Assembly: GCA_022821875.1 (NCBI GenBank)
Contig: JAJECV010000070.1
Coordinates: 18,676 to 82,675, forward strand
DNA length: 64,000 bases
Direction of reading: 5' to 3'
Origin: Rhodothermales bacterium
Lineage (GTDB): Bacteria; Bacteroidota; Rhodothermia; Rhodothermales; Bin80
A program made the translations under genes and the position numbers. How positions within the stretch are numbered: position 1 is the first letter of the stretch; each line of letters starts with the position of its first letter. This document shows positions 1-64,000 of the stretch, piece by piece. Under the pieces are notes generated by a model, which worked only from the letters and a program-made list of their open reading frames with translations, was not told where the DNA came from and did no database searches.

Positions 1-675
1 GGCTTTTACGGGGTTGCGTTTGCGGCGATTGCTGTCCCAACCTCCTTTATTGCCCGATCTGTGGCCCATCCCTTTTTTATCAGCGCAGCGGAGGCGCACC
101 TGGCAGGAAATCTAGCCTCCATCACCTCGCTAGTCCATCGCCGCCTAGCCATGGTGGGCTTCTTCCCGGTGCTGGCCGTCATGCTTGCCGGGCCTGACTT
201 TTTCGAATTATGGCTTGGCGAAGAGTATCGTACAACCGGCATCTACGCCATCTATATTGCGGCATGGCTGGTTCTGGGCTCCATTGTATCTCCTCTGACA
301 CGTGTCTATGATGTAACCGAGCATCAGCGTCTGGATTTTATGATGGCAACCCTCCTGCTCGTATCGCTGTCTACCGCATCCATTCTGGGAGGACTCTCGG
401 GAAGTGTTGACAACATGCTGATCGCCGCCGGCATTACCGGCACCGTCATACGGGCCATCCAGTTAGTTGTAATTCTCCGGCTGGCGGGCGTTTCCTGGCG
501 CGAATGCATGCGCCCTTACCGGGATTTCCTGCTCTTATCCCTGCCGGGGCTGGCATTGATAACTGCGGCCCTGCTGCTTGACAACAGGTGGGCAACTACC
601 GGAGCGCTGATCCTGGGTACTGCCTGCTATTTTGGACTGGCCATCTGGAAGGAACGGCTTTTCGGAAACCTGTGA
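1..675 (+). CDS. Polysaccharide/oligosaccharide flippase (MOP/Wzx-type), C-terminal part; 5' end outside window
   Basis: Frame 1 is open from nt 1 (GFYGVAFAAIAVPTSF...) into the listed 61..675 ORF. The product is a series of hydrophobic helices with short loops, as in flippase C-terminal halves. The family call is by resemblance only. Confidence 0.5.
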   Translation, partial: GFYGVAFAAIAVPTSFIARSVAHPFFISAAEAHLAGNLASITSLVHRRLAMVGFFPVLAVMLAGPDFFELWLGEEYRTTGIYAIYIAAWLVLGSIVSPLTRVYDVTEHQRLDFMMATLLLVSLSTASILGGLSGSVDNMLIAAGITGTVIRAIQLVVILRLAGVSWRECMRPYRDFLLLSLPGLALITAALLLDNRWATTGALILGTACYFGLAIWKERLFGNL

Positions 676-738
676 TATTGATCCGTCTGGTTACAGGCAA
701 CCGAATATCTGCGGAAACCAGCCCGCGTCTAATGACGA

Positions 739-2256
739 TCAATACGCTGAATCCGAAGCATCACTATCCGCTACAGTTTCCCCGGTATCCACCGGAGGAA
801 GTGTAACCTGCTTTTGCTCCATGAATTCTTTTTCGCCGCGAATCAGATTTTCCTGTCTCATACGAATGAACTTCTGGCGTTCATTATTACGTAATTCCGG
901 CAGTGACGCTTCTGGAAAACCATGACTGGGCAGCACTTCCTTTAGATCGTCATCATTCAAACCCTTGAGCTCGTCAAACGCATTGCCATAAACACCTTTA
1001 TCAAGAAACATACGGTTTGCAGGAATGCTGCCAAATTCTCCGTCTCCGCCGGGTTCTTTCCACACATACCCAATGGTATATGCTTCCTGTTTGACAGGTA
1101 TTTTTTTCAGTTCCTGTTCCTGAGGCCTTACTGAGAGAGGGTTAAGTGACGACAGGTACAGCATAAAAGCACGTACTCTTGCACTTCGTCCATCAAAACG
1201 GTTTGGAAATGGAAGAGCCTGTTCATTAAGATCTACAACCGTGAATGAATCTACCTCGTCACGGGCCAATTCGCGAATTTCGCGCAGCGCATGTCTAACT
1301 TTTGAAGGGTTCACTGCGCCAAACCAGCCACTGAATGATGTAACCCAGAACCAGCGCTTTAACAGGTTAACCACCCGGGGTTCCGGAGATGGACAGATAC
1401 GGTAAAATTCACCGAGCATGACTAATTGCAGTCCATAGGGCAACAATCGATCCGAAACAACCCCCAGGTTCTTCAGAAAATCCAGTGCACAAATCATCCC
1501 CCCGCTGGCTGATTCAAAACCCTCTGGAAGTCTTGACCGAATATCCTGCCTGACAACTAGATCAGCCCAATCACTCGCATAGATATCCCGGTCTAGTGCT
1601 GCCAAAACTGCTCGGAGCAGAAAAACACGATTAAAATCTCCAAAACCTCTAGCGAGAAGTTTTTCCTGAAAATCATCCATTGCATGAGCAAGATAAAAAT
1701 CGCCCTCTCGGTAAGTCAACGCAGACACCATCTGGTCAGCCGATATCTTGCGTCCCGTACGATTGAGCCGGGCAAAGACGGTCACTGCACTATCAAGATC
1801 CGCCTCACGAATACGAATAAGCGGAAGTTGATAATCCCGGAATGCGTTCGCGAGACGATCTGCTCTGTGCAGCCAATGTTTCGAATCCTCTTCAGAGTCT
1901 GTTGTTATTTTGTTCGCTGCGGCTAAGAATTCAGATGTATCCAGTAAACTCGCCAAAGGGAAATACTTTGCGGGGAGTGTCTCTCGCGGTGCTCGCACAA
2001 ATTTCGAACTCTCCAGATCAAAGTAGACACGCCAATCAACGTGGCTGTGAATTGCCTCACGCATATCCCCCAACTGCAGAGTGCCAACCAATGTTGATAC
2101 ACGCTGCTGTCCATCCAGGAGATAACTGACGGTGGATCCGGATGGGCGAGGTCGCACTTCTATAGGTCCAACCTGTGAGGCGCTTTCGATATCTCTTTCA
2201 GTCTCCCACACAAGAATGGATCCAATAGGGAAGCCCATGTACACGCTGTCTAACAA
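739..2256 (-). CDS. DUF262 (ParB/Srx-fold nuclease family) protein
   Basis: It carries 'YLLDGQQRVSTL' (the DGQQR signature) and 'GFPIGSILVW'. The matching N-terminal motif 'IPKFQRPFIW' is in frame at 2307..2278, upstream of the first canonical start (TTG at 2256), so the true 5' end is probably nearer 2400. Confidence 0.75.
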   Translation of the reverse strand: MLDSVYMGFPIGSILVWETERDIESASQVGPIEVRPRPSGSTVSYLLDGQQRVSTLVGTLQLGDMREAIHSHVDWRVYFDLESSKFVRAPRETLPAKYFPLASLLDTSEFLAAANKITTDSEEDSKHWLHRADRLANAFRDYQLPLIRIREADLDSAVTVFARLNRTGRKISADQMVSALTYREGDFYLAHAMDDFQEKLLARGFGDFNRVFLLRAVLAALDRDIYASDWADLVVRQDIRSRLPEGFESASGGMICALDFLKNLGVVSDRLLPYGLQLVMLGEFYRICPSPEPRVVNLLKRWFWVTSFSGWFGAVNPSKVRHALREIRELARDEVDSFTVVDLNEQALPFPNRFDGRSARVRAFMLYLSSLNPLSVRPQEQELKKIPVKQEAYTIGYVWKEPGGDGEFGSIPANRMFLDKGVYGNAFDELKGLNDDDLKEVLPSHGFPEASLPELRNNERQKFIRMRQENLIRGEKEFMEQKQVTLPPVDTGETVADSDASDSAY

Positions 2257-2403
2257 TGCATGAACATCCTGTTGCCTCCATATGAAGGGACGCTGAAACT
2301 TCGGAATACGGATCCTGCCTGCAACGATCCGTTCTACAAGCCTGCCCAGAAAGATAACTTCCGGTGTAACTTCTGTTCGAGTCTGACTGTTTTGCGAAAT
2401 TCC

Positions 2404-3375
2404 CTACACCTCCTCACGAATCAAGTTAATACCATACTCTAAATCACCCTGTGAGCGGGCACGCAGTTCACTTTCAATGTTCACATCAGTAGCGTATTCC
2501 CAACATTTGTAGACTTTACCGCCAAATCTATTGGTAAGAAGAATGTAATCCTCTTCGGGCACTCCTTCAAACAGGGGATTTTGGTCATCGTCATCATTGC
2601 CGGGGAATCCTCTCTTCATGTCGAAGAAATTTTTTTGATCATCACAGAGCCTTTCCCATGCATAAACTGCACGAATGTACTCCTGATCATTCGGCTTCCA
2701 TGCCTTTAAGAGAATGGACGGGAGATAATTTTCCGCCGCCCGCTTTGCTAATATCCAGCATGGAATATTATTTTCTTCACATATATTTCGCAATTTCCGG
2801 GCCCCCTTACTTTCCTGATCAGAAGGATATTTCTTGTCACTGTCGGCAATGACAATAAGCCGAGTCCTGACAGAGTTCTGAGTTATTTTTTGTTTAACCG
2901 CTCTGGGCATTTGGGTCACACCACCGACACTGTCAATTTCAATCGGTTGCCTTCTATCCTGATTCCAGTGATCTGAGAGCGATTTATCAAGTTCACGCAC
3001 GGTCCGCTTCAAAAATGAACCATCACTAAACTCATTCTCCATCAAAATACAGAGCGGTTGCATGACAAACTGAGCAGCATCCTCTGGTTCGAATTCAGAG
3101 TCATCACTTGGAGAAGTCGTGACACATATCCGTTTGGTGTGAAGTCTATCAAATTTCCAGGCTTCGGACTTATTGGACTTTTTGAATAATTCAAGGATTT
3201 TATCTCCTTGCGTTCCTCGATCCCTGATCCATGTGGTTGCCTCAAATTCTGAAGAATCCACATGATCTGCAGTATTCCAAATATGCCAACCATCCATGAC
3301 CGTATAAATTACACGATCCAGCCACGAATGAGCATCAGGATCATTTGCGACAGATGTATCAATTTCGATAAGCAT
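2404..3375 (-). CDS. TOPRIM-like (DUF4435/DUF4276-like) putative nuclease partner of the upstream ATPase
   Basis: 'LCILMENEFSDGSFL' (conserved-Glu strand) and 'RLIVIADSDKKYP' (DxD) are arranged as in TOPRIM domains. There is a 5-nt gap to the ATPase gene, and the stop directly abuts the DUF262 reading frame. Confidence 0.4.
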   Translation of the reverse strand: MLIEIDTSVANDPDAHSWLDRVIYTVMDGWHIWNTADHVDSSEFEATTWIRDRGTQGDKILELFKKSNKSEAWKFDRLHTKRICVTTSPSDDSEFEPEDAAQFVMQPLCILMENEFSDGSFLKRTVRELDKSLSDHWNQDRRQPIEIDSVGGVTQMPRAVKQKITQNSVRTRLIVIADSDKKYPSDQESKGARKLRNICEENNIPCWILAKRAAENYLPSILLKAWKPNDQEYIRAVYAWERLCDDQKNFFDMKRGFPGNDDDDQNPLFEGVPEEDYILLTNRFGGKVYKCWEYATDVNIESELRARSQGDLEYGINLIREEV

Positions 3376-3380
3376 TCATA

Positions 3381-4622
3381 CTATCTCCTTCTATCTCGTG
3401 CCGCACGCCGAATTGCAAGCACTTCTTCATAGTCTTCATAGAATACGCCCTCCGGCCAGCGACTCATTGCGCCATCATCAGTGATCCTGATTTTCTGCAG
3501 TTCGGAACCATGTTCCGGTTTATTGCAGATCCAGTATATCAGTACATCGTCGGGGGACAGTTTTCCTGCTGCAATCAGGCGACGTGTACGAAGCAGGATC
3601 ATTTCGGAATGGGTCTCAATAATGATCGGTCTGGCCGGCCCTGGAAGATTGTTCAGCAAAAGTTCCGCAACATCCGCATGGGCAGAAGGATGAAGTTCAG
3701 CCTCCGGATGTTCAATGATATCAACTCCAGGTCCCCTCCCCTTCGCTGTAAAAGCGTTAATTACTACCGGCAGAACCTGGGCCAATCCAGCACCGGACTG
3801 ATTCAGAGATACGTCTGTACCGTGATACGGCGATTCTACAATAAGATCAAAAAGATCCGCTTTTTTCCTGATATCAAGGCGGACTCCGAAAACACGCCGA
3901 TACCATTCTTTGACTGAATCCCGGAGATCATCGCTTGCAGCAAACTCAAGGGGAGCTGTTTTTCCTGCAGCATCACGTAAACTTAACGAATAATCGCTCA
4001 GTGAAAGGCGGGAGGACGGAAAACTGCGCGGACATTTCAGATAGCGAACTCCTGATGCCCATTGTCTGATTGGATCTATCTGCCCATTGACCCAATCTGG
4101 AAACGGATTGGACCTTCTAGGCAGCAAACCGCGCCAACTGACCTGTTGTTCGTCCTGAGTGCCCCCTGAGCCGGAAATTTTGTACCGGGATTGCTCGTTG
4201 AGATTTTCATTGACTGCCTCAAATTGACCTGTTCCGCCGCTAAGACCCCAGTACGAAATCTGCTGCCTGGATTCGGATGGCCTGGATTTACTTATTATAT
4301 TCTGAATCCTGACCGATAGCATGGTTTCATTTCCGTCACTTCCAAGCGCAGCAGACAGAGATAATTCACCATGTGCAGAACGTCTGGTGATCAGATCCTC
4401 AAAGATCCTCCCGTGCTGGACTCCATCGGAATTCAATATCAGTGGTTCTGTATGGTCATCATCGGGAAGCGACAGATTACTTGACAGGAAATGGACTGCC
4501 TGGGCGAATGCTGTTTTCCCTGAATTATTTGCCCCTACCAAAATAGTCAGGGGAGCAATTTCAACGGTGGTTTCACGGTCGAAACTTTTATATCGCTGAA
4601 ATCGCAGCTTTTGAAGTTCCAT
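3381..4622 (-). CDS. ABC/AAA-type ATPase (AAA_15/AAA_21-like, DUF3696-like C-terminus)
   Basis: Walker A 'GANNSGKT', Walker B/D-loop 'DIIEHPEAELHP' and H-loop 'IIETHSEMILLR' are present. It is the first gene of a three-gene minus-strand cassette. Confidence 0.8.
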   Translation of the reverse strand: MELQKLRFQRYKSFDRETTVEIAPLTILVGANNSGKTAFAQAVHFLSSNLSLPDDDHTEPLILNSDGVQHGRIFEDLITRRSAHGELSLSAALGSDGNETMLSVRIQNIISKSRPSESRQQISYWGLSGGTGQFEAVNENLNEQSRYKISGSGGTQDEQQVSWRGLLPRRSNPFPDWVNGQIDPIRQWASGVRYLKCPRSFPSSRLSLSDYSLSLRDAAGKTAPLEFAASDDLRDSVKEWYRRVFGVRLDIRKKADLFDLIVESPYHGTDVSLNQSGAGLAQVLPVVINAFTAKGRGPGVDIIEHPEAELHPSAHADVAELLLNNLPGPARPIIIETHSEMILLRTRRLIAAGKLSPDDVLIYWICNKPEHGSELQKIRITDDGAMSRWPEGVFYEDYEEVLAIRRAARDRRR

Positions 4623-5027
4623 TGCTGATCACATCATGAAGCACAGGGAACGACATCGCCTGTACATTGTTCGTATTCCCGTTCAATTATACTCTTAAAT
4701 CTCTTGCAGAACTCTTAATCTTGAAAATTTTCATTGGTCTGATGGCATCCAGGATTACTTTTTGTCTGAGTTATTCGTTTTGCAAGAACCTCCTCTGGTA
4801 ATCGGGTGTCCTTCCCCTGGAACCTGAAACATACCGTCTGATGAGCAGTTCCGGGAAGATGCCATGTCTGGTCTGAGCGGGGAAACGATCCGACGGCCTG
4901 AAGGTCAATCAATCTCCACCTTGGCATTCGCTCAAATGACCATTCAGGTTCACTCGGAAGATACGGACGACTGTTCTAATATGCGTTCTACTGCAAAACC
5001 AACCAACTTCCCGTAAACAGACAGCCT

Positions 5028-6959
5028 CTATTTGAGGAGGGTCATGCGCCCGGTGGCGATCCGACTCTCTGATCCCATCCGAGCCGTCACCCGATAGACA
5101 TATACGCCAGCCGGAAGAGGTCCGGCCTCCAACATAAACGCTCTGGATGGACCGGCCTCCATGATCACCGAATCTGCCCGATACACCCGCTGCCCCAGCA
5201 TATTGAACACACCAATGGATATGGCCGCAGACTCAGGTAAGTCCAGTAAAATTCTGGTGGACGGATTGAACGGATTCGGGTAATTTCCGATCAGTGCAAA
5301 CTCCACCACCATCGGTGTATCTACTGTACTGGTGGACGGATCCACACGGATCGTCACCCAGTCGGGGGCCGAATTTCCATGCCCCCAATCTTCAACGGGA
5401 ACCCCCAGTCCCGATGGAATCGCCACTGCTCTGAAATAATACTCCCCCGCCATCATCGGAGCGGTAAAGCCGGGCACAGCCGTGTCGTTTGCCGTCAAAC
5501 GTATGGATTGCGAGACCATCACGGGAGTACTGGAGCCGGAAGCCTGCACCTGGATCCATTCCCAGCGGTTGTTCCTCCCCCAGGGCCCCGTCACATGCCC
5601 CTGTAGTGAAACCGCCGTGCCCGGCCCCGCCGATTGATCCACCCCCGCATCAACCGCCGGCTGGAAAGGCGCACCCGGATTGCCGCTGAGCATAAGACCC
5701 GGGTAATCATGGTACTCCCCCTCAGATTCAAACGTACTCACCGGCAGGTTCGTCAGCCCCTCAAAAATCCCATCAGGAAGCGTATGGAGTACGTTGTCTG
5801 CCAAATTCAGCACATTCAGGCGGGACAGCGTATCAAAAATTCCGGCTGGAAGCACACTCAGAGAATTCTCCCGCAACCCAAGCACCTCCAGCGAAACCAG
5901 TTCCTTAAACACATCGCCAGAAAGCAAACGGAGCGCGTTCCGAGACAGATCAAGACGTTTCAGCGAAACCAAACCGCTGAAAACCCCACCCGAAAGCACC
6001 GCCAGCGCATTCCCGTGCAAGTCCAGCGATTCCAGTGTGCCCAGCTGATCAAACAGGCCCCCTGGAAGCGCACTCAGTAAATTTTCGCCTGCATCAAGCC
6101 GCTCCAGCGAAGTCAACCCATCAAAAATGTCATCTGGAAGCGTCCCCAGAGAATTGCCTTCCAGACTCAATACTTCCAAAGAGGTCAATCCGTCGAAGAT
6201 GCCACCGGGAAGTGTAACCAGTTTATTCCGGCTCAGATCAAGGGATTCCAAAGCGGTCAGCCCATCAAAGATGCCGCCGGGAAGTGTGCTGAGTTCATTC
6301 TCATTCAAACCAAGTACCGTAAGCGAACCCAGGCCGTCAAAGATGCCGCCGGGAAGCGCAGATAACTTATTCTGCTCCAGATAAAGCCAGGTTAACGAAG
6401 TCAACGGGCTAAAAATCCCGTCTGGAAGCGTCTCCAATGAGTTGCCCCACAGATACAATACTTTCAGTGAGATGAGCGCATCAAAAATTCCCGCAGGAAG
6501 CATACGGATGGAGTTATCTCCCAGGCTTAATGCTTCCAGCGAGGTGAGACCGTCAAAATCTCCCGGCTTCAAACTCGAAATCCCATCGTACCCCAGTTCT
6601 AAAATCCCGGTAATCCCTGCTAACTCCCCACTGGTCACCTGCCTGCAATCATTCTGATTGGGAATCAACCTTAGAATCGCATCTCGTACATCCTCGGTTC
6701 GGCTGCAGATGTTTACGGCTGACCTGGCCGTTGCCGCTGCAGACACTGAAGACCGGCGGACCGGCAGCCTGCCATGCCGCATGAAAGATGCCTCAGAAGA
6801 CACTCCGTCTCCCGTCATTGAACGCAGAACCGATAGATTCCGGGCTTGATCATGAACAAATGTTTGATCCACACCCCCCGGCGGGGCCGCACTGGGGAAC
6901 CCCGCCGTGAAGGGTACCGCAACCAGAAAGACCAGCCATGCCAAACCGGTCAACCTCAT
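5028..6959 (-). CDS. Secreted leucine-rich-repeat protein with T9SS C-terminal sorting domain
   Basis: About 12 tandem 24-aa LRRs ('LPGGIFDGLTSLExLxLxxNxLxx'). The C-terminus 'NYPNPFNPSTRILLDL...GVYVYRVTA' is a Por/T9SS tail. The likely start is ATG 6959 (MRLTGLAWLVFLVAVPF, signal peptide) rather than the ORF-track start at 7145. Confidence 0.8.
   Translation of the reverse strand: MRLTGLAWLVFLVAVPFTAGFPSAAPPGGVDQTFVHDQARNLSVLRSMTGDGVSSEASFMRHGRLPVRRSSVSAAATARSAVNICSRTEDVRDAILRLIPNQNDCRQVTSGELAGITGILELGYDGISSLKPGDFDGLTSLEALSLGDNSIRMLPAGIFDALISLKVLYLWGNSLETLPDGIFSPLTSLTWLYLEQNKLSALPGGIFDGLGSLTVLGLNENELSTLPGGIFDGLTALESLDLSRNKLVTLPGGIFDGLTSLEVLSLEGNSLGTLPDDIFDGLTSLERLDAGENLLSALPGGLFDQLGTLESLDLHGNALAVLSGGVFSGLVSLKRLDLSRNALRLLSGDVFKELVSLEVLGLRENSLSVLPAGIFDTLSRLNVLNLADNVLHTLPDGIFEGLTNLPVSTFESEGEYHDYPGLMLSGNPGAPFQPAVDAGVDQSAGPGTAVSLQGHVTGPWGRNNRWEWIQVQASGSSTPVMVSQSIRLTANDTAVPGFTAPMMAGEYYFRAVAIPSGLGVPVEDWGHGNSAPDWVTIRVDPSTSTVDTPMVVEFALIGNYPNPFNPSTRILLDLPESAAISIGVFNMLGQRVYRADSVIMEAGPSRAFMLEAGPLPAGVYVYRVTARMGSESRIATGRMTLLK
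5742..6614 (-). repeat. About 12 tandem 72-bp units encoding the LRR array
   Basis: The 24-aa periodicity of the protein (ORF aa 178-468) is mirrored at the DNA level. It generates the many repetitive antisense ORFs listed between 5.6 and 6.7 kb. Confidence 0.85.
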
Positions 6960-7244
6960 GGATTGAAGCCCTGAACGCCCGTACCGCCAGTCGCCATGGA
7001 AGCATCGCGCACCGGGGAATCCAGACCGGGAACGAAAATTTAAAGCACGCATTGAGATCCAAACCGGAAGGCTTCGCCGGTGCTGATACGCACCGGTCAG
7101 AAAAATGAGCGAGACGCAATCGCAGGCCAGAGGATTCCGATCCACGCCCCGATCTCAAATCCATTACGCCCGGCCGGCCTGAATCGGAACGAGAATCCCC
7201 GACTCCAGTAAAGCCCGTTTGCACTGCCACCAATTCCACCGCGT

Positions 7245-8291
7245 ATGTTTGCCCGACGAACCCGTCCCATGCCTCATTTGCCTGCTCTGCTTCTATGCCT
7301 CTTGGTCACCCAGGCCGCCGCGGCCCAGACCTATTCCATGTACGTCGCCAATGAGTCAGACGATACCGTCATGCTCGTTGAGTTTAATGGAACCGACATC
7401 TTTGTCACCGACACCATTCAGGTCGGGCGGATTCATACCGAAATCGAAGGCCCGCACGGGCTCACCGTGGATCCGGAGCGTAATTCGCTGTTTGTGTCTA
7501 TTGCACATGGGCAGCCAAACGGCAGCGTCGTACGCTATTCCACAGAGGATCATCATGTACTGGGGGCCGCGACCCTGGGCCTGTTTCCTGCATCCATGGC
7601 AATCTCGCCGCACACGGGCCTGCTGTATGTGGTGAATTTTAACCTGCATGGCGATCCCGAGCCAAGCACGGTTTCGGTGGTGGATCCTGATGTGATGATA
7701 GAGGTCGGGCAGGTGGCCACCGGCATCATGCCGCACGGCTCTGCCTTCGGATCCGGCGGCACCCGGCACTACTCGGTTGCAATGATGGATCATGCCCTGG
7801 TGGAACTGGATGCCCTGAACCTGCGCGTCCTCCGCAAAATTCCCCTGGGCATGGGAACCAAACCCACCTGGGTTGTCCTCCATCCCCGGCGGCCTCTGGC
7901 CTACGTCGCCGGGAACGGCTCGGATCAGATCCTGATCGTCAATACGCAGAACGGAACTGTGTCCGAAGAAATCCCGGCCCCCGGATCCCCCTACAACCTG
8001 GCCGTTTCGCCGGATGGGGCCACCTTGGTGGTCACCCTTAAACGTGCGCAGGCAGTGGGCATTATAGATTTAACCACCAACACCGAGCGGGCCCGTATTT
8101 CCACCTCCAGTCCGATCCCGCACGGGGTGACCGTCTCCCCGGACCATACCTATGCCTTTGTCACCTCCGAGGGAGTCGGGGCCGCGCCGGGGACGGTGGA
8201 TGTCGTTCACCTGGCCTCCGCCACCCATGTGGCATCCACACAGGCAGGGCAGCAGACCGGAGGCATTGCCTTCTGGAAAATAGAAGATTGA
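7245..8291 (+). CDS. YVTN-family beta-propeller repeat protein, secreted
   Basis: It has an N-terminal signal peptide (LPALLLCLLVTQAAAAQ). Repeated 'xYVxN...', 'PHGLTVDP', 'PYNLAVSPDGATLVVT' and 'PHGVTVSPDHTYAFVTSEG' blades follow. Confidence 0.7.
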   Translation: MFARRTRPMPHLPALLLCLLVTQAAAAQTYSMYVANESDDTVMLVEFNGTDIFVTDTIQVGRIHTEIEGPHGLTVDPERNSLFVSIAHGQPNGSVVRYSTEDHHVLGAATLGLFPASMAISPHTGLLYVVNFNLHGDPEPSTVSVVDPDVMIEVGQVATGIMPHGSAFGSGGTRHYSVAMMDHALVELDALNLRVLRKIPLGMGTKPTWVVLHPRRPLAYVAGNGSDQILIVNTQNGTVSEEIPAPGSPYNLAVSPDGATLVVTLKRAQAVGIIDLTTNTERARISTSSPIPHGVTVSPDHTYAFVTSEGVGAAPGTVDVVHLASATHVASTQAGQQTGGIAFWKIED

Positions 8292-8294
8292 CCA

Positions 8295-9194
8295 ATGGGG
8301 CAGGCCGCTACCCGCTTTATCCGACCCGAGGTGCTGGCCAGGATCTCGTCTCTGGAACTTCTGGCCCGCTCTGTGGTGGAGGGGTTTCTGGCCGGACTGC
8401 ATCGCAGCCCGTTCAAAGGGTTCAGTGTGGACTTTATGGAGTACCGCCCGTATGTGTTCGGGGATGATGTACGCCAGGTGGACTGGAAGGCGTTTGCACG
8501 GACCGGCCGCTACTTTGTGCGGGAGTTTGAGGGAGAAACCAATACCCGCCTGCACCTGCTGCTGGACATGAGCCGCTCCATGGACTACCGTTCCAGCGGA
8601 CCCGCCAAACTGACCTACGGCCGCTTTCTGGCGGCCGCCATTGCCTGGCTGGCGAACCGGCAGCGGGATGCCTGCGGGCTGGCCCTGTTTGACACCGAGG
8701 TCCGCAGACATCTGCCTGCGCGGACCACCCGCGCACATCTGCATCTGCTCCTGAATGCACTTGAAACGGCGACCCCCGATGCGGCCACGAATCTGGAGCG
8801 CTCCCTGCAAACCGTTGCGGAGCGCCACCGCAAACGGGGATTCGTTGTTCTGATCAGTGATCTGCTTACCGATCTGCGTATGATTGAGCGTGCACTGCAG
8901 CATTTTCGGTTTACCGGCCATAATGTTCTGGTATTTCAGGTGCTGGATCCGCAGGAGATTGAATTTGAATTCAAGGATGTGGTGGAACTTTTGGATGTGG
9001 AATCCGGTGCCAAAATGCTGATTGACGCCAAGACGGCCCGGGTGCAGTACCGGAAAAATTTCCAGGCCCATCAGACCGAACTGCGCCGCATCTGCGGACT
9101 GTTGCAGGTCGACTACGCCGTACTTCGGACCGATGCCCCGCTGGATACTGCGCTCTTTCACTATCTCTCTGCCCGGTCACGGCGCAGCGGCTGA
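8295..9194 (+). CDS. DUF58 domain protein (MoxR/Bat-locus associated)
   Basis: 'FKGFSVDFMEYRPYVFGDDVRQVDWKAFARTGRYFVREFEGE' matches the DUF58 core pattern. It sits 3 nt after the previous stop and 3 nt before the next start. Confidence 0.75.
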   Translation: MGQAATRFIRPEVLARISSLELLARSVVEGFLAGLHRSPFKGFSVDFMEYRPYVFGDDVRQVDWKAFARTGRYFVREFEGETNTRLHLLLDMSRSMDYRSSGPAKLTYGRFLAAAIAWLANRQRDACGLALFDTEVRRHLPARTTRAHLHLLLNALETATPDAATNLERSLQTVAERHRKRGFVVLISDLLTDLRMIERALQHFRFTGHNVLVFQVLDPQEIEFEFKDVVELLDVESGAKMLIDAKTARVQYRKNFQAHQTELRRICGLLQVDYAVLRTDAPLDTALFHYLSARSRRSG

Positions 9195-9197
9195 TCC

Positions 9198-11150
9198 GTG
9201 GTTATTGTGTCCTTTATCACTCCCCTCTTTCTGATTGCAGGACTGACCGCGCTGATCCCGGTCGCGCTGCATCTGGTGCGACAGCTCAAGGCCCGTGAAG
9301 TGCCGTTCAGTACCCATATGTTTCTGGAAGCCACCCCCATTCAGAGGGTCCGTCGGAGACGGCTGCAGGATATCCTGCTGATGCTGCTCCGGGCGGGAAT
9401 TCTGGCCCTGCTGGCACTCCTCTTCGCACGCCCGTTCCTGCCGCCGGAAGACCTGCCCTTTCTCTCGGAAGCCGGGCAGCAGTCCGTGGTGATCCTGCTG
9501 GATGGATCCTACAGCATGCAGTATGACATGCGGTTTGAGGAGGCCGTGGAGCAGGCCCGCATCCATCTGGAAACCGGCCATGAATGGGCGCTGGTCCGCT
9601 TCAGTGACACTGCCGGACAACTAACCCCGCTCAGCCGTGATCCCGCTGTCCATGAAGCCGCACTGGACGCGCAGTCTCCTGACTACCGGACCACCGACCT
9701 GTACCCTGCCCTGCAACTCGGTGCAGAGATCCTTGAGGGGGCCCGGTTCGAAGAGCGCCGGATCGTACTCATCTCCGACTTTCAGCAGTCCGCGTTCCGC
9801 CCGATCCTGGAAAATCTGCAGTTGCCGAATGACATCACAGTTACCCCCGTCAAAATTGGAGACGGCCCCTCAGAGAATCAGTTTTTTCAGGATGTGAAAC
9901 GCACGCAGGAGCGCCGCGGAACGCTGGTTTCCATACAGTTTCATGCCCGGATCCCGGCCGCTGCCCCGGTGACACTCTATATGGATGCCGAAGAAAGGGA
10001 TCAGGTCACCGGGCGTACGCCCGCCTTTCAGCAGCTGACGGAGCGGCCGGGACTCTATCAGGGCGACCTCCGTGTCCGCGACGCGGTACCCGGCTCCGAT
10101 GACCGCTATTACTTCACCTACACGGTCCGTCCACGCCCCGGCATCTTTGCCGCAGATCCGAGTCCGGGGATGCGGAACGCCTTCTTTCTCGAAAGTGCCT
10201 TTGACCAGCAGGATGCCAGCAGGTACAGATTTGATGCAGGGCCCCGCCCCGTCCGGCTGAATACAGTGGATTTGCTCATCGTTACGGCTGCAAACGCGAT
10301 CTCTGCCCGCGACGAGGTGACCATTGAAAACTTTGTCCGCCGTGGCGGGACGCTCCTTCTGGCGTTTGACGAAGGTGCATTGTCCACGGCCCCCCTGCTG
10401 GGGGCAGGCGTGACGGCAGGCGCAGTGCGTGCGCGGGACAGGCAGGGCACCCATGCCATCATTGCGGAGATTGACGAAGAGCATCCCATCTTTGCCTCTC
10501 TGTCACAGCATAGTGCGGGATCGGTCCTGCGTCCCCGGTTCCGACGTTATGTGAAGGTGGTCCCGGACTCCAGTGCAAACGTGCTTGCAACCTTTGACAC
10601 TGGAGATCCCCTCCTGATTGAATCCCCGCTAGGGCAGGGACGTGTGCTTATATTCACCTCCAGCCTCGGCACCCGCTGGAATGACCTCGCCCTGAGCGAG
10701 GTCTATTTGCCGCTGTTGTACGAGATTGCCCGATATGCAGACCCGGAATCGGATACCGACCGGACATTCCATGTGGGAGATGCAGTGGGGTTCCAGGGCC
10801 GGCCGGAAGAGGAAGTCGCCCTCGTAAATCCCGATGGAGATGTATTCAATGTGACACTGGACTCCACGGGAGCGGGCACCTTTCAGGATACAGACCTGCC
10901 CGGTCACTACGATGCCAGACTGAATGGGGACCGGCAGCCATTCTCTGTAAATATCAGCCCTCTGGAAAGCGACCTGTCTGCCCGGGATCTTGAAGAGGTG
11001 TATGCGGCGCTGGCCACCCGGTCCACCGAACCGGTGCTTACGCCAGCGCCGCCGGAGGCCGCCGAGCAAGAACAAAAACTCTGGAAGATTGTGCTATTGA
11101 TTATGACTGGACTATTCGCACTTGAAACCATACTCGCCTCACGGCGATAA
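9198..11150 (+). CDS. BatA-like membrane protein (N-terminal double-TM domain plus vWA-like domain)
   Basis: The N-terminus 'FITPLFLIAGLTALIPVALHL' resembles the aerotolerance BatA N-terminal domain. It has a MIDAS-like 'VVILLDGSYSM' and 'IVLISDF', and a C-terminal TM helix. Confidence 0.65.
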   Translation: MVIVSFITPLFLIAGLTALIPVALHLVRQLKAREVPFSTHMFLEATPIQRVRRRRLQDILLMLLRAGILALLALLFARPFLPPEDLPFLSEAGQQSVVILLDGSYSMQYDMRFEEAVEQARIHLETGHEWALVRFSDTAGQLTPLSRDPAVHEAALDAQSPDYRTTDLYPALQLGAEILEGARFEERRIVLISDFQQSAFRPILENLQLPNDITVTPVKIGDGPSENQFFQDVKRTQERRGTLVSIQFHARIPAAAPVTLYMDAEERDQVTGRTPAFQQLTERPGLYQGDLRVRDAVPGSDDRYYFTYTVRPRPGIFAADPSPGMRNAFFLESAFDQQDASRYRFDAGPRPVRLNTVDLLIVTAANAISARDEVTIENFVRRGGTLLLAFDEGALSTAPLLGAGVTAGAVRARDRQGTHAIIAEIDEEHPIFASLSQHSAGSVLRPRFRRYVKVVPDSSANVLATFDTGDPLLIESPLGQGRVLIFTSSLGTRWNDLALSEVYLPLLYEIARYADPESDTDRTFHVGDAVGFQGRPEEEVALVNPDGDVFNVTLDSTGAGTFQDTDLPGHYDARLNGDRQPFSVNISPLESDLSARDLEEVYAALATRSTEPVLTPAPPEAAEQEQKLWKIVLLIMTGLFALETILASRR

Positions 11151-11154
11151 CCTA

Positions 11155-14100
11155 ATGGCTTACGATGACCGTTCCGTTCGCACCCTGATCCGGGATGTGC
11201 GCAGGCAGTTCACGCTGCGTGCACGCCGGCAGCACCTTGCCGTCTGTGCTGCTGCGGTCTGTGTGCTTCTTTTTACTCTCGTATGGGTTCATCCATACCT
11301 CACTGCGGTTCTGTTCCGGAGTGCACTGGCACTGGCGGTCGGCCTTCCGGCAGTACTTTTCTGGTACCTGCACCGGCAGTCGCAGCAGTTCACCGATGAG
11401 CAGGTTGCGCTCTTCATTGAAGAGCATCATCCCGACCTTGAAGATCGCCTGAACAGTGCCGTCCAGGCTCCGGGCACGGCGGATCCGAACGTTATAAGGG
11501 CCCTTCTTCGAGATGCGACGCATCAGGTGAGCAGAATGTCCCCCCGCTCCATGATCGGGCGACTCCGTGCACGGCTGTGGATTGCCGCCTCTCTGGCGGT
11601 TGCCTGCATCTGCCTGGTCGGAGGACTCACGCAGCTTGACCGGCTGCAGCTGGATACCCCTCCGGAACTGCGTCTTCGCACCCCCTATCTCGCTGTCTCG
11701 CCAGGTAACATTGAGGTTGATCAGGGAGATACCGTCCCCGTCATCGCAACCCTGCGATCCGAGGGGCGTGAGGATGTACTCCTTGTGCATCAGGACCCGG
11801 CCGGGGAATGGGTACGCCAGCCGATGATCCCGGGCAATGATCCCGGTGCACACCTCGCCGAACTTGCAGACGTTCAGCAGGATCTGCAGTACTATGTAGA
11901 GTCTGGACGTTATCGTACCGATCCGTTTACGGTTTCCGTCTACCTCTTCCCGGAAGTCGTGCAGATTGACGCAACCTATGAGTCTCCGGACTATGCAGAC
12001 CTCCCGGTACGAACCCGGGAGGATGAGGGGGATATTGAGGGATTGAAAGGGTCCCGTGTGACCGTGACCGTGCACACAAACCAGGTGACGGAGACGGCTG
12101 CCCTGTCCCTTGAGAATGGGGCGGACATCCCGCTCTCAAGAGTGGAACCGGGAAAATTCCGGGGCAGACTTGACCTGCAGGACGAAGACCGCTACACGGT
12201 GCAGCTTGCCGATGACCGGGCACGCGCGAACCGTTTTCCCCGGACTTATCTGATTACCCCGATTGAAGATGCCCGCCCGCAGATCGCACTCCGGGAGCCG
12301 GGGCGTGACCTGCGTGCCAATGCCATTCAGGAAGTCCTGATTGCGGCCGATGCCAGCGACGACTACGGGATCCGCTCTCTGGCCCTGAACTACTCTGTCA
12401 ATGGGGAAAAGGAGGTCCGCATTGATCTGCTTGGGGGTGCCGGCGGCCCCGAGGTGATGGGCGAGCACCTCCTGTTTCTGGAAGACTACACACTGGAATC
12501 CGGAGATGTGATCACCTACTACATTGAGGCCGCCGATGCGCTGCATACGGAGGCCTCCGACATGTACTTCATCGAGATCATCCCGTTTGAGCAGCAGTTC
12601 ACACAACTGGCCAATGCGGGTGGAGGCCAGGGAGGCATGCAACAGCGACAGGGAGGGCTTGTGGTCAGTCAGCAGGATATTATTGCGGCAACCTGGCGGC
12701 TTCTGCGGGAGCCGCCGCCCGACTTTGAGGAAGCGCTGGAAGCACTCATTCAGGCGCAGCGCAATCTCCAGACCAATATTCAGGAGCGTTTACGTACGAC
12801 TGCTTTTTCGCTGGAGCTGCGCGGCAATCTGGAACAGCAGAAGGTCGCCGGACACCTTCAGTCTGCGGTCACGGAGATGGACGGGGTCATCCGGGAACTG
12901 TCCGCAGAGCGCCTCCGTGAAGCGCTGACCCCGGAGCGCCGGGCATACCATCAGCTGCTCCGGGCAGATGCCCTGAATACCGAGCGGCAGGTGGCACGGC
13001 AACAGCAGGGCGGAGGCGGGGGAACCAATGCAACCGAAGAGCGGATGTCCGAACTGATGGATCTGGAACTGGACATCACCCGAGACAAGTATGAATCGCC
13101 ACAGTCGGCACCGGCGGCAACGGCAAGTGCCGAACAGAATGATGCCCTGCGGCGTGTGCGGGATTTGGCCGAGCGGCAGCAGGAGCTGGCCCGGCAGCGT
13201 CCCCCTGAAACCGAAGAAGACCGGCGGCGCTTTGTGAACCGGCTGCAACGCAATCAGGAAGAATTGCAGGAGTCGCTGGAAAGCCTGCGGCAACAGCAGT
13301 CAGGCCGGCGTGCACAGGATGACGTGAATCAGGCGCTGCGAAGCATGGAGGAAGCGCAGCGTGCACTCCGAAGAGGAGATGCCGAAGAAGCAGCCACACG
13401 GCAGCAGCAGGCCGCCAACTCCCTGCAATCTTTAGAAGAATCTCTGCGGGTCCAGACCCGCGGAACAGACCGGCGTGCGCTTCAACAGCTCAGTGATGAC
13501 CTGCGCACATTCATTGAACGTGAACAGGCGCTGCATGAAGATGTGGCCGAAGCCGGAGACCGCCCCACTGCGGAGGAACTGGATCAACTGCTCGACCGCC
13601 GCACGGAGGCCCTGGAAAATCTTGAAGAGATTCTGGAGCAGACCGGGATGCTTGAATCCTCCAACTCGGAAGCGCAGCTGGCGGCCCGCAACCTGCGGCA
13701 GGAATTTCATCGCAGTGCACTGCCGGAAGACCTGCAAAACTCCGAGCAGGCGCTGCGGAACGGCTGGATGCCAACGGCGCGGCGTATTCAGGAGGAGATT
13801 GCGGAGGATCTGGAAGGCCTGAACGCCATTCAGCGTGAATTGAGCGCGTCCCTGCCCATGACCGAAGAAGAAACCCTGCGCCGCTCTCTTGAAGACCTGG
13901 AACAGCTTCGCAGCGAATTGCAGGACATTGAGGCGCAGGCGGAACGCCTGCGCGAAGGCGGCGGATCCCCCGCCCAGACGGCACGGCTGGAGCGCCAGAT
14001 GAACCGGGCACGGGAGGCCGCGCGTACGCTGCAGGAAGGCTTGCGTGACGGCCAACACGCCACACCGGGAATCCGGAACTCCCTCACACGCGCAGATCAT

Positions 14101-14316
14101 ACCGGCGTACTTCTGGACGGGGAGTCGGCAGAAGCATTCTTTGACCGCGACATTTACGCACCGCTTTCCCAACTCGAAACTCAGCTCCTGGAAGCCCTGG
14201 AAACCATGAAACTGGAATCCAAACTGTACGGCAGCCGCCGCGGAGAGGCACCTGCCGAGTACGAGGGGCTGATCGAAAGATACTATGAAGCACTCTCCAG
14301 GCGATCCGGTCAATAG
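11155..14316 (+). CDS. Large membrane-anchored Q/E/R-rich coiled-coil protein (DUF4175-like)
   Basis: Three N-terminal TM helices, a beta-rich middle and a long low-complexity helical tail (QQ..RR..EE). ATG 11155 is preferred over TTG 11122, which overlaps the upstream gene. The family name is tentative. Confidence 0.45.
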   Translation: MAYDDRSVRTLIRDVRRQFTLRARRQHLAVCAAAVCVLLFTLVWVHPYLTAVLFRSALALAVGLPAVLFWYLHRQSQQFTDEQVALFIEEHHPDLEDRLNSAVQAPGTADPNVIRALLRDATHQVSRMSPRSMIGRLRARLWIAASLAVACICLVGGLTQLDRLQLDTPPELRLRTPYLAVSPGNIEVDQGDTVPVIATLRSEGREDVLLVHQDPAGEWVRQPMIPGNDPGAHLAELADVQQDLQYYVESGRYRTDPFTVSVYLFPEVVQIDATYESPDYADLPVRTREDEGDIEGLKGSRVTVTVHTNQVTETAALSLENGADIPLSRVEPGKFRGRLDLQDEDRYTVQLADDRARANRFPRTYLITPIEDARPQIALREPGRDLRANAIQEVLIAADASDDYGIRSLALNYSVNGEKEVRIDLLGGAGGPEVMGEHLLFLEDYTLESGDVITYYIEAADALHTEASDMYFIEIIPFEQQFTQLANAGGGQGGMQQRQGGLVVSQQDIIAATWRLLREPPPDFEEALEALIQAQRNLQTNIQERLRTTAFSLELRGNLEQQKVAGHLQSAVTEMDGVIRELSAERLREALTPERRAYHQLLRADALNTERQVARQQQGGGGGTNATEERMSELMDLELDITRDKYESPQSAPAATASAEQNDALRRVRDLAERQQELARQRPPETEEDRRRFVNRLQRNQEELQESLESLRQQQSGRRAQDDVNQALRSMEEAQRALRRGDAEEAATRQQQAANSLQSLEESLRVQTRGTDRRALQQLSDDLRTFIEREQALHEDVAEAGDRPTAEELDQLLDRRTEALENLEEILEQTGMLESSNSEAQLAARNLRQEFHRSALPEDLQNSEQALRNGWMPTARRIQEEIAEDLEGLNAIQRELSASLPMTEEETLRRSLEDLEQLRSELQDIEAQAERLREGGGSPAQTARLERQMNRAREAARTLQEGLRDGQHATPGIRNSLTRADHTGVLLDGESAEAFFDRDIYAPLSQLETQLLEALETMKLESKLYGSRRGEAPAEYEGLIERYYEALSRRSGQ

Positions 14317-14321
14317 GGGGT

Positions 14322-16577
14322 ATGTTCAAGTTTGATGCAATTCAGTTTGCAGAGGGGGCGGTAAGCCTGCACCTGAATGCACTGGCAGTGCTGGTGCTGA
14401 TCGCCGTGCTGATCATTCTGGTGCTTGCGTTCCAGCGCAGCAAGGCCCCCCTGCATGTGCGGGGAACCAGCCTTGCACTGCGATTCCTCGCTGCGCTGCT
14501 GTTGATTTTTCCACTCTTTGAACCTCAATTAATTGTGCCCGAAGTAGTCCCTGACGAAAATTTTATTGCGGTCATGGTGGATGCTTCGGACAGTATGCTG
14601 CTTCCAGATGGCCCAGAGGGGCAGACCCGGCTCAATCAGACCCAGCAAATCCTTTATCATCCCCAGTCAGGGATACTCTCCGATATCAAGGATCTCTTCA
14701 AGGTCAGACTTTATACGTTCGCATCCGCGGTTGCACGTGTGGACAGTATCCACCAAGCGGTACCTGCACACGAAACCAACCTTGCCGCGGCATTGGACCG
14801 GGTGCGCATTGATTTTCGGGGGCTTCCCCTGACGGCAGTCGTCATCCTGACGGATGGTAATACAACCAGCCGTCTGGAGGCGCTGGAGCAGGCGCGTGCT
14901 CTTCGTGATCAGGGCATCGGGGTTCATGTACTGGGGATGGGGAGTGCGGCGTTTACGACCGAGCGGGAACTGCTGGAGGTCATTACACACAAGGGGCTGG
15001 GGGAGCAGGCCGGGGCAGAGCTTGAGGTAAAGATCCGCAGCGCCTCTCTGGAACCTGATCCGGCACGGATCACGGTTTATGACGCGGGTGTGGAGGTATT
15101 TTCTGAGTCGGTGCGGCTGAAGGGGAAGGGACTGGTGGATCAGATGGAGTTCTTTTTTGATCCTCCAAGCAGCGGTGCCCGGGAATACCGGATGACCCTT
15201 GAACCTGCGGCTGGCGAACTCAACATCCTCAACAACTCCCTCCCTCTTTTAGTGGATACCCGTACCGACACGCTGCGTGTGCTGTATTTTGAGGGGCATT
15301 TACGTCAGGATTATAAGTTTATTAAACGTGCTCTGGAATCCGATCAAGTGATCCACTTTGCCGCAATTACGCGTACGGGAACCGGCAAATACTACCGTCA
15401 GGGGATCCGGTCACCTGACGAGTTAACGGGCGGCTTTCCGACCGAAGCAGAGGTCCTCTATGGCTTTGATGCGATCCTTCTGGGTGATGTGGAGGCCTCG
15501 GCGTTCTCTCTGCGCCAGTTACAGCTCATGGAATCTTTTGTGCGTGTCCGGGGCGGCGGGTTCGTGATGCTGGGAGGGCGCAATGCATTCGCAGAGAGCG
15601 ACTATGCCGGTACCCCGGTTGCAGATATGCTGCCGGTGCGACTGGACTTTACCCGTGCACAGATTCTCCCGATCCAGTTTGAAAATAATGAAGAGGACGA
15701 ACGCGGCTATGTCTTTGCACCGACTCCGGAGGGTCTGGAGCATCCGTTCATGAAACTCTCCCCGGATGTGTCCCTGAATCAGATGCTTTGGCGTGGCATG
15801 CCCCGGCTCACCAGTATCAATCTGTTGGGCGGCATCAAGCCCGGTGCCCAGGTGCTGGCCGTCAAACCACAGGATGAGTACGGACCCGAGGAACCGGTTC
15901 TTGTGATCCAGCGGTACGGGAAGGGGCGAACTGCGGCACTGGCAACCAGCAGCACCTGGCGCTGGCAGATGCTGCTGGAGGCAGACGATGCGCGTCATGA
16001 GCGGTTCTGGCAGCAATTCGCACGCTGGCTGGCCGCAAGTGCACCGGGAAGAGTTGACCTGGAGACTTCCACCCCCCGGCTTTCCCCCGGTGAAGTACAT
16101 GAACTCGGCGTACGTGTCTACGATGCGGCCTACCTGCCGCTGAACGGCGTGAATGTGCGTGCCGCGGTCCGCACCCCGGACGGCACCCTGCAATCACTCA
16201 CAGCCCGTCAAAAACTGTCCGATGCGGGTGCCTTCCAGGTCCGCTTTACACCGGAGCAGGAAGGAGTCTACGAGATCATGGTTGAAGCCATGCAGGGGGA
16301 CCAGATGATCGGGCGTGATCACCGGAGTTATCTGACCGGTCACCAGCCCGTTGAGTATTATGATGCAACCCTGAAGCAGGGGTTTCTGGAGCAATTGGCG
16401 ACCATGTACTACGCGCCCGCCGATGCATCCGAGGTCCCCATGAATCTGCGGTCTCGTCGAACCAGCACCTCGATCTATCAGGCGGCTTATCTGTGGGATA
16501 TGCCGTTTCTTTTTCTTCTATCTGTACTTCTCTTATCTGGAGAATGGCTTTACCGAAGGCGACAGGGATTACGTTAG
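14322..16577 (+). CDS. Membrane protein with vWA domain (BatB-like) and large C-terminal domain
   Basis: N-terminal TM helices, MIDAS 'FIAVMVDASDSM', 'AVVILTDGNTT', and a C-terminal TM anchor (MPFLFLLSVLLLSGEWLY). Confidence 0.55.
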   Translation: MFKFDAIQFAEGAVSLHLNALAVLVLIAVLIILVLAFQRSKAPLHVRGTSLALRFLAALLLIFPLFEPQLIVPEVVPDENFIAVMVDASDSMLLPDGPEGQTRLNQTQQILYHPQSGILSDIKDLFKVRLYTFASAVARVDSIHQAVPAHETNLAAALDRVRIDFRGLPLTAVVILTDGNTTSRLEALEQARALRDQGIGVHVLGMGSAAFTTERELLEVITHKGLGEQAGAELEVKIRSASLEPDPARITVYDAGVEVFSESVRLKGKGLVDQMEFFFDPPSSGAREYRMTLEPAAGELNILNNSLPLLVDTRTDTLRVLYFEGHLRQDYKFIKRALESDQVIHFAAITRTGTGKYYRQGIRSPDELTGGFPTEAEVLYGFDAILLGDVEASAFSLRQLQLMESFVRVRGGGFVMLGGRNAFAESDYAGTPVADMLPVRLDFTRAQILPIQFENNEEDERGYVFAPTPEGLEHPFMKLSPDVSLNQMLWRGMPRLTSINLLGGIKPGAQVLAVKPQDEYGPEEPVLVIQRYGKGRTAALATSSTWRWQMLLEADDARHERFWQQFARWLAASAPGRVDLETSTPRLSPGEVHELGVRVYDAAYLPLNGVNVRAAVRTPDGTLQSLTARQKLSDAGAFQVRFTPEQEGVYEIMVEAMQGDQMIGRDHRSYLTGHQPVEYYDATLKQGFLEQLATMYYAPADASEVPMNLRSRRTSTSIYQAAYLWDMPFLFLLSVLLLSGEWLYRRRQGLR

Positions 16578-17521
16578 GCGTGATCCTGATCTTCATGGTC
16601 AGCGGTGCAAGTGCTCAACAGCGGCACGCACTGGTGATTGGCGGGTTAGGGGGCGACCCGGAGCAGACCGGCCGGATCGCCGCCCATCTGGAGAATACGT
16701 ACAATGCTCTGACCGGCCCGCTGGGATTTGAGCAGGGGCATGTGACGGTGCTGGCCGAGCGCGCCCTTGCCGGAAGCGAGTACGTTCACGGTGAATCGAC
16801 CGCCGAAAATATCCGTGCACAATTCGCTGCACTCGGCGAGGATCTGACCCCCGAAGATGAACTCTATATTCTGCTGTTCGGTCACGGGAGTTATGACGGC
16901 GAGCAGTCCGCGCTGAATATCCCCCGGCGGGATCTGGTCGGGAGTGACTATGCTGCGCTGCTGCGTGATCTGCGAGTGGAGCGAAGCATTTGGATTTGCA
17001 CCATGAGCGCCAGCGGCCCCTTTATTCAGGCCCTCAGCGCACCTGGCAGAATTGTGATCACCGCCACCCGGACCGGGACGCAGCGCAATCAGACGATCTT
17101 CCCGGATTATCTGATGGAAGCGCTCATTGCGCCGGCCGCAGATCTTGATCGTGATGGAAGCCTGTCCGTCCGGGAAGTCTTTCAGTATACCGCACAGCAG
17201 ACCGCACGGCATTATGAGCAGCAGGGGCATCTGGCCACCGAACACAGCCTGCTTGATGACAATGGAGACGGGCAGGGATCCCGCGTAGAGATGCTTGACG
17301 AATCTCTGGACGGATTTGCGGCGGCAGCCGTGTGGCTCAAACGGAGTCAAATGCTCGCAGGCAATCCCACGCTGGCCAGCGAACGTACCGAGCTCGAAAG
17401 CCAGATTGCGCTGCTCAAAGCACGTAAGGCAGGGCTGGAGGTGAACGCATATTATGCCGAACTGGAACTGCTTCTGGTCGCTTTGGCACGGCTCAACGAA
17501 CGTATTGAAGAGGAGTTGTGA
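16544..17521 (+). CDS. Secreted protein with caspase/legumain (C13)-like His...Cys pattern
   Basis: Signal peptide MALPKATGITLGVILIFMVSGASAQ, 'YILLFGHGS' and 'IWICTMSASG' spaced like a caspase-fold dyad, and a coiled-coil C-terminus. The start at ATG 16544 overlaps the upstream gene by 34 nt. Confidence 0.35.
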   Translation: MALPKATGITLGVILIFMVSGASAQQRHALVIGGLGGDPEQTGRIAAHLENTYNALTGPLGFEQGHVTVLAERALAGSEYVHGESTAENIRAQFAALGEDLTPEDELYILLFGHGSYDGEQSALNIPRRDLVGSDYAALLRDLRVERSIWICTMSASGPFIQALSAPGRIVITATRTGTQRNQTIFPDYLMEALIAPAADLDRDGSLSVREVFQYTAQQTARHYEQQGHLATEHSLLDDNGDGQGSRVEMLDESLDGFAAAAVWLKRSQMLAGNPTLASERTELESQIALLKARKAGLEVNAYYAELELLLVALARLNERIEEEL

Positions 17522-17819
17522 ATTGGCCTGATGAGAGATAAAAACATCCCTTTCGTCCTGATAAAGATTTTCGCGGTGCCTCCCCCGCATGACGAGTTCG
17601 GTAAGTGTTGATTTAGCGGCATCCAAATCCTGCCTTGCCCGGCGGAATAAACCCATCGCAACGTTCATCCCCTGACGCAGTACCACTGGACGATCAGGGT
17701 GCGTTTCAAAAACAGGAGGGAGATTTATTCTTTGCCGGCCCCTTCATGTTGTCTGCCTGACGCGGGCTTACAGGATATTGGAGTACTCATCAACTGCCGT
17801 TCCCATGTTTCTATACACC

Positions 17820-18989
17820 ATGAAAAATCTGATTCAAAATAATCATCTCCGTATGTACCCGGGTCTTTTCTGCGTACTCTTTCTGTTCGGGTGTGCGCGT
17901 GATACGGGATCCACCCGGGAAGAAGGCAAAACCTCAACAATTAGCCTGGAGGAAGTCCTTCGGATCGGCGATGAGGCAGCTGGAGATACGATCCTGTTTC
18001 GAACGATTGACCAGATTGCGGTCAATCGCAGTGGGGATCTGCTTGTGGCGGAAGGGACGCGATCCCCGCTGGTTCATGCATTTGATGCAAGTGGTTCGTA
18101 CCTGCGCCAGATCGGAGCACAGGGAGAAGGGCCGGGAGAATGGCAATACGGGATTGACGGCCCCGTCGTCGGGAAGGCAGATTCTGTATATCTGATGAAC
18201 CTGTACCCGAGGCAAATCTTTGTTTATGATCCCGTTGATTTTTCCTTCGTGCGCAGTATTGCTCTGGTGGCCGAGGGAGAAAACCAGTTCGGCTTCCTGA
18301 TTGGCACGGTTACGGGTGGATGGTATGTGACCTACGGACTTCCCGCAATCCTGGATTCCGAGGATGGTTCGATCATGGTCAACGAGGATCAATATTCGGA
18401 ACTGATCAAGATCAACCGGGACGGAAGTTACCGCACAGATCCACTTGGCAGGATTCCAGCAATGGAGATGATCTATCACATTTACCCTGAAGGAGGCGGC
18501 TTCGCCTTTCTCGATGTGCCCTTCGCGAGATCAGGAGGCTACCGCGTCGGTCCCGACGATTTGCTTTACCACGGCTGGAGTGAAAACATTGAAATCGCCA
18601 TCGTATCCGCTGACGGATCCGTGCGTGACACCATTCGCTATGCGCATGACCCGGTCCCTATTACAGACTTAGAAATGGCCGAGGCTTCAAAGATGGAGAA
18701 TGAGTTTTTTCAGCAAATCATGGATGATCACCATGAACCCCACGAGACGAAGCCGGGATTACAGACCTTTGTGGTGGATGAGAAGAGCCGCGTGTGGGTG
18801 AAGTTGAGTCAACCTGAAGGTGCAACCGAGGCCGAATGGCTGATTCTGAACCGGCAATCCCAGGCAGTTGCCCGTGCCACCCTGCCTGCAACCGTGGATC
18901 TGCAGGTGATTCAGGGCGGTTACGCCTACGGTGTGCAGCAAGGCGGCAGTGATGATCCAATGGTCGTGATTTACGAGATCCAGGAGTGA
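17820..18989 (+). CDS. Beta-propeller (6-bladed/NHL-like) lipoprotein, paralog 1
   Basis: It has a lipobox-like 'LFLFGC' and a 'GAQGEGPGEWQY' motif. It aligns along its full length with the 24687..25838 product (e.g. ETKPGLQTFVVDEKSRVWVKL / ETKPAFQTFVVDEMGRVWIKL). Confidence 0.6.
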   Translation: MKNLIQNNHLRMYPGLFCVLFLFGCARDTGSTREEGKTSTISLEEVLRIGDEAAGDTILFRTIDQIAVNRSGDLLVAEGTRSPLVHAFDASGSYLRQIGAQGEGPGEWQYGIDGPVVGKADSVYLMNLYPRQIFVYDPVDFSFVRSIALVAEGENQFGFLIGTVTGGWYVTYGLPAILDSEDGSIMVNEDQYSELIKINRDGSYRTDPLGRIPAMEMIYHIYPEGGGFAFLDVPFARSGGYRVGPDDLLYHGWSENIEIAIVSADGSVRDTIRYAHDPVPITDLEMAEASKMENEFFQQIMDDHHEPHETKPGLQTFVVDEKSRVWVKLSQPEGATEAEWLILNRQSQAVARATLPATVDLQVIQGGYAYGVQQGGSDDPMVVIYEIQE

Positions 18990-19055
18990 TCCGGGCACAT
19001 GGCGCAGGGGAAGCGTACATTGATCCTTGTTGTGCCGGGGGCGTGCTCCTGAACA

Positions 19056-19075
19056 GGCAGGCCAGCTGGCCTGCC
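19056..19075 (+). terminator. 20-bp perfect palindrome downstream of paralog 1 (possible terminator hairpin)
   Basis: GGCAGGCCAGCTGGCCTGCC lies 67 nt after the stop at 18989. No U-tract follows, so its function is uncertain. Confidence 0.25.
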
Positions 19076-19143
19076 CCGTACCTGAAATTGTACCACGAAG
19101 AAACTCCCGACGGATTCGCGGTGTTCAGTCTGAATTCCCATGT

Positions 19144-21033
19144 TGATTTTGCTATATGAATTTCAGGGGCGCTTCCCAAACTGCATCCGCAGGATTTTAT
19201 GGCCCAGCCAGGGGACTTTCTGACGCAATTCGGGGTATCCTGCTGCAATCAGGTAATTGTCATTTGCGCGTGCTCGGAATTGAACGACAATTTCATCTTT
19301 GGTAATGGTGACTTTGCCGGGGCGTTTTACGAGATCTCGGAAGATGGTCCGTTCCCCGGCATCTGCATAGGGTTTGCCAACCCGTGTTCCCAGGAGTCGA
19401 TAAAGTACACTGGCCATGACGGTCAGCTGCACATCCACATTGATGCGCATCGGAACGACCGAACTCAGTGCATCCATGTGAAAGAAGTTGATGGCATCGC
19501 TGATGACATTCTCCCTGACCATGCGCCGGGCATAGCGGTCAATGAGTTCCCCGGGATCCCGTTTCATCTGATTGGTGATCAGTACCATTGGCCTGTCATC
19601 CCCTGAATTCCTGATAAGCAGCTGCCGGATTGGATGGGGATAATCCCGTAGATGGATGGTCTCATCCACTACGCCGAGAGTTCGATACCTGCGTCCAGTG
19701 TTGCCCAGCCGGACATTCGTCCAGGCCGATTTGTCCAGAGAATGGATCCGCTGGATCAGGGAAGTATGGCAGCGGCGCAGCGTGATAAACGGAATCCCCA
19801 TCTGATTCAATGCTGCCAGGTTGGCATAGACGGTAAACCGGCTGTCAAAGACAAGTTCTTCGGGAACCGTCCCGGTTCGGGCCTCCCAGTCCCTGACGAA
19901 TGCGAGAACTGCATCGTTCCGGGTTTCCTTTCGGACGGCTGGGTCCGCATAACAAAAGATATTCAAATCGGCATCCCGTGCCAGCACGGTGAGGATTCCC
20001 CGCTGCCGCCGGCTTCGATTGGAGACAAAATGTTTCTCCACCAGGGCATGATCGCCATGACAGGGAATCGTATGAAAATCCAGATCAATTGAGTTTCCCC
20101 TGCCGACCACATTTGCAATGTTTGCGGCCGCATGATCCCACCGGTGCATGAGCGGTCCTGCAAATGCGGGATCCGCCAGGATCGAGTATTCGGTCAGTGC
20201 GGTGCATTTGGGAATGGCATTGAGTCCGGTAAACAGTGCAAGCCCTTCATCCAGGGATTCGGCCATGATCTGGGAGGGGCGACCGATCCCGTATAACTTC
20301 AGTGCCAGAAGCGAAAGCATCGCACATACCGCGGGGACCCTTTTCGCGCCGGGCATTTTGACCTGCTCCAGCATGTTCTTCAGATCCATCTGTGCCAAAT
20401 CAAAGGCAAATAAAAACAGGCCCGCAAAGTCGGTCGAAAAGGTCCGTTCGCTGAGATCCAGTTTCGTGCGATCCGCGGGAATCACCCGGGGGGAGCGCTC
20501 ATTCGCGGAGCGACGGGCAAGGCGTGGAATACGGTGCTGTTTGAAAATCTTCTGGATATAGCCCAGACTGGCAGGAATCCCTTCCTGTTTCAGGATTGCC
20601 TGAATTTCCTGAATGGAGCGGTTCTCTTCGCGTCGGAGGGCAAGAATGCGGGCAGGTCGGGGGTTGGGGGGCCTGTCGATGGGAGATACTTTCGTGGATT
20701 CCGGCCAAAAGAAGTGTGCGGAGCGGTTTTTTCGAAAGCTCGTCAATAGGTTTCGGAAGGATCCGGGAGTATAGCCGCCAATCTCGGCGGCTTCTTCAAT
20801 GGACGCACCTTCATGTTCATAGGCGCGAAGGGCTTCGTAGCGACGCATAGGGATACCCTCGGGCCGGGCAAAGAATTCAGAGCGGCGACTCATCTTAATC
20901 GTGAAATATGAAAAAATAGGCCATATATTAAAATAAAATGCAAGAATCGAATGTCTAGGAAGAGAAAAAAGTTTGATTCAGGGAGAGAAATCACCCAGCA
21001 GGGGGGAGTTATACGGCAAAATTCATAAAAATC
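19144..21033 (-). mobile_element. Candidate IS element (about 1.9 kb) around the transposase gene
   Basis: There are inverted matches: TGATTTTGCTATATGAATTT (19144-19163) versus the reverse complement of AAATTCATAAAAATCA (21018-21033), identical apart from a 4-nt indel. No clear target-site duplication was seen. Confidence 0.3.
19163..20893 (-). CDS. DDE transposase (IS4-superfamily-like; family not assigned)
   Basis: N-terminal HTH-like region, candidate catalytic 'SIDLDFH' and 'LARDADLNIFCYAD', and a Y-x2-R-x3-E pattern in 'DRYARRMVRENV'. It sits in a mobile-element context at 576 aa. Confidence 0.65.
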   Translation of the reverse strand: MSRRSEFFARPEGIPMRRYEALRAYEHEGASIEEAAEIGGYTPGSFRNLLTSFRKNRSAHFFWPESTKVSPIDRPPNPRPARILALRREENRSIQEIQAILKQEGIPASLGYIQKIFKQHRIPRLARRSANERSPRVIPADRTKLDLSERTFSTDFAGLFLFAFDLAQMDLKNMLEQVKMPGAKRVPAVCAMLSLLALKLYGIGRPSQIMAESLDEGLALFTGLNAIPKCTALTEYSILADPAFAGPLMHRWDHAAANIANVVGRGNSIDLDFHTIPCHGDHALVEKHFVSNRSRRQRGILTVLARDADLNIFCYADPAVRKETRNDAVLAFVRDWEARTGTVPEELVFDSRFTVYANLAALNQMGIPFITLRRCHTSLIQRIHSLDKSAWTNVRLGNTGRRYRTLGVVDETIHLRDYPHPIRQLLIRNSGDDRPMVLITNQMKRDPGELIDRYARRMVRENVISDAINFFHMDALSSVVPMRINVDVQLTVMASVLYRLLGTRVGKPYADAGERTIFRDLVKRPGKVTITKDEIVVQFRARANDNYLIAAGYPELRQKVPWLGHKILRMQFGKRP

Positions 21034-21324
21034 AGTCTGGAGAAATTTGGCAATGGGAAAATGCTTCTATAGAAGTGACCCTGTCTTCAAAAAATAGCTG
21101 CTGAAGGTATGTTTTGGCGGATTTTTCCGTGAGACCGGGCTCATCTTGAACTCCCTGGGAAATTCGGGCTGGACACGCGGCAGCGGACGTATCGCTTAAA
21201 CGGAGTCAACGGCTCGCAGGCGACTCATCCCCGTTTTTGCTGCCGATGCTGTGATTGTCATGTTCTTGCCGTTCTTGTAGTGTAATAGCAGGTTGTACTG
21301 CTGGTCTGTAATCATTTGCCCTCG

Positions 21325-21353
21325 CAAATTTGTGAATCAAATTCACTTATTTG
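21325..21353. promoter_or_regulatory. 29-bp imperfect palindrome (operator-like)
   Basis: In CAAATTTGTGAATcaaATTCACTTATTTG, 11 of 13 arm positions pair, with a perfect GTGAAT/ATTCAC core. It lies immediately left of the left ~70-bp direct repeat. Confidence 0.25.
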
Positions 21354-21359
21354 CCGAAG

Positions 21360-21426
21360 TCCTCATTTTGTCCCCCTTATGGATAACTCTAAGTGTCATC
21401 GAGAAAAAAGTTACTGACGCTAGACA
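21360..21426 (+). repeat. Left copy of ~70-bp direct repeat (candidate att site)
   Basis: TCCTCATTTTGTCCCCCTTATGGATAACTCTAAGTGTCATCGAGAAAAAAGTTACTGACGCTAGACA matches 23896-23966, apart from a few substitutions and small indels. Confidence 0.8.
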
Positions 21427-21505
21427 CCGACCCATTCTGGCGAAGTACTGGCCGGAAACCCCGCCGCCATGCGCTTATAAATGGAATCCATGACCTGCCC
21501 GCCCG

Positions 21506-21530
21506 CTGATCATTCCGTGTGTTTGCGGTC
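21506..21530 (+). repeat. 25-bp direct repeat, copy 1 (CTGATCATTCCGTGTGTTTGCGGTC)
   Basis: It recurs at 21961-21985 with 2 mismatches. The 12-nt core CATTCCGTGTGT recurs at 23543-23554, where it spans the recombinase ATG. Confidence 0.75.
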
Positions 21531-21709
21531 GGCGGGGAGCGGGCCGGCGGCAGGGATCACGGCGGAAGGAACGGAGTAGGAACCGGCGAAACCAAATAGA
21601 CAGGGGGAGGCCCCAGACAGCATGAAACGAAGCATCGCAACATTGACCATCGCCCTGCTGATCGGCGCAGGAACGGAAGCGGAGGCGCACCGCAGATACC
21701 GCAGGGGGA

Positions 21710-21964
21710 ATGCTGATGGATAAGGAAAAGAGAATCCAACGGCATGAAGATAGAATTCGGTTTCTAAAAAAGCGTTTATCAAAGCAAACGGAGGGATCAA
21801 ACGGATGGCGCAAGACTACGAAAAATCTTAGACGACTGGAAGCGGAATTGTACGCTATGAGGAATCCGGGAAAGGTTGAAAAAGGTTTCTTCAAGAGACA
21901 CAAAAAAAGAGATTATGAGATACCGACAGGAACGAAACCACCAAGCCCCCCAAACCTGATCTGA
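21710..21964 (+). CDS. Small basic ORF in a lower-GC insert; possible TnpB-type transposase-accessory remnant
   Basis: 'FLKKRLSKQTEGSNGWRKTTKNLRRLEAELYAMRN' loosely resembles the '...kkGSkn..K....larlh.ki.n.R' stretch of IS200/IS605 OrfB/TnpB proteins. No RuvC or Zn motifs are present. Confidence 0.2.
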   Translation: MLMDKEKRIQRHEDRIRFLKKRLSKQTEGSNGWRKTTKNLRRLEAELYAMRNPGKVEKGFFKRHKKRDYEIPTGTKPPSPPNLI

Positions 21965-21985
21965 TCATTCCGTGTGTCCGCGGTC
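21961..21985 (+). repeat. 25-bp direct repeat, copy 2
   Basis: CTGATCATTCCGTGTGTCCGCGGTC; see the copy at 21506-21530. Confidence 0.75.
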
Positions 21986-22016
21986 TGACGAAGACCCAGC
22001 CAGAGCCCCCCGCCGG

Positions 22017-22558
22017 TCATTTCGCGCCGGCATCGCGGAGCATGCCATAGACCGTCCCCACGCCGAGACCGGCCTTCCGGGCAATGTGAGGAACGGCAAG
22101 CCCCCGGCGGCGCAGCGCAACCAAGATCGCCATCGCACGGACATACCGCTCCATGACCGCCTTCCCCCCGGCGGCAACCAGCGATTCGGCGGTCTGCCCC
22201 GCCGTCCCTTCATCGGCCATGTCCAAGACGGCAACGGCAGCGCGGGCAAGACGAAGCAGGTGGTCAGGGCTGAACATGGCATCTTGCCGCTTCCCGGAAT
22301 ACTCGCCCCCGGCGGAGGTGTTGTAGCCGGCAGGAACCAGCGTCCCGCGGTCGGCGATTTCGCGCCGTTCTAGGTCGGTCGCTTCGTACACGCCGACCCC
22401 GGCATGAAGCACGGACACCGCAGGTTCGCCAAGGGGGAAGCCCAGCCGTCCGGCTTTGCGGTGCTCGGCAACCCGCCGTTCCACGTCATTGGATATGCCC
22501 ACATAGGCCAGGCCGCCGACCAATCAAGTAGATAGATCGCGTAGCGTTTCTTTGCCAT
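22017..22558 (-). pseudogene. GIY-YIG nuclease domain plus C-terminal HTH protein, split by a 1-nt frameshift
   Basis: 'MAKKRYAIYLLD' (ATG 22558) is in one frame. 'LVGGLAYVGISNDVERRVAEHR...IARKAGLGVGTVYGML' is in the adjacent frame. Together they give a complete GIY...YxG...R...H motif. Confidence 0.6.
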
Positions 22559-23545
22559 CACCCGGCCCTTCGGTGAAGCAGACGGGCAACGGCCCCGCGT
22601 TTCGCGGACTCGCCGCGGGCGTAGTGCGCGGGCATGGAGGGATCGGCCCACCGACCGGCGTTCTGCAGCTCAACCAGAGAAGCCCCGTTCGCGGCCAGCG
22701 ACTGCGCGGTTCCGATCCGGAAGGAATGGGAGGAACGGCACCGACCGTCATCGGGCAGGAAGTTGACCATGGCGGCCTTGAGAATTTCCTGCAGGCGGCG
22801 GGAGGAAACCCGGTCGGCTTTGATGGCATCCCCCCCGGTAGACCCGCGTGAAGACGGGCTGATCGGGGGCAAGGCCAAAGGAACCGTTGCCCGTCCCGAC
22901 GGCATCCTCCAGACGGCGGAGCCATTCGGAGAGTGCATGGAAGGCCCCCTCCCCGAAATAAAGCAGCGCCCCCTTGCCGGCCTGGTCGGTTTTGGAGGAA
23001 CGGACATGAAGCAGCCCCCCGTTGCCGTCATCATCGAAAGACAGGTCGCCGGCGTTGACGGCGGTGATTTCGGAAACTCTCAATAGGCAATCGGAGGCAA
23101 GGGCAATCGCGGCGGCATCGCGGAGGGAGGCAGAGGGGGCGTGGACGTTTTGCTTCTTGCACAGCGCGGTTGCCAGGCGCTGAGCGGCGTTCCACTTCAC
23201 GCCGGCGGACTGGCCCCGTCCGCGGTCACGGCCTGCCCGGATTGCGCCGGCCATTGCACGTTCGGAGAGCGGGCCGGCGGGGGAGGGATGCCCTGCCAGG
23301 CGGAGGATGAACTTCACGCCGGCGGCGTAGCAGCCGATGGAGGCAGGGGCCAGCCCCGCATCAAACAGGTTGCTGACCCAGCGGGCGAAGGCGGCATCGT
23401 CCAGGTCGTCCAGGTGGACGTTTTCGGACTGGAGCCAATCGGCGAAGCGGAGCCAGGCGCGGGAGTAGAGGCGGAACGTAGAGGGAGCGACCGACTGCTG
23501 AACGAGGTTTCGCAGTTCGGGGGAGGACTCCAGCGTGTCCAGCAT
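22558..23545 (-). pseudogene. Tyrosine recombinase/integrase, interrupted by a frameshift at a G7 run
   Basis: The N-terminal SAM-like domain and 'LLRVSEI' (Arg I) are in the frame of ORF 22748..23620. 'HSFRIGTAQSL...GRWADPSMPAHYAR' (H-x-x-R, W, Y) is in the frame of ORF 22558..23034. The frames meet at CCCCCCC (22830-22836). Confidence 0.75.
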
Positions 23546-23895
23546 TCCGTGTGTGCCGGATGGGGCGGGGAGCGTGTTGGTCATTGGATTAGGTGGTTTG
23601 AGGAAGGGGAAGCCCTGCACACCGCAGTTCCTCTGCGCCGTGGGAAAAATAGATGGCGAACCAGCGGGAGGTCATGGCGAGTGCTTTGGATGCACCGACC
23701 CGGCGAACCAGTTCGATCTCCATATCGGCGTGGATCGCGGCGACTTCCTGACCGAGGGCATCCCAGGGCCAGACACAGCATTCATTGAGCGGCAAACCGC
23801 AGAAGGAGGATCGGGCAACCCGGTAAGCCAGTTCGTGATCGTCCACAAGGCTGAACGGGGCCAGGTTGGGATAGCCCGGTGGTTTCCGAGGAGAT

Positions 23896-23966
23896 TCCTC
23901 AATTTGTCCCCTTATGGAGAACGCTAGGTGTCAGTCATCAAGAGAAAAAGTTACTGACGCTAGACA
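23896..23966 (+). repeat. Right copy of ~70-bp direct repeat (candidate att site)
   Basis: TCCTCAATTTGTCCCCTTATGGAGAACGCTAGGTGTCAGTCATCAAGAGAAAAAGTTACTGACGCTAGACA. It overlaps the 3' end of minus-strand ORF 23938..24267. Confidence 0.8.
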
Positions 23967-24267
23967 TGGATGTATAGACAAGTAGGTGGTGGATGGATTG
24001 TTTCATTAGGTTTGCTCCCACTGCCAATTTTTTCGTCCGTACCTTTGCCCGATCCGATCCGCTTCTGCTTGGTCGCTGAACTCTTGTCTGCCAACACTCA
24101 TCCGTGCTCCAAGGTAAGGAACTGACGATATCTTCAAACGTATTGATCCCGATGAATCCCGGGTTCACGCCAACAGGTTTTTGATCACTGATACAGCCCC
24201 TCACAGGGTAGAACTGAAACGGTGCATGCTCACCGTGGGCTACATTGGAGGGTTTCGTTTGATCCAT
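23938..24267 (-). CDS. Hypothetical protein whose 3' end lies in the right direct repeat (possible integration target)
   Basis: ORF only, with no recognisable motif. The last 9 codons (MSSVSNFFS*) are encoded by the repeat, and the left repeat encodes a variant of the same peptide (VSSVSNFFLDDT*). Confidence 0.25.
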   Translation of the reverse strand: MDQTKPSNVAHGEHAPFQFYPVRGCISDQKPVGVNPGFIGINTFEDIVSSLPWSTDECWQTRVQRPSRSGSDRAKVRTKKLAVGANLMKQSIHHLLVYTSMSSVSNFFS

Positions 24268-24686
24268 GGAGAAGCGATCTGGCAGTCATGACGACAGTCT
24301 AGTCTATATTCGCGTGTTTGACCCCGAGGGGCGGTAACGCATGACTTCGGGTTTTCCCGAAGTCAACTACTAGACAACGCGTGTTCACCAGTCCAACGAA
24401 CCGGCTAACGCAATGGACATTATGGGAGCACCAATCGTGCCAGTCGCTTCTCCATAAATCACGACACTGACCCAAATATAACGCAAATTTAATTAATCGG
24501 CTCAATCAAGGTTGATTGGTGGCTTTGCGTCTCCAGGAAAACCGCAAATTCATGGGACCGCCACGGGGCGGCCATTGACTCTGAAGAGATCTTCCTTCAT
24601 TATATTCCCGCACACGGCGGGCAGCATGTGTGTTATATTATCGTTCATCAGCCGTCACTTTATCGCCAGAAAACACCCTACATACC

Positions 24687-25838
24687 ATGAACTCCAAAAC
24701 TCGGAAGAACAATCTCCCTGCTCCATTACTCCTTATCTGCATTCTCCTCGCTGCTGGATGCGGGCGCAATACGGGCCCCGTAGAACAAGAAGAAACCAAT
24801 TGGATTGCATTAGAAGAGAACTTTCGGATTGGTGATGAGTCTGTCGGGGACACGATCATCTTCGGGCCAATCAATAAAATCATCGTCAATCATCGCGGTG
24901 AGATCATCGTAGCAGAAAGGCGGCCCTTATTGGTGAGCCTGTTCGGGGCAGACGGTGCCTACCAGCGCCTAGTCGGGGGATATGGCGAAGGACCGGGACA
25001 GTACCAATACCTGGGGGGTGCGGCCCTCGGGGCCGCAGACTCTGTATATCTGTGGGAATTCTCGAAAAACCAGATCATGGTCTATGATCCGGCGGACTTC
25101 GCCTATGTGCGCAGCATTGAGGTGAAGGATGACGGGGAGAAACAGTTCAATGCTCTGGTCGGTGCCGTTGATCATGGCTGGATCATGGCGAAGAGTTTAC
25201 CTCCTTTTCTGGAATCTGACGACGGTTCCATGACCCCGAACACGGATCTTCGCTATGAACTGCTCAAGGTCAGTCTGGATGGGACCTACGGCACCGACCT
25301 TTTGTCCACGGTGTCCCAAAATGAAATGATCTTTGGCCCCCGGGAAGGCGGCGGGTTCAACTTTTTTCCCGTTCCATTTGGACGCTCACCGGCCGTCGCC
25401 ATCGGCTACGATGATGTACTCTACTACGGTTGGAATGACGTAATTGAAATTGCGACCGTATCTGCGGATGGATCCCTGCGGGATACCATCCGCTACAAGC
25501 ATGATCCCGTGCCCGTCACGGATTCGGAAATGACGGACGCAACCCCGGAATTTCCCGCCTACCGGGAGTTAGTGGAATCCCATGACCCGCATGAGACGAA
25601 GCCGGCATTTCAAACGTTTGTGGTGGATGAGATGGGCCGTGTGTGGATCAAACTCAGTACTCCCGAGGATGCAGAGGAGGCCGAATGGCTGATCCTGAAC
25701 CGGGAATCTCACACAGTTGGCCGTACTGTCCTGCCCGCTGCCGTGGAACTTGAAGTGATTCAGGGCGGCTACGCCTACGGCATACACCATGAAAGGGATG
25801 CGGCCCCCATGGTTGTCGTTTACAGGATCCAGGAATGA
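24687..25838 (+). CDS. Beta-propeller (6-bladed/NHL-like) lipoprotein, paralog 2
   Basis: Lipobox 'LLAAGC' and 'GGYGEGPGQYQY'. It is collinear with the 17820..18989 product. The start ATG 24687 (MNSKTRKNN) is preferred over the ORF-track start. Confidence 0.6.
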   Translation: MNSKTRKNNLPAPLLLICILLAAGCGRNTGPVEQEETNWIALEENFRIGDESVGDTIIFGPINKIIVNHRGEIIVAERRPLLVSLFGADGAYQRLVGGYGEGPGQYQYLGGAALGAADSVYLWEFSKNQIMVYDPADFAYVRSIEVKDDGEKQFNALVGAVDHGWIMAKSLPPFLESDDGSMTPNTDLRYELLKVSLDGTYGTDLLSTVSQNEMIFGPREGGGFNFFPVPFGRSPAVAIGYDDVLYYGWNDVIEIATVSADGSLRDTIRYKHDPVPVTDSEMTDATPEFPAYRELVESHDPHETKPAFQTFVVDEMGRVWIKLSTPEDAEEAEWLILNRESHTVGRTVLPAAVELEVIQGGYAYGIHHERDAAPMVVVYRIQE

Positions 25839-25943
25839 GTTGAATACACACGCCGCATCCAGACGGGCCAAAACCTCTACGAGTGTTGCACCAGTGCACT
25901 TTTTGTATGGAAGTTTGGGGGCAAACTGAACCATCCCCCTCAA

Positions 25944-27332
25944 TCAGCGCCCAAGTGCCTTCAGCATACTTTTCGTTGATGTGAATTTCACTCGGGGGCG
26001 ACCCAAAGCATCGCCGGCGGCGATTTCCAGGCGATCCAGTTCCGTCCAGTCCTCCCACCGAAACACATTTCCGCACCGATCCTCCAACAGGCGGTCAACC
26101 GATTCAGGATCTGTGTGATCAGGATCAAAACAGTGACCGGCTTCCAGATCTTCCAGCATGCACCGTACGGTTTCCATCGCATCCGGCTTATTTGTGCCGA
26201 TCACCCCGGTAGGCCCCCGCTTGATCCATCCTCCTACATAGACACCACTGGAAATCCCGTTACCGGTGACTCTCCCCTCTTCACTCGGGATCACCGCCCA
26301 GTCATCCCTGAACGGAAGTCCGGGAAGCGGCACGCCCCGATATCCCACGGATCGAAATACAACTTCTGCAGGTAACTCCTCGGTCGTGGCCGTCGGCACC
26401 GGGCGTAAACGATCTCCATCTGCTGCGAGTGTATTTCTGCGCAGGGTTACCCCGCCGACTCCACCCGCCCCGTCGTCATGCAACACCTCAGGGGAGACCA
26501 AAAAGCGCAGCGACAGGCGACGCGGTTTCTGGCCACCTGTCTTTTTTGCAAGTCCCTGAATGAGTTCCACTTTCTTCGCCGTCAGCCGATTGCCATGGGC
26601 GGCCATCCATGCTTCGGACCCTGGATCTAGTTCTGCTTCCCTTTCGGGGATAAAAATATCCGCACCGGGCAGTTCGCCGAGCTCTTTGGCTTCGGGATGG
26701 GTAAAGGCTGCCTGCGCGGGCCCTCGCCTGCCCAGCATATAAACTTCGCGCACCTGACTTTCTGCCAATGCTTCCAGGGCATAATCCGCAATGTCTGTTC
26801 GCTTTAACTCGTCCACCGTGCGGCAGAGGATTCGGCAGACATCCACTGCCACATTCCCGACTCCTACCACTGCAACACATCGTCTGGACAGGTCAAACTG
26901 CAGATCCGTATAATCCGGGTGACCGTTATACCAGGCAACAAAATCCGTCGCCGAGTAACTGCGCTGTAAATCCTCGCCAGAGATATTGAGTCTGCGATCC
27001 ACCTGTGCACCTGTGGAAAAGTAGACCTGATGATAATGACTGCTCAAATCCTCAAGACCAATATCTTTGCCATACTCAACATTGCCAAAAAACCGAAACC
27101 CTTCCTGTGCAGCAGTTTTTGCATACACACGCGTCACATTCTTGATCTTCTGATGATCCGGGGCAACGCCGCTGCGAACAAGCCCGTAGGGAACGGGCAG
27201 TTTGTCAAATATGTCTACCGTTACGACGTGAGATTTTTGCTTCAGCAGGTGTCCTGCGGCATAGAATCCTGCCGGACCGGCTCCGATGATTGCAACCCTG
27301 AAGGGGGTTTCGGTATTTTCAATGGTGGTCAT
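25944..27332 (-). CDS. FprA/adrenodoxin-reductase-type NADPH:ferredoxin oxidoreductase
   Basis: FAD motif 'RVAIIGAGPAGFYAA', 'GLVRSGVAPDH', and NADP motif 'VAVVGVGNVAVDVCR'. At 462 aa it has the typical length. Confidence 0.8.
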   Translation of the reverse strand: MTTIENTETPFRVAIIGAGPAGFYAAGHLLKQKSHVVTVDIFDKLPVPYGLVRSGVAPDHQKIKNVTRVYAKTAAQEGFRFFGNVEYGKDIGLEDLSSHYHQVYFSTGAQVDRRLNISGEDLQRSYSATDFVAWYNGHPDYTDLQFDLSRRCVAVVGVGNVAVDVCRILCRTVDELKRTDIADYALEALAESQVREVYMLGRRGPAQAAFTHPEAKELGELPGADIFIPEREAELDPGSEAWMAAHGNRLTAKKVELIQGLAKKTGGQKPRRLSLRFLVSPEVLHDDGAGGVGGVTLRRNTLAADGDRLRPVPTATTEELPAEVVFRSVGYRGVPLPGLPFRDDWAVIPSEEGRVTGNGISSGVYVGGWIKRGPTGVIGTNKPDAMETVRCMLEDLEAGHCFDPDHTDPESVDRLLEDRCGNVFRWEDWTELDRLEIAAGDALGRPRVKFTSTKSMLKALGR

Positions 27333-27642
27333 GTTCTGTCGGGGGATTTTCAGCCCATTATCTGCAAAAGTATGCCATTGTTATGAAAACTGGGCAATCG
27401 TAGTACAATACTCTGACGACACATAAGGATAGGCATTCTTAGAAGTACCGGAGATACGGTCAACTGTCTACGGGGAGGATGACTCTGGATAATTCACTGG
27501 CATTGGATCGTTAAATCCACGGCGGCAAGCTGCCTGCTCCTTGAAGCATCATTCTCGAAAAATGTGTCTGATTTGACTGCCAATATCTCAGAATTCACTA
27601 TAATACAGTTCTTATTCAATCCTTGTCTCTGTGCTGATCGTG

Positions 27643-29187
27643 ATGGAAATACCGCCATACCCTGTCGTTGATCTCTTCGCAGGGCCTGGAGGACTAGGAG
27701 AAGGATTTGCCACTGCCACGGGCAGCAGACGGCAAAACAATCCCCGATTTTTTCTGGCTGCATCTATTGAAAAGGATATCTGGGCATATAAGACATTGTA
27801 TCTTCGACATTTTTTTCGTCATTTTCCACCTGGAGAAGCCCCCGAAGCCTATTACCATTATCTGGATGGAGCCATTGAGTCTGCCGAACTCTTCGCCTCC
27901 CATCCTGACGCCTCCCATCACGCCCGAAAGTCTGCCCTGCACCTTACACTCGGTCAGGAAAACCATGCCGATGTTCGCAAAATCATCGCTGAACGGCTAT
28001 CAAATGCTTCTCTTTGGGTACTGATTGGAGGCCCTCCCTGTCAGGCATACTCAGTGGCGGGAAGATCACGCATGCAAAATATGCCTGAGTTTAAACATGA
28101 TGAGCGCCACCTCCTTTACAGAGAATATCTGAGAGTCATTGCCGAGCACACTCCGCCCATCTTCGTAATGGAAAATGTAAGAGGCCTGCTTTCCGCCACA
28201 TATAACGGAGATTCCATCTTCCAGATGATCCTGGAAGATCTGAAAAATCCAGGCAGTGCTCTTGGTGTACTCAGTGCCCGTTCACCCGGATATGAACTCC
28301 ACGGGCTTTACTGCCCCAAAACTTTAACCGGCCCGGCACAGCCAGGCGAATTCCTGATAAAGTCTGAACTGCACGGCGTACCCCAGACCCGGCATCGGGT
28401 ATTCATTGTAGGAGTCCGAAGCGATCTGGATATTGAACTTCCACAGCTGACAACCAGAGAACCTCCAACAGTGGAGCAGACGATTGGACAGTTGCCTAAA
28501 ATTCGCAGTGGAATTACGGGGAGACCAGACACTCTTGAAACATGGACAAAGGCAATTGCCTCCCTGGATAAGATGAATTTTGAAAACTGTGCCCACACAG
28601 AAACGATTCGTAACGAAGTGACCTCTGTATTTGAATTCGTACCGGGCCTATTCCGAAGACGGGACAGCTCTTATCCAGCGCAATCAGCAGATACAGACGA
28701 TGCGGTCGCATTCATGTACGATCCACGCATGCGTACATTGACCGGACATGAATCACGGGCGCATATGCCCTCGGATCTCCGGCGCTATGCATATGCAGCA
28801 GCATTCGCGAAAGTCACGGGCAAGAGCCCGCGGCTGCGTGACTTTCCATCCGCCTTGCTCCCGGCTCATCGTGATGTCACAAATGGCGGAGTTGAGAAAA
28901 ATTTTACAGACCGTTTCAGAGTACAGCTGCCTCACCGCCCTGCCTCTACGATCACTGCACATATAGCCAAAGATGGTCATTTCTATATCCATTACGACCT
29001 GGAGCAATGCAGGAGTTTAACGGTGCGTGAGGCAGCACGACTGCAAACCTTCCCGGACAATTATAAATTTGAGGGCCCCCGGACTCAACAGTATCGTCAA
29101 ATCGGAAACGCAGTGCCCCCGTATCTTGCCCGCCAGATTGGAGATGTTGTTGCTGACGCACTGGATGCGGCTAAGGAGAAATTATAA
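27643..29187 (+). CDS. DNA (cytosine-5)-methyltransferase
   Basis: Motif I 'VVDLFAGPGGLGEGF', IV 'GGPPCQAYSVAGR', VI 'ENVRGLL', X 'QIGNAVPP'. ATG 27643 is preferred to GTG 27631. Confidence 0.9.
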   Translation: MEIPPYPVVDLFAGPGGLGEGFATATGSRRQNNPRFFLAASIEKDIWAYKTLYLRHFFRHFPPGEAPEAYYHYLDGAIESAELFASHPDASHHARKSALHLTLGQENHADVRKIIAERLSNASLWVLIGGPPCQAYSVAGRSRMQNMPEFKHDERHLLYREYLRVIAEHTPPIFVMENVRGLLSATYNGDSIFQMILEDLKNPGSALGVLSARSPGYELHGLYCPKTLTGPAQPGEFLIKSELHGVPQTRHRVFIVGVRSDLDIELPQLTTREPPTVEQTIGQLPKIRSGITGRPDTLETWTKAIASLDKMNFENCAHTETIRNEVTSVFEFVPGLFRRRDSSYPAQSADTDDAVAFMYDPRMRTLTGHESRAHMPSDLRRYAYAAAFAKVTGKSPRLRDFPSALLPAHRDVTNGGVEKNFTDRFRVQLPHRPASTITAHIAKDGHFYIHYDLEQCRSLTVREAARLQTFPDNYKFEGPRTQQYRQIGNAVPPYLARQIGDVVADALDAAKEKL

Positions 29188-29615
29188 TGGCAGATCATCT
29201 CTCAAAGGAACGGCGCAGCTGGAATATGTCCAGAATCAAAGGACAGAACACCACTCCCGAACTCAAACTCCGTTCATGCCTTCACCGGCTGGGATTTCGG
29301 TTTCGTATTCATGACACGAAACTGCCCGGCAAACCGGATATCGTGATGGCAAAGTACCGCACCGTTGTCTTCGTACACGGCTGCTTCTGGCATCGTCACC
29401 ATGGATGCAGACACACATCCACCCCGAAATCCAATCAGTCTTTTTGGCTTGAAAAATTTCGTAGAACGCTTGATCGGGATCAACAGAATTTCAAAGCACT
29501 CAATAATATGGGCTGGCAGGTCCTCATCGTCTGGGAATGTGAAATTAACTCGGATACGAATCAGGCAGCACTGCGAATAGCACGCCATCTCGGGGAGGTT
29601 GAATATGCCGCATGA
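29187..29615 (+). CDS. vsr: Very-short-patch repair endonuclease
   Basis: 'RSWNMSRIKGQNTTPE', 'LPGKPDIV' and 'VVFVHGCFWHRH' are classic Vsr motifs. The start overlaps the MTase stop (TAATG). Confidence 0.9.
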   Translation: MADHLSKERRSWNMSRIKGQNTTPELKLRSCLHRLGFRFRIHDTKLPGKPDIVMAKYRTVVFVHGCFWHRHHGCRHTSTPKSNQSFWLEKFRRTLDRDQQNFKALNNMGWQVLIVWECEINSDTNQAALRIARHLGEVEYAA

Positions 29616-31083
29616 AATGCGCCTCCCGCCAAGTGCAGCATCCCTGTCCGCTTCAATGCGTGATATTGGATATTCACTGGAGACCGCTGTCGCAGACCTG
29701 ATTGATAACAGCATTTCAGCCAATGCAGGGAAAATAGACATTTACTGCATCACCGATACGGAAGAGCCCGTTATGGCCATTATTGATGATGGCCATGGGA
29801 TGGGAGCAGATGAGCTCATCCATGCCATGAAGCACGGCGGGACCGGCCGAAACCGAGAGCGAACGCCGCACGATCTCGGAAAATTCGGACTGGGACTGAA
29901 AACGGCCTCCTTCTCCCAGTGCAAACGCCTTACCGTTGTGAGTCGAAGGGGCGAAGAACTTAATGCAGCCGAATGGGATCTTGATATTGTGGACAACCGG
30001 GACGACTGGATCATCTCTCTTCTGAGTGAGGCAGAAATCCACAGACTTCCCTGTTTTGAACTACTGCCAGAGCGCGGAACCATGGTGCTCTGGCGTAATC
30101 TGGATCGGCTTTTCGGGGACTGTGAAGGGCCGGAGCGGCAGGAGTTGGTCAACAAACAGTTGGCTGAGATGCAACAGCATATTGCGCTGGTATTTCACCG
30201 GTTCATGGAGGGAAGTGTCCCATGGTCCAATCAATTACATATCTGTGTAAACGGCCACAGAGTCGATCCCTTTGATCCGTTTTGCCGGGATCATTCGGCG
30301 ACTCAGCATCAACCGCTCGAACGCATCCGCATCAAGTCTCAGGAAATTCTGCTTCAGGGATATATCCTGCCGCACCACAGCAAACTTTCTGCACAGAAAT
30401 TTAATCTATACAAAGATCAAAGCAGTTTTTTTGAGAATCAGGGAGTCTACGTATACAGGAACTGCCGCCTGGTTGCATGGGGAGGCTGGTTCCGTCTGAT
30501 TGCTAAAAAGAAAGCCGCACAACTGGCACGGGTCCAGATTGATTTCCCGAGTTCACTTGATGACTGGTGGACGATTGACATCAAAAAATCACGCGTCCAG
30601 CCTCCTCCGGCCGTCCGCACCCGCCTGCGTCAGATTCTGGACCGGATTATCACACCCAGCAAAAGGGTCTACCGGGAACGAGGACAGCGACTTATCCCGG
30701 ATGATCCTTATTCATTATGGGAACGGATCGCAAATCACACAGGCATCCGATATGTTTTGAACAGCAGGCACCCGCTGATTCAAAATTTGGCAAAGAAACT
30801 TGACCAGATCGGTCAGTCTAAATTGAACTTGCTTATTAATTCGGCCGGGGATGATCTTCCGGTGGACAGCATCTGCATGGATTGGAATGACAATCCGCAG
30901 AAACTATACTCTTCAAATCAGATAAATGAGTCCATCACGAAGCGCCTTGAACAGCTCCATAACAGTCTTCCGGAAGACTTGCAGTACGATATGGACGCAT
31001 TTCGTGAATTAGTGGAGGCGACCCACCTCTTTGATCAACACCGGGATATTGTTGACGCTTACATCGAACAGTGGCAATCATAA
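29605..31083 (+). CDS. GHKL (MutL/MORC-like, HATPase_c_3) ATPase
   Basis: N-box 'AVADLIDNSISA', G1 'IIDDGHGMG', G2 'LGKFGLGLKTAS'. The start is ambiguous (TTG 29599, ATG 29605 or ATG 29617). Confidence 0.8.
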   Translation: MPHEMRLPPSAASLSASMRDIGYSLETAVADLIDNSISANAGKIDIYCITDTEEPVMAIIDDGHGMGADELIHAMKHGGTGRNRERTPHDLGKFGLGLKTASFSQCKRLTVVSRRGEELNAAEWDLDIVDNRDDWIISLLSEAEIHRLPCFELLPERGTMVLWRNLDRLFGDCEGPERQELVNKQLAEMQQHIALVFHRFMEGSVPWSNQLHICVNGHRVDPFDPFCRDHSATQHQPLERIRIKSQEILLQGYILPHHSKLSAQKFNLYKDQSSFFENQGVYVYRNCRLVAWGGWFRLIAKKKAAQLARVQIDFPSSLDDWWTIDIKKSRVQPPPAVRTRLRQILDRIITPSKRVYRERGQRLIPDDPYSLWERIANHTGIRYVLNSRHPLIQNLAKKLDQIGQSKLNLLINSAGDDLPVDSICMDWNDNPQKLYSSNQINESITKRLEQLHNSLPEDLQYDMDAFRELVEATHLFDQHRDIVDAYIEQWQS

Positions 31084-33734
31084 TGGCAAACCGGCTGGAA
31101 ATCGAAAATTATATCGTGAACTCGCTGATTCTCTCCATGCAGCACCTGTCGGGCCTGTCAACCGGCGAAGTCAGGCAAAAAGCAGACCAACTTGCCGGAG
31201 TGATGGATTTTCACGGAAATCTTGACCCTCTGATTAAGAGAGCTGAGATTTCAATCACCACTACAATGGAATCCGGAGTCTCCCTGATTCAGCCGGATTC
31301 TCAACATAACACTGACTGGGCTGACAGACTGCCAGACAGCGACTGGATCTATACAAGTGGGTACTTCCGTTATCTGGCATCCTACGGATGGTCCGACAGG
31401 ATGCAGCAGTCACTTCGTGATGTAAGCAAAATAATACTTGGGCTGTTGAAGGATCCAGCTTCTGATGGAACCTGGGACAGACGCGGTCTGGTAATCGGCA
31501 GTGTGCAATCCGGGAAAACAGCCAACTACCTCGCCCTGATAGCACGGGCCGCAGACGCAGGATACAAATTCATCATCGTCATCGCGGGGATCCAGAATGC
31601 CCTCCGAAGCCAGACCCAGAGACGCATTGAAGAAGGATTTGTGGGCCGGCACTCGGAAACAAAAAAACCGATCGGTGTAGGACAGATCATCCCGAATTTT
31701 CCTCATCCGATGACACTCACAACCATCAGTGATGATTTCAATAAGCAAATCGCCCGGCAGAGTATATATAAACTGACCGACTTCAGTACACCGATTATTC
31801 TGGTCATCAAGAAAAACGTGAGCGTTCTGCGTTCCCTTTACGGGTGGTTAAAGGACATGAATGCTCACGGGGTAGATCAAATTGAATCGGCCCCGATGCT
31901 GCTGATTGACGATGAGGCTGACCATGCCTCAATTAATACAAATAACCCCGACCATGACCCTACCAGAACCAATCAGCTGATCCGTAAAATTCTGAAGCTT
32001 TTTGCAAAATCCAGTTTCGTAGGATACACTGCCACACCGTTTGCCAACATCTTCATCACACCGGAGGACAGGGATGATTTATTCCCGCGTGACTTCATCT
32101 ACTGCCTTGACCCGCCAAGCAGTTACTTCGGACCGGACAAGGTATTCTCTCAGGAAGATTCTTACAACGGGTTCACCGTCCCAATCACTGACTGTGAGGA
32201 TATACTGCCTCTGGCTCATAAAAAAGATCACGAGATATTTGAACTGCCAACCAGTTTATGCAAGGCTGTCAGCGAATTCATCATTGCAAGAACCATTCGG
32301 GATCTGCGGGGACATGAAGCACACCACTGTTCTATGATGATCAATGTATCACGATTCGTGAACGTTCAGAAAATCGTTCGTGATCTGGTCAGTCTCTACC
32401 TGCAAAAGCTCAAGTCTGCAATCTTGGCGAATTATGCAATGCCGGATCTGATTGCTTCCCGCAATGCCTACATGAAAACCTTAAAAGAAGTATACGAAGA
32501 GACCTACTCTCACTGTGACATCTCCTGGAAGAAAATCAAACCCGGACTTCACGACGCAATCATCAGCACTCGTCTGTTTTTGATCAACAGTAAATCTGAC
32601 CAAAAACTGGACTACCGGAAATATGAATCCGATGGCAGGGGGCTGACTGCAATTGCCATTGGAGGGCTCAGCCTTTCGCGCGGGCTGACTTTGCAGGGAT
32701 TGTGCGTAAGCTATATCTATCGGAGTACACGCATGTACGACACGCTTATGCAGATGGGGCGATGGTTTGGCTACCGCATCGGCTACGAGGATCTTTGCCG
32801 GATTCACCTGTCCAGGGATGCGATTTCGTGGTATTCATACATCACCAATGCCTCATCCGAACTGGTTGCCCAGATTCGGGAAATGAGGCTGCTTGATAAA
32901 ACTCCCACGGATTTCGGACTGCACGTAAGGTCACATCCTGATCAGCTTCTCGTCACATCACCAGGAAAAATGCAACGCGGGGAAAAAATCAACCTGCGGC
33001 ATAATTACGGAGGGCAGCACAGAGAATTTGCAATCCTGCCGCTGGATCCCTCCATAAATTCCAGAAATGAAAAACTTATAACTGACATCTGGGAAACGGA
33101 AACGCTTCAGCGTGCAAAGCGGCCGGGAAAAGAAACCAGCAAGGGATGGATTGTGCGCCGTGTGCCTGTGGAACGGGTGGAGAAGTTTTTGGTGCAATTC
33201 ACCACACACACGGCTCTTGAATACAAAAAAGAGGGGATCATTGAATATCTGAGGGCTAAATCCGACCTGTACCACACATGTGATGTGGTTCTTGTTTCTA
33301 TTGAGAGCCGGGAGGATAAGACGAAACGGCTGCATCTGGGAGCCCAGCAAAGAGCTTCCGGAAACGAAATCAAAAATGACCGATGGTGCCTCCGTAACAA
33401 TCGGGTAACCAGTCGAGGCGATGAGGGGCTCGGCTTGTCAAAACAGCAGGTTCATGAGGCGCAAAGGGAGGCAGCGAAAGACGATAAACCGGAAAACCTG
33501 AGCGGCTGGCACTATCGAAGAGTACGGAAACGCCCCCTGCTCATGATCCATGTGATGACCGGCGAAACGGGGTCTGCACTCGAAAACGTCCGAATCCCGA
33601 CGATCAGTATGAGTTTCCCGCCGGACAATTATACCACAGAGGTTGATGTCGTGGCAAACCCGGTGTATATCCAGCAGGAATTATTTGCTATTCACGGCGA
33701 AGAGGATCCCGACTGGGATGCAGAGGAAGATTAA
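31083..33734 (+). CDS. Z1 domain protein (SF2-helicase-like NTPase)
   Basis: Walker A 'GSVQSGKTANY' and 'LLIDDEADHASINT'. Its large size and position next to the GHKL, PD-(D/E)XK and AIPR genes fit. ATG 31083 overlaps the upstream TAA. Confidence 0.75.
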   Translation: MANRLEIENYIVNSLILSMQHLSGLSTGEVRQKADQLAGVMDFHGNLDPLIKRAEISITTTMESGVSLIQPDSQHNTDWADRLPDSDWIYTSGYFRYLASYGWSDRMQQSLRDVSKIILGLLKDPASDGTWDRRGLVIGSVQSGKTANYLALIARAADAGYKFIIVIAGIQNALRSQTQRRIEEGFVGRHSETKKPIGVGQIIPNFPHPMTLTTISDDFNKQIARQSIYKLTDFSTPIILVIKKNVSVLRSLYGWLKDMNAHGVDQIESAPMLLIDDEADHASINTNNPDHDPTRTNQLIRKILKLFAKSSFVGYTATPFANIFITPEDRDDLFPRDFIYCLDPPSSYFGPDKVFSQEDSYNGFTVPITDCEDILPLAHKKDHEIFELPTSLCKAVSEFIIARTIRDLRGHEAHHCSMMINVSRFVNVQKIVRDLVSLYLQKLKSAILANYAMPDLIASRNAYMKTLKEVYEETYSHCDISWKKIKPGLHDAIISTRLFLINSKSDQKLDYRKYESDGRGLTAIAIGGLSLSRGLTLQGLCVSYIYRSTRMYDTLMQMGRWFGYRIGYEDLCRIHLSRDAISWYSYITNASSELVAQIREMRLLDKTPTDFGLHVRSHPDQLLVTSPGKMQRGEKINLRHNYGGQHREFAILPLDPSINSRNEKLITDIWETETLQRAKRPGKETSKGWIVRRVPVERVEKFLVQFTTHTALEYKKEGIIEYLRAKSDLYHTCDVVLVSIESREDKTKRLHLGAQQRASGNEIKNDRWCLRNNRVTSRGDEGLGLSKQQVHEAQREAAKDDKPENLSGWHYRRVRKRPLLMIHVMTGETGSALENVRIPTISMSFPPDNYTTEVDVVANPVYIQQELFAIHGEEDPDWDAEED

Positions 33735-33750
33735 CATCATCCAGCCTATT

Positions 33751-34755
33751 ATGACAACCGACTATCCTGAATCTCAACCGCACACTACCCCCTGGGATGA
33801 CATCAGGCAGCCCGATGCAGACTACAATGTTCGGCGCGTATATTCCAATGCACTGATCCCCACTTTCTGGGGCAAAGATGTGCACGGGAACTGCCTTCTT
33901 ATCACGGAACTTGAAGGAGATCATCAGAAAGCATTCCTGAACGCAAATCTGAACATTCAAGGTATTGATGTTGATCTGCGTCAGCGTTCAAGAAAACAGG
34001 AGCAGACTCTGGTGCTCACTCTGACCAGTCATTCCAATCTTGATCTTTTCTATGCACTCTGCAAACCACTGACGCGGAATCTCCGTGATGTTTCAAATTC
34101 GAGAACTGCTCTGACCATTGCGCTTAATCAGTTAAAACGCTGGCAGCGGTTCCTTGCAGGAAAAAGACCGCGCCTGCTGTCTCCCTGGGAAGTCCGCGGC
34201 CTTTTTGCAGAACTGCATTTTCTCAAACTGCTCTACACCCATCTCCTGAATCACGATGAAGCACTCAATGCATGGACTGGGCCGAAGGGGGGGAATCAGG
34301 ACTTCGTGTTTGGAAACACGGCCGCAGAAATCAAAACCATTTCGAATCAGGGGCCTAATCTTTTCAACATCGCCTCCGAAAACCAGTTGGAGAGCCCGGC
34401 AGAAAAACTGTATCTCACGGCAAGTCGCATCATTGAAAGTTCTGAACTCTCCTCGGCCATCTCGCTCAACGAAATGGTCACAAGGATTGAAAGTGATCTG
34501 ACTGGAAGTTCCGTACGTGATGAGTATCAGACCAAACTTGCCGAAGCCGGGTATGTGGAACTCCCCTACTATGACAATCCATCCATGCAGATTGCTGAAA
34601 TACGTGTATACGAAATCACTGATGAGTTCCCCCGGATTATCCGGTCCCAAATACCCGATGGAATTCAGAATGTGAAATACCAGCTGCAGATTGAGTCTCT
34701 AGAACCTTTCATCTGCCCACTTGAAACAATTTGGAATGTGAACCGATGCAACTGA
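33751..34755 (+). CDS. PD-(D/E)XK motif nuclease-family protein
   Basis: 'GGNQDFVFGNTAAEIKT' gives D...E-x-K. It lies between the Z1 and AIPR genes. An alternative start is ATG 33718. Confidence 0.6.
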   Translation: MTTDYPESQPHTTPWDDIRQPDADYNVRRVYSNALIPTFWGKDVHGNCLLITELEGDHQKAFLNANLNIQGIDVDLRQRSRKQEQTLVLTLTSHSNLDLFYALCKPLTRNLRDVSNSRTALTIALNQLKRWQRFLAGKRPRLLSPWEVRGLFAELHFLKLLYTHLLNHDEALNAWTGPKGGNQDFVFGNTAAEIKTISNQGPNLFNIASENQLESPAEKLYLTASRIIESSELSSAISLNEMVTRIESDLTGSSVRDEYQTKLAEAGYVELPYYDNPSMQIAEIRVYEITDEFPRIIRSQIPDGIQNVKYQLQIESLEPFICPLETIWNVNRCN

Positions 34756-36593
34756 CACTTGAGGAGTATTTTAACGAGTTCCGCAGGCAATTGCAGATTG
34801 ATGCAGAGAATAACTTTCAACGTAGCACTTTTCTCGAAACAGTCTCAGAAGAACTGAAAGAGACCGGTGCGATTAATGGATTTGAACCCTGCTATTACGA
34901 CCGGGAAAGCGGCAAAAAAGGCGGTATCAAGGTGGATGGATTCTATTTCAATGAAGACGGCACCACACTGGACCTGCACATTGCCGATTTTGAAAATAGA
35001 GTCACACTTGAGTCACTGAACAAGAAAGACTATGAAAGTGTGTTTGGGAAATGCCGCCGATTTTTTCTGACTGCCAGAAATAACCATCTCCATCTGGATC
35101 TTGATGAAACAGCACCTGAGTATCGGTTAGCCCGCGGAATCTATGACCGGAAAGACCGGATCCGACGCGTCAACTTCATCTTATCCTCTGAGCGGAAACT
35201 GAGCACACACAAAAAGGTGCTTGATACGCACGACTTAAGCGGTGTTAAAGCAGTCTACTCCATCTGGGATATCTCACGGCTGCACCGGCAGTACTGTTCA
35301 CGCGGAGGTCAAGAACCGCTTGATGTGGATTTCAAGGCCATGTTTCAGCAGGGGCTGCCATGTCTCAGGGCACATGTGGGGACCAACGTTTTCCGCACCT
35401 ACCTCGTGGTGATTTCCGGGAAAATTCTGGCAGGCCTGTATGAAGAGTTCGGGGCACGCCTACTGGAGCAGAATGTTCGGTGCTTCCTGCAGGCACGCGG
35501 AAATGTAAATAAAGGCATCCGGGATACTCTGATCCATGAACCCCACAATTTTTTTGCCTACAACAACGGTATAACCGCCACTGCACGGGATATTAAACTC
35601 AATGAGGACCGGAGCAGGATTATGCATATCCAAGATCTCCAGATTGTGAATGGCGGGCAGACAACCGCCTCGCTGTACCACATATCTCAGGCCAAAAATT
35701 CGCCGGATCTGTCCAGGGTTTTCGTCCAGATGAAACTCTCTGAAATAAGCGACAACCGCAGCATGGAGATCGTGCATAACATTGCCAAATATGCAAATAC
35801 CCAGAATAGAGTAAGCATTCCGGACCTCCGGTCGAATCATCCGTTCCATGTTCAGATGGAACAGTTTTCCCGCCGTATATGGGTTCCCGCCATCGAAGGT
35901 CAGTTTAAGGAGACAAAGTGGTTCTATGAACGCTCCCGGGGGCAATATGCAGATGCTCAATCCAGAATGACCCCGGGAGAAAAGAAGCGGTTCAAGACGG
36001 AATATCCTAAAAGATTCACCAAGACTGATCTTGCTAAATTTGAGAATGTCTGGGATGAAGAGCCGTTTTGGGTGAACTTAGGGGCACAGAAGAATTTTAT
36101 CCAGTACATGGAGAGAATCAGCAAGGCATGGGAAGAGTCCTCAGAGCAGTTTGACGAGACCTATTATCAAAGGGTGGTCGCCCGTGCCATCGTTTTCAAA
36201 GAAACCGAGCGACTCATCTCACGGCAGTACTGGTATCGGAAGCGGAGCGGGTATCGAGCCAATATTGTAGCATACACAATCGCAACCGCCAATGCGCTCG
36301 GAAAAAACAGGGACAGGATGTTGGATCACCAGAAAATCTGGAAAGATCAGGGAATTGACGATTCCTTCCGAGACCAGCTTGCCCTGATCGCGACCTTCGT
36401 CAGAGATGTTTTATACCTTGACGACAGACCGATTGACAACTGCTCGGAATGGGCGAAAAAGAAGGAATTCTGGACACACCTCAAACGAGATATGCCTGAA
36501 ATGAACCGAGAACTGACGAGGGATTTCTGGCGCTATTTCGTGCCAACTGAAGAAGTGACTCGCAGCCCCAGCGGGGAGAGTCTTGTCAAATAA
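34746..36593 (+). CDS. AIPR (abortive-infection phage resistance) family protein
   Basis: It has a 'FFAYNNGITATA' core motif at about 615 aa. It overlaps the upstream gene by 10 nt. Confidence 0.7.
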   Translation: MQLTLEEYFNEFRRQLQIDAENNFQRSTFLETVSEELKETGAINGFEPCYYDRESGKKGGIKVDGFYFNEDGTTLDLHIADFENRVTLESLNKKDYESVFGKCRRFFLTARNNHLHLDLDETAPEYRLARGIYDRKDRIRRVNFILSSERKLSTHKKVLDTHDLSGVKAVYSIWDISRLHRQYCSRGGQEPLDVDFKAMFQQGLPCLRAHVGTNVFRTYLVVISGKILAGLYEEFGARLLEQNVRCFLQARGNVNKGIRDTLIHEPHNFFAYNNGITATARDIKLNEDRSRIMHIQDLQIVNGGQTTASLYHISQAKNSPDLSRVFVQMKLSEISDNRSMEIVHNIAKYANTQNRVSIPDLRSNHPFHVQMEQFSRRIWVPAIEGQFKETKWFYERSRGQYADAQSRMTPGEKKRFKTEYPKRFTKTDLAKFENVWDEEPFWVNLGAQKNFIQYMERISKAWEESSEQFDETYYQRVVARAIVFKETERLISRQYWYRKRSGYRANIVAYTIATANALGKNRDRMLDHQKIWKDQGIDDSFRDQLALIATFVRDVLYLDDRPIDNCSEWAKKKEFWTHLKRDMPEMNRELTRDFWRYFVPTEEVTRSPSGESLVK

Positions 36594-36620
36594 CACGAAA
36601 ACCGCTGCTGACGGTAGACA

Positions 36621-38072
36621 CTAGTGCAATGCCCGGTCAAGTAGTTGTCGGTCAAGTTTATTGTCAATCTCGTAGGGAAAACGCTGAATAAATATATCAC
36701 GTGCAGTCCGCCATGGATCATTGTCAGAAGTTTGAAGATTAGCGGCCGTTCCCCACCAATTCTCCCCCTGGGTTGAGAGACAGAATGCAACGTAGTTGGC
36801 GAGAAATCCAGCATCTACTTGATTCTGGGCCGCAACTGTCTGAACGGCACGCTTCATTTTTCTAACTTCCCCCTTCGCCGTGCTGACACACTCTTGTAAT
36901 AGAATATCAGCTTTGCCATTGAGAACTACATCGGCAGCGAATTTGTTGGCGGCTAATTCTTCCGGAGAATCCCTGTACTCCGGCATTGTTTTATCCAACT
37001 TAATTACCTCAAGCGTATCGTCATCCGGCATTTGACCTGCGTGATATAACTCATGTAGCAGATCAAACTGCCATCTTGATTCATAGGCTGAATTCTGTTT
37101 CAATACAATGACATTACGATGTTCATATCTCCAGCACGCCCCATGAAATTTACCGGAGTCACACAGCGGTAAGATGGCTACACCAAAGTCCCAGGCGGTG
37201 TGCAAAAGATTTTGGAGACTAATACTGCCATATCTTTCAACTACGTATTCTCTAAAAACACCGGGGTTGGTAGGTACCGTATCTCTGGGGAGAGACTTTG
37301 ATCCATTCAGGACGAGTACGGCAAGATAATTGGCGTACGCTGCATACAGATCAATGGCATCCTGCCTGCGCCTGAGAGGCATTTTAAATCTCGCTTCGGC
37401 TGTAGCGAACTTTGGTGGTTCAAGTCTATCTGAACCGAATAAACCCTCACTGTTCCAACCGAAGATACGGTTCAGTACCACGGCAGTTCTGGCAGCAAGT
37501 GCAGTGTTTTCGTCCTGCGTCTCAATTTCACCCATAGCAAGGGATTTATCCCCCGAGGTCAGCAAACGATCTAATACAAATTTTTTCTCCAGACCGGCAT
37601 TGCGAAGCTTCTTGAGCAGAACCTGAAAATTCCCAGGCTGCACATGCAAAAAAATGTCATTCCTTATGTGCAATTCAAGGGCATCTGCTACTTCACGCAG
37701 GCGACTGTAACTAGCAGATGCATAACGCGTCGCTTCGTAACGCTGGATCTGCTGCTGTTTCAAACCCATTCGGAGAGCCAGATCCTGCTGGGTCAGACCA
37801 CTGGCAATTCGTGCTTTGATCAGCCCCTCGCCTAGTTCGTCAAACGAATTGACGCTGAATACTGAAGAACTTTGAGACTTTAGTCGATCATATTCATCCA
37901 GTTCGGCTGTAAGGTCTGCCAGCTGACTTTCCATCCCCTCACGCTCTGCTTGAATCAGGCGAGGTGATATATCCTTGCGATTCGCCTGATTGGATACAAG
38001 TTCCTCAATCGCCTCACGAAATTGATCCGCCTTCTTGCGGGTGATCCTGTACTGTCGCTCGTTGGTAATCAT
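36621..38072 (-). CDS. XRE-family HTH fused to ImmA/IrrE-type (DUF955) metallopeptidase
   Basis: HTH 'SGLTQQDLALRMGLKQQQIQRYE' and zinc motif 'LLHELYHAG' (HExxH). The ATG is embedded in an ATGA overlap with the upstream small ORF. Confidence 0.75.
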   Translation of the reverse strand: MITNERQYRITRKKADQFREAIEELVSNQANRKDISPRLIQAEREGMESQLADLTAELDEYDRLKSQSSSVFSVNSFDELGEGLIKARIASGLTQQDLALRMGLKQQQIQRYEATRYASASYSRLREVADALELHIRNDIFLHVQPGNFQVLLKKLRNAGLEKKFVLDRLLTSGDKSLAMGEIETQDENTALAARTAVVLNRIFGWNSEGLFGSDRLEPPKFATAEARFKMPLRRRQDAIDLYAAYANYLAVLVLNGSKSLPRDTVPTNPGVFREYVVERYGSISLQNLLHTAWDFGVAILPLCDSGKFHGACWRYEHRNVIVLKQNSAYESRWQFDLLHELYHAGQMPDDDTLEVIKLDKTMPEYRDSPEELAANKFAADVVLNGKADILLQECVSTAKGEVRKMKRAVQTVAAQNQVDAGFLANYVAFCLSTQGENWWGTAANLQTSDNDPWRTARDIFIQRFPYEIDNKLDRQLLDRALH

Positions 38073-38505
38073 GGGAGTGTGGCAAGGTCAATGTGAACGA
38101 TTCCTTTCGGGACATTGTTACGATCGGTTTTGAAAAAATTCTCATACGTAACTCCAAGGGCTGCCATGATTCCCGCCGGGAATAGTTCACCCTGGTATTT
38201 TGATTTCATGGCATACCGAGGGGACGAAAATCAAGCAATACCGGATCAAGGAGATCTTCATTGACACCCATCGTATACCAGACTCCGTCGTAGTCTTCCG
38301 GCAATTCTTTGTTGGACACAAAACTGCCATTGAGTAATACGGAACGACATCCCGCAGCAGCCAAGTTCTTCAAAGCAGCAAGTAATCCAAACAGTAAACG
38401 AGACCTATGCCCGTTAAAACCAAAATGGTCGGAGAAATTTGTCCAGTTCATCCGATGCGTTCCTGCTGGCAAATAGCCTGTCTCTGAATCAAAGTTTGGC
38501 AACAT
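38069..38505 (-). pseudogene. Minimal nucleotidyltransferase-like (DUF6932-like) gene, split into two overlapping ORFs (38505-38206 and 38209-38069)
   Basis: 'LPAGTHRMNWTNFSDHFGFNGHRSRLL...LLNGSFVSNKELPEDYD' (GS...DxD-like) is in ORF 1. A 46-aa ORF follows (MKSKYQGELFPAG...FFKTDRNNVPKGIVHIDL) that reads like the family C-terminus. The junction is ATGA and the second frame opens only 7 codons upstream. Confidence 0.45.
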
Positions 38506-38794
38506 TGTCAACAAGTACAACAATATCATTGTGTTACTGTTCCCAAGGAATGTCTTCCCACAATGAACTCTCACTGATAACGGTTTCCATTCAGCATTCC
38601 CCCTGCCTTGCACTTATATGGAAGGCTTAATAATTATTCACATCCCCCACTGATGGTCAGTATTTACCGCATCAGTCAATTTTCCCTGAATCTGAACCGC
38701 CCATCCAAACGAAAAACCGGACTGCAGCAATTCATTCAACGCCTTGAGACTCTGACGGGTGCAGCAACGAATTGCTGGAGGCCGATTACCAATA

Positions 38795-39451
38795 TTACAG
38801 TACGCTCGGATTAGTAAGCCCGGCGAAATAGTCTTTCAGATTATTCCACCTTAGCACAAGCGCTTCCTGCGACACTTCCTCACTTTTTTCTAGACGCACA
38901 AAGAATCTGCACTTCCCTTCTATGCGTCCGTCTCCTAGTCTATACATCTCTCTGGCAAAGTCAATCATTTCGGATTCACTGAGTTCTCTTTGATCATACG
39001 GGCGAACATACTGCTGTAACCCAGGCCACCCAGACTCTATGAGTTGTGTATTCAATCTAATTTGGTAGTCCGCTGGATTCACCCGGATCGTCATGGGGGA
39101 ATTGGGCTGCTTATCTTCGTCTCTTCCCAGACAACTGCGACTCCCGATTTTCCCCTCATCGTCCAGCAAATTCTCGATGGAGTCCTTAAGAACAATCACC
39201 AACTGAGCACTTGGATATTCATTTAGATACTCGTCAAATACATCCAGGAGGCTGTCTACCTGGGTTTGCAATTCGCTTATTGAGTCACGGAGTATCTCAT
39301 CGGTTTCTGGATTATCTAATCCATCATCGGCCGAATTATTATTGATGTAGGCCACCGTAACCGTACCCGAAAGAAATGCAATGACTAAAATTGCCGTCAT
39401 CAAATCGGTGATCGCGGGCCATACCGTAACCCTAGTCCGCTTCCGCCTCAT
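38795..39451 (-). CDS. MotB/TolR/ExbD-like single-pass membrane protein (stator plug/anchor candidate) with unrecognised periplasmic domain
   Basis: The N-terminus 'MRRKRTRVTVWPAITDLMTAILVIAFL' has basic residues followed by a TM helix carrying an Asp, in the W-x-x-x-(T/A)-D-L-M-T context typical of MotB/TolR. The start overlaps the upstream stop (TAATG). No OmpA-like peptidoglycan-binding motif was seen. Confidence 0.5.
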   Translation of the reverse strand: MRRKRTRVTVWPAITDLMTAILVIAFLSGTVTVAYINNNSADDGLDNPETDEILRDSISELQTQVDSLLDVFDEYLNEYPSAQLVIVLKDSIENLLDDEGKIGSRSCLGRDEDKQPNSPMTIRVNPADYQIRLNTQLIESGWPGLQQYVRPYDQRELSESEMIDFAREMYRLGDGRIEGKCRFFVRLEKSEEVSQEALVLRWNNLKDYFAGLTNPSVL

Positions 39452-41025
39452 TACTTTTCCCTTTCCATCTCCTTAACCATATCCGAAATAAGGTGAACAA
39501 GGCCCTGGATAATTTTTTCCAGGCTCTCGTGTGTATGCTGAACAGTTTCAATGTACATGTTCATCTTATCAGAGAGTGGGGCTAACGCTTCCGCGGTAGT
39601 GGAACCTACCACCTCGTTGATATTCGTCCCCACTTCCTCTAATTCCTTTGGAATTCCCGATAGAACTTGCGCGGCCTCTCGCAATTTATCTCCAAACTGC
39701 TGCGCAGCCTCAGGCATAGTCGCCGCCGTCTCCTCCAATCGTACAGCTATTCCTCCTAGAGGATTAACAATATGCTCCTCCATTTTATCGCGAAGTTCGC
39801 CGAAAGAATCAACGATTTTCTGGTTCTCGCTGATGAGCTTATTGATCTGGATAGCCTGACTATTTTCAAGTGAATCTGTGAATTCGGATAAGGAATCAAT
39901 GATTCTCTGATTCTCGCTGACGAGACTCCCAAACCGACGATCCTGACTACTTTCAAGCGATCTGATGAATTCGGATAAGGACTTGATTACCGTCTGATTC
40001 TCGGTGACAATCTTGTTGATCAGGTGCTCTTGCTTACTTTCAAGCGACTTCCCGAACTGGGATATTGCTTCCTGAAAAGCCCTGTCCAGTCCACTCACAT
40101 AGTTTCTTACCTCCCTTCCAAAAATCTCGTCTATCTTCTCCGCGTTAATTGATTTTTGGATTTTACCGGGTAGCCGCTCAATTTCTGTTGTTAGGGATTT
40201 TCTTTCATTAATCAGTCTTCTTAGAGAATCATCAACTCTCTCCAGCAAGTTTTGCTGATCTGTCTGGATTTTTGCGACGGATCCTTGCTGCTCCTTTGAA
40301 TAATTCTTTAATTCTATAAGCACTTCGTCGATTTTTTGGGTAACATCTTTCTGATTTTCCAATGCATCCCAAACAATAGCCTGTTGTTCTCCAAAACGCC
40401 TCTGCATATCATTCATCACGGCGGTCTGCCCTTGAAGAAACTCTGGAATCATCTCAAAAAGATCCAAAGCATCCGCCTCATTCCATGCCTCTGTCAACTC
40501 TTCTAGTTGTTTACTTAATTCGGATTCTGGGACTTTCTCTTGTGCCTGCGCATCCAGTAGTTCGGCTTCCTTCTTGCTTATCTGGTCATGTGCAGTGGAC
40601 AATATGCTAGATGTAATGTAGAGATGATTCAAGACACCAATTAAACTGGAAAGCAAGGCAAGGAGGAGGCCCAAAATAATCGCCCCAAACCACACGGAAC
40701 TTATATCTCTTGAATAACCTACCCATAGCCCTGTGGAAATTGCCTCCAGAAGAAAAATACCCATTGTCCCCCCAATACCGGCTACAAGGGCAGCATTTGA
40801 AAATGATCGGACTTTCTCCAGGGGAAGTTCCACCATCCGGTCAAACTGATCAATGACCACATCCGATGCGGTGACATCCTTGATGTCAAACTTTCTCAGA
40901 CTCAGGATATGGTCAATTTCTCTTAAAGCACGGTCGGAATCTCCAAAAATCTTTTTCTGCCACCATATCAGAAAAACGAACGCCCCAATTTCTATGACAA
41001 GAATCAGTGCAGCGATAAATCCCAT
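39451..41025 (-). CDS. MotA/ExbB/TolQ-like membrane protein with ~380-aa cytoplasmic coiled-coil tail (ZorA-like architecture)
   Basis: Three TM helices (aa 1-24, 76-100, 110-137), with 'AGIGGTMGIF' where MotA/ExbB has its G-rich TM2 motif. A long heptad-rich tail follows, containing three 29-aa repeats. Confidence 0.45.
   Translation of the reverse strand: MGFIAALILVIEIGAFVFLIWWQKKIFGDSDRALREIDHILSLRKFDIKDVTASDVVIDQFDRMVELPLEKVRSFSNAALVAGIGGTMGIFLLEAISTGLWVGYSRDISSVWFGAIILGLLLALLSSLIGVLNHLYITSSILSTAHDQISKKEAELLDAQAQEKVPESELSKQLEELTEAWNEADALDLFEMIPEFLQGQTAVMNDMQRRFGEQQAIVWDALENQKDVTQKIDEVLIELKNYSKEQQGSVAKIQTDQQNLLERVDDSLRRLINERKSLTTEIERLPGKIQKSINAEKIDEIFGREVRNYVSGLDRAFQEAISQFGKSLESKQEHLINKIVTENQTVIKSLSEFIRSLESSQDRRFGSLVSENQRIIDSLSEFTDSLENSQAIQINKLISENQKIVDSFGELRDKMEEHIVNPLGGIAVRLEETAATMPEAAQQFGDKLREAAQVLSGIPKELEEVGTNINEVVGSTTAEALAPLSDKMNMYIETVQHTHESLEKIIQGLVHLISDMVKEMEREK
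39781..40023 (-). repeat. Three tandem ~87-bp (29-aa) repeats inside the coiled-coil tail
   Basis: The units are IVTENQTVIKSLSEFIRSLESSQ.. / VSENQRIIDSLSEFTDSLENSQ.. / ISENQKIVDSFGELRDKM. DNA-level recurrence of TGAATTCGGATAAGGA...CTGATTCTCG is visible. Confidence 0.8.
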
Positions 41026-41027
41026 AT

Positions 41028-42395
41028 TTATTTACTCTCGCACTCCCGGATTTTCGGAGAAGGTATCTTTGAGTGATAGTAACTGGGCTGTATGCCTTCC
41101 ATGAATTGCTCAAGCCCAAGGGTTAGATCGCTACGATGCTCAACTGATGACCAGTCGGCCCAGTCCGCGGACTCTCCATATTCTACTCCCACATCAATAG
41201 ATGTATCACTGCACACTCCGGTACGATCCCCACGGATCGTTTCTCGAAGTGCCTTACAGTTGAGGTCCATATTAATCTGTGCGGCCTCATTATCGTCCTT
41301 ACTCACGCGAATGATCCCCTTCACATCATCCGTTTCCACTGATGTAATCGTCACCAGACTGTCTGCAAATCTGCCGGCCAAACTATGTGTTCCACTGTCT
41401 TTGCAATAGTAACCGTGCTCCTTATCAAGCCCAACAGGCTGAAAACCTGTTCCTTCATAAGCCAGCCAGTCGAAATTGGCCTGCCCGGTTAAGGAGCCTA
41501 GAGTTATGGTCGTATGCTTCACCCCCAATCCAATATCCTCAATAGACTCCGTAAACTCTGTTGCCAGATTGTGTACAGGGTTGTTTTCACGGCTATCCCC
41601 CCCTGGCCTCCGTCCCATAATGAGAACATAGATTGGCCTCTTCGCAACTGCTTCCATGGACTGATAGCGCTGCTGGCCTTCATGAAACCAGCAGCCTAAA
41701 GGTCCGGGTACCGAACGACATGTTCCACTGTGTACCCCCCAGTAATCAATGCGAATGCCTACGATGGCAACATCAATTTCACCTGCATTGTAGTATGCCC
41801 TTATTGCTGGATCTTTGAAGTACGGCAGCAGGGCTGTAGCCCCGATTCCATAGTTGGTAGTCGTAATCAAATCAGTAACCAGTGCTGCCCCTTTGAGCGT
41901 GCCGCTCTTGAGTCCTTCAATCACATCTCGAATGCCCTGATCCAGACGGGATTCTCCACCGGTAAAAAATCCTCTGTTCAAAGTGCTTTCACAATCTACC
42001 GTTGTAATGGAATCCGTGATTCCAAGGCACTTGAGCGAAGACTCCCCGCCCCCGTAATCTGTGGTCAATCGCGCACTCTTCAATAAATTGTGGATCCTCT
42101 GAAGCGCGTCCTGACTGTCTGGATTCGTCCGATGAACATATCCTCCCATCGGAATAGACTGATCCCAAAGAAGTTGAAAAACATGCCTGACCGAGTCACG
42201 GTCTACCGATTCCCATAATGCCTCCGAATCCTCCCATACCGGTTCAACTTCCGCAGTGACGCTGAGAAACTCACCTTCTTCTCCATCCGAAGATGAGGCG
42301 CAGCCAATTTGCAAAAACATCCCGGTCACCAGAAATCCTGCACCCACGATTGTCATCCACCACTGCGTGTCGCTATTGGAGCCTTTCCGTATCAT
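41028..42395 (-). CDS. Lipoprotein of unknown function (455 aa)
   Basis: TM/signal 'WWMTIVGAGFLVTGMFLQIGCASSS' with a lipobox-like Cys, and several further Cys residues. It has an ATGA overlap with the upstream gene and a 2-nt gap to the downstream gene. Confidence 0.6.
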   Translation of the reverse strand: MIRKGSNSDTQWWMTIVGAGFLVTGMFLQIGCASSSDGEEGEFLSVTAEVEPVWEDSEALWESVDRDSVRHVFQLLWDQSIPMGGYVHRTNPDSQDALQRIHNLLKSARLTTDYGGGESSLKCLGITDSITTVDCESTLNRGFFTGGESRLDQGIRDVIEGLKSGTLKGAALVTDLITTTNYGIGATALLPYFKDPAIRAYYNAGEIDVAIVGIRIDYWGVHSGTCRSVPGPLGCWFHEGQQRYQSMEAVAKRPIYVLIMGRRPGGDSRENNPVHNLATEFTESIEDIGLGVKHTTITLGSLTGQANFDWLAYEGTGFQPVGLDKEHGYYCKDSGTHSLAGRFADSLVTITSVETDDVKGIIRVSKDDNEAAQINMDLNCKALRETIRGDRTGVCSDTSIDVGVEYGESADWADWSSVEHRSDLTLGLEQFMEGIQPSYYHSKIPSPKIRECESK

Positions 42396-42946
42396 ATTTG
42401 CGTCTGTGTTCGTGGTTTACCGGTGGATTTCAAATCCGCAACGAATTCCTGAATGTTTTCCAGGCGATTTAATGCATCCCTGAGGATTGAGGCTTGATGA
42501 TTCCGGCGGCGGTCAAGTTGCCGCAGTACTCCATTCGCCAATTTCATCGCCCCTTTGACCGGTAGAGAAAGTAACCTAGAAGAAATCTGAGTACCCCGCC
42601 CGGATGTTTTTTGTGACCGAGAATAAACTGCTCTGGAATCCCCCTGCACTTCTGCCGGAAGTTCTCTCATTGTCTGAAATCGGGGCAAATTCTCTGCAAC
42701 ATCCAGCATATTTTGAAGGACACGTTGATCCAGCGAAGCGGGACGGCGATGTATTTTTGCATCAAGGCGACCCAGTTTTTCAATCACTGACTGGATAACT
42801 GGAATCGCCCCCCATTTGACCAGGAGAGAAGAAATCCGCAGCAGGACTGCTTCGTATAGAGAAATGCTGATCAGCGACAGATGGGACACAAGAAGCATGA
42901 AGCCTTCAAAATTTAGACTTGGCTCATTCATTGTAATCACAAACAT
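42392..42946 (-). CDS. Small helical protein with hydrophobic N-terminus (184 aa), unknown function
   Basis: ORF in an operon context. 'FMLLVSHLSLISISLYEAVLLRISSLLV' could be a TM or amphipathic anchor. No motif was recognised. Confidence 0.5.
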   Translation of the reverse strand: MFVITMNEPSLNFEGFMLLVSHLSLISISLYEAVLLRISSLLVKWGAIPVIQSVIEKLGRLDAKIHRRPASLDQRVLQNMLDVAENLPRFQTMRELPAEVQGDSRAVYSRSQKTSGRGTQISSRLLSLPVKGAMKLANGVLRQLDRRRNHQASILRDALNRLENIQEFVADLKSTGKPRTQTQI

Positions 42947-42992
42947 GTACGACTCCCATCTTTCACTTCAGCAGGCAATAGTCCTCTGGAAT

Positions 42993-45900
42993 CTATCCTT
43001 CCTGGAATTCCCTTGACTTGAGCACATTCTCCCAGATAAGGGCTGCAATCGGTGCATCTACCGTATCATCACTCCGCGTTGCCTCGTCACCCGAAATGCT
43101 GTCATTGATTTCTTTCATGAAGATATCTTCAATCCTTTTTACGCCTTCGCCACTATTTGGAGAATGTATAATGAGCGGTGGATTGAATTCACCAATACAC
43201 AAACTAACCGACCTGCTGACTCCCTCAAATGGAAGTTTCTCATACCAATTTCTCCGTTCATCTTCGGTCCCTCTACTAAGGAGCAGCACATCCGACAAAG
43301 GAAAGCGATGGCTTCCCGCAACCGCTTTCTCCGGGCTCATACTCTTGCCGACCGCATGCTTAATTGGTCCGAGTTTCGGCGGCGAATCGTCCTTGTAATC
43401 AGCCGGGTACCACACCTTTTCTAGTGAAATACCCTCAAAGCCTACTTCTTTCCAAAGTTTGATGGCACGCTGCTTCACCCACTCTTCCATATCTTCCTGA
43501 ATCTCCTTATAACTCGTTCTACGGTACCAAAGACGCCACCCATTCCCCTTGAGATGGACGATGAGTTTTAACTTCTGAAGATCGCTCTCCGATTCCAGTA
43601 ACGGTAAGACATTTTTCGCAACATAGGCGACGAGGTTGCGAGCCAGAAAATCATTAATGACCCGGAAGTATCGATTGATTAATTCCCTTGCATCATTAGC
43701 ATCCTGAGGCTTTTCAAACCCCTTAAGTTTTAAAGCATCAGCACTCCAGTTCCTGCTCTGAGTTCCGAACAATTTCTCTGATCCAACCGAGCGCATCCAC
43801 GCACGTAGTTGTTCAAATGCCTTATCCGGCTTCCAGCCTCTATTCCTTGGCAAGTATTTTTCTGAGTGCCTTGCTAAAACTTGAAGAAGAAGATCACTCC
43901 CCATCTTTACACTTTCCGCCACCTCGCCAAATCCCCTGTCCTCAGACCCATAACTGTCTATATCCTTCGTCGCCATGAATATATCCAATGTTCCACCACC
44001 TAAATCAGCCACAAGTTTCACCGCAATCGGAATTCCTGGCCCTATTGAATCGAATGCGGCACTTGACTCGCTGTATAGCCCATTACCTTTGGCCCCTTCA
44101 CGGCCTTCCGTGAGCATGAACTTCGATCCAAGATCATCTTCACAGACATCCAATACCTTAACGACTACTTCCCCATAACGACTTGTAGCCTGCGTGGTGG
44201 TTCCACGCAAAGGGTACGTGAAAGTGACCTCAACTGTCCCAGGCAAACTCTCTTCACGCTTAGCGATATCTGCCAGGAAAATTTCGATTGCCATCCTGAG
44301 ATACCTCTCCCGAAGCCATTCTTCCTTCTGCGTAAATCGACCTCTATCCATCTCCCATTTGAACCCGGATATAATATGATTCTGGAGATCTGAGCGCTGC
44401 AGTTGCATAACGGGGATTGCATAATGCGTCATCGGAGCCCATTCATCCTTGAATCTCTCGGTCTCTACAGAATCAAGCTCTCCGAAAGACCAGAGATCTG
44501 ACGGCAGTAGCGCCTTTGATATTTTGTCCTCTTCCCCCTTTTTATAGGTTGGTCGCCATGTATCCAGTCCCATCTCTGCAAGGTGACCATCATAGTTTTG
44601 ACTGATATGCAACGATAAGCCATCCTCACCTGACAGTTCATTGTTAAGATTGACCAAATGTTTCTCATTAATCTGGTATGCGGCAACGGTATGGGAAGTC
44701 CCAAAATCTATGGCGAGTTTCCAGGTATTCTCGTCTCTGGAATATTCCTTCAGGCAAATTACATAGATCCCCGCATCACGATCTGTTTTGTGATCGTAGG
44801 CAGATAAAGCTACAGGCGGCCCTCCCACGTGTCGGCCATCCTTGAAATCCACGGCCTGACTGTATCCAGGGCGACTCAGTGGTCGCTTCTTCAACTCGGA
44901 CAGACTGCCTTCCTTGTCCAGATAAATGGTTTGAGCCTCCAGTCTTGGAGAATTCTCATACAGATAATAAGCACGCCACTGCTCCTTCCCGTTCGGCGCT
45001 TTAATGTTGGGCCAGATCATCCAGTGAGCATTTGAAGATTCGATACCATCCACAGAAATCGTGACCGGAACTGGTTCAGATCGCCCCAGAAGATCCAAGT
45101 TCCAATGAACGACTTTACGCCCTCTATCTACATTACCGGATTGTTTGAGCCGTCTCCAGGCATGGTCGTGATCTATGCATTTTTCTCCCTCATTTTTCTC
45201 GCCTTTCGGGATCTTCAAGAGATCAATGTAATCCGGGCGAAGCGGAATATCTGGATATAGCGTTTTATTTTCTCCGGTTCCATTCACCGATTTTTGGGTC
45301 AAAGGGACACAAGTATCAATCTGAATCGTTTCCCTGTCAATGACCTGCAGGTTCCGGATGTAGATTGGCTCTTCGCCTAACGTTTCCCTGATCCAGATGC
45401 CTCTATTCTCTTGGTCCCTCCTCCACGCAAAAATTTTACGCGTTTCCTGAAGTTGATCCAAATGCTCCCTCCATATTGCTCCAATCGTATAGTCAATATT
45501 TCTGGGCAATCGAAAGTTCTTGATGATCTCGAATGTTTCAGATTTGCGAGATTTCTCAACGGTACACTTTTCAAACTCGGGGACTCCGCTGATCAATTCA
45601 TCAATGCTTTTCTCCGCACCCTTTCTGCCGGGATCAAGATCTTCAAACAGATACAGAGAATCCCCCATAACGGGCATGGGGATTTTTACGTCGCCGCCCG
45701 GTAAAGGCAGCCATTCTGCAACCCCGAACGGACCGGCTTCCGCGTCCAAATGCGTGTCTAAGACATCAACCCAGATCCGGGAAGTCTCTTTGGCAACTTT
45801 GTCCTTAACATGGCTTTCCACGCAGTTCAGCCAACCTCTGACACACTTTCTGGCTTTTTCCCCCTCGAATCCCCAATCCGTAGAATCCCTCCAGGCGGAT

Positions 45901-48059
45901 TTGTCCTGATTATCAGAGCCAACTTTGTCTTTCACGCGGTCTGCTGCACGCTTGAGAGTGCCGCCGAGATATTTCCCGACTTTTCCGACTTCGTCTCTCC
46001 AATTCTTTGATCTCCAGTCAACATCCCAATGAATCCCCGTCAGGTCTTTCCAGAGACTTTCCCAATCTTCATTACTTACGTCTGGCGCGGGGCAGAGAAA
46101 TGTCTCCGGTGAATTGAACCCGTACACCTTACCGCTCTTCTGATGAATCAGACGGTACTCCGCTATATCTGTATCTGTATCCTTGATCAGACGCTCAAGA
46201 GACAGAAAACTCCGCCCATTTCTGGTTTCAACCTTCTGCAGTTCCAGTACGCCAATCGCTCGTCCCACCAAGAGCATTTCAAGTTTGCGCAGAGCAACAG
46301 GACTCTGATATACAATCTGGAACTTGTACTCTTCTACCACCGCAATATGATGTGGCCAGCTATTGGGGGACACATGGTCACGGTCAAAGTAATATTCAAC
46401 CGTACTACTGATCTTATCATCCGACACCTTTCCCAGTTCACCGGGTGCCCCCCATGTCGGTAAGAGCCCCGTATCGTTTTTGGAATCAATATCAGGCCAA
46501 TAGCCCTGCCCTTCGCGTGCCTTCCCTGACTTTTTGGCCAATTGCAGATTCTCCCATTCATCTTTAATCCAATGTGCAAGCCAATGAAAAAGACCCAATG
46601 CCATACACTCAACCTTGTCCAAATCGGACAGGCGTGTATTCTGTAACTCGGAAACACTGGGCAGTGACTTCTTTTTCAGTCGTTTAATGCATTCTTTCTC
46701 CGAAAGAAAGAATTTCCCTCCCTTCTCCTCCACACTGCGGCCCTCATATTGAATATCTCCCCGGCTTTCCTTTCCCAGCGACGATATCCATGCCAGAAGT
46801 TCCCGATAGGTATGCCGGATGGAATCCAGTTCATCTGCGACTTCTTTCAGGCTTGAACGATCATTCCGCAACTCTGAATTTGCCCAGTCAACAATGGCAG
46901 GGACAGGAGTCTGACCTGCAAAAATGAAGAAATTAGAAAACGATGCGTACCCTCCGTCTTTCGCGTTCTCTCCCGTTTTTCTTAACACATCGGAAAACTC
47001 TCCGAGTAGATATGTGAGGATCTGTGCATGACCGATCATCTCACGCAAGGTAGCGCCACTATCCTCCTTAATGATCATATCACCGGTCAGATAATCAGCA
47101 TCCGATGCCGATACACCATACAATCCTTCTTTGATTTCACGATCCTTTGTCGTCAGAAAGTATTTTATTCCTGCCAGTGCCCCGACCGCATGGGCATAGG
47201 AGTCCAAGGAGGGCTGTTGATTGTCGGATGTGTATTGGCGCAAGATTCTTCTATGATCCGGCACGCCTACCAGAACGGTAGGTACTTTTCTGGCCAAATC
47301 TTCCCCGTAGGATGCAAGTCCACCAGCTGCGTTCTCCTTCATCACCTTATTGCGTTCAACGGACTTGTCAAACTTCTCCCTTGATTCATCAGGCCTGCTG
47401 AACTGGAACCATCTATGCACCATGATCGCCATCACCTCAGCTTTCTTTTCCTTACACAGACGGGCAAGAGTTGGAGTGACAGATGAACCCGTTCCGCCGA
47501 CACTTGAACCGCAAACCACCATCCGCCGATCTCCACAATCGTTCAGCATATCGTTATAAGCCTCATCGTAATTCGGCTTACCCTTCCCCTCAATATCTAA
47601 CTCTTTGAGTGCAAACAGAAGCGACCCCACCGCAGGGGAGGCCATCATCCCCAGGGAATAGGTGATCTCCCGCTGTGCTTCGGATGTGATTAACGGGAGT
47701 CTGGGCGATCCCTTGAACTTGTACTTCAGGCGATGATTCGGGGGCTTATACCAATCTTTGCCTTCCCCGACAGGTAATGGACTGACATCCCGGCAGATTG
47801 GTTGATCCGGGCGACCGAAGAATTCCGCAAGATCATATTTGCCTGGGTGATTCTTGATTAAATTTTTGACTTCCTGCCAGGGAGTACTCTCCTCTTGCTC
47901 TTTCCCATCACCGGAATCCTGATCAACCAGAAACAGGTCTGGGAAATTTTTGCCTGCTTTGACAAAGAAGCCAAATGGGTATCCCAACATATGGAGACGC
48001 ACCATTGCCAGCATTACATGGGCACCAGTGCCCCCACACGCGATGAAACGATTATTCAT
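42993..48059 (-). CDS. Giant (1688 aa) protein: N-terminal FtsZ/tubulin-like GTPase motifs plus C-terminal actin/Hsp70-like (ASKHA) ATPase motifs
   Basis: At aa 5-20, 'FIACGGTGAHVMLAMV' is T1-loop-like. At aa 181-220, 'VVCGSSVGGTGSSVTPTLARLCKEKKAEVMAIMVHRWFQF' parallels FtsZ 'GGGTGTGAAPVIA..AKE.G.LTV.VVT.PF.FEG'. At aa 1114-1127, 'KLAIDFGTSHTVAA' is phosphate-1-like. At aa 1346-1363, 'AVKLVADLGGGTLDIFMA' is phosphate-2-like. No TM helix is present. Confidence 0.6.
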   Translation of the reverse strand: MNNRFIACGGTGAHVMLAMVRLHMLGYPFGFFVKAGKNFPDLFLVDQDSGDGKEQEESTPWQEVKNLIKNHPGKYDLAEFFGRPDQPICRDVSPLPVGEGKDWYKPPNHRLKYKFKGSPRLPLITSEAQREITYSLGMMASPAVGSLLFALKELDIEGKGKPNYDEAYNDMLNDCGDRRMVVCGSSVGGTGSSVTPTLARLCKEKKAEVMAIMVHRWFQFSRPDESREKFDKSVERNKVMKENAAGGLASYGEDLARKVPTVLVGVPDHRRILRQYTSDNQQPSLDSYAHAVGALAGIKYFLTTKDREIKEGLYGVSASDADYLTGDMIIKEDSGATLREMIGHAQILTYLLGEFSDVLRKTGENAKDGGYASFSNFFIFAGQTPVPAIVDWANSELRNDRSSLKEVADELDSIRHTYRELLAWISSLGKESRGDIQYEGRSVEEKGGKFFLSEKECIKRLKKKSLPSVSELQNTRLSDLDKVECMALGLFHWLAHWIKDEWENLQLAKKSGKAREGQGYWPDIDSKNDTGLLPTWGAPGELGKVSDDKISSTVEYYFDRDHVSPNSWPHHIAVVEEYKFQIVYQSPVALRKLEMLLVGRAIGVLELQKVETRNGRSFLSLERLIKDTDTDIAEYRLIHQKSGKVYGFNSPETFLCPAPDVSNEDWESLWKDLTGIHWDVDWRSKNWRDEVGKVGKYLGGTLKRAADRVKDKVGSDNQDKSAWRDSTDWGFEGEKARKCVRGWLNCVESHVKDKVAKETSRIWVDVLDTHLDAEAGPFGVAEWLPLPGGDVKIPMPVMGDSLYLFEDLDPGRKGAEKSIDELISGVPEFEKCTVEKSRKSETFEIIKNFRLPRNIDYTIGAIWREHLDQLQETRKIFAWRRDQENRGIWIRETLGEEPIYIRNLQVIDRETIQIDTCVPLTQKSVNGTGENKTLYPDIPLRPDYIDLLKIPKGEKNEGEKCIDHDHAWRRLKQSGNVDRGRKVVHWNLDLLGRSEPVPVTISVDGIESSNAHWMIWPNIKAPNGKEQWRAYYLYENSPRLEAQTIYLDKEGSLSELKKRPLSRPGYSQAVDFKDGRHVGGPPVALSAYDHKTDRDAGIYVICLKEYSRDENTWKLAIDFGTSHTVAAYQINEKHLVNLNNELSGEDGLSLHISQNYDGHLAEMGLDTWRPTYKKGEEDKISKALLPSDLWSFGELDSVETERFKDEWAPMTHYAIPVMQLQRSDLQNHIISGFKWEMDRGRFTQKEEWLRERYLRMAIEIFLADIAKREESLPGTVEVTFTYPLRGTTTQATSRYGEVVVKVLDVCEDDLGSKFMLTEGREGAKGNGLYSESSAAFDSIGPGIPIAVKLVADLGGGTLDIFMATKDIDSYGSEDRGFGEVAESVKMGSDLLLQVLARHSEKYLPRNRGWKPDKAFEQLRAWMRSVGSEKLFGTQSRNWSADALKLKGFEKPQDANDARELINRYFRVINDFLARNLVAYVAKNVLPLLESESDLQKLKLIVHLKGNGWRLWYRRTSYKEIQEDMEEWVKQRAIKLWKEVGFEGISLEKVWYPADYKDDSPPKLGPIKHAVGKSMSPEKAVAGSHRFPLSDVLLLSRGTEDERRNWYEKLPFEGVSRSVSLCIGEFNPPLIIHSPNSGEGVKRIEDIFMKEINDSISGDEATRSDDTVDAPIAALIWENVLKSREFQEG

Positions 48060-48075
48060 GTCTTCTCAGATTATT

Positions 48076-48384
48076 TTATTTCGCTTTGTTGGATTTCTTC
48101 TTTTTATAGGATGAAGTTCTTGCATGGAAAATCCCAAATCCCATTGCACAACTGGCAACGCATCCCAGGAACGCTCCTAGAACATGAGTCCACTTTTGCG
48201 CATCAGAGCAATCAGCACCGAAGAAAAGCCCGGCAAGAAAAAACGGGAGCAGTATTACGATAAACGGAAATAACTGAGCAGCAGAAAGCTTCGGTGCCGA
48301 CTCAGTTCTCCGGAGATTCCATTTACGTACAGCCCGACTTTGTAGAAAATAAAAGGCACCGTAGATAACAAGACTGACCAACAC
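48076..48384 (-). CDS. Multi-pass membrane protein; the reading frame continues upstream to a lipoprotein-type signal peptide and a C14 tract
   Basis: The ORF-track start is GTG 48384. The same frame is open up to 48540 and encodes 'HFLSKTSVLVLLFTVTGCSRLD' (signal plus lipobox VTGC). The two upstream ATGs (48551, 48544) are out of frame at the present tract length. Confidence 0.6.
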   Translation of the reverse strand: MLVSLVIYGAFYFLQSRAVRKWNLRRTESAPKLSAAQLFPFIVILLPFFLAGLFFGADCSDAQKWTHVLGAFLGCVASCAMGFGIFHARTSSYKKKKSNKAK

Positions 48385-48518
48385 CGCGACAAAGAATGTC
48401 TCTATAAACCCAAGGGTATAGTTGGTACCTGAGAACCCGCTCTGGCAGACCGTATCAAGTCGGGAACAGCCTGTAACTGTAAATAAGAGTACTAAAACCG
48501 AGGTTTTAGATAAAAAAT

Positions 48519-48532
48519 GGGGGGGGGGGGGG
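48519..48532 (-). repeat. Homopolymer G14 (C14 on the coding strand) in the 5' end of the first operon gene
   Basis: Direct count gives gg + gggggggggg + gg at 48519-48532. Confidence 0.95.
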
Positions 48533-49244
48533 TATTTTGTTCATGTGTCATTTTAGACTTTGAATTTGGGCGGATGACACTATCCCCCGTCACGGACATG
48601 CACCCCTGATGTATGGCACCGGAGGAACTCGCCGAATGTCTATGTCCTGCAAATCGTGAAGTGCTCATGGGATCTGACAATGTTGAAACGCCAAATATAA
48701 TGCATGGAGATGTTTTCACCAAACCGGCGGCATAATTGGGGACTTGCTGTTCCCCCCATGGGGATTTGGTTGCGGCCAGTCCGATTCGCAGTTCGCGGTA
48801 AACAGGGTCAGGACAGATCCGTAATTCGCGGCCGCAAAGAATCCGTTTAGGCTACCAGAGAATACAATTCAGAGCATTGTCACATCATGCTGCGGGGCTG
48901 CAGTGAACATGCAAGACACGTTGGATGTAGGAAAATGTACCCGTTTGAAATCCTTGAGATCCTGCAAAAATCTGAATAGTAGCCAGAGGATAGATACTCC
49001 ACACTCAAAGAGACAAGCCATCGTACTCCAAAAGTTCAAATGTGAAACCACATAATTGTGGGACTCTGTCGGCAATCACCAAAGTTGCCGACTGTCTAAT
49101 CCTGATGTGAGAATTTTTTGACCCCGGTATCGGGCGGACATATCCCTCCAGAGAATTTACTCTCGGAGCGAACAGAGAAACCCTCAATAATTGATTGAGA
49201 TTTGAAATCCTGCACAACCAACAAACCTCCAATCCCCCGCATCA

Positions 49245-50171
49245 ATGAAAGCCATTCCGCTCATTGCACTCCAACATCTACCCGGAATTGGAGCAAAGAC
49301 AGTGCTCAAAATGGCCGGCGATCTGCCAAGTGGCCCTGTGGAGTTTGCCGACTTTATTAACTCCAGGTTTGGACATCCATTACAGGAAACCGTACATGCG
49401 TGGGATCAAGCCCTACAAATCATGGATAAATGCCTCCAGTCAAACATAAATGTGGTTACAGTAATAGACGAGAACTATCCAGAGAGACTTCACGGAATAC
49501 GGGAAGACAGGCCGCCCGTGATGTACATCAAGGGTTCCCACGAGGCGCTTCAAAGCAATTCTGCGGTTGTCGCAATCATTGGAACACGTGAACCTACGGA
49601 CAGGGGGAGCAAAGCAGCATATGATCTGGGTTGTATCGCGGCTCAGAACAACCTACCTGTCGTAAGTGGTCTCGCCTATGGGTGTGACTATCATGGTCAT
49701 GCCGGTTGCTTGGATCAAGGCGGTATCGCTGTAGCCATACTTGCTCATGGACTGGACATGGTGTATCCGCGGAAGCATGAAAATCTGGCAAATCAAATCA
49801 TTGAAAAAGGGGGCTGCCTCTTGAGCGAATATCCCCCAGGCGTTCAAGCCAGAAAATGGACATTCATTGCCCGTGACCGACTGCAAAGCGCACTCTCAGA
49901 TATTTTAGTTGTCATCCAGACGGGGATCCACGGCGGCACACACCATACCGCTGCATTTGCCCAAACCCAGCAAAAAACGATCTTGTGCCTGCGACCTCAT
50001 GAACATGAATTACACCATCCCAGTGTACAGGGAAATGCTGACATTGTCCAGACGCGAAATGCAATCTGGATTGATGGCCCCGATGATTTAATCCCGCTCA
50101 TTCATAACCGGAATGGGAACCGGCCTGAACAGCACTGCACAAGTGGGCAACTTGAACTGTTTCCTGATTGA
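49245..50171 (+). CDS. dprA: DprA/Smf-family (SLOG-fold) DNA-processing protein
   Basis: 'LQHLPGIGAKTVLKM', 'VAIIGTREPTDRG', 'VVSGLAYGCDYHGH', 'AILAHGLDMVYPRKH' and 'TFIARDRLQSALSD' are present. At 308 aa it lacks the usual C-terminal extension. Confidence 0.65.
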   Translation: MKAIPLIALQHLPGIGAKTVLKMAGDLPSGPVEFADFINSRFGHPLQETVHAWDQALQIMDKCLQSNINVVTVIDENYPERLHGIREDRPPVMYIKGSHEALQSNSAVVAIIGTREPTDRGSKAAYDLGCIAAQNNLPVVSGLAYGCDYHGHAGCLDQGGIAVAILAHGLDMVYPRKHENLANQIIEKGGCLLSEYPPGVQARKWTFIARDRLQSALSDILVVIQTGIHGGTHHTAAFAQTQQKTILCLRPHEHELHHPSVQGNADIVQTRNAIWIDGPDDLIPLIHNRNGNRPEQHCTSGQLELFPD

Positions 50172-50322
50172 GAGTCGGACTTTGGGCCCGGCACCAGTTA
50201 ATCAGTTTCCCTTCACGCATCTGCGCAGATCCTGTACACGAAAAAACACAACCTGTTGCGGAATCTGCAAAACCGCAACCCGTTGATACGGGCATGAACG
50301 CTCCCTCACGCCTCATACGAAA

Positions 50323-51711
50323 TCAAAACTTACTGGAGATTTTCAGGGCAACCTTTGTCAAATCGTAGGATATTGTCATGCCTGCCGGATGGCGCTTGCT
50401 CTTGGCGTAGTTTGTCCGCTCTTCCCAAATTGATTTGCCTCTTGAGATGTTGGCATCCACTTCTTGCACAAGAAGTGGATGCAGGGGGAAATTCTCAAGA
50501 TTGGTACGCGTTAAATGGAACCCATCGCCAACTGTACGCCAGTAATCCAAGAATAGATCTGATGACATGATGAGGACGGCTTTGTACAAGTCGACCTCTG
50601 TTTTGAAGCGCAGCCGAAGAACCCCAGATGAATGATGCTCACGAAAGCCCATAAAATTTCTCGCAACACCCGATATGTACAGCGAATGTATACCATCTGC
50701 CGCCAGAATGGTTTTCAGTGGAGGATACAAATGAGCATCCTTGAGTAAGTTCAGGATGGCGGCATTTTCCGGCCGTAGAAATTGCCCGCCAAAATTGTAT
50801 CCGGTTATATCATGATAGCAAGGGGTAGAATTCAGCAGTCTGCTGCGATCCTTTTTCCTCCACCGATGCATTCGTGTGGACAGTGTTCTGGGATTGTCTT
50901 CAGGAAATACGGTGACGATTGAGCACCGCTGGCTATTGGCCTTGTTTGTGTTTTTATGTTTAGGCTTCCCACTCGAAAAGAGGCAGTCAGGGATATTATC
51001 AAAACTGGAAATCGCAACACTCTTCCCGGAATTTCTCATCATGGATCGCAATTCCACATAGTCGCGACTAAAGGCGACTGACAAAGGCAGAATGAAATGA
51101 ACCGAACCATGTTCTCCACTCTCTGTCAGCGCACGCTCCAGGAAATCTGCGAAGCTATTTTTCCATCGGCTCCCCTTGGGATTCGCTACATATGGAGGGT
51201 TTCCAAAGAATAATGGCTTCTTGGATGATCCAGAGGGTGCGTAGTGAAGAAAATCGGTACACACATACCTAATGTCTGAGAAAGAGAGACCCCATTTTTT
51301 TGAAATTTTCTGAATTTCGTCACGGGCAAAGTCTAGTGCTTTGGGGTTGATGTCAATTAATGTGATTTCAGCAGATGAAAGGCAGTCCAATGGTAAGCCA
51401 AGTTCGACAACCTTTTTGAGTAACGCATACACAAGGATTCCTGCACCAGATGCAGGCTCTATGAAGTGGTGTTCCTGCCAGAAAGCCTTGATGTCCTGCT
51501 CTTCAGAAATACCATTGAGCACCATGAATTCGTTCCAGAAGAACGCGGCGGCATCTACGGGTGTATAATACGCACCTACCTTCTTGCGGGCATCTTCGGA
51601 CTGACAGGGCGACGAGTAGGATAGCGTCAACTCCGCCTTTTCGGAATGCCTTAATACCTCTTCAAGACCCGCTACCCATTCTGATCTCCAGTCCCCGTTG
51701 CAGATTTTCAT
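50323..51711 (-). CDS. N6-adenine DNA methyltransferase (gamma-class, Eco57I-like)
   Basis: Motif X 'GAYYTP', I 'IEPASGAGIL', IV 'FFGNPPYV'. The start is uncertain (ATG 51711 or 51777), and both overlap the HNH gene's 3' end. Confidence 0.8.
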   Translation of the reverse strand: MKICNGDWRSEWVAGLEEVLRHSEKAELTLSYSSPCQSEDARKKVGAYYTPVDAAAFFWNEFMVLNGISEEQDIKAFWQEHHFIEPASGAGILVYALLKKVVELGLPLDCLSSAEITLIDINPKALDFARDEIQKISKKWGLSFSDIRYVCTDFLHYAPSGSSKKPLFFGNPPYVANPKGSRWKNSFADFLERALTESGEHGSVHFILPLSVAFSRDYVELRSMMRNSGKSVAISSFDNIPDCLFSSGKPKHKNTNKANSQRCSIVTVFPEDNPRTLSTRMHRWRKKDRSRLLNSTPCYHDITGYNFGGQFLRPENAAILNLLKDAHLYPPLKTILAADGIHSLYISGVARNFMGFREHHSSGVLRLRFKTEVDLYKAVLIMSSDLFLDYWRTVGDGFHLTRTNLENFPLHPLLVQEVDANISRGKSIWEERTNYAKSKRHPAGMTISYDLTKVALKISSKF

Positions 51712-52669
51712 TGGATGGTTCGTATTCCTGGGAAACGGGTTTGGCGAATCTTGTATGGTGCAACGATTCAATCGCATCTAGCCCCTTTGCTTGTTTTTCT
51801 TGTCTGAGATACTCCGCTCGGTCCTGATTGAAGATCAGGAGATTATCTGGTCCTGGTAGCAGCAAAGCAGTATCGTAGAGAGCATGATGCTCAATACACA
51901 ATGCTAGGCCATTGTCTACTGTATTGGGAGAATTATGGACAGAATGGGGGATGATGTGTGCTGCTTCCACAATTCCCAGTTGCCGCTTACAGACACAACA
52001 TGCGTGCCCATAGGCCGCCAATACTTTTTTCTTGAATTGTGGATCACGAGGAAACGCTTTTCGTGTGTAAGAGAAGCGCATCCGTTTCTCACTTGTGGAA
52101 GTGGTCTCTCCCTCAATTGAAAGGAAATTCGCAGAATAAGAGTCACGAACAATTCTTTGAATGTCTTCGTCAGACCGCAGACGATGAAAGTGCTGTATGT
52201 TTTGCAGATAGAAGCCCAGCGAATCTGAAGTCAGGGCGATTTCGGATGTATTCTCTTCCATGTATTTTGCAGAAAATGTGCGGACAGCGGCAGAACACTC
52301 TTCAACACGTTCCTTCTGCGTTTGCCTTGCATATACCGACACCATTCTTCTGGCTTGAAGTGTGAAAATATACATCGGATCCCAAGCCGTAAATACCCTG
52401 CCGCCTTCAAAGAAGCCAATAAACGCAACATTCATTCTTCCCTCCCGGCGACTGCGTTGCTTATCAATATACTTTCTAGGAATTTGAATCCGCACCTCGT
52501 CGTCATTGGATCGCCGGTTCCCCGAATCATGCACCTGTGAGATATGCAACGAATGTAGTATTCCATTAAACTGGACAATCACGGGATTTGACCTGTCTTT
52601 GATCACAAAGTCCTCAAAGTATGGCCTCAATGAATCCTGAACGAAATGATACAATAGATCCCGCTTCAT
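51662..52669 (-). CDS. HNH endonuclease (putative restriction enzyme)
   Basis: 'CCVCKRQLGIVEAAHIIPHSVHNSPNTVDNGLALCIEHHALYD'. ATG 52669 forms an ATGA overlap with the C5-MTase stop. Confidence 0.8.
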   Translation of the reverse strand: MKRDLLYHFVQDSLRPYFEDFVIKDRSNPVIVQFNGILHSLHISQVHDSGNRRSNDDEVRIQIPRKYIDKQRSRREGRMNVAFIGFFEGGRVFTAWDPMYIFTLQARRMVSVYARQTQKERVEECSAAVRTFSAKYMEENTSEIALTSDSLGFYLQNIQHFHRLRSDEDIQRIVRDSYSANFLSIEGETTSTSEKRMRFSYTRKAFPRDPQFKKKVLAAYGHACCVCKRQLGIVEAAHIIPHSVHNSPNTVDNGLALCIEHHALYDTALLLPGPDNLLIFNQDRAEYLRQEKQAKGLDAIESLHHTRFAKPVSQEYEPSNENLQRGLEIRMGSGS

Positions 52670-53700
52670 ATAGCATTCTCCAATAAGTGCTTTATCATCT
52701 TCTCCGCAAGAATGCACGGAACCGCGTTCCCTATTTGCCTTTGGACTGACCGCCTGTTCCCATAGAACTTATATTTTTCAGGAAATGTTTGAATTGCGGC
52801 CACTTCCGGGACCCGAAGTCGTCGGTTTGACCAATGGAACGGACCCACCCAAGGCCCCGGTTGCGCAGCAATTGTAATTGAGGGCAATTCAGGGTGAAGT
52901 TTATAAAGAAAATTCCAAAAACGCCCACCAGAACGAAATTTGCGGCCGTTGTAGTCAGATAATTTTGACAAGGAAATATAGTTTTTGCCCGGAGGCACGC
53001 AGGTTAGTTCATGGAAATAAGTCCCCTGAGTCGCATCTTCCTGAGGCTCAGAGAACACCGGTTGATCAAATCTTGATATGAATGGTGCAACAGCCAAATA
53101 ATCAGGGAAGGAGTCATCGAAATCCTTTTTACTATAGTCAGAATGAGTTGGGCTAGGACAAGGTATTGCCCTTGACGCACCTCGGACTCCAAAGACAAAT
53201 ACTCGCTTTCGCTTCTGTGGTACGCCAAAGTCAGCAGCGTTTGCTCGATATCGTGTGCACTGATAGCCCAGTATTTCAGCATTGGATATAAAGCGAAGAA
53301 ACTCATCTTTATTGGTCGGGTGTAGAATGCTTTCAACATTCTCAAAAAGAAAAGCCTTTGGTCGCATCTCGGACAGAACACGGATAAACTGCCCCAGCAG
53401 ATTGCGGGGATCATCCTGGATCAGCCGATTATCATGGGTCACCCAGTAGCCGTTCTTGGAAAACGGTTGGCACGGCGGGCCGCCTATCAGGACTAAATCG
53501 TCAATATCTGCCCACCGTCTGAAGTCCACATTTTTGATGTCGTCTTCAATGATATCAAAGGAGTGACCGCTGCAATTCAATCGCAATGTTTCAATTGAGT
53601 CGTGGTCATTATCAACACAGGCGATGATTTCAGCACCTGCATTTCGCGCACCAATATCAAGACCTCCTGCTCCCGTAAATATGCTGACACACTTTACCAT
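52666..53700 (-). CDS. DNA (cytosine-5)-methyltransferase
   Basis: Motif I 'SIFTGAGGLDIG', IV 'GGPPCQPFS', VI 'ENVESIL', X 'QIGNAVP'. Confidence 0.9.
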   Translation of the reverse strand: MVKCVSIFTGAGGLDIGARNAGAEIIACVDNDHDSIETLRLNCSGHSFDIIEDDIKNVDFRRWADIDDLVLIGGPPCQPFSKNGYWVTHDNRLIQDDPRNLLGQFIRVLSEMRPKAFLFENVESILHPTNKDEFLRFISNAEILGYQCTRYRANAADFGVPQKRKRVFVFGVRGASRAIPCPSPTHSDYSKKDFDDSFPDYLAVAPFISRFDQPVFSEPQEDATQGTYFHELTCVPPGKNYISLSKLSDYNGRKFRSGGRFWNFLYKLHPELPSITIAAQPGPWVGPFHWSNRRLRVPEVAAIQTFPEKYKFYGNRRSVQRQIGNAVPCILAEKMIKHLLENAI

Positions 53701-54013
53701 TCGTCAAATATCCTGCAGATACCTATCTCTTTCTTTTAATCATTGGACCAAATTATCTCCCATCTCCGTGCACTTAGTGATCCATCCGATAAAGTAGCAC
53801 CAGAACGTTCGCCATAGAAATATAAGCACCCCTCCGCAATTTTATTGAAGCCTGACTCTCAATTATTCAATCGGATCTGAAACATTGGTTACCTAAAGCA
53901 CGGAAACCACATCAACCCCACCTTCATCAAAATTACCGTAAAGCACCAGCCAAACCATTGGGCAGCAAGTTAGAGAAATCAGACCTCTCTCTCCTTTGCA
54001 CCAATGCTACGAA

Positions 54014-54874
54014 TCACTCCTCGCCCTGGAAAACTCTCAGTCCACGCAGTGAGGCTTTCTTGTACAGGGGATCCAGTACGTCCGAAAGTGACTCCTCTGC
54101 ACGCCAGAAGGGAAACTTGCCCAGACGTTTCGGCAATGCCGCCGGTGCAGGCGGAGTACGGACGACTCCGTAAAAATCATCAGGCAACGCCCCCTCCTCC
54201 CAGAAATCATCCCCCAGCCTCAGCGGAACCGATGCATGGGCTGTTTCTTCTGCCTCATCCGAATCTTCCTTTTTCACCGCCTTGGCTCCGGTGATTTCGT
54301 AGAGGAACTGTTCGCGGGTGATTCCGCGCAGCTCAAAAAGCAGAAACGGGTCACGGTCAAATTCTTCCGCCAACAAATAAATGACCGCCGCAATGTGCTT
54401 ACATGGATTCGACCAGTCTGGACAATCACACTCCATCTTCAGATCGTTCCGGGGCTCGGGTAAAAGCGGCATCCCGTGCTCTTTCATAATCCGCTCAAAG
54501 TCCTCCGGGATCTCACCCGACAGAAGCCGTGCCACATAGAAAGGCTGCTGCCGCAAAGATTCTGCCAGTTTTTTCCATTCTGTACGCTTGTAGACCTTTA
54601 GTTTAATCTCAAGATCATACGATCCGCTGCGGGAGCCCTGAACTGCAGAATCCACCTTCCCCTTCAAAATGTCAATGTACAGCACCTGCCCTCTGCGGGC
54701 ATAGGACTTCCCGCGCCCCAAACGGGCTCCGATGGAAAAACTCTCAAGCTTCTGAACCCAGCGGCGGCCCCACCAGGTCTGTCCAAACTCACCCCGTTTT
54801 GACTGTGCCTTGATCCCTCCCTCAACCGAGCGCGGCCGGGAAGGCGGAAAATAATAATTGTCATAGTAGGACAT
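54014..54874 (-). CDS. SWIM zinc-finger protein
   Basis: 'CDCPDWSNPCKHIAAVIYLL' (CxCxnCxH). It lies immediately downstream of the SNF2 helicase gene. Confidence 0.8.
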   Translation of the reverse strand: MSYYDNYYFPPSRPRSVEGGIKAQSKRGEFGQTWWGRRWVQKLESFSIGARLGRGKSYARRGQVLYIDILKGKVDSAVQGSRSGSYDLEIKLKVYKRTEWKKLAESLRQQPFYVARLLSGEIPEDFERIMKEHGMPLLPEPRNDLKMECDCPDWSNPCKHIAAVIYLLAEEFDRDPFLLFELRGITREQFLYEITGAKAVKKEDSDEAEETAHASVPLRLGDDFWEEGALPDDFYGVVRTPPAPAALPKRLGKFPFWRAEESLSDVLDPLYKKASLRGLRVFQGEE

Positions 54875-54912
54875 CCTTCAAATCGTCGGATTGATTTTCT
54901 ATATTCTGATCT

Positions 54913-57900
54913 CTACTGAACCGCTCCTTTTTGTAGTCGGAGTATTTTTTTAAGGTCGCGGGTAGAAAGTTCGGTAATCCACTGCTCGCCGGTCCCGACG
55001 ATACTGTCTGCAACTTCCTGCTTTTGTTCAATCATTTCGTTGATCTGTTCCTCAATGGTGCCCGTACACACGAACTTGTACACCTGCACATGCTTTTTCT
55101 GTCCGATGCGGAAGGCGCGGTCTGTCGCCTGGTTTTCCACAGCCGGGTTCCACCACCGGTCATAATGGAAGACATGGTTGGCACGCGTAAGGTTAAGGCC
55201 GGTACCTGCTGCCTTCAGTGATAAGATGAAAAATAGCGGGCCGTCTTCATCCTCCTGAAAACGCTCTACCATACGATCACGGTGTTTCTTAGGTATCCCC
55301 CCATGCAGGAACAGGGCCTCCTGCCCGAAGGTCTCCTGCAAGTGTCTTTGAAGCATGGTTCCCATTTCGGTGAACTGCGTAAAGATGAGTACCCGGTCTC
55401 CAACTTCGTAAACTTCCTCAAGCATCTCAATGAGTCGGGTTAATTTGCCAGAGCGTTCTGGAATTGCGGACCCGTCATGCAGAAACTGCGCCGGATGGTT
55501 GCAGATCTGTTTGAGTTTCATCAGTGTAGCCAGAATGAGCCCTTTGCGCTTAATCCCATCATCCTCCGCACCTTCAAGAGAGTCTGATATTTCTTTAACA
55601 ACGGCCCGATAGAGTGAACCCTGTTCCTTGGTCAGATTGGTGAAAACATTCGTTTCCTGTTTTTCAGGCAGATCATCAATGATGGTCTTGTCGGTCTTGA
55701 GGCGGCGAAGGATGAATGGTCCGGTAATTTTTTTGAGACGCTCAACCGCCTCCATATCACGATCAATCTGAATCGGGACGAAAAAACTACGTTTAAATTT
55801 TGCCTGACTGTAAAGAAAGCCCGGGTTCAGGAATTCCATGATGGACCACAACTCACCGACATTATTCTCAACCGGTGTACCTGTGAGCGCAACCCGAAAA
55901 TCACTCTGAAGTGCCCGGGCCGCCTTGGCCTGTTTGGTGTTGGGATTTTTGATGTTCTGCGCTTCGTCCAGAATCACCGCCGCCCAATTGACCTGCCCCA
56001 ATGCCTCAAAATCACGATGCAGAAGCGGGAAGCTCGTAATCACAATCGCATGCTTTTCTGCTTCTTCCTGAAACGCTTCGGATTCTTTAACACGCCGTGG
56101 ACCATGGTGCACCATGACCGGTAAGTATGGAGTAAAGTGTGCTGCTTCTTTTTGCCAGTTGCCCATCACAGAGGTTGGACATACCACAAGCACCGGACGC
56201 TGATCGTTCGTTTCCCAGTTATGCTGAATGAAGACCAGGGTTTGAGGAGTTTTCCCCAAACCCATATCATCAGCCAGACAGGCTCCAAAGCCCCAGCGCT
56301 GCAAAAATGCCAGCCATGCGTAGCCACGAGACTGATAAGGCCGCAGCGTACCCTCAAACTGAGCCGGAACAGGAATCTCTTCTATCTCTGCACCGTGCTC
56401 CAGGGAATCTAGCAGATCCCCGACCCATCCCGTCGCCTCCACCCCTTCAAAGGGCAATATCTCCGGGGTTTCGGCGAGCCCCAGTGCCATGTGCACGACA
56501 TCACGGACCGTAACCGATTGACTCCGGCTTTTCTTCTTCCAGAAATCAATCGCTTCCTGAATGGCTCTGGCATCAAACTGTACCCATTGCCCCCGAATTT
56601 TTACGAGAGGCATTTTCATCTCGGCCAGGGTTTCCAGTTCCTGAAGTGTGAGTTTTTCATTTCCCAGCGCAATCTTCCAGTCAAACTCGACAACCTTGTC
56701 AAGAGAAAGACTTCCGGCACTCTTCATTGCTGGAGATGAAATAGAAGCACTTACCGACAGTTTATTTCGTGCACCGGCAGTGGAAGACCACCATGCAGGA
56801 AGCTGTACTGTATACCCCGCCTGCTGTAACAGCCAGGCGGTTTCTGTCAAAAACACATAGGCCCCTGCAGTGTCAAGGATCGCACCGCCTGGACGGGGCT
56901 GCTTCAGGCTTTCTTCAAGAACTGGATCCAGACTGGAGACATGTCCAAGTGAGGTGAGGAGATATTCCTGAATATTTGCCTGTCGCTTGGCAAGAATTGA
57001 CTTTGTTTGTTTTCCTGGATCCCAGGCATCTGCCACCTCAATAAACAAACTGGGATCGTCTACTGCGTTCAACAGATAGCGTACGTACCATAGATCTGTA
57101 GCCTCTTGTTCTTCGGGCTCTTCAAGTCGAAAACTGAGACGGAACGGAGCAATGGCTGAAACTGAGATTGAGCGCCGCCAGGCCCTGATTTGCCCGGCCA
57201 AATGCTCCAATTCTTCGGTTCCGCCTGACATGCTCCCATTCCAGATACGCAGGGCTTGGATCCACTGATCATGTACACTCGCAAACGACTTTTTACTGGC
57301 CTTACGTGAGCGGGTACGCGCCGGCCGTTTCTCCATCCAGGACAAGCGTACCAAGTAGTCAACGAACCTATTCACGACCTTTGATACAACCGAGATGGAT
57401 GATTCTCCCGGGGCTTTCTTCGCCTTGTGACTCAATGCCCTGCAAACCTGGGGCATCACCCCGGCGAGTGTAGTAAGCTTGTCAGAGTCATTGCTGAGAA
57501 AAACCGGCTCCCATACTGCCTGAAACTCTCCATCCTGTTCCCCCACGCCCGGCAGAAACTGCTCTCTGGTTACCAGCGCACTGGTAAAGCGTAATACTTT
57601 TTTGAAGAAGCGTATATCCGAACCAAGGATCACACCTGGAGCGAGCATTTCCTTACCATAACAGGTGGCCAGAAAATGAAACGCCTCATCATCAGATAAA
57701 GCAATCGCAGTGATGCGCCAGGGTGCCAGTACCGGATCTGTATCTTCAGGTGGAGTGTCTGCAATCAACGGACTTGAGGGCAGGGGAACGCCATCCCACG
57801 CAGGCAGCCACATATGCAGGGGAACTGCTCTTTTGACCTGAAGACGAAGACCGCCCTCGGAGGCCGCACTCACCAGTGCCTTTGCCGTCGTATTGTAGGG

Positions 57901-58011
57901 GAGACTTGGTGATGAACCCGCTTTGGGTTTTATTTTACGTCCAGGAGGCGTTTCGCCCCACAGGAACAACTGCCCATCACAGGCACCAAGATGAAGAATG
58001 ACCATTTTCAA
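54913..58011 (-). CDS. SNF2-family helicase/ATPase
   Basis: Motif I 'LADDMGLGKT', II 'ILDEAQNIKN', III 'LTGTPVEN', VI 'QATDRAFRIGQ', plus a long N-terminal accessory region. Confidence 0.9.
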   Translation of the reverse strand: MKMVILHLGACDGQLFLWGETPPGRKIKPKAGSSPSLPYNTTAKALVSAASEGGLRLQVKRAVPLHMWLPAWDGVPLPSSPLIADTPPEDTDPVLAPWRITAIALSDDEAFHFLATCYGKEMLAPGVILGSDIRFFKKVLRFTSALVTREQFLPGVGEQDGEFQAVWEPVFLSNDSDKLTTLAGVMPQVCRALSHKAKKAPGESSISVVSKVVNRFVDYLVRLSWMEKRPARTRSRKASKKSFASVHDQWIQALRIWNGSMSGGTEELEHLAGQIRAWRRSISVSAIAPFRLSFRLEEPEEQEATDLWYVRYLLNAVDDPSLFIEVADAWDPGKQTKSILAKRQANIQEYLLTSLGHVSSLDPVLEESLKQPRPGGAILDTAGAYVFLTETAWLLQQAGYTVQLPAWWSSTAGARNKLSVSASISSPAMKSAGSLSLDKVVEFDWKIALGNEKLTLQELETLAEMKMPLVKIRGQWVQFDARAIQEAIDFWKKKSRSQSVTVRDVVHMALGLAETPEILPFEGVEATGWVGDLLDSLEHGAEIEEIPVPAQFEGTLRPYQSRGYAWLAFLQRWGFGACLADDMGLGKTPQTLVFIQHNWETNDQRPVLVVCPTSVMGNWQKEAAHFTPYLPVMVHHGPRRVKESEAFQEEAEKHAIVITSFPLLHRDFEALGQVNWAAVILDEAQNIKNPNTKQAKAARALQSDFRVALTGTPVENNVGELWSIMEFLNPGFLYSQAKFKRSFFVPIQIDRDMEAVERLKKITGPFILRRLKTDKTIIDDLPEKQETNVFTNLTKEQGSLYRAVVKEISDSLEGAEDDGIKRKGLILATLMKLKQICNHPAQFLHDGSAIPERSGKLTRLIEMLEEVYEVGDRVLIFTQFTEMGTMLQRHLQETFGQEALFLHGGIPKKHRDRMVERFQEDEDGPLFFILSLKAAGTGLNLTRANHVFHYDRWWNPAVENQATDRAFRIGQKKHVQVYKFVCTGTIEEQINEMIEQKQEVADSIVGTGEQWITELSTRDLKKILRLQKGAVQ

Positions 58012-59126
58012 ATCTTTACCAGACCGAAGGGCAAATCTACGAAAATTCCCCTAAAATCACACCTTCGTTACCCGGCATGCTCTGGTGGGGGTGATTTTCG
58101 GCCGATTGTGCCCAATGCCTTCGCAATGTCGCAATTCATTGCAGACACCTCCCCCCTTCGGTGTGGATCTCCGGATAGATACAGATTGAGGGCAGTGTAC
58201 ACAGCAGATTGAACCGTGGCGATTCTTCGCAACAATTTCGAAAACACTGACAACACCATCTGAGGGGACTCTCAGATGATTTCCTCAAAAGTGGACATAA
58301 ACGCAAGAGATATGCGCCGTCACCTATTTCTATTACCTTGCCATTTAGGGGATATTGGAACTTGAGCGTCCTCACCTCTCAAATGTGCTGGATCTGAAAG
58401 ACGAGGGCCGGAACGGGGAATCTCAATGCCCATCTCTTTCAACCTGTTTTCCATGTCATTCGCAATTCTTGCAAAATCCATATTAAAATGTTTTCCAGCT
58501 TGCGAAATGCTTTTGTGTTGTTGGTCAATCCTGTTCATGGTCTTCCATTGGTCGTTTACTCTGAGCTATTCTAACTAAGGAGAACTTTTGTGCTGTCTCC
58601 ACGTAGTCAACGATGAATGCGTGGAGTTCGTTCACGATTTTCCCAAATTCCGGGGGAGCCTCCTTGTCAAAATCCTTGATCTTTAAGCCAATCTCATTCT
58701 GCAGTGTTTGCATTGAAATCCCGCGAGAATGGGCATGCCACCTTTTCGTGTTGTTCAATTCCTAGAACCCAGGCTTTATCCACAGACCGCTAGGTGCAAT
58801 TTCAATCTGAATCTACGCCCATTGCGGAACTCACTGCTGATTGTCATTTAGTCCTCTGCTCTTCCGCAAAACCTCCTTACCTTTATGGGGTTGATCAAGG
58901 GTCACGGACACCTAACGCAACTATGAGAGTGAAACAAACAGAAACAACAAAAACCACTCCTCATACTGTGGTACCCTGACAATGCCAGTTCCCATCCCAT
59001 CTATGGCAGATAGGACATCTGGAAATGGCAAATTGCGCATATATGTCAGGCTAACCGTATATTCTCCGATTGTACTATGTTGCTGTTAATCTCTTATGGT
59101 GCCCACTCTAACGACCAGCATCGTTC

Positions 59127-60224
59127 ATGAATTCTGACCAGAATACTGATTCTAACTCCAGACTACCCGTCAAGGTATTTGATTTCTTCTCTGGCTGTGG
59201 TGGAGCCAGTCAGGGATTTCAAAATGCCGGAATGGAGATCACGTTTGCCCTCGATTGGGATCAAGACGCGAAACAAACCTTCCAGCAGAATTTCCCGGCA
59301 GCAACCTTTATTGCACAGGACATCCGACAAGTCAGTGAAGGCGCAATCCGCGAACTCGTTGATCAGGCAAGACCTAATCCAATCATGTTTTGTGGTTGTG
59401 CTCCATGCCAGCCATTCTCAAATCAAAATACCAACCGCCAGCAGTCGGATGAGGACGAACGAATCCCTCTAATTCTTGAATTTTTACGCTTCATCCAAAA
59501 GTACAGACCTGATATTGTCTTCGTAGAGAATGTGCCAGGGATTCAGAACGTCAGACCAGAATCAGAGCCGCTTAGCAAATTCCTGCAAGGCCTGAAAGAT
59601 GCGGGCTATAGTCTCCCGACATATGCTTCAGTTCCCCTGAAGCGATATGGGATTCCACAAAGCCGACGAAGGTTTCTGCTCTTGGCAAGTCTACATGGCC
59701 ACTTAAATCTGCCTCCGGAAACCCATGGTTCTGGAACGGAAAATCCAGATTTTGATACCGTAAGAGACTGGATTGGTGACCTTCCTAAAATTGCTGCCGG
59801 CGAACTACATCCTCATGTTCCTGATCACCAGTCTGCGGGTTTATCCGCCCGGAATCTAGAGCGTATTCAGTCCACTCCTGAGGGTGGGGGCAATCAAGAT
59901 TGGCCCGATCATCTTCGACTTAATTGTCATCGTTCATTTAGGGGATATGCAGATGTATACGGCCGGATGTCTTGGAATCAACTAGCGCCAACACTTACAA
60001 CACGATGCATTAATTACTCCAATGGCCGTTTTGGTCATCCCGAACAGGACCGTGCGATCAGCGTCCGTGAAGCGGCGTGCATCCAAACTTTCCCTATGGA
60101 GTTTTCATTTTCAGGTAGTATGAACTCAAAGGCGCGCCAGATTGGGAATGCAGTTCCAGTGAGATTTGCTGAAACCGCTGGACTTCATATTGAGAGACAT
60201 TTAACAGAAATGGGGGTACACTAA
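59127..60224 (+). CDS. DNA (cytosine-5)-methyltransferase
   Basis: Motif I 'VFDFFSGCGGASQGF', IV 'CGCAPCQPFS', VI 'ENVPGI', X 'QIGNAVPV'. Confidence 0.9.
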   Translation: MNSDQNTDSNSRLPVKVFDFFSGCGGASQGFQNAGMEITFALDWDQDAKQTFQQNFPAATFIAQDIRQVSEGAIRELVDQARPNPIMFCGCAPCQPFSNQNTNRQQSDEDERIPLILEFLRFIQKYRPDIVFVENVPGIQNVRPESEPLSKFLQGLKDAGYSLPTYASVPLKRYGIPQSRRRFLLLASLHGHLNLPPETHGSGTENPDFDTVRDWIGDLPKIAAGELHPHVPDHQSAGLSARNLERIQSTPEGGGNQDWPDHLRLNCHRSFRGYADVYGRMSWNQLAPTLTTRCINYSNGRFGHPEQDRAISVREAACIQTFPMEFSFSGSMNSKARQIGNAVPVRFAETAGLHIERHLTEMGVH

Positions 60225-60227
60225 ATT

Positions 60228-63206
60228 ATGGATGTGAATTTCAAGGCCGCTGCCCGAACGTTAGACATGCTGGGTAGACAGCAAATTGCAGGGATTCCCA
60301 CTGCAATCTCCGAACTGTTCAAGAACGCACATGATGCGGATGCAGAGAGGGTGGAGGCAGACTATTTTCGCAAGGAGAAGCTTCTCGTGATCCGGGATGA
60401 TGGATTCGGTATGGAGTTAGAGGAATTCAAAGATAGATGGCTCACAATCGCCACAGATACCAGTATCAAGCGGAAGCAAAAAAAAGATCAGGGCTATACC
60501 TCCGTCAAGTCAAAAAGGCCCGTATTAGGAGAAAAAGGGATCGGTCGTCTGGCTATCGCAACCATTGCCCCCCAGGTATTAGTCCTTACACGTGCCAAGC
60601 GTAACGGCAAACTGTCAGATCTAACCGCCGCCTTTTTGAATTGGGAATTCTTTAAGTGTGTGGAACTGAACCTTGAGGATATTCGGATTCCACTCCGAAC
60701 ATTTCCTGGGGGTATTTTACCTGATGCTGGGGATATAGAAGGTATGGTTCGGGACTTTCGAGATAGGAACATCAGTCTACGAGAACGTATTGATTCTGGG
60801 CAGTGGGACGAAATAGAAGCAAATCTCCAGAATTTCAACATAAACCCCCAAGAACTTTGCCGACGCTTTGGAGGACCTTCGCTTCTGAACCAAGGTCACG
60901 GTACTCATTTCTACCTTCTGCCCACAGATGAAAATCTAGACTACGATATAGACGGGAATCCCCGTTCCGATGAAGCAGCACCGCTTCAGAAATCTCTACT
61001 GGCATTCACCACACCTCCATTTGGTACTGAGGAGAACACTGTCATCCAAACCGCATTCCGAGTACACAATACGGATGGAACTTGGAATGATCTTATTGGA
61101 CCCAATGAGTTTTTCACTGACTCTGAATATCAAAATGCCGACCATCGAATCTGGGGACGATTTGATAATTGGGGGCAATTCAAGGGCAATGTGTCGATCT
61201 ATGGCGAAGCAATAAAAGATCATATAATCAACTGGAGTGGGCGTAATCGGGGAGAAAAGACCAAATGCGGCCCTTTTCGCATTAAATTTGCCGCCATTGA
61301 AGGCCTAGCAAGACATTCCACTATACCCTCCACTGAACATACTCGTATGATAGCTAAGACCCGAAAAATCGGAGGCTTATACATCTACCGTGACGGAGTA
61401 CGTATTCAGCCCTATGGGAATACAGACTACGATTGGCTTGACATCGAACTTCGGCGCACGAAGAGTGCATCCTACTACTATTTCTCCTACCGGCAGATGT
61501 TTGGAATTGTAGAAATAGACTCCGTTAACAACAAACACCTCAGCGAGAAGGCCGGCCGAGAAGGGTTTAGAGAAAATCTGGCATATCGTCAGATGCGAGA
61601 TATTCTGAAAAGTTTTCTTGTCCAGATTGCTGCCGATTTCTTCCGTGAGGAAGGATTCCGAGCCGACCTCTTCACCGGTCGGAAGCGAGAACTGGAAGAA
61701 GCTGAACGACATCGTCAAGCCAGAAAGAAGAAGGTTACCGCGAAGCGGAGCAAGTTCAAGAGTGATTTGGATGGTTTCTTTGAGAAAATAGAGCAGCAGA
61801 CTCCACATGAATCAGCCCTGAAACTGATGATAGATGTTGAAGAACGGGTTCGGCAAGCAGCGGAAAATGAGAATCACAAGCTTGCTGCTATCCAAATCCT
61901 AGCAATAGAACGTTTGGCTAGGATCTCACTGAAGGAATTGGAAGACGGCTATCGAATTACTAAGCCAAGGATAGGACTCAGCAAGCGTCTGGCAAGGGAA
62001 TGGAGCAACTATCAAGAAACATTTGAGGAGTTCCGAGTGGAGGTTGGTAATGTTCGAGATACAATTGAAAGTACCATTACTGAGGAGTTAGACAAGATTG
62101 GGGTAAATGTGGAAGTCAGAGAGCGCATGGAATCAGTTCTAAAGGATGCTGCAAGAAAAGCCAGACAAAAAACGAAAGCAGAGCGTCGGGAAATTGAGGC
62201 GAGGGTTGCGCTTATTTCTGACACTGCCCGAAAGTTGACGAAGGAGTGCGTCCAGAATGTTGAAACGACCATTCGCAATGTAATGACGCAGTTTAGCCAG
62301 CGAGACTTTTCCGGCCGTGATCAGCAGCAGTTCATTGCGGAGCGTACTTCTATGGAAACACAGATCCTGGATGCCGAAAAAGAAGCACTGCAAAAACTGG
62401 AATCTCTTCGGATTCAACTCGAAGCGATCAACCTTGAAGATGATGCATCCATTGTTGATGAACTCGTTGCGATTGAAGAAAGCAACATCGCACTGAAGGA
62501 ACAGGCTGCGATTGATCTCCATCTTGCCCAGATTGGTATGGCAATTGAAATTATAGGCCATGAGTTCGGTGCTGCAACCCAGGCGGTAAGATCTGGAGTT
62601 CAGGGCCTGAAGCCTTGGGCTGACTTAAATAGTGACTTAGTCCCATTATATCAAAATATCCGTAACGGATTTGAACACCTAGATGGATACCTCAGCCTCT
62701 TCACTCCACTTCAAAGGAGACTATACCGCAAGGCAGTTAACATTTATGGCTGGGAAATCTTTGAATTCATCATGCACCTCTTCGGTCCACGCTTATCGAG
62801 GCATGATATAACGCTGTCTCAAACGGATTCTTTTGCAAGCATGAAGCTCCTTGGATACCCATCCTCTTTCTTTCCTGTGTTTATTAACCTCGTGGACAAT
62901 GCTATCTACTGGCTTTCAGGTCAGAACGAACGGTTTGAACGCAAGATCCAACTGGATGCATTTGATAATGTACTGCGAGTTTCTGATTCGGGCCCGGGTG
63001 TCCATGATCGGGATAGGCATGACATTTTCAACCTTGGGTTCACGAGGAAACCTGAAGGCCGGGGAATGGGGTTATATATCGCCAAAAAAACTCTGAATGA
63101 GGTCGGTTACGACCTCATTCTTGAAGAAGAAATACCAGATTGGAATACATCATTCTTGATCATGCCAGTGGAAGACGAGGGGGGAAATGCCGGTGCCAAT
63201 GAATGA
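60228..63206 (+). CDS. 992-aa ATPase with two GHKL modules: N-terminal HATPase_c_3-like and C-terminal histidine-kinase-like core
   Basis: N-terminal module: 'ISELFKNAHDADA', 'VIRDDGFGM', 'GEKGIGRLA'. The middle is a long coiled coil. C-terminal module: H-box-like 'IEIIGHEFGAA', N-box 'INLVDNAIYW', G1 'VSDSGPGV', G2 'EGRGMGLYIAKK'. Confidence 0.7.
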   Translation: MDVNFKAAARTLDMLGRQQIAGIPTAISELFKNAHDADAERVEADYFRKEKLLVIRDDGFGMELEEFKDRWLTIATDTSIKRKQKKDQGYTSVKSKRPVLGEKGIGRLAIATIAPQVLVLTRAKRNGKLSDLTAAFLNWEFFKCVELNLEDIRIPLRTFPGGILPDAGDIEGMVRDFRDRNISLRERIDSGQWDEIEANLQNFNINPQELCRRFGGPSLLNQGHGTHFYLLPTDENLDYDIDGNPRSDEAAPLQKSLLAFTTPPFGTEENTVIQTAFRVHNTDGTWNDLIGPNEFFTDSEYQNADHRIWGRFDNWGQFKGNVSIYGEAIKDHIINWSGRNRGEKTKCGPFRIKFAAIEGLARHSTIPSTEHTRMIAKTRKIGGLYIYRDGVRIQPYGNTDYDWLDIELRRTKSASYYYFSYRQMFGIVEIDSVNNKHLSEKAGREGFRENLAYRQMRDILKSFLVQIAADFFREEGFRADLFTGRKRELEEAERHRQARKKKVTAKRSKFKSDLDGFFEKIEQQTPHESALKLMIDVEERVRQAAENENHKLAAIQILAIERLARISLKELEDGYRITKPRIGLSKRLAREWSNYQETFEEFRVEVGNVRDTIESTITEELDKIGVNVEVRERMESVLKDAARKARQKTKAERREIEARVALISDTARKLTKECVQNVETTIRNVMTQFSQRDFSGRDQQQFIAERTSMETQILDAEKEALQKLESLRIQLEAINLEDDASIVDELVAIEESNIALKEQAAIDLHLAQIGMAIEIIGHEFGAATQAVRSGVQGLKPWADLNSDLVPLYQNIRNGFEHLDGYLSLFTPLQRRLYRKAVNIYGWEIFEFIMHLFGPRLSRHDITLSQTDSFASMKLLGYPSSFFPVFINLVDNAIYWLSGQNERFERKIQLDAFDNVLRVSDSGPGVHDRDRHDIFNLGFTRKPEGRGMGLYIAKKTLNEVGYDLILEEEIPDWNTSFLIMPVEDEGGNAGANE

Positions 63207-64000
63207 TTTTCAAAAGCATTGTCTGGAGATCACCAAGCGTTTCCTTTTGACAGCAATTGTCGTTGACGACGAACTCAATCTCTCCGAGCCGTCAGCAGCA
63301 CGCGATGATCTCACAACACCGAATTCCAACGCCGAAACCTCAGAGGATGGATCGGATAACCAGCCACCACTACGCCCCCTCAGAGTTGATGAAATAACGT
63401 CGTCATTTTCTCGCAGTGGTATGGTATGTGGAGTCGTGTCACCCGAAACGGGGGGCAATGACTCAACTTTTGCTAAGACTTTGAACCGTGCAGACATAAT
63501 TATCCTGGACTGGCGGTTGAGTCGAAAAAATGGATACACTGCTTTGCCATTATTGCAGAAGATTCTTTCGGAGGGATCTCAATATCAACTTCGTCTGATC
63601 GCCATCTATACTGGGGAGCCTGATCCCAAAAGAATCCTTGATGAGATACGGCGTAGTGTCCCTAAGGTCAATGCAAGTGGTCAAGACTCTAATGTGATTG
63701 ATGTTGGTGCATGCCGTATTGTAGTGTATCTCAAAGATCGTACAAAAACCACGACCCAGAATATGCACCTTACTCTGGGTGAAGAAAATTTACCTGACCG
63801 TCTCATCCATGATTTTGCTGACAAAGTTGGGGGGCTTCTACCCAGTATTGTAATGACCGCATTAACTGCGGTCAGAAAGAACGTTTATCGGGTTCTGGAG
63901 CGTTTTGGAGCAGAACTGGACCCCGCATTCTTAACACACCAGACATGTCTGCCCCAGCCGCAAGAAGCACAACAGCATATTGTGGAACAGATTGCAAGTG
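63187..64000 (+). CDS. Receiver (REC)-like domain protein, 3' end outside window
   Basis: This is not in the ORF track because no stop is reached. Frame 1 from ATG 63187 (or 63199) reads MPVPMNDFQKHCLEITKRFLLTAIVVDDE...ADIIILDWRL...RLIAIYTGEPD, a REC-like acidic pocket/Asp/Thr pattern. It overlaps the upstream stop. Confidence 0.5.
   Translation, partial: MPVPMNDFQKHCLEITKRFLLTAIVVDDELNLSEPSAARDDLTTPNSNAETSEDGSDNQPPLRPLRVDEITSSFSRSGMVCGVVSPETGGNDSTFAKTLNRADIIILDWRLSRKNGYTALPLLQKILSEGSQYQLRLIAIYTGEPDPKRILDEIRRSVPKVNASGQDSNVIDVGACRIVVYLKDRTKTTTQNMHLTLGEENLPDRLIHDFADKVGGLLPSIVMTALTAVRKNVYRVLERFGAELDPAFLTHQTCLPQPQEAQQHIVEQIAS

Follow-up and report, generated by a model that had tools for sequence, protein, structure and literature searches.

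A conserved poly-C tract in a Rhodothermales operon as a candidate phase-variation switch for a predicted lipoprotein

Introduction

Phase variation by simple-sequence repeats (SSRs) is known mainly from host-adapted pathogens. Phase-variable surface lipoproteins occur in Mycoplasma and Neisseria, and the Haemophilus influenzae genes lic1 and lic2A, which carry 5'-CAAT repeats, reportedly initiate translation in more than one frame. As a mechanism, the poly-G/C contingency locus is classical (PMC1891110, PMC8355987, PMC5084427), and the sources cited here describe intragenic poly-G/C tracts with translational phase variation in Neisseria (hmbR, hpuA, pgtA), Campylobacter jejuni, Helicobacter and Bordetella pertussis (PMC3786947, PMC8355987, PMC2823697, PMC1891110). 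Phase-variable Type I and Type III restriction-modification systems, the 'phasevarions', are likewise described, among them H. influenzae hsd (PMC6625227). No link between Rhodothermales and phase variation was found in the literature searched.

Here we analyse a run of 14 cytosines in a 64-kb stretch of Rhodothermales DNA (the window). Like the tracts of Neisseria and Campylobacter, it is an uninterrupted G/C run of 8 or more nucleotides near the 5' end of an ORF for a predicted envelope protein, a change of one nucleotide in either direction shifts the frame, and its length differs between close strains. Unlike those pathogens, the host is an uncultured member of the Rhodothermales (Bacteroidota-related); where they have dozens of tracts, this is the sole long G/C run in the roughly 450 kb examined, and it has been kept across lineages in which the neighbouring protein is as low as 38% identical. 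As in lic2A, start codons lie upstream of the repeat in two frames, leaving two of three phases productive; the repeat here, however, is a mononucleotide rather than a tetranucleotide, and the two products differ just in the n-region of the signal peptide, which would be cleaved to leave an identical mature protein. The proposed gating of a lipobox protein by a homopolymer recalls the lipoproteins of Mycoplasma and Neisseria, although these are stand-alone antigens, whereas the protein described here has three predicted transmembrane (TM) helices and is encoded by the first gene of a multi-gene operon. Finally, an SSR switch within a defence island resembles the phasevarions and hsd, and would fit bet-hedging of immunity against its cost; in contrast to those systems, the operon has no above-threshold family match, and a defence role is suggested only by its neighbours. 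New here are the host lineage, the retention of one tract across deep divergence, its duplication together with paralogous operons inside one genome, and the uncharacterised cargo.

Results

A C14 tract sets two upstream start codons out of frame

The sequence features that determine the reading frame are as follows.

48519..48532, minus strand: C14 homopolymer (G14 on the plus strand), read from the sequence; the proposed slippage site
48542..48544, minus strand: ATG start, in frame at C10, C13 and C16 (MNKIPPPPHF...)
48549..48551, minus strand: second ATG, one frame off ATG48544, in frame at C12 and C15 (MTHEQNTPPPPHF...)
48541..48543, minus strand: TGA stop in the remaining frame, in which the downstream ORF lies at C14; it overlaps ATG48544
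48512..48517, minus strand: T6 run directly 3' of the tract (C14-A-T6)
48597..48668, minus strand: another two ATGs (48599, 48668) that share the frame of ATG48551
48076..48518, minus strand: body of the small gene (stop codon included), with the h-region, lipobox, three predicted TM helices and a KKKK tail

Around the tract the minus strand reads AAAATGACACATGAACAAAATA-C14-ATTTTTTATCTAAAACC, with the C-run at 48532..48519 encoding a poly-proline stretch in the n-region of the signal peptide. At 14 nucleotides it exceeds the length (an uninterrupted homopolymer of about 8 or more G/C) at which such runs are regarded as hypermutable. It is the sole G/C run above 7 in the 64-kb window, the longest other such homopolymer being at most 7. 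Counts of G-runs drop about fourfold with each extra base (seven runs of 6, one of 7, then the single run of 14), and none of 100 dinucleotide-preserving shuffles reached the length of the tract. Over-representation relative to sequence composition and codon usage, as seen here, is one property by which contingency loci are recognised; another is a position within an ORF, 3' of the start codon, where gain or loss of one nucleotide alters the frame of a real gene, and the tract has this position too.

We rebuilt the gene in silico with C11 to C17 and read the frame outcome of each length. Both ATGs are out of frame at C11, C14 and C17 (OFF), with products of 19 and 12 amino acids that end at TAG 48494-48492 and TAA 48508-48506. 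The gene is ON from ATG48544 at C10, C13 and C16 (MNKIPPPPHFLSK...VTGC, joining MNKIPPPPHFLSKTSVLVLLFTVTGC...) and ON from ATG48551 at C12 and C15 (MTHEQNTPPPPHFLSK...). With two ATGs 7 nucleotides apart in different frames and a TGA in the third, ON lengths therefore outnumber OFF lengths two to one. No canonical start lies between the tract and GTG48384; this codon, the earliest canonical start of the downstream frame, falls inside the first TM helix and would give a 102-aa product. These results agree with an earlier note on this DNA, which had correctly placed the G14/C14 run at 48519-48532, ATG48551, ATG48544 and the TGA at 48543-48541; its statements that neither ATG is in frame at C14, that one nucleotide more or less restores a frame, and that GTG48384 is the sole start left at C14 are confirmed by the rebuilt genes and the scan for start codons.

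The ATGs at 48599 and 48668 had been overlooked in that note. The region of ATG48668 is kept in the clade of loci L003 and L026, where the proximal ATGs are absent. ATG48551 is preceded by A at positions -1 to -4. In Bacteroidetes, AUG is depleted near start sites (PMC6847099), and two AUGs 7 nucleotides apart would be notable if that depletion extends to Rhodothermales.

The small gene encodes a predicted lipoprotein

The restored protein is 155 aa long and has a signal peptide with a lipobox (V-T-G-C, 48477..48466, minus strand; Cys26), which is followed by three hydrophobic segments and then a lysine-rich tail. We assessed it with a PROSITE-style lipoprotein rule, coded by hand: {DERK}(6)-[LIVMFWSTAG](2)-[LIVMFYSTAGCQ]-[AGS]-C, with the Cys at 15-35 and K or R in the first 7 residues. 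The form that starts at ATG48544 (MNKI) conforms to all three parts (Cys26, K3), the form that starts at ATG48551 (MTHEQN) has no K or R in its first seven residues and so departs from the third, and the lipobox pattern was present in 18 of the 18 forms tested. The product is thus a predicted lipoprotein, which would be lipidated and cleaved at the lipobox.

Homologues of the small protein (P0001-P0012) are 50-91% identical, and in every locus fetched a protein of this build is encoded directly ahead of a giant gene (about 1,650 aa). Since homologues with conserved lipobox, TM and Cys patterns precede the giant gene in more than 25 loci, we regard the small gene as real.

Upstream of the tract, one pattern match is relevant to transcription.

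48692..48723, minus strand: candidate Bacteroidota-type promoter, TTTG-N20-TATATTTG

It sits 168 nt upstream of the tract and resembles the Bacteroidota -33/-7 consensus TTTG/TANNTTTG (PMC6847099); in L018, L020 and L010, similar TAnnTTTG motifs occur at distances of 139-199 nt upstream. With promoter-like motifs so far upstream, the tract is probably within the transcript rather than in a promoter spacer. A sigma-70 scan gave a single hit, on the plus strand and facing the opposite way. An Rfam search of 47800-49400 returned just a sub-threshold match to an enterobacterial sRNA, and the leader RNA folds no better than shuffled sequence (z = -0.02).

Comparison of the window with L001, L007, L008 and L025 also showed less divergence between strains in the 200 nt upstream of the tract (48533-48760, minus strand) than in the 200 coding nt that follow it; against L007, for example, there are 4 mismatches upstream and 25 downstream. 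Possible reasons for the difference are a functional leader, an N-terminal extension or mosaicism through recombination. The ATG48551 frame runs for 76 codons without a stop, and over the open frame from ATG48668 the DNA is conserved, its indels adding up to multiples of three. We considered a conserved N-terminal extension starting there; such a start would put the Cys at residue 68, outside the norms for lipoproteins.

The tract is kept at the same site across a clade of related loci

To place the tract in a wider context, loci were aligned on the lipobox Cys, giving 14 related tract-bearing loci and, with the window, 15 in all. In the 14 relatives the C-run occupies the same site, directly 5' to (A)T5-7 and the codons that specify [HNP]F[FWL][RS]x, and 14-16 codons ahead of the lipobox Cys. 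The tract lengths are:

C10: L001, L002, L003, L007, L008, L018
C11: L004, L014
C12: L011, L013, L025
C13: L020, L026
C14: L032 (and the window itself)

The T-run 3' of the tract varies in length too, with T5 in L025 and T7 in L018. The earlier note had proposed a phase-variation layout, and a C-run kept at the same spot with lengths of 10-14 in relatives strongly backs that reading at the sequence level. The tract-bearing loci come from metagenome-assembled genomes (MAGs) labelled Rhodothermales, Rhodothermaceae or Bacteroidota, many of which have isolate names suggestive of sponge-microbiome bins. Apart from these tracts, no G/C run reached 10 nucleotides in 385 kb of related loci plus the 64-kb window (about 450 kb). 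A scan of metagenome contigs yielded two loci, one of them a duplicate, and a megablast of the region against plasmids gave no match.

Across the tract-bearing loci the giant neighbour protein is just 38-97% identical, a divergence at which synonymous sites should be saturated. Despite this, the proline codons of the tract are all CCC, whereas the adjacent gene uses CCC for 14-28% of its prolines, which points to maintenance at the DNA level. In a neighbour-joining tree of the giant protein, all tract-bearing loci fall in one clade and the outgroups are without a tract. Interrupted remnants occur inside this clade in L005 (CCCCGTCCCCC), L012 (CCCCTCCC) and L030 (CCCTCACCTC); in L009 and L010, also within the clade, the tract is wholly gone. 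L027 and L028 resemble L009 and L010 in the N-terminus of the small protein. No tract is present in L009, L010, L027, L028, L031 or the outgroups, and with so many tract-less relatives the small gene can evidently do without a switch. The simplest history would be a single gain, long upkeep and occasional decay, a pattern as expected if mutability itself were selected; the decayed tracts would then mark lineages that lost the switch.

Two homologues that lack the 5' C-tract carry other runs, a G8 in the periplasmic CQGG segment (L030, 795-802) and a T9 in TM1 (L010, 9699-9707), which may be secondary slippage sites or chance.

Furthermore, two genomes each carry two paralogous operons with a tract of their own: OZ241874.1 has L011 (C12) and L013 (C12), and OZ244061.1 has L014 (C11) and L018 (C10). 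Protein P0045 suggests a third operon copy in OZ241874.1. Paralogous tracts in one genome would permit combinatorial switching.

Near-identical strains differ in tract length and use both start codons

The earlier note had proposed comparing tract length in related strains, and here near-identical strains were found to carry C10, C12 or C14. Between the window and L001 there are 3 substitutions in 400 nucleotides of flanking sequence, yet the tracts differ by 4 nucleotides (C14 against C10). Four alleles are present in the window's clade:

AAAATA+C10: L001, L007
AAAAT+C10: L002, L008
AAAAT+C12, with T5 for T6: L025
AAAATA+C14: the window

The clade of L003 and L026 likewise contains both C10 and C13. 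Length variation with conserved flanks among close strains is a further hallmark of contingency loci.

Among the ON relatives, the MNKI frame (ATG48544) is used by L001, L007 and L025, and the MTHEQN frame (ATG48551) by L002 and L008, so that the two-ATG design appears to be exploited in nature. ATG48544 aligns with the start in tract-less relatives (MKNT..HFW), as in L010, where ATGAAAAATAC... (MKNTVSHFW) aligns with ATGAACAAAATAC... in the window. ATG48544 is therefore likely to be ancestral, and ATG48551 an addition in the window's clade, to which the two-ATG layout appears to be specific.

Most tract-bearing loci are in frame as assembled

As assembled, 11 of the 15 tract loci are ON and 4 are OFF. 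An in-frame ATG is present in 10 of the 15, and L011 has an in-frame GTG only; the sample is skewed towards ON, six of the ON loci having been found via their called protein. The OFF loci are the window (C14), L014 (C11), L020 (C13) and L032 (C14), and the source annotation of L032 calls no small gene. Automated annotation will skip or truncate the small gene in OFF assemblies.

All eight apparently short-read assemblies (the tract-bearing ones among L001-L008, L025 and L026) are ON, and the OFF calls of L014, L020 and L032 come from chromosome-scale 'OZ' records or 'ctg..x_l' contigs, whose names suggest long reads. This clustering could be an artefact of technology or a real difference. Because off-by-one homopolymer errors are plausible in long-read assemblies, some OFF states, possibly including that of the window, could be miscalls, and the count of 14 in the window assembly could itself be off by one, an assembly error that the earlier note had named as the alternative. 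In the window strain, the giant protein is identical in the NCBI, Logan and ENA assemblies, and the closest ON small protein in the collection is 91% identical, an indirect hint, and a faint one, that the OFF call is reproducible. An exact look-up of ten possible ON, OFF or truncated peptides of the window strain found none in the protein collection. In the window the other operon genes are intact and equal in length to those of L001, which argues against general decay.

The operon encodes possible tubulin/FtsZ-like and Hsp70-like folds

The small gene is predicted to head a conserved six-gene operon, the remainder of which is:

42993..48059, minus strand: giant gene, 1688 aa, beginning 16 nt after the small gene
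38795..42946, minus strand: genes for a 184-aa protein, a 455-aa lipobox protein, a 524-aa TM and coiled-coil protein and a 218-aa protein

The family of the giant protein comprises at least 129 clusters, all 'hypothetical' and without a Pfam domain, and searches of the giant protein against the PDB by sequence (single and profile) gave no match. An AF2 model of its N-terminal 430 aa (pLDDT 86) has tubulin, FtsZ, CetZ or TubZ as all of its top Foldseek PDB matches, with a probability of about 1.0; these matches are otherwise weak (E ~2e-4, TM 0.25-0.36), and the Pfam Tubulin model scores 19 bits against a cut-off of 33. The motif VGGTGSS, which may be compared with the GGGTG[ST]G-type loop, is invariant. 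The N-terminus is a candidate tubulin/FtsZ-like fold. At the C-terminus, 599 aa resemble Hsp70 nucleotide-binding domains (E = 6e-11, TM up to 0.57), and the fold of the roughly 650 aa between the two parts is unassigned.

The genes for the 524-aa and 218-aa proteins lie at 38795-41025 (minus strand). The former protein combines TM helices at its N-terminus with a long coiled coil, and its only matches, all sub-threshold, are to the tail of ZorA (PADLOC E = 2.7e-9; NCBIfam 18.7 bits, where the cut-off is 250). No ZorB-type match to the 218-aa protein was found in PADLOC or NCBIfam, although its N-terminal helix WPAITDLMTAILVIAFL, with the Asp-bearing WPAITDLMTAIL, looks MotB/ZorB-like by eye. 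The Pfam MotA and MotB models matched neither protein, even at E up to 10. The two may nevertheless form a MotAB-like motor pair, for which no model reaches threshold. No match above threshold was obtained for the operon in PADLOC, Pfam or NCBIfam. A Zorya/ZorAB label for the operon was dropped, given that no family model exceeded its threshold and neither MotA nor MotB matched.

The operon lies in a dense defence island

Defence-related genes surround the operon at 27631-36593 (plus strand) and 50323-63206. The former region (27.6-36.6 kb, plus strand) has Dcm, Vsr, HATPase_c_3, Z1/ResIII, DUF4420 and AIPR genes in a row. The latter contains an unclassified methyltransferase, an HNH/PT-DNA-restriction-like gene and another Dcm, together with a SWIM protein and SNF2 helicase (SCO1167/ZorD-like), and another Dcm and HATPase/HEF_HK protein. 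With such dense defence neighbours, a defence role for the operon is a reasonable guess, drawn from the neighbours alone.

Two further parts of the island adjoin the operon. Divergent from, and beside, the small gene is a DprA-fold gene that scores as ShosA (PADLOC E = 7e-65; 49245-50171, plus strand); it keeps its place in L001 and L002, variants of 289 and 308 aa occur in relatives, and no ShosT partner is visible nearby. Directly 3' of the operon (36621-38613, minus strand) are genes for an HTH_3 and IrrE/M78-peptidase protein (RmrA/CapP-like) and a DUF6932 protein, the latter of which comes after the operon in L001 too. This pair may be a regulator or accessory module.

Discussion

Taken together, the position, frame logic and allelic variation of the C14 tract make it likely, in our judgement, that it is a slipped-strand phase-variation switch, or contingency locus, acting on the small lipobox gene. 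As we envisage it, the tract would be a hypermutable SSR in the first codons of the gene for the three-TM lipobox protein, at which slipped-strand mispairing during replication would gain or lose one C. Each change would bring the upstream starts into register with the signal peptide and mature protein, or take them out of it. Both ON forms would lead to the same mature protein if the signal peptide is cut at the lipobox Cys, and at C14, as assembled, the small gene would be OFF. What the sequences show directly is the layout, the frame arithmetic, a tract kept in place and its differing length among strains and lineages; from these we infer frequent, reversible switching within a population, with the mixed tract lengths by which phase variation is defined, as well as the start codons used, the lipidation and any effect on the downstream genes. 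As to the last of these, Rho-dependent polarity on downstream genes was unsupported as a candidate, the coding strand of the operon being G-rich rather than C-rich across most of its length (40-48 kb).

An alternative that deserves some weight, although we consider it unlikely, is that the homopolymer has been miscounted, and that a static tract of 13 or 15 leaves the gene simply ON with a poly-proline quirk. A 14-nt homopolymer is hard for every sequencing platform, and the OFF calls concentrate in apparently long-read assemblies while the short-read-style ones are all ON. However, a miscount of one base cannot give C10, C12 and C14 within near-identical flanks, nor C10 and C13 in the L003/L026 clade, and a neutral quirk is hard to reconcile with pure CCC across deep divergence in the face of 14-28% usage; the agreement of three assemblies on the giant protein, set against a nearest ON small protein at 91%, leans slightly and indirectly the same way. 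We regard as improbable a further reading in which the tract tunes the level of expression through recoding, either by RNA-polymerase slippage on the C-run or by ribosomal +1/-1 slippage (CCC-CCC, T6). C14-A-T6 permits perfect tRNA re-pairing in shifted frames, the T-run also varies in length between loci, and consecutive prolines stall ribosomes. Against this, 11 of the 15 alleles are already in frame with a start codon, a state that would be superfluous were recoding the norm; the best-documented cases of transcriptional slippage involve A/T runs; and neither the leader fold nor the Rfam search offers a stimulatory RNA structure.

Nor does the arrangement sit well with a tract that works on transcription, as a promoter or 5'-UTR spacer, rather than via the reading frame. 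Promoter poly-G/C tracts are a known alternative type of phase variation and the start codon of the small gene is putative, but in most loci starts lie 3-60 nt upstream of the tract and are read through into a conserved signal peptide, the best promoter-like motif is 168 nt upstream, and the first canonical start beyond the tract is as distant as GTG48384; we judge this reading very improbable. Least probable of all in our estimation, and barely credible, is irreversible pseudogenisation of the small gene in the window strain: the gene is indeed out of frame as assembled, but the lesion falls exactly within a 14-nt homopolymer, where frequent reversion is expected, and neither the ORF nor the operon has further lesions.

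Returning to the phase-variable switch, a rationale for it would be bet-hedging over a costly system, as the defence neighbours lead us to suppose. A fuller reading is that a single, locus-specific contingency tract, kept by selection through the diversification of an apparently sponge-associated Rhodothermales clade, and duplicated with its operons, gates the lipoprotein of a tubulin/FtsZ-Hsp70-like and MotAB-like envelope machine; we put this forward tentatively, as a possibility with somewhat less than an even chance of being right as a whole. If true, the system would be of a new type, switched stochastically and serving in defence or in interaction with a host. The switch by itself would be a well-supported case of SSR phase variation in uncultured environmental or symbiotic Rhodothermales. 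The combination of deep conservation and decayed remnants would offer an unusually clear view of selection for mutability. Moreover, the switch would mark the operon as one that needs stochastic switching, which would provide both a clue to its function and an experimental handle.

What the first reader, a model, noticed from the sequence alone, without database searches (positions are those of the whole stretch)
59127..64000. C5-methyltransferase followed by a double-GHKL/histidine-kinase-like ATPase and a receiver-like protein: a two-component-style module in a defence setting
The 992-aa protein combines an N-terminal MORC/Hsp90-type GHKL module, a ~450-aa coiled coil, and a C-terminal unit with an H-box-like 'GHEF' followed by N, G1 and G2 boxes of sensor kinases. 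There is no TM or sensor domain. The next gene overlaps its stop and begins with a REC-like fold ('IVVDDE', 'IIILDWRL', 'IAIYTGEPD'), and its output domain lies beyond the window. Phosphorelay logic attached to a DNA MTase, rather than to a transcription factor operon, is unusual. I cannot assign it to a named system.
Basis: partly seen in the sequence, partly recalled or inferred. Interest (0 to 1): 0.6.

Follow-up and report, generated by a model that had tools for sequence, protein, structure and literature searches.

The report
Methylase-linked kinase and receiver-effector cassette

Summary
Three translationally coupled genes encode an intact-looking C5-MTase (365 aa), a 992-aa soluble kinase and a receiver protein. 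The kinase has a paraMORC-type GHKL head, a conserved globular middle, a ~290-aa coiled coil (not ~450), a HEF_HK DHp domain with invariant His778, and a canonical CA domain. The receiver protein is 522 aa in full and runs 755 bp past the window end.

It is not unassigned. Pfam HEF_HK (PF19191) and Response_reg_2 (PF19192) were built for exactly this pairing (Bellieny-Rabelo 2021, PMC8011034). A five-gene relative, Ambrosia, blocks phages (bioRxiv 10.1101/2025.09.30.679545). This scan has already noted such cassettes on other DNA: 106 notes in at least 93 genomes.

What I add:
- In 60 of 77 loci from many phyla the same three genes are intact, in the same order. Homology with relatives starts and stops at their borders, so no separate nuclease belongs to the unit.
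- The output part is not a DNA-binding domain. It is a helical domain plus a C-terminal beta domain found only in this family (1,502 clusters).
- A confident model of that domain (pLDDT 89) matches MazF toxins at fold level only.

Best reading: a methylation-linked phosphorelay that activates a non-transcriptional effector. This is untested. Verdict: new member of a known kind, moderate interest.

The parts
59127..60224 (+). C5 cytosine DNA methyltransferase, 365 aa, first gene of the cassette
   Evidence: PF00145 4e-57; PADLOC MTase_II 4e-89; TIGR00675. Motifs I (FSGCGG), IV (PCQ), VI (ENV), VIII (QSRRR) and X (GNAVP) are all present. Conserved directly upstream of the kinase in about 70 of 77 loci.
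60228..63206 (+). HK-like protein, 992 aa, soluble; starts 3 nt after the MTase stop
   Evidence: 'Group 1' architecture of PMC8011034 (HATPase_c_3 + HEF_HK + HATPase_c).
60300..60653 (+). N-terminal paraMORC/MutL/Hsp90-type GHKL ATPase head (residues 25-142)
   Evidence: HATPase_c_3 2e-15. NF050001 BbrUII/HgiDII REase family, N-terminal 118 positions only, 8e-24. PADLOC REase_II heads. Bergerat motifs E29/N33, D57xGxG61 and G101xxGxG106 are invariant. Weak PDB profile hits to GRP94/HtpG/MutL.
60654..61661 (+). Conserved globular middle region (residues 143-478), probably the S5/transducer-like part of the MORC-type module
   Evidence: Many invariant residues (D305, H306, D313, K377, G383, Y385, E407, K441, R444). 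No Pfam or PDB sequence hit. The S5 assignment is inferred from Iyer 2008 (PMC2292703) and was not tested.
61662..62522 (+). Long helical/coiled-coil linker (residues ~479-765, ~290 aa)
   Evidence: Pro+Gly 0-8%, E/K/R/Q/A/L up to 68%, lowest conservation in the protein.
62529..62729 (+). DHp domain (HEF_HK, residues 768-834) with phospho-acceptor His778 (codon 62559-62561)
   Evidence: PF19191 2e-26. H778 is 65/65. It aligns with the H-box His of ThkA 3a0r (profile E 2e-11 over DHp+CA).
62868..63134 (+). Catalytic ATP-binding (CA) domain of the kinase (residues 881-969)
   Evidence: PF02518 3e-14. The N box (N887, D890, N891), G1 (G922) and G2 (G944xG946xG948) are invariant.
63187..64000 (+). 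RR-like protein, 522 aa in full; it continues beyond the window to window-equivalent 64755 (L001 4863-6431). Its start overlaps the kinase stop by 20 nt
   Evidence: Full-length conservation at ~50% identity over 99% coverage in hundreds of proteins.
63241..63744 (+). Receiver domain (Response_reg_2, residues 19-186) with phospho-acceptor Asp108 (codon 63508-63510)
   Evidence: PF19192 5e-32. D27, D28, D108 and K183 are 68/68; T142 is 67/68. Foldseek gives flavodoxin/REC-like hits.
63748..64000 (+). Start of the output region. The helical domain (residues 188-370) and the MazF-like beta domain (residues ~372-510, plus the conserved tail SEWLRRS) lie mostly or wholly beyond the window (to 64755)
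   Evidence: AF2 on 68 sequences: pLDDT 89.3, pTM 0.83. Foldseek PDB top hits are MazF toxins at prob ~1, TMt 0.57-0.64, E >= 2.4e-3. The domain is family-specific.

Best explanation
The region is a three-gene, horizontally mobile cassette of the HEF_HK/Response_reg_2 'two-component-like, R-M-associated' family.

Shown: an intact-looking C5 DNA methylase; a soluble kinase in which a MORC/MutL-type GHKL ATPase module replaces the usual sensor and is joined by a ~290-aa coiled coil to a canonical DHp+CA kinase core; and a receiver protein with all catalytic residues whose output is a helical domain plus a family-specific beta domain with a MazF/PemK-like fold, not a DNA-binding domain.

Inferred mechanism:
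1. The methylase marks the host's own DNA.
2. The MORC-like head, a DNA-clamping ATPase type, monitors DNA or an infection cue.
3. Its ATP-driven dimerisation is passed through the coiled coil and switches on autophosphorylation of His778.
4. The phosphoryl group passes to Asp108 of the receiver.
5. Phospho-receiver dimerisation or release of inhibition activates the C-terminal effector. This acts directly, most likely on nucleic acid, to stop the invader or the infected cell.

So the phosphorelay occupies the slot that a restriction endonuclease holds in an ordinary R-M operon.
For: Domain calls.
Operon coupling (3-nt gap, 20-nt overlap).
Invariant catalytic residues in both ATPase modules, the H-box and the REC quintet.
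H778 aligns to the phospho-His of solved kinases.
Same gene order and spacing in ~70 of 77 loci, with 60 fully intact, across Rhodothermales, Gemmatimonadota, Acidobacteriota, Nitrospirota, Pseudomonadota, Spirochaetia, Chloroflexota, Bacteroidota and others, with identity of the three genes falling in step.
Homology with relatives begins at the MTase and ends at the RR stop, and the neighbouring genes differ. So the unit is three genes with no separate nuclease.
Patchy, multi-allelic and decaying distribution within the genus (7 intact and 3 fragmentary of 23).
Defence-island setting: a second R-M, SNF2/SWIM, a Dsr1-like gene, CRISPR, and Zorya-like genes per earlier notes.
No HTH or other Pfam/NCBIfam/PADLOC domain in the output region.
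Confident model of the output region with consistent MazF-family fold matches.
The output domain is restricted to this architecture.
Precedent that a methylase-linked HK/REC system defends against phages and needs the receiver Asp: Ambrosia, bioRxiv 10.1101/2025.09.30.679545, read.
Against: Nothing about signal, phosphotransfer or effector activity has been tested for this family.

The MazF resemblance is fold-level only. Foldseek E-values are 2e-3 or worse and identity is ~10%. There is no PemK Pfam hit. hhalign gives P = 0.03. The position of the MazF catalytic Arg is not an Arg.

No nuclease motif was identified anywhere in the cassette.

In the closest relative (L002) the cassette methylase carries a 719-bp deletion, yet the kinase and receiver genes remain open with all catalytic residues. 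This argues against obligatory self-killing when methylation is lost.

In Ambrosia, methylation by AbrA did not protect phages, and the authors favour transcriptional control.

The decay pattern that spares the MTase is what gene lengths alone predict.
Confidence: 0.55

Rival explanations
1. Transcriptional control model (Bellieny-Rabelo 2021; the Ambrosia working model). The kinase senses stress or infection, and the phosphorylated receiver protein turns on expression of R-M-type genes. It is a regulator, not an effector.
For: This is the published hypothesis for the family and for Ambrosia, where reporter expression rose on infection and AbrC carries a wHTH. A second R-M operon (C5-MTase + HNH_2) lies 6 kb upstream in this window.
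Against: No HTH or wHTH was found in the 522-aa protein by Pfam, NCBIfam or Foldseek on a pLDDT-89 model. The cassette travels as exactly three genes with no nuclease gene to regulate. The upstream R-M is on the other strand and is not conserved with the cassette. The C-terminal beta domain is strongly conserved and family-specific.
Confidence: 0.15
2. Direct restriction model. The kinase/receiver pair is an NTP-dependent restriction enzyme. The MORC-like clamp finds unmethylated sites, and a cryptic DNase cuts the foreign DNA. The DNase would be the receiver's C-terminal domain or the kinase's conserved 143-478 region. There is no abortive infection.
For: The head is most similar to the GHKL heads of BbrUII/HgiDII-family type II enzymes (NF050001 8e-24; PADLOC REase_II). 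paraMORCs were predicted to act in R-M-like DNA cleavage (PMC2292703). The MTase is tightly linked and co-evolves. C402-D403, W487 and K492 are invariant or nearly so in the output domain.
Against: The similarity to BbrUII covers only the ATPase head. No PD-(D/E)xK, HNH, GIY-YIG or PLD signature or fold was found. The predicted beta-barrel topology is not a restriction-endonuclease fold.
Confidence: 0.2
3. Selfish addiction module. The cassette mainly ensures its own maintenance by post-segregational killing when methylation is diluted, with defence only a by-product.
For: Sharp three-gene borders, lateral spread across phyla, and multiple alleles and decayed copies within one genus. This is typical of R-M-like selfish elements (general knowledge, discussed).
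Against: L002 keeps open kinase and receiver genes after an internal deletion of its methylase. The cassette is rare on plasmids (2 of 72,556 records).
Confidence: 0.07
4. Ordinary cytoplasmic signalling system unrelated to genetic conflict, for example sensing nucleotide levels, that merely sits next to a methylase.
For: Bellieny-Rabelo et al. speculated about NTP sensing by the head.
Against: The methylase linkage is near-universal and in fixed order across phyla. The distribution is accessory, patchy and decaying. The setting is a defence island.
Confidence: 0.03

Closest known systems
HEF_HK / Response_reg_2 'two-component-system-like' elements linked to R-M systems and paraMORC ATPases (Bellieny-Rabelo, Pretorius and Moleleki 2021, Genome Biol Evol, PMC8011034)
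   Same: Identical 'group 1' kinase architecture (HATPase_c_3 + HEF_HK + HATPase_c). An adjacent Response_reg_2 gene. An upstream C5-methylase. Soluble proteins. Conserved His and Asp. This locus is a member.
   Different: The paper left the receiver protein's C-terminal two thirds undescribed and proposed transcriptional or regulatory control of neighbouring R-M genes. Here the unit is shown to be exactly three genes, with a non-DNA-binding output that is MazF-like in fold.
Ambrosia anti-phage system, AbrR-AbrA-AbrB-AbrC-AbrD, Pseudomonas aeruginosa (van den Berg et al. 2025, bioRxiv 10.1101/2025.09.30.679545)
   Same: A DNA methylase, a histidine-kinase/Hsp90-like ATPase and a receiver protein in one operon. 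Experimentally required for phage defence, including the receiver Asp.
   Different: Ambrosia has five genes: an XRE regulator, an N6-adenine methylase, a REC-wHTH regulator and a separate type IV HNH nuclease. This cassette has a C5 methylase, no XRE, no HTH and no nuclease gene.
Prokaryotic MORC/paraMORC GHKL ATPases of R-M systems (Iyer, Abhiman and Aravind 2008, PMC2292703), and BbrUII/HgiDII-family type II enzymes with a GHKL head
   Same: An N-terminal GHKL head with intact ATP-binding motifs followed by a conserved globular region. Linkage to cytosine methylases. Sporadic lateral distribution.
   Different: Described paraMORCs carry or neighbour nuclease domains (RecB-like, TIR, HKD). 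Here the C-terminal partner is a histidine-kinase core, and the signal leaves the protein by phosphotransfer.
Detocs defensive two-component system (Rousset et al. 2023, bioRxiv 10.1101/2023.01.24.525353; details from my own knowledge of the paper)
   Same: Logic: a cytoplasmic kinase-like sensor phosphorylates a receiver fused to an enzymatic, non-transcriptional effector, giving phage defence.
   Different: Detocs has a TPR-type sensor, an extra 'buffer' receiver, a PNP-type ATP nucleosidase effector and no methylase. No PADLOC model other than REase_II heads matched the proteins here.
MazF/PemK/Kid endoribonuclease toxins (type II toxin-antitoxin systems)
   Same: Fold-level match of the last ~130 residues to E. 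coli, D. radiodurans, S. aureus and M. tuberculosis MazF structures: probability ~1, TM 0.57-0.64 normalised to the toxin. The hhalign alignment is collinear, including the C-terminal helix.
   Different: No sequence-family membership (no PemK_toxin hit; hhalign P = 0.03). The catalytic Arg position is not conserved. There is an extra N-terminal hairpin with invariant C-x4-C-D. It is fused to a receiver instead of being paired with an antitoxin.

Membership tests
HEF_HK/Response_reg_2 TCS-like R-M-associated elements (PMC8011034) | Kinase-like protein with HATPase_c_3 + HEF_HK + HATPase_c | tested here: met
   Pfam 2e-15, 2e-26 and 3e-14, all above the gathering cut-offs.
HEF_HK/Response_reg_2 TCS-like R-M-associated elements (PMC8011034) | Response_reg_2 protein encoded within three genes of the kinase | tested here: met
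   PF19192 5e-32. The gene overlaps the kinase stop by 20 nt.
HEF_HK/Response_reg_2 TCS-like R-M-associated elements (PMC8011034) | Conserved core His followed by an acidic residue; conserved REC Asp, acidic pair, Thr and Lys | tested here: met
   H778-E779 65/65. D27, D28, D108 and K183 68/68; T142 67/68.
HEF_HK/Response_reg_2 TCS-like R-M-associated elements (PMC8011034) | Soluble proteins; C5-methylase upstream | tested here: met
   Maximum KD19 1.29 and 1.25. PF00145 gene ends 3 nt before the kinase start.
Ambrosia (AbrR-AbrA-AbrB-AbrC-AbrD) | HipB-like XRE regulator gene in the cluster | tested here: not met
   The two small upstream ORFs have no Pfam hit and are on the other strand. The conserved unit starts at the MTase.
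Ambrosia (AbrR-AbrA-AbrB-AbrC-AbrD) | N6-adenine methylase | tested here: not met
   The methylase is C5-cytosine type, with PCQ, ENV and QxRxR motifs.
Ambrosia (AbrR-AbrA-AbrB-AbrC-AbrD) | Receiver protein with a winged-helix DNA-binding domain | tested here: not met
   No HTH family by Pfam or NCBIfam. No wHTH among Foldseek hits of a pLDDT-89 model.
Ambrosia (AbrR-AbrA-AbrB-AbrC-AbrD) | Type IV HNH endonuclease as last gene | tested here: not met
   Nothing conserved follows the receiver gene. The window's HNH_2 gene belongs to a separate, opposite-strand R-M 6 kb away.
Ambrosia (AbrR-AbrA-AbrB-AbrC-AbrD) | Sequence homology of the kinase and receiver to AbrB/AbrC | not testable with these tools
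The paper's text does not mention HEF_HK (one search lists no such hit).
Classical two-component system (OmpR/NarL-type) | Phosphorylatable His in DHp, a CA domain, and a REC with the catalytic quintet | tested here: met
Classical two-component system (OmpR/NarL-type) | DNA-binding output domain and a membrane or PAS/GAF-type sensor | tested here: not met
   No such domains. The sensor slot is held by a GHKL ATPase.
MazF/PemK toxin family | Match to the PemK_toxin profile | tested here: not met
   No hit even at E <= 10. hhalign against 14 PemK sequences gives P = 0.03, probability 0.8%.
MazF/PemK toxin family | MazF/CcdB-type beta-barrel fold with a C-terminal helix | tested here: inconclusive
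   About 20 MazF chains are the top hits at probability 0.92-1.0 and TMt 0.51-0.64, but the best E is 2.4e-3 and rmsd is 4-6 A.
MazF/PemK toxin family | Catalytic Arg (beta1-beta2 loop) and Thr/Ser | tested here: not met
   In the hhalign alignment the RP motif aligns with K/Q-Q427 and the T-S motif with P446-S447. There is no conserved Arg at that position.
Type II restriction-modification system | Methylase plus a recognisable cognate endonuclease | tested here: not met
   The methylase is present. No nuclease family or fold was found in the other two proteins.
paraMORC (Iyer 2008) | GHKL domain followed by an S5 domain, in an R-M context | tested here: inconclusive
   The GHKL domain and the R-M context are met.

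The most novel reading that the evidence does not exclude
An R-M-like immune system without a restriction endonuclease. A MORC-type DNA clamp reads the methylation state set by the linked C5 methylase and reports non-self by His-to-Asp phosphotransfer. Receiver phosphorylation then dimerises a MazF-fold domain into an active nuclease/toxin. This would be the first phosphorylation-gated MazF-like effector and the first direct coupling of epigenetic self-marking to a two-component relay with an enzymatic output.
Probability: 0.22. Interest if true: 0.75.

Novelty: new member of a known kind. Interest (0 to 1): 0.4.

Why it matters
The cassette family is large: 1,502 clusters at 50% identity for the output domain alone. 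It spreads across a dozen phyla, yet no three-gene member has been tested. If the kinase really reads DNA methylation or foreign DNA and passes the signal by phosphotransfer to an enzymatic effector, that would be a new wiring for innate immunity in bacteria. It would also give MORC-type ATPases, which silence foreign DNA in plants and animals, a concrete biochemical read-out. The work here narrows the experiment. Three genes are sufficient to clone. The residues to mutate are named: H778, D108, C402/D403 and K492. The output is predicted to be non-transcriptional.

Tried and rejected
- HEPN reading of the helical output domain (suggested by an earlier scan note on another genome): no conserved Rx4-6H motif in alignments A1/A2 and no HEPN structure among the Foldseek hits. 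Rejected for this subfamily.
- PD-(D/E)xK reading of D403...E490-x-K492: E490 is only 56/68 conserved and the predicted topology is a beta-barrel, not an alpha-beta-beta-beta-alpha-beta core. Rejected.
- Sequence searches of the output region against Pfam (E <= 10), NCBIfam, PADLOC, PHROGs and PDB profiles: nothing.
- Foldseek against the viral BFVD library: no credible hit.
- Downstream DUF2806/Abi_alpha, 218-aa and Dsr1-like genes as part of the system: rejected. They are a 5.2-kb insertion absent from the closest relatives and from all other loci.
- 'The MTase is spared when the cassette decays' as evidence for toxicity of the kinase/receiver arm: uninformative, because gene lengths alone predict ~80% of hits outside the MTase.
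- Phage carriage suggested by phrog_8137 (E 1e-103): traced to a 'remnant integrative element' in the chromosomal flank of an E. coli prophage record, not to a phage gene. The receiver protein has no match in 50,697 phage records.
- Sigma-70 promoter and terminator scan: no signal above shuffled expectation, and not suited to this phylum.
Full report
WHAT IS THERE. The window lies on contig C90 (97 kb) of a 3.68-Mb, 51.5% GC assembly, 95.75% complete. The nearest relatives are uncultured Rhodothermales. At the stated coordinates there are three co-directional ORFs: 59127-60224 (365 aa), 60228-63206 (992 aa) and one starting at 63187 that runs off the window. The gap between the first two is 3 nt, and the third overlaps the second by 20 nt. 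I fetched the rest of the contig (L001). The third ORF is 522 aa and ends at window-equivalent 64755.

DOMAINS.
- Protein 1 is a C5 cytosine methylase (PF00145 4e-57; PADLOC MTase_II 4e-89). Motifs I, IV (PCQ), VI (ENV), VIII and X are all present.
- Protein 2 has HATPase_c_3 at residues 25-142, HEF_HK at 768-834 and HATPase_c at 881-969.
- Its head resembles the GHKL heads of BbrUII/HgiDII-type restriction enzymes, but only over the first ~118 profile positions (NF050001 8e-24, far below the 550-bit cut-off).
- A profile of 41 orthologues matches solved histidine kinases across DHp and CA (ThkA 3a0r, E 2e-11, residues 752-978). His778 lies on the phospho-accepting His of the H-box. The head hits GRP94/HtpG/MutL only weakly, and residues 143-750 hit nothing.
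- Protein 3 has Response_reg_2 at residues 19-186 (5e-32) and no other Pfam, NCBIfam, PADLOC or PHROG family.

- Across 65 kinase orthologues (down to ~39% identity), H778, E779, N887, N891, E29, N33 and D57 are 65/65. The G2 box and the head's GxxGxG are also invariant.
- Across 68 receiver orthologues, D27, D28, D108 and K183 are 68/68 and T142 is 67/68.
- Neither protein has a hydrophobic segment.
- The coiled coil is over-stated in the finding. The Pro/Gly-poor, charge-rich, poorly conserved stretch runs from about 480 to 765 (~290 aa). Residues 143-478 are a well-conserved globular region. By analogy with paraMORCs (GHKL+S5; PMC2292703) this is probably the transducer part of the ATPase module. 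I could not test that.
The phosphorylatable His is invariant, and the downstream protein is not an OmpR/NarL regulator with its own promoter.

IT IS ALREADY DESCRIBED.
[quoted passage not shown] 2021 (PMC8011034). They reported 91.6% linkage of the two genes in 644 regions, frequent upstream C5 methylases, no TM segments, and descent from paraMORCs. They noted that Response_reg_2 proteins lack any other known domain, and they proposed a regulatory role towards R-M systems.
- A five-gene relative, Ambrosia, protects P. aeruginosa against phages. It comprises an XRE regulator, an N6 methylase, an HK/Hsp90-like ATPase, a REC-wHTH protein and an HNH nuclease. It requires the receiver Asp. Its authors favour transcriptional control, and methylation did not protect phages (bioRxiv 10.1101/2025.09.30.679545).
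- DefensePredictor lists a HATPase+REC system only among predicted, unvalidated systems.
- The scan's own notes hold 106 entries on such cassettes in at least 93 genomes. I took the Ambrosia reference from them and checked it myself.

THE UNIT IS EXACTLY THREE GENES.
- A scan of one genome per species returned 77 loci.
- In about 70 of them MTase, kinase and receiver lie in the same order and with near-identical spacing. 60 have all three intact.
- The phyla include Rhodothermota, Gemmatimonadota, Acidobacteriota, Verrucomicrobiota, Nitrospirota, Latescibacterota, Pseudomonadota, Spirochaetota, Chloroflexota, Bacteroidota, Desulfobacterota and Campylobacterota.
- Identities fall together: 95/95/77% in the closest relative and ~50/40/26% in the farthest. 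The receiver is always the fastest-evolving gene.
- DNA comparison shows that L002 and L003 share the flanks and the cassette but lack window-equivalent 64756-69955. In more distant Rhodothermales, similarity begins at the MTase and ends at the receiver stop.
- None of the window's other neighbours recurs. These are the DUF2806/Abi_alpha-like gene, the 218-aa ORF, the Dsr1-like 956-aa gene, the HNH_2 R-M and SNF2/SWIM.
- Within the genus, 7 of 23 sampled genomes carry intact copies at 50-82% identity, so several alleles are present. Three carry fragments with stops. None of the 17 other genera sampled in the order has it.
- The cassette is rare on plasmids (2 of 72,556 records, one cut by IS5) and was not found in phage records.
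- A strong PHROG hit of the kinase (phrog_8137, 1e-103) traces to a 'remnant integrative element' in the chromosomal flank of an E. coli prophage record.

THE OUTPUT REGION.
- The full-length model was mediocre (pLDDT 69). A model of residues 188-522 built on 68 sequences from the loci is confident (pLDDT 89.3, pTM 0.83).
- It shows a helical domain (about 188-370) and a beta-rich domain (about 380-510) ending in a helix. A conserved, poorly modelled tail (P-L-N-x-S-E-W-L-R-R-S) follows.
- Foldseek against the PDB gave, for both models, almost only MazF-family toxins at the top. They come from E. coli, D. radiodurans, S. aureus and M. tuberculosis (mt1, mt3, mt9), with probability 0.92-1.0, TM normalised to the toxin 0.51-0.64 and rmsd 4-6 A. 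No hit has an E-value below 1e-3, and identity is ~10%.
- As an independent check I aligned the domain profile to 14 PemK sequences taken from related genomes. The alignment is collinear over 89 columns, including the G-x-L...helix element, with P = 0.03. Two control domains gave 0.38 and 0.45. The probability is below 1%, and the MazF catalytic Arg position is not an Arg.
- The residues that are invariant lie partly in an extra N-terminal hairpin: C397-x4-C402-D403-x2-R406. W487 and K492 are the others.
- A profile search of 1.84 billion representatives found 1,502 proteins with this domain (1,306 at E <= 1e-10). In all 150 listed it sits at the C-terminus, mostly of 500-600-aa proteins. The shorter ones look like truncated metagenome genes.
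- So the domain is specific to this receiver family. I conclude that a MazF/CcdB-like fold is likely, perhaps 60%. Membership of the MazF family is not shown, and RNase chemistry is not established.
- No HTH, HEPN motif or restriction-endonuclease fold was found.

HOW IT MOST LIKELY WORKS. The shown facts are two apparently active ATPase modules in one soluble protein, an intact phosphorelay pair, a tightly linked and co-evolving methylase, no separate nuclease, an enzymatic-looking non-DNA-binding output, and mobile, patchy, decaying behaviour inside a defence island. From these I infer the following:
- The methylase marks self DNA.
- The MORC-like head, through ATP-dependent dimerisation on DNA, detects unmodified DNA or an infection cue.
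- The coiled coil couples this to autophosphorylation of His778.
- Asp108 receives the phosphate.
- The phospho-receiver activates its C-terminal domain. MazF toxins act as dimers and receivers commonly dimerise on phosphorylation (general knowledge), so induced dimerisation is an attractive route.

I put about 0.55 on this non-transcriptional phosphorelay-effector model as a whole. Whether the target is RNA (abortive) or DNA (restriction) is open.

EVIDENCE THAT CUTS THE OTHER WAY.
- In L002, the closest relative with the same flanks, the cassette methylase has lost 719 bp (residues ~50-282). The kinase and receiver are still open, with every catalytic residue. So loss of the cognate methylase is not immediately lethal, or another methylase covers for it.
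- Among decayed copies, 9-10 keep the MTase and have lost the kinase or receiver, against one of the reverse kind. Gene lengths alone predict ~80%, so this says little.
- The receiver is hit more often than its length predicts (7 of ~10 against 35%). This is a weak hint that disabling it is favoured. The numbers are small and the loci are related.
- Ambrosia's data favour a transcriptional mechanism for that system.

VERDICT. It is a two-component-style module wedded to a methylase in a defence island, but it belongs to a family described in 2021. That family has its own Pfam models and a validated five-gene cousin, and this scan has noted it many times. The locus is a new member of a known, mechanistically unexplored kind. 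The added value here is the three-gene boundary, the exclusion of a DNA-binding output, and a fold-level lead for the effector.

Noticed in passing
L001 6432-11631 (contig beyond the window; window-equivalent 64756-69955): A 5.2-kb insertion absent from the closest relatives. It holds a DUF2806/Abi_alpha-like (TIGR03899) 285-aa gene, then a 218-aa ORF whose stop overlaps a 956-aa protein. That protein matches PADLOC Dsr1 positions 309-1218 of 1227 (4e-36) but lacks the SIR2 head. It may be a split DSR-like system with a different small effector.
   Followed up: partly
L001 ~18167-20000 (contig end; also L003 18264-19983): A CRISPR array with the 37-nt repeat GTCGCAATCCCCTAATGAGCGGGGCATCCTGTGTTAG and ~38-nt spacers, about 12 kb downstream of the cassette.
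   Followed up: partly
L002 1745-1748 (equivalent to window 59260-59978): The closest relative has a 719-bp out-of-frame deletion inside the cassette's methylase. The kinase (93% identical) and the receiver (81%) remain open with all catalytic residues. Its genome holds other C5 methylases, of which the best is only 40% identical.
   Followed up: yes
L025, L028, L057; L096 (P. syringae plasmid pPsy0479a); L097 (E. coli CP-1639 record flank): Decayed or variant copies. The kinase is split by a 1.5-kb insert in L025. The receiver is split by 1.3-1.9-kb inserts in L028 and L057. An IS5-truncated remnant sits on a plasmid. A head-less 614-aa kinase plus a 582-aa partner lies in a 'remnant integrative element' next to an integrase fragment in E. 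coli.
   Followed up: partly
L013 9923-11596: An orphan, intact receiver-effector gene without a kinase or methylase. It sits between DISARM-like genes (helicase, DUF1998, PLD) and a Vsr plus an HNH_2 gene in a Longimicrobiales genome.
   Followed up: no
window 51662-53700 (- strand): A second, separate R-M pair: a C5 methylase (344 aa) overlapping an MTaX1+HNH_2 endonuclease (351 aa). It is not conserved with the cassette.
   Followed up: partly
window 54014-58011 (- strand): A SWIM zinc-finger protein plus a 1,032-aa SNF2/DUF3670 helicase. The helicase matches PADLOC ZorD and DpdE models strongly (1e-139, 2e-132). It is shared with relative L003 as flank, so it is not part of the cassette.
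   Followed up: no
cassette genes across L002-L078: The receiver-effector gene always evolves faster than the methylase and kinase: 95/95/77% in L003 and ~60/50/38% at mid distance.
   Followed up: no
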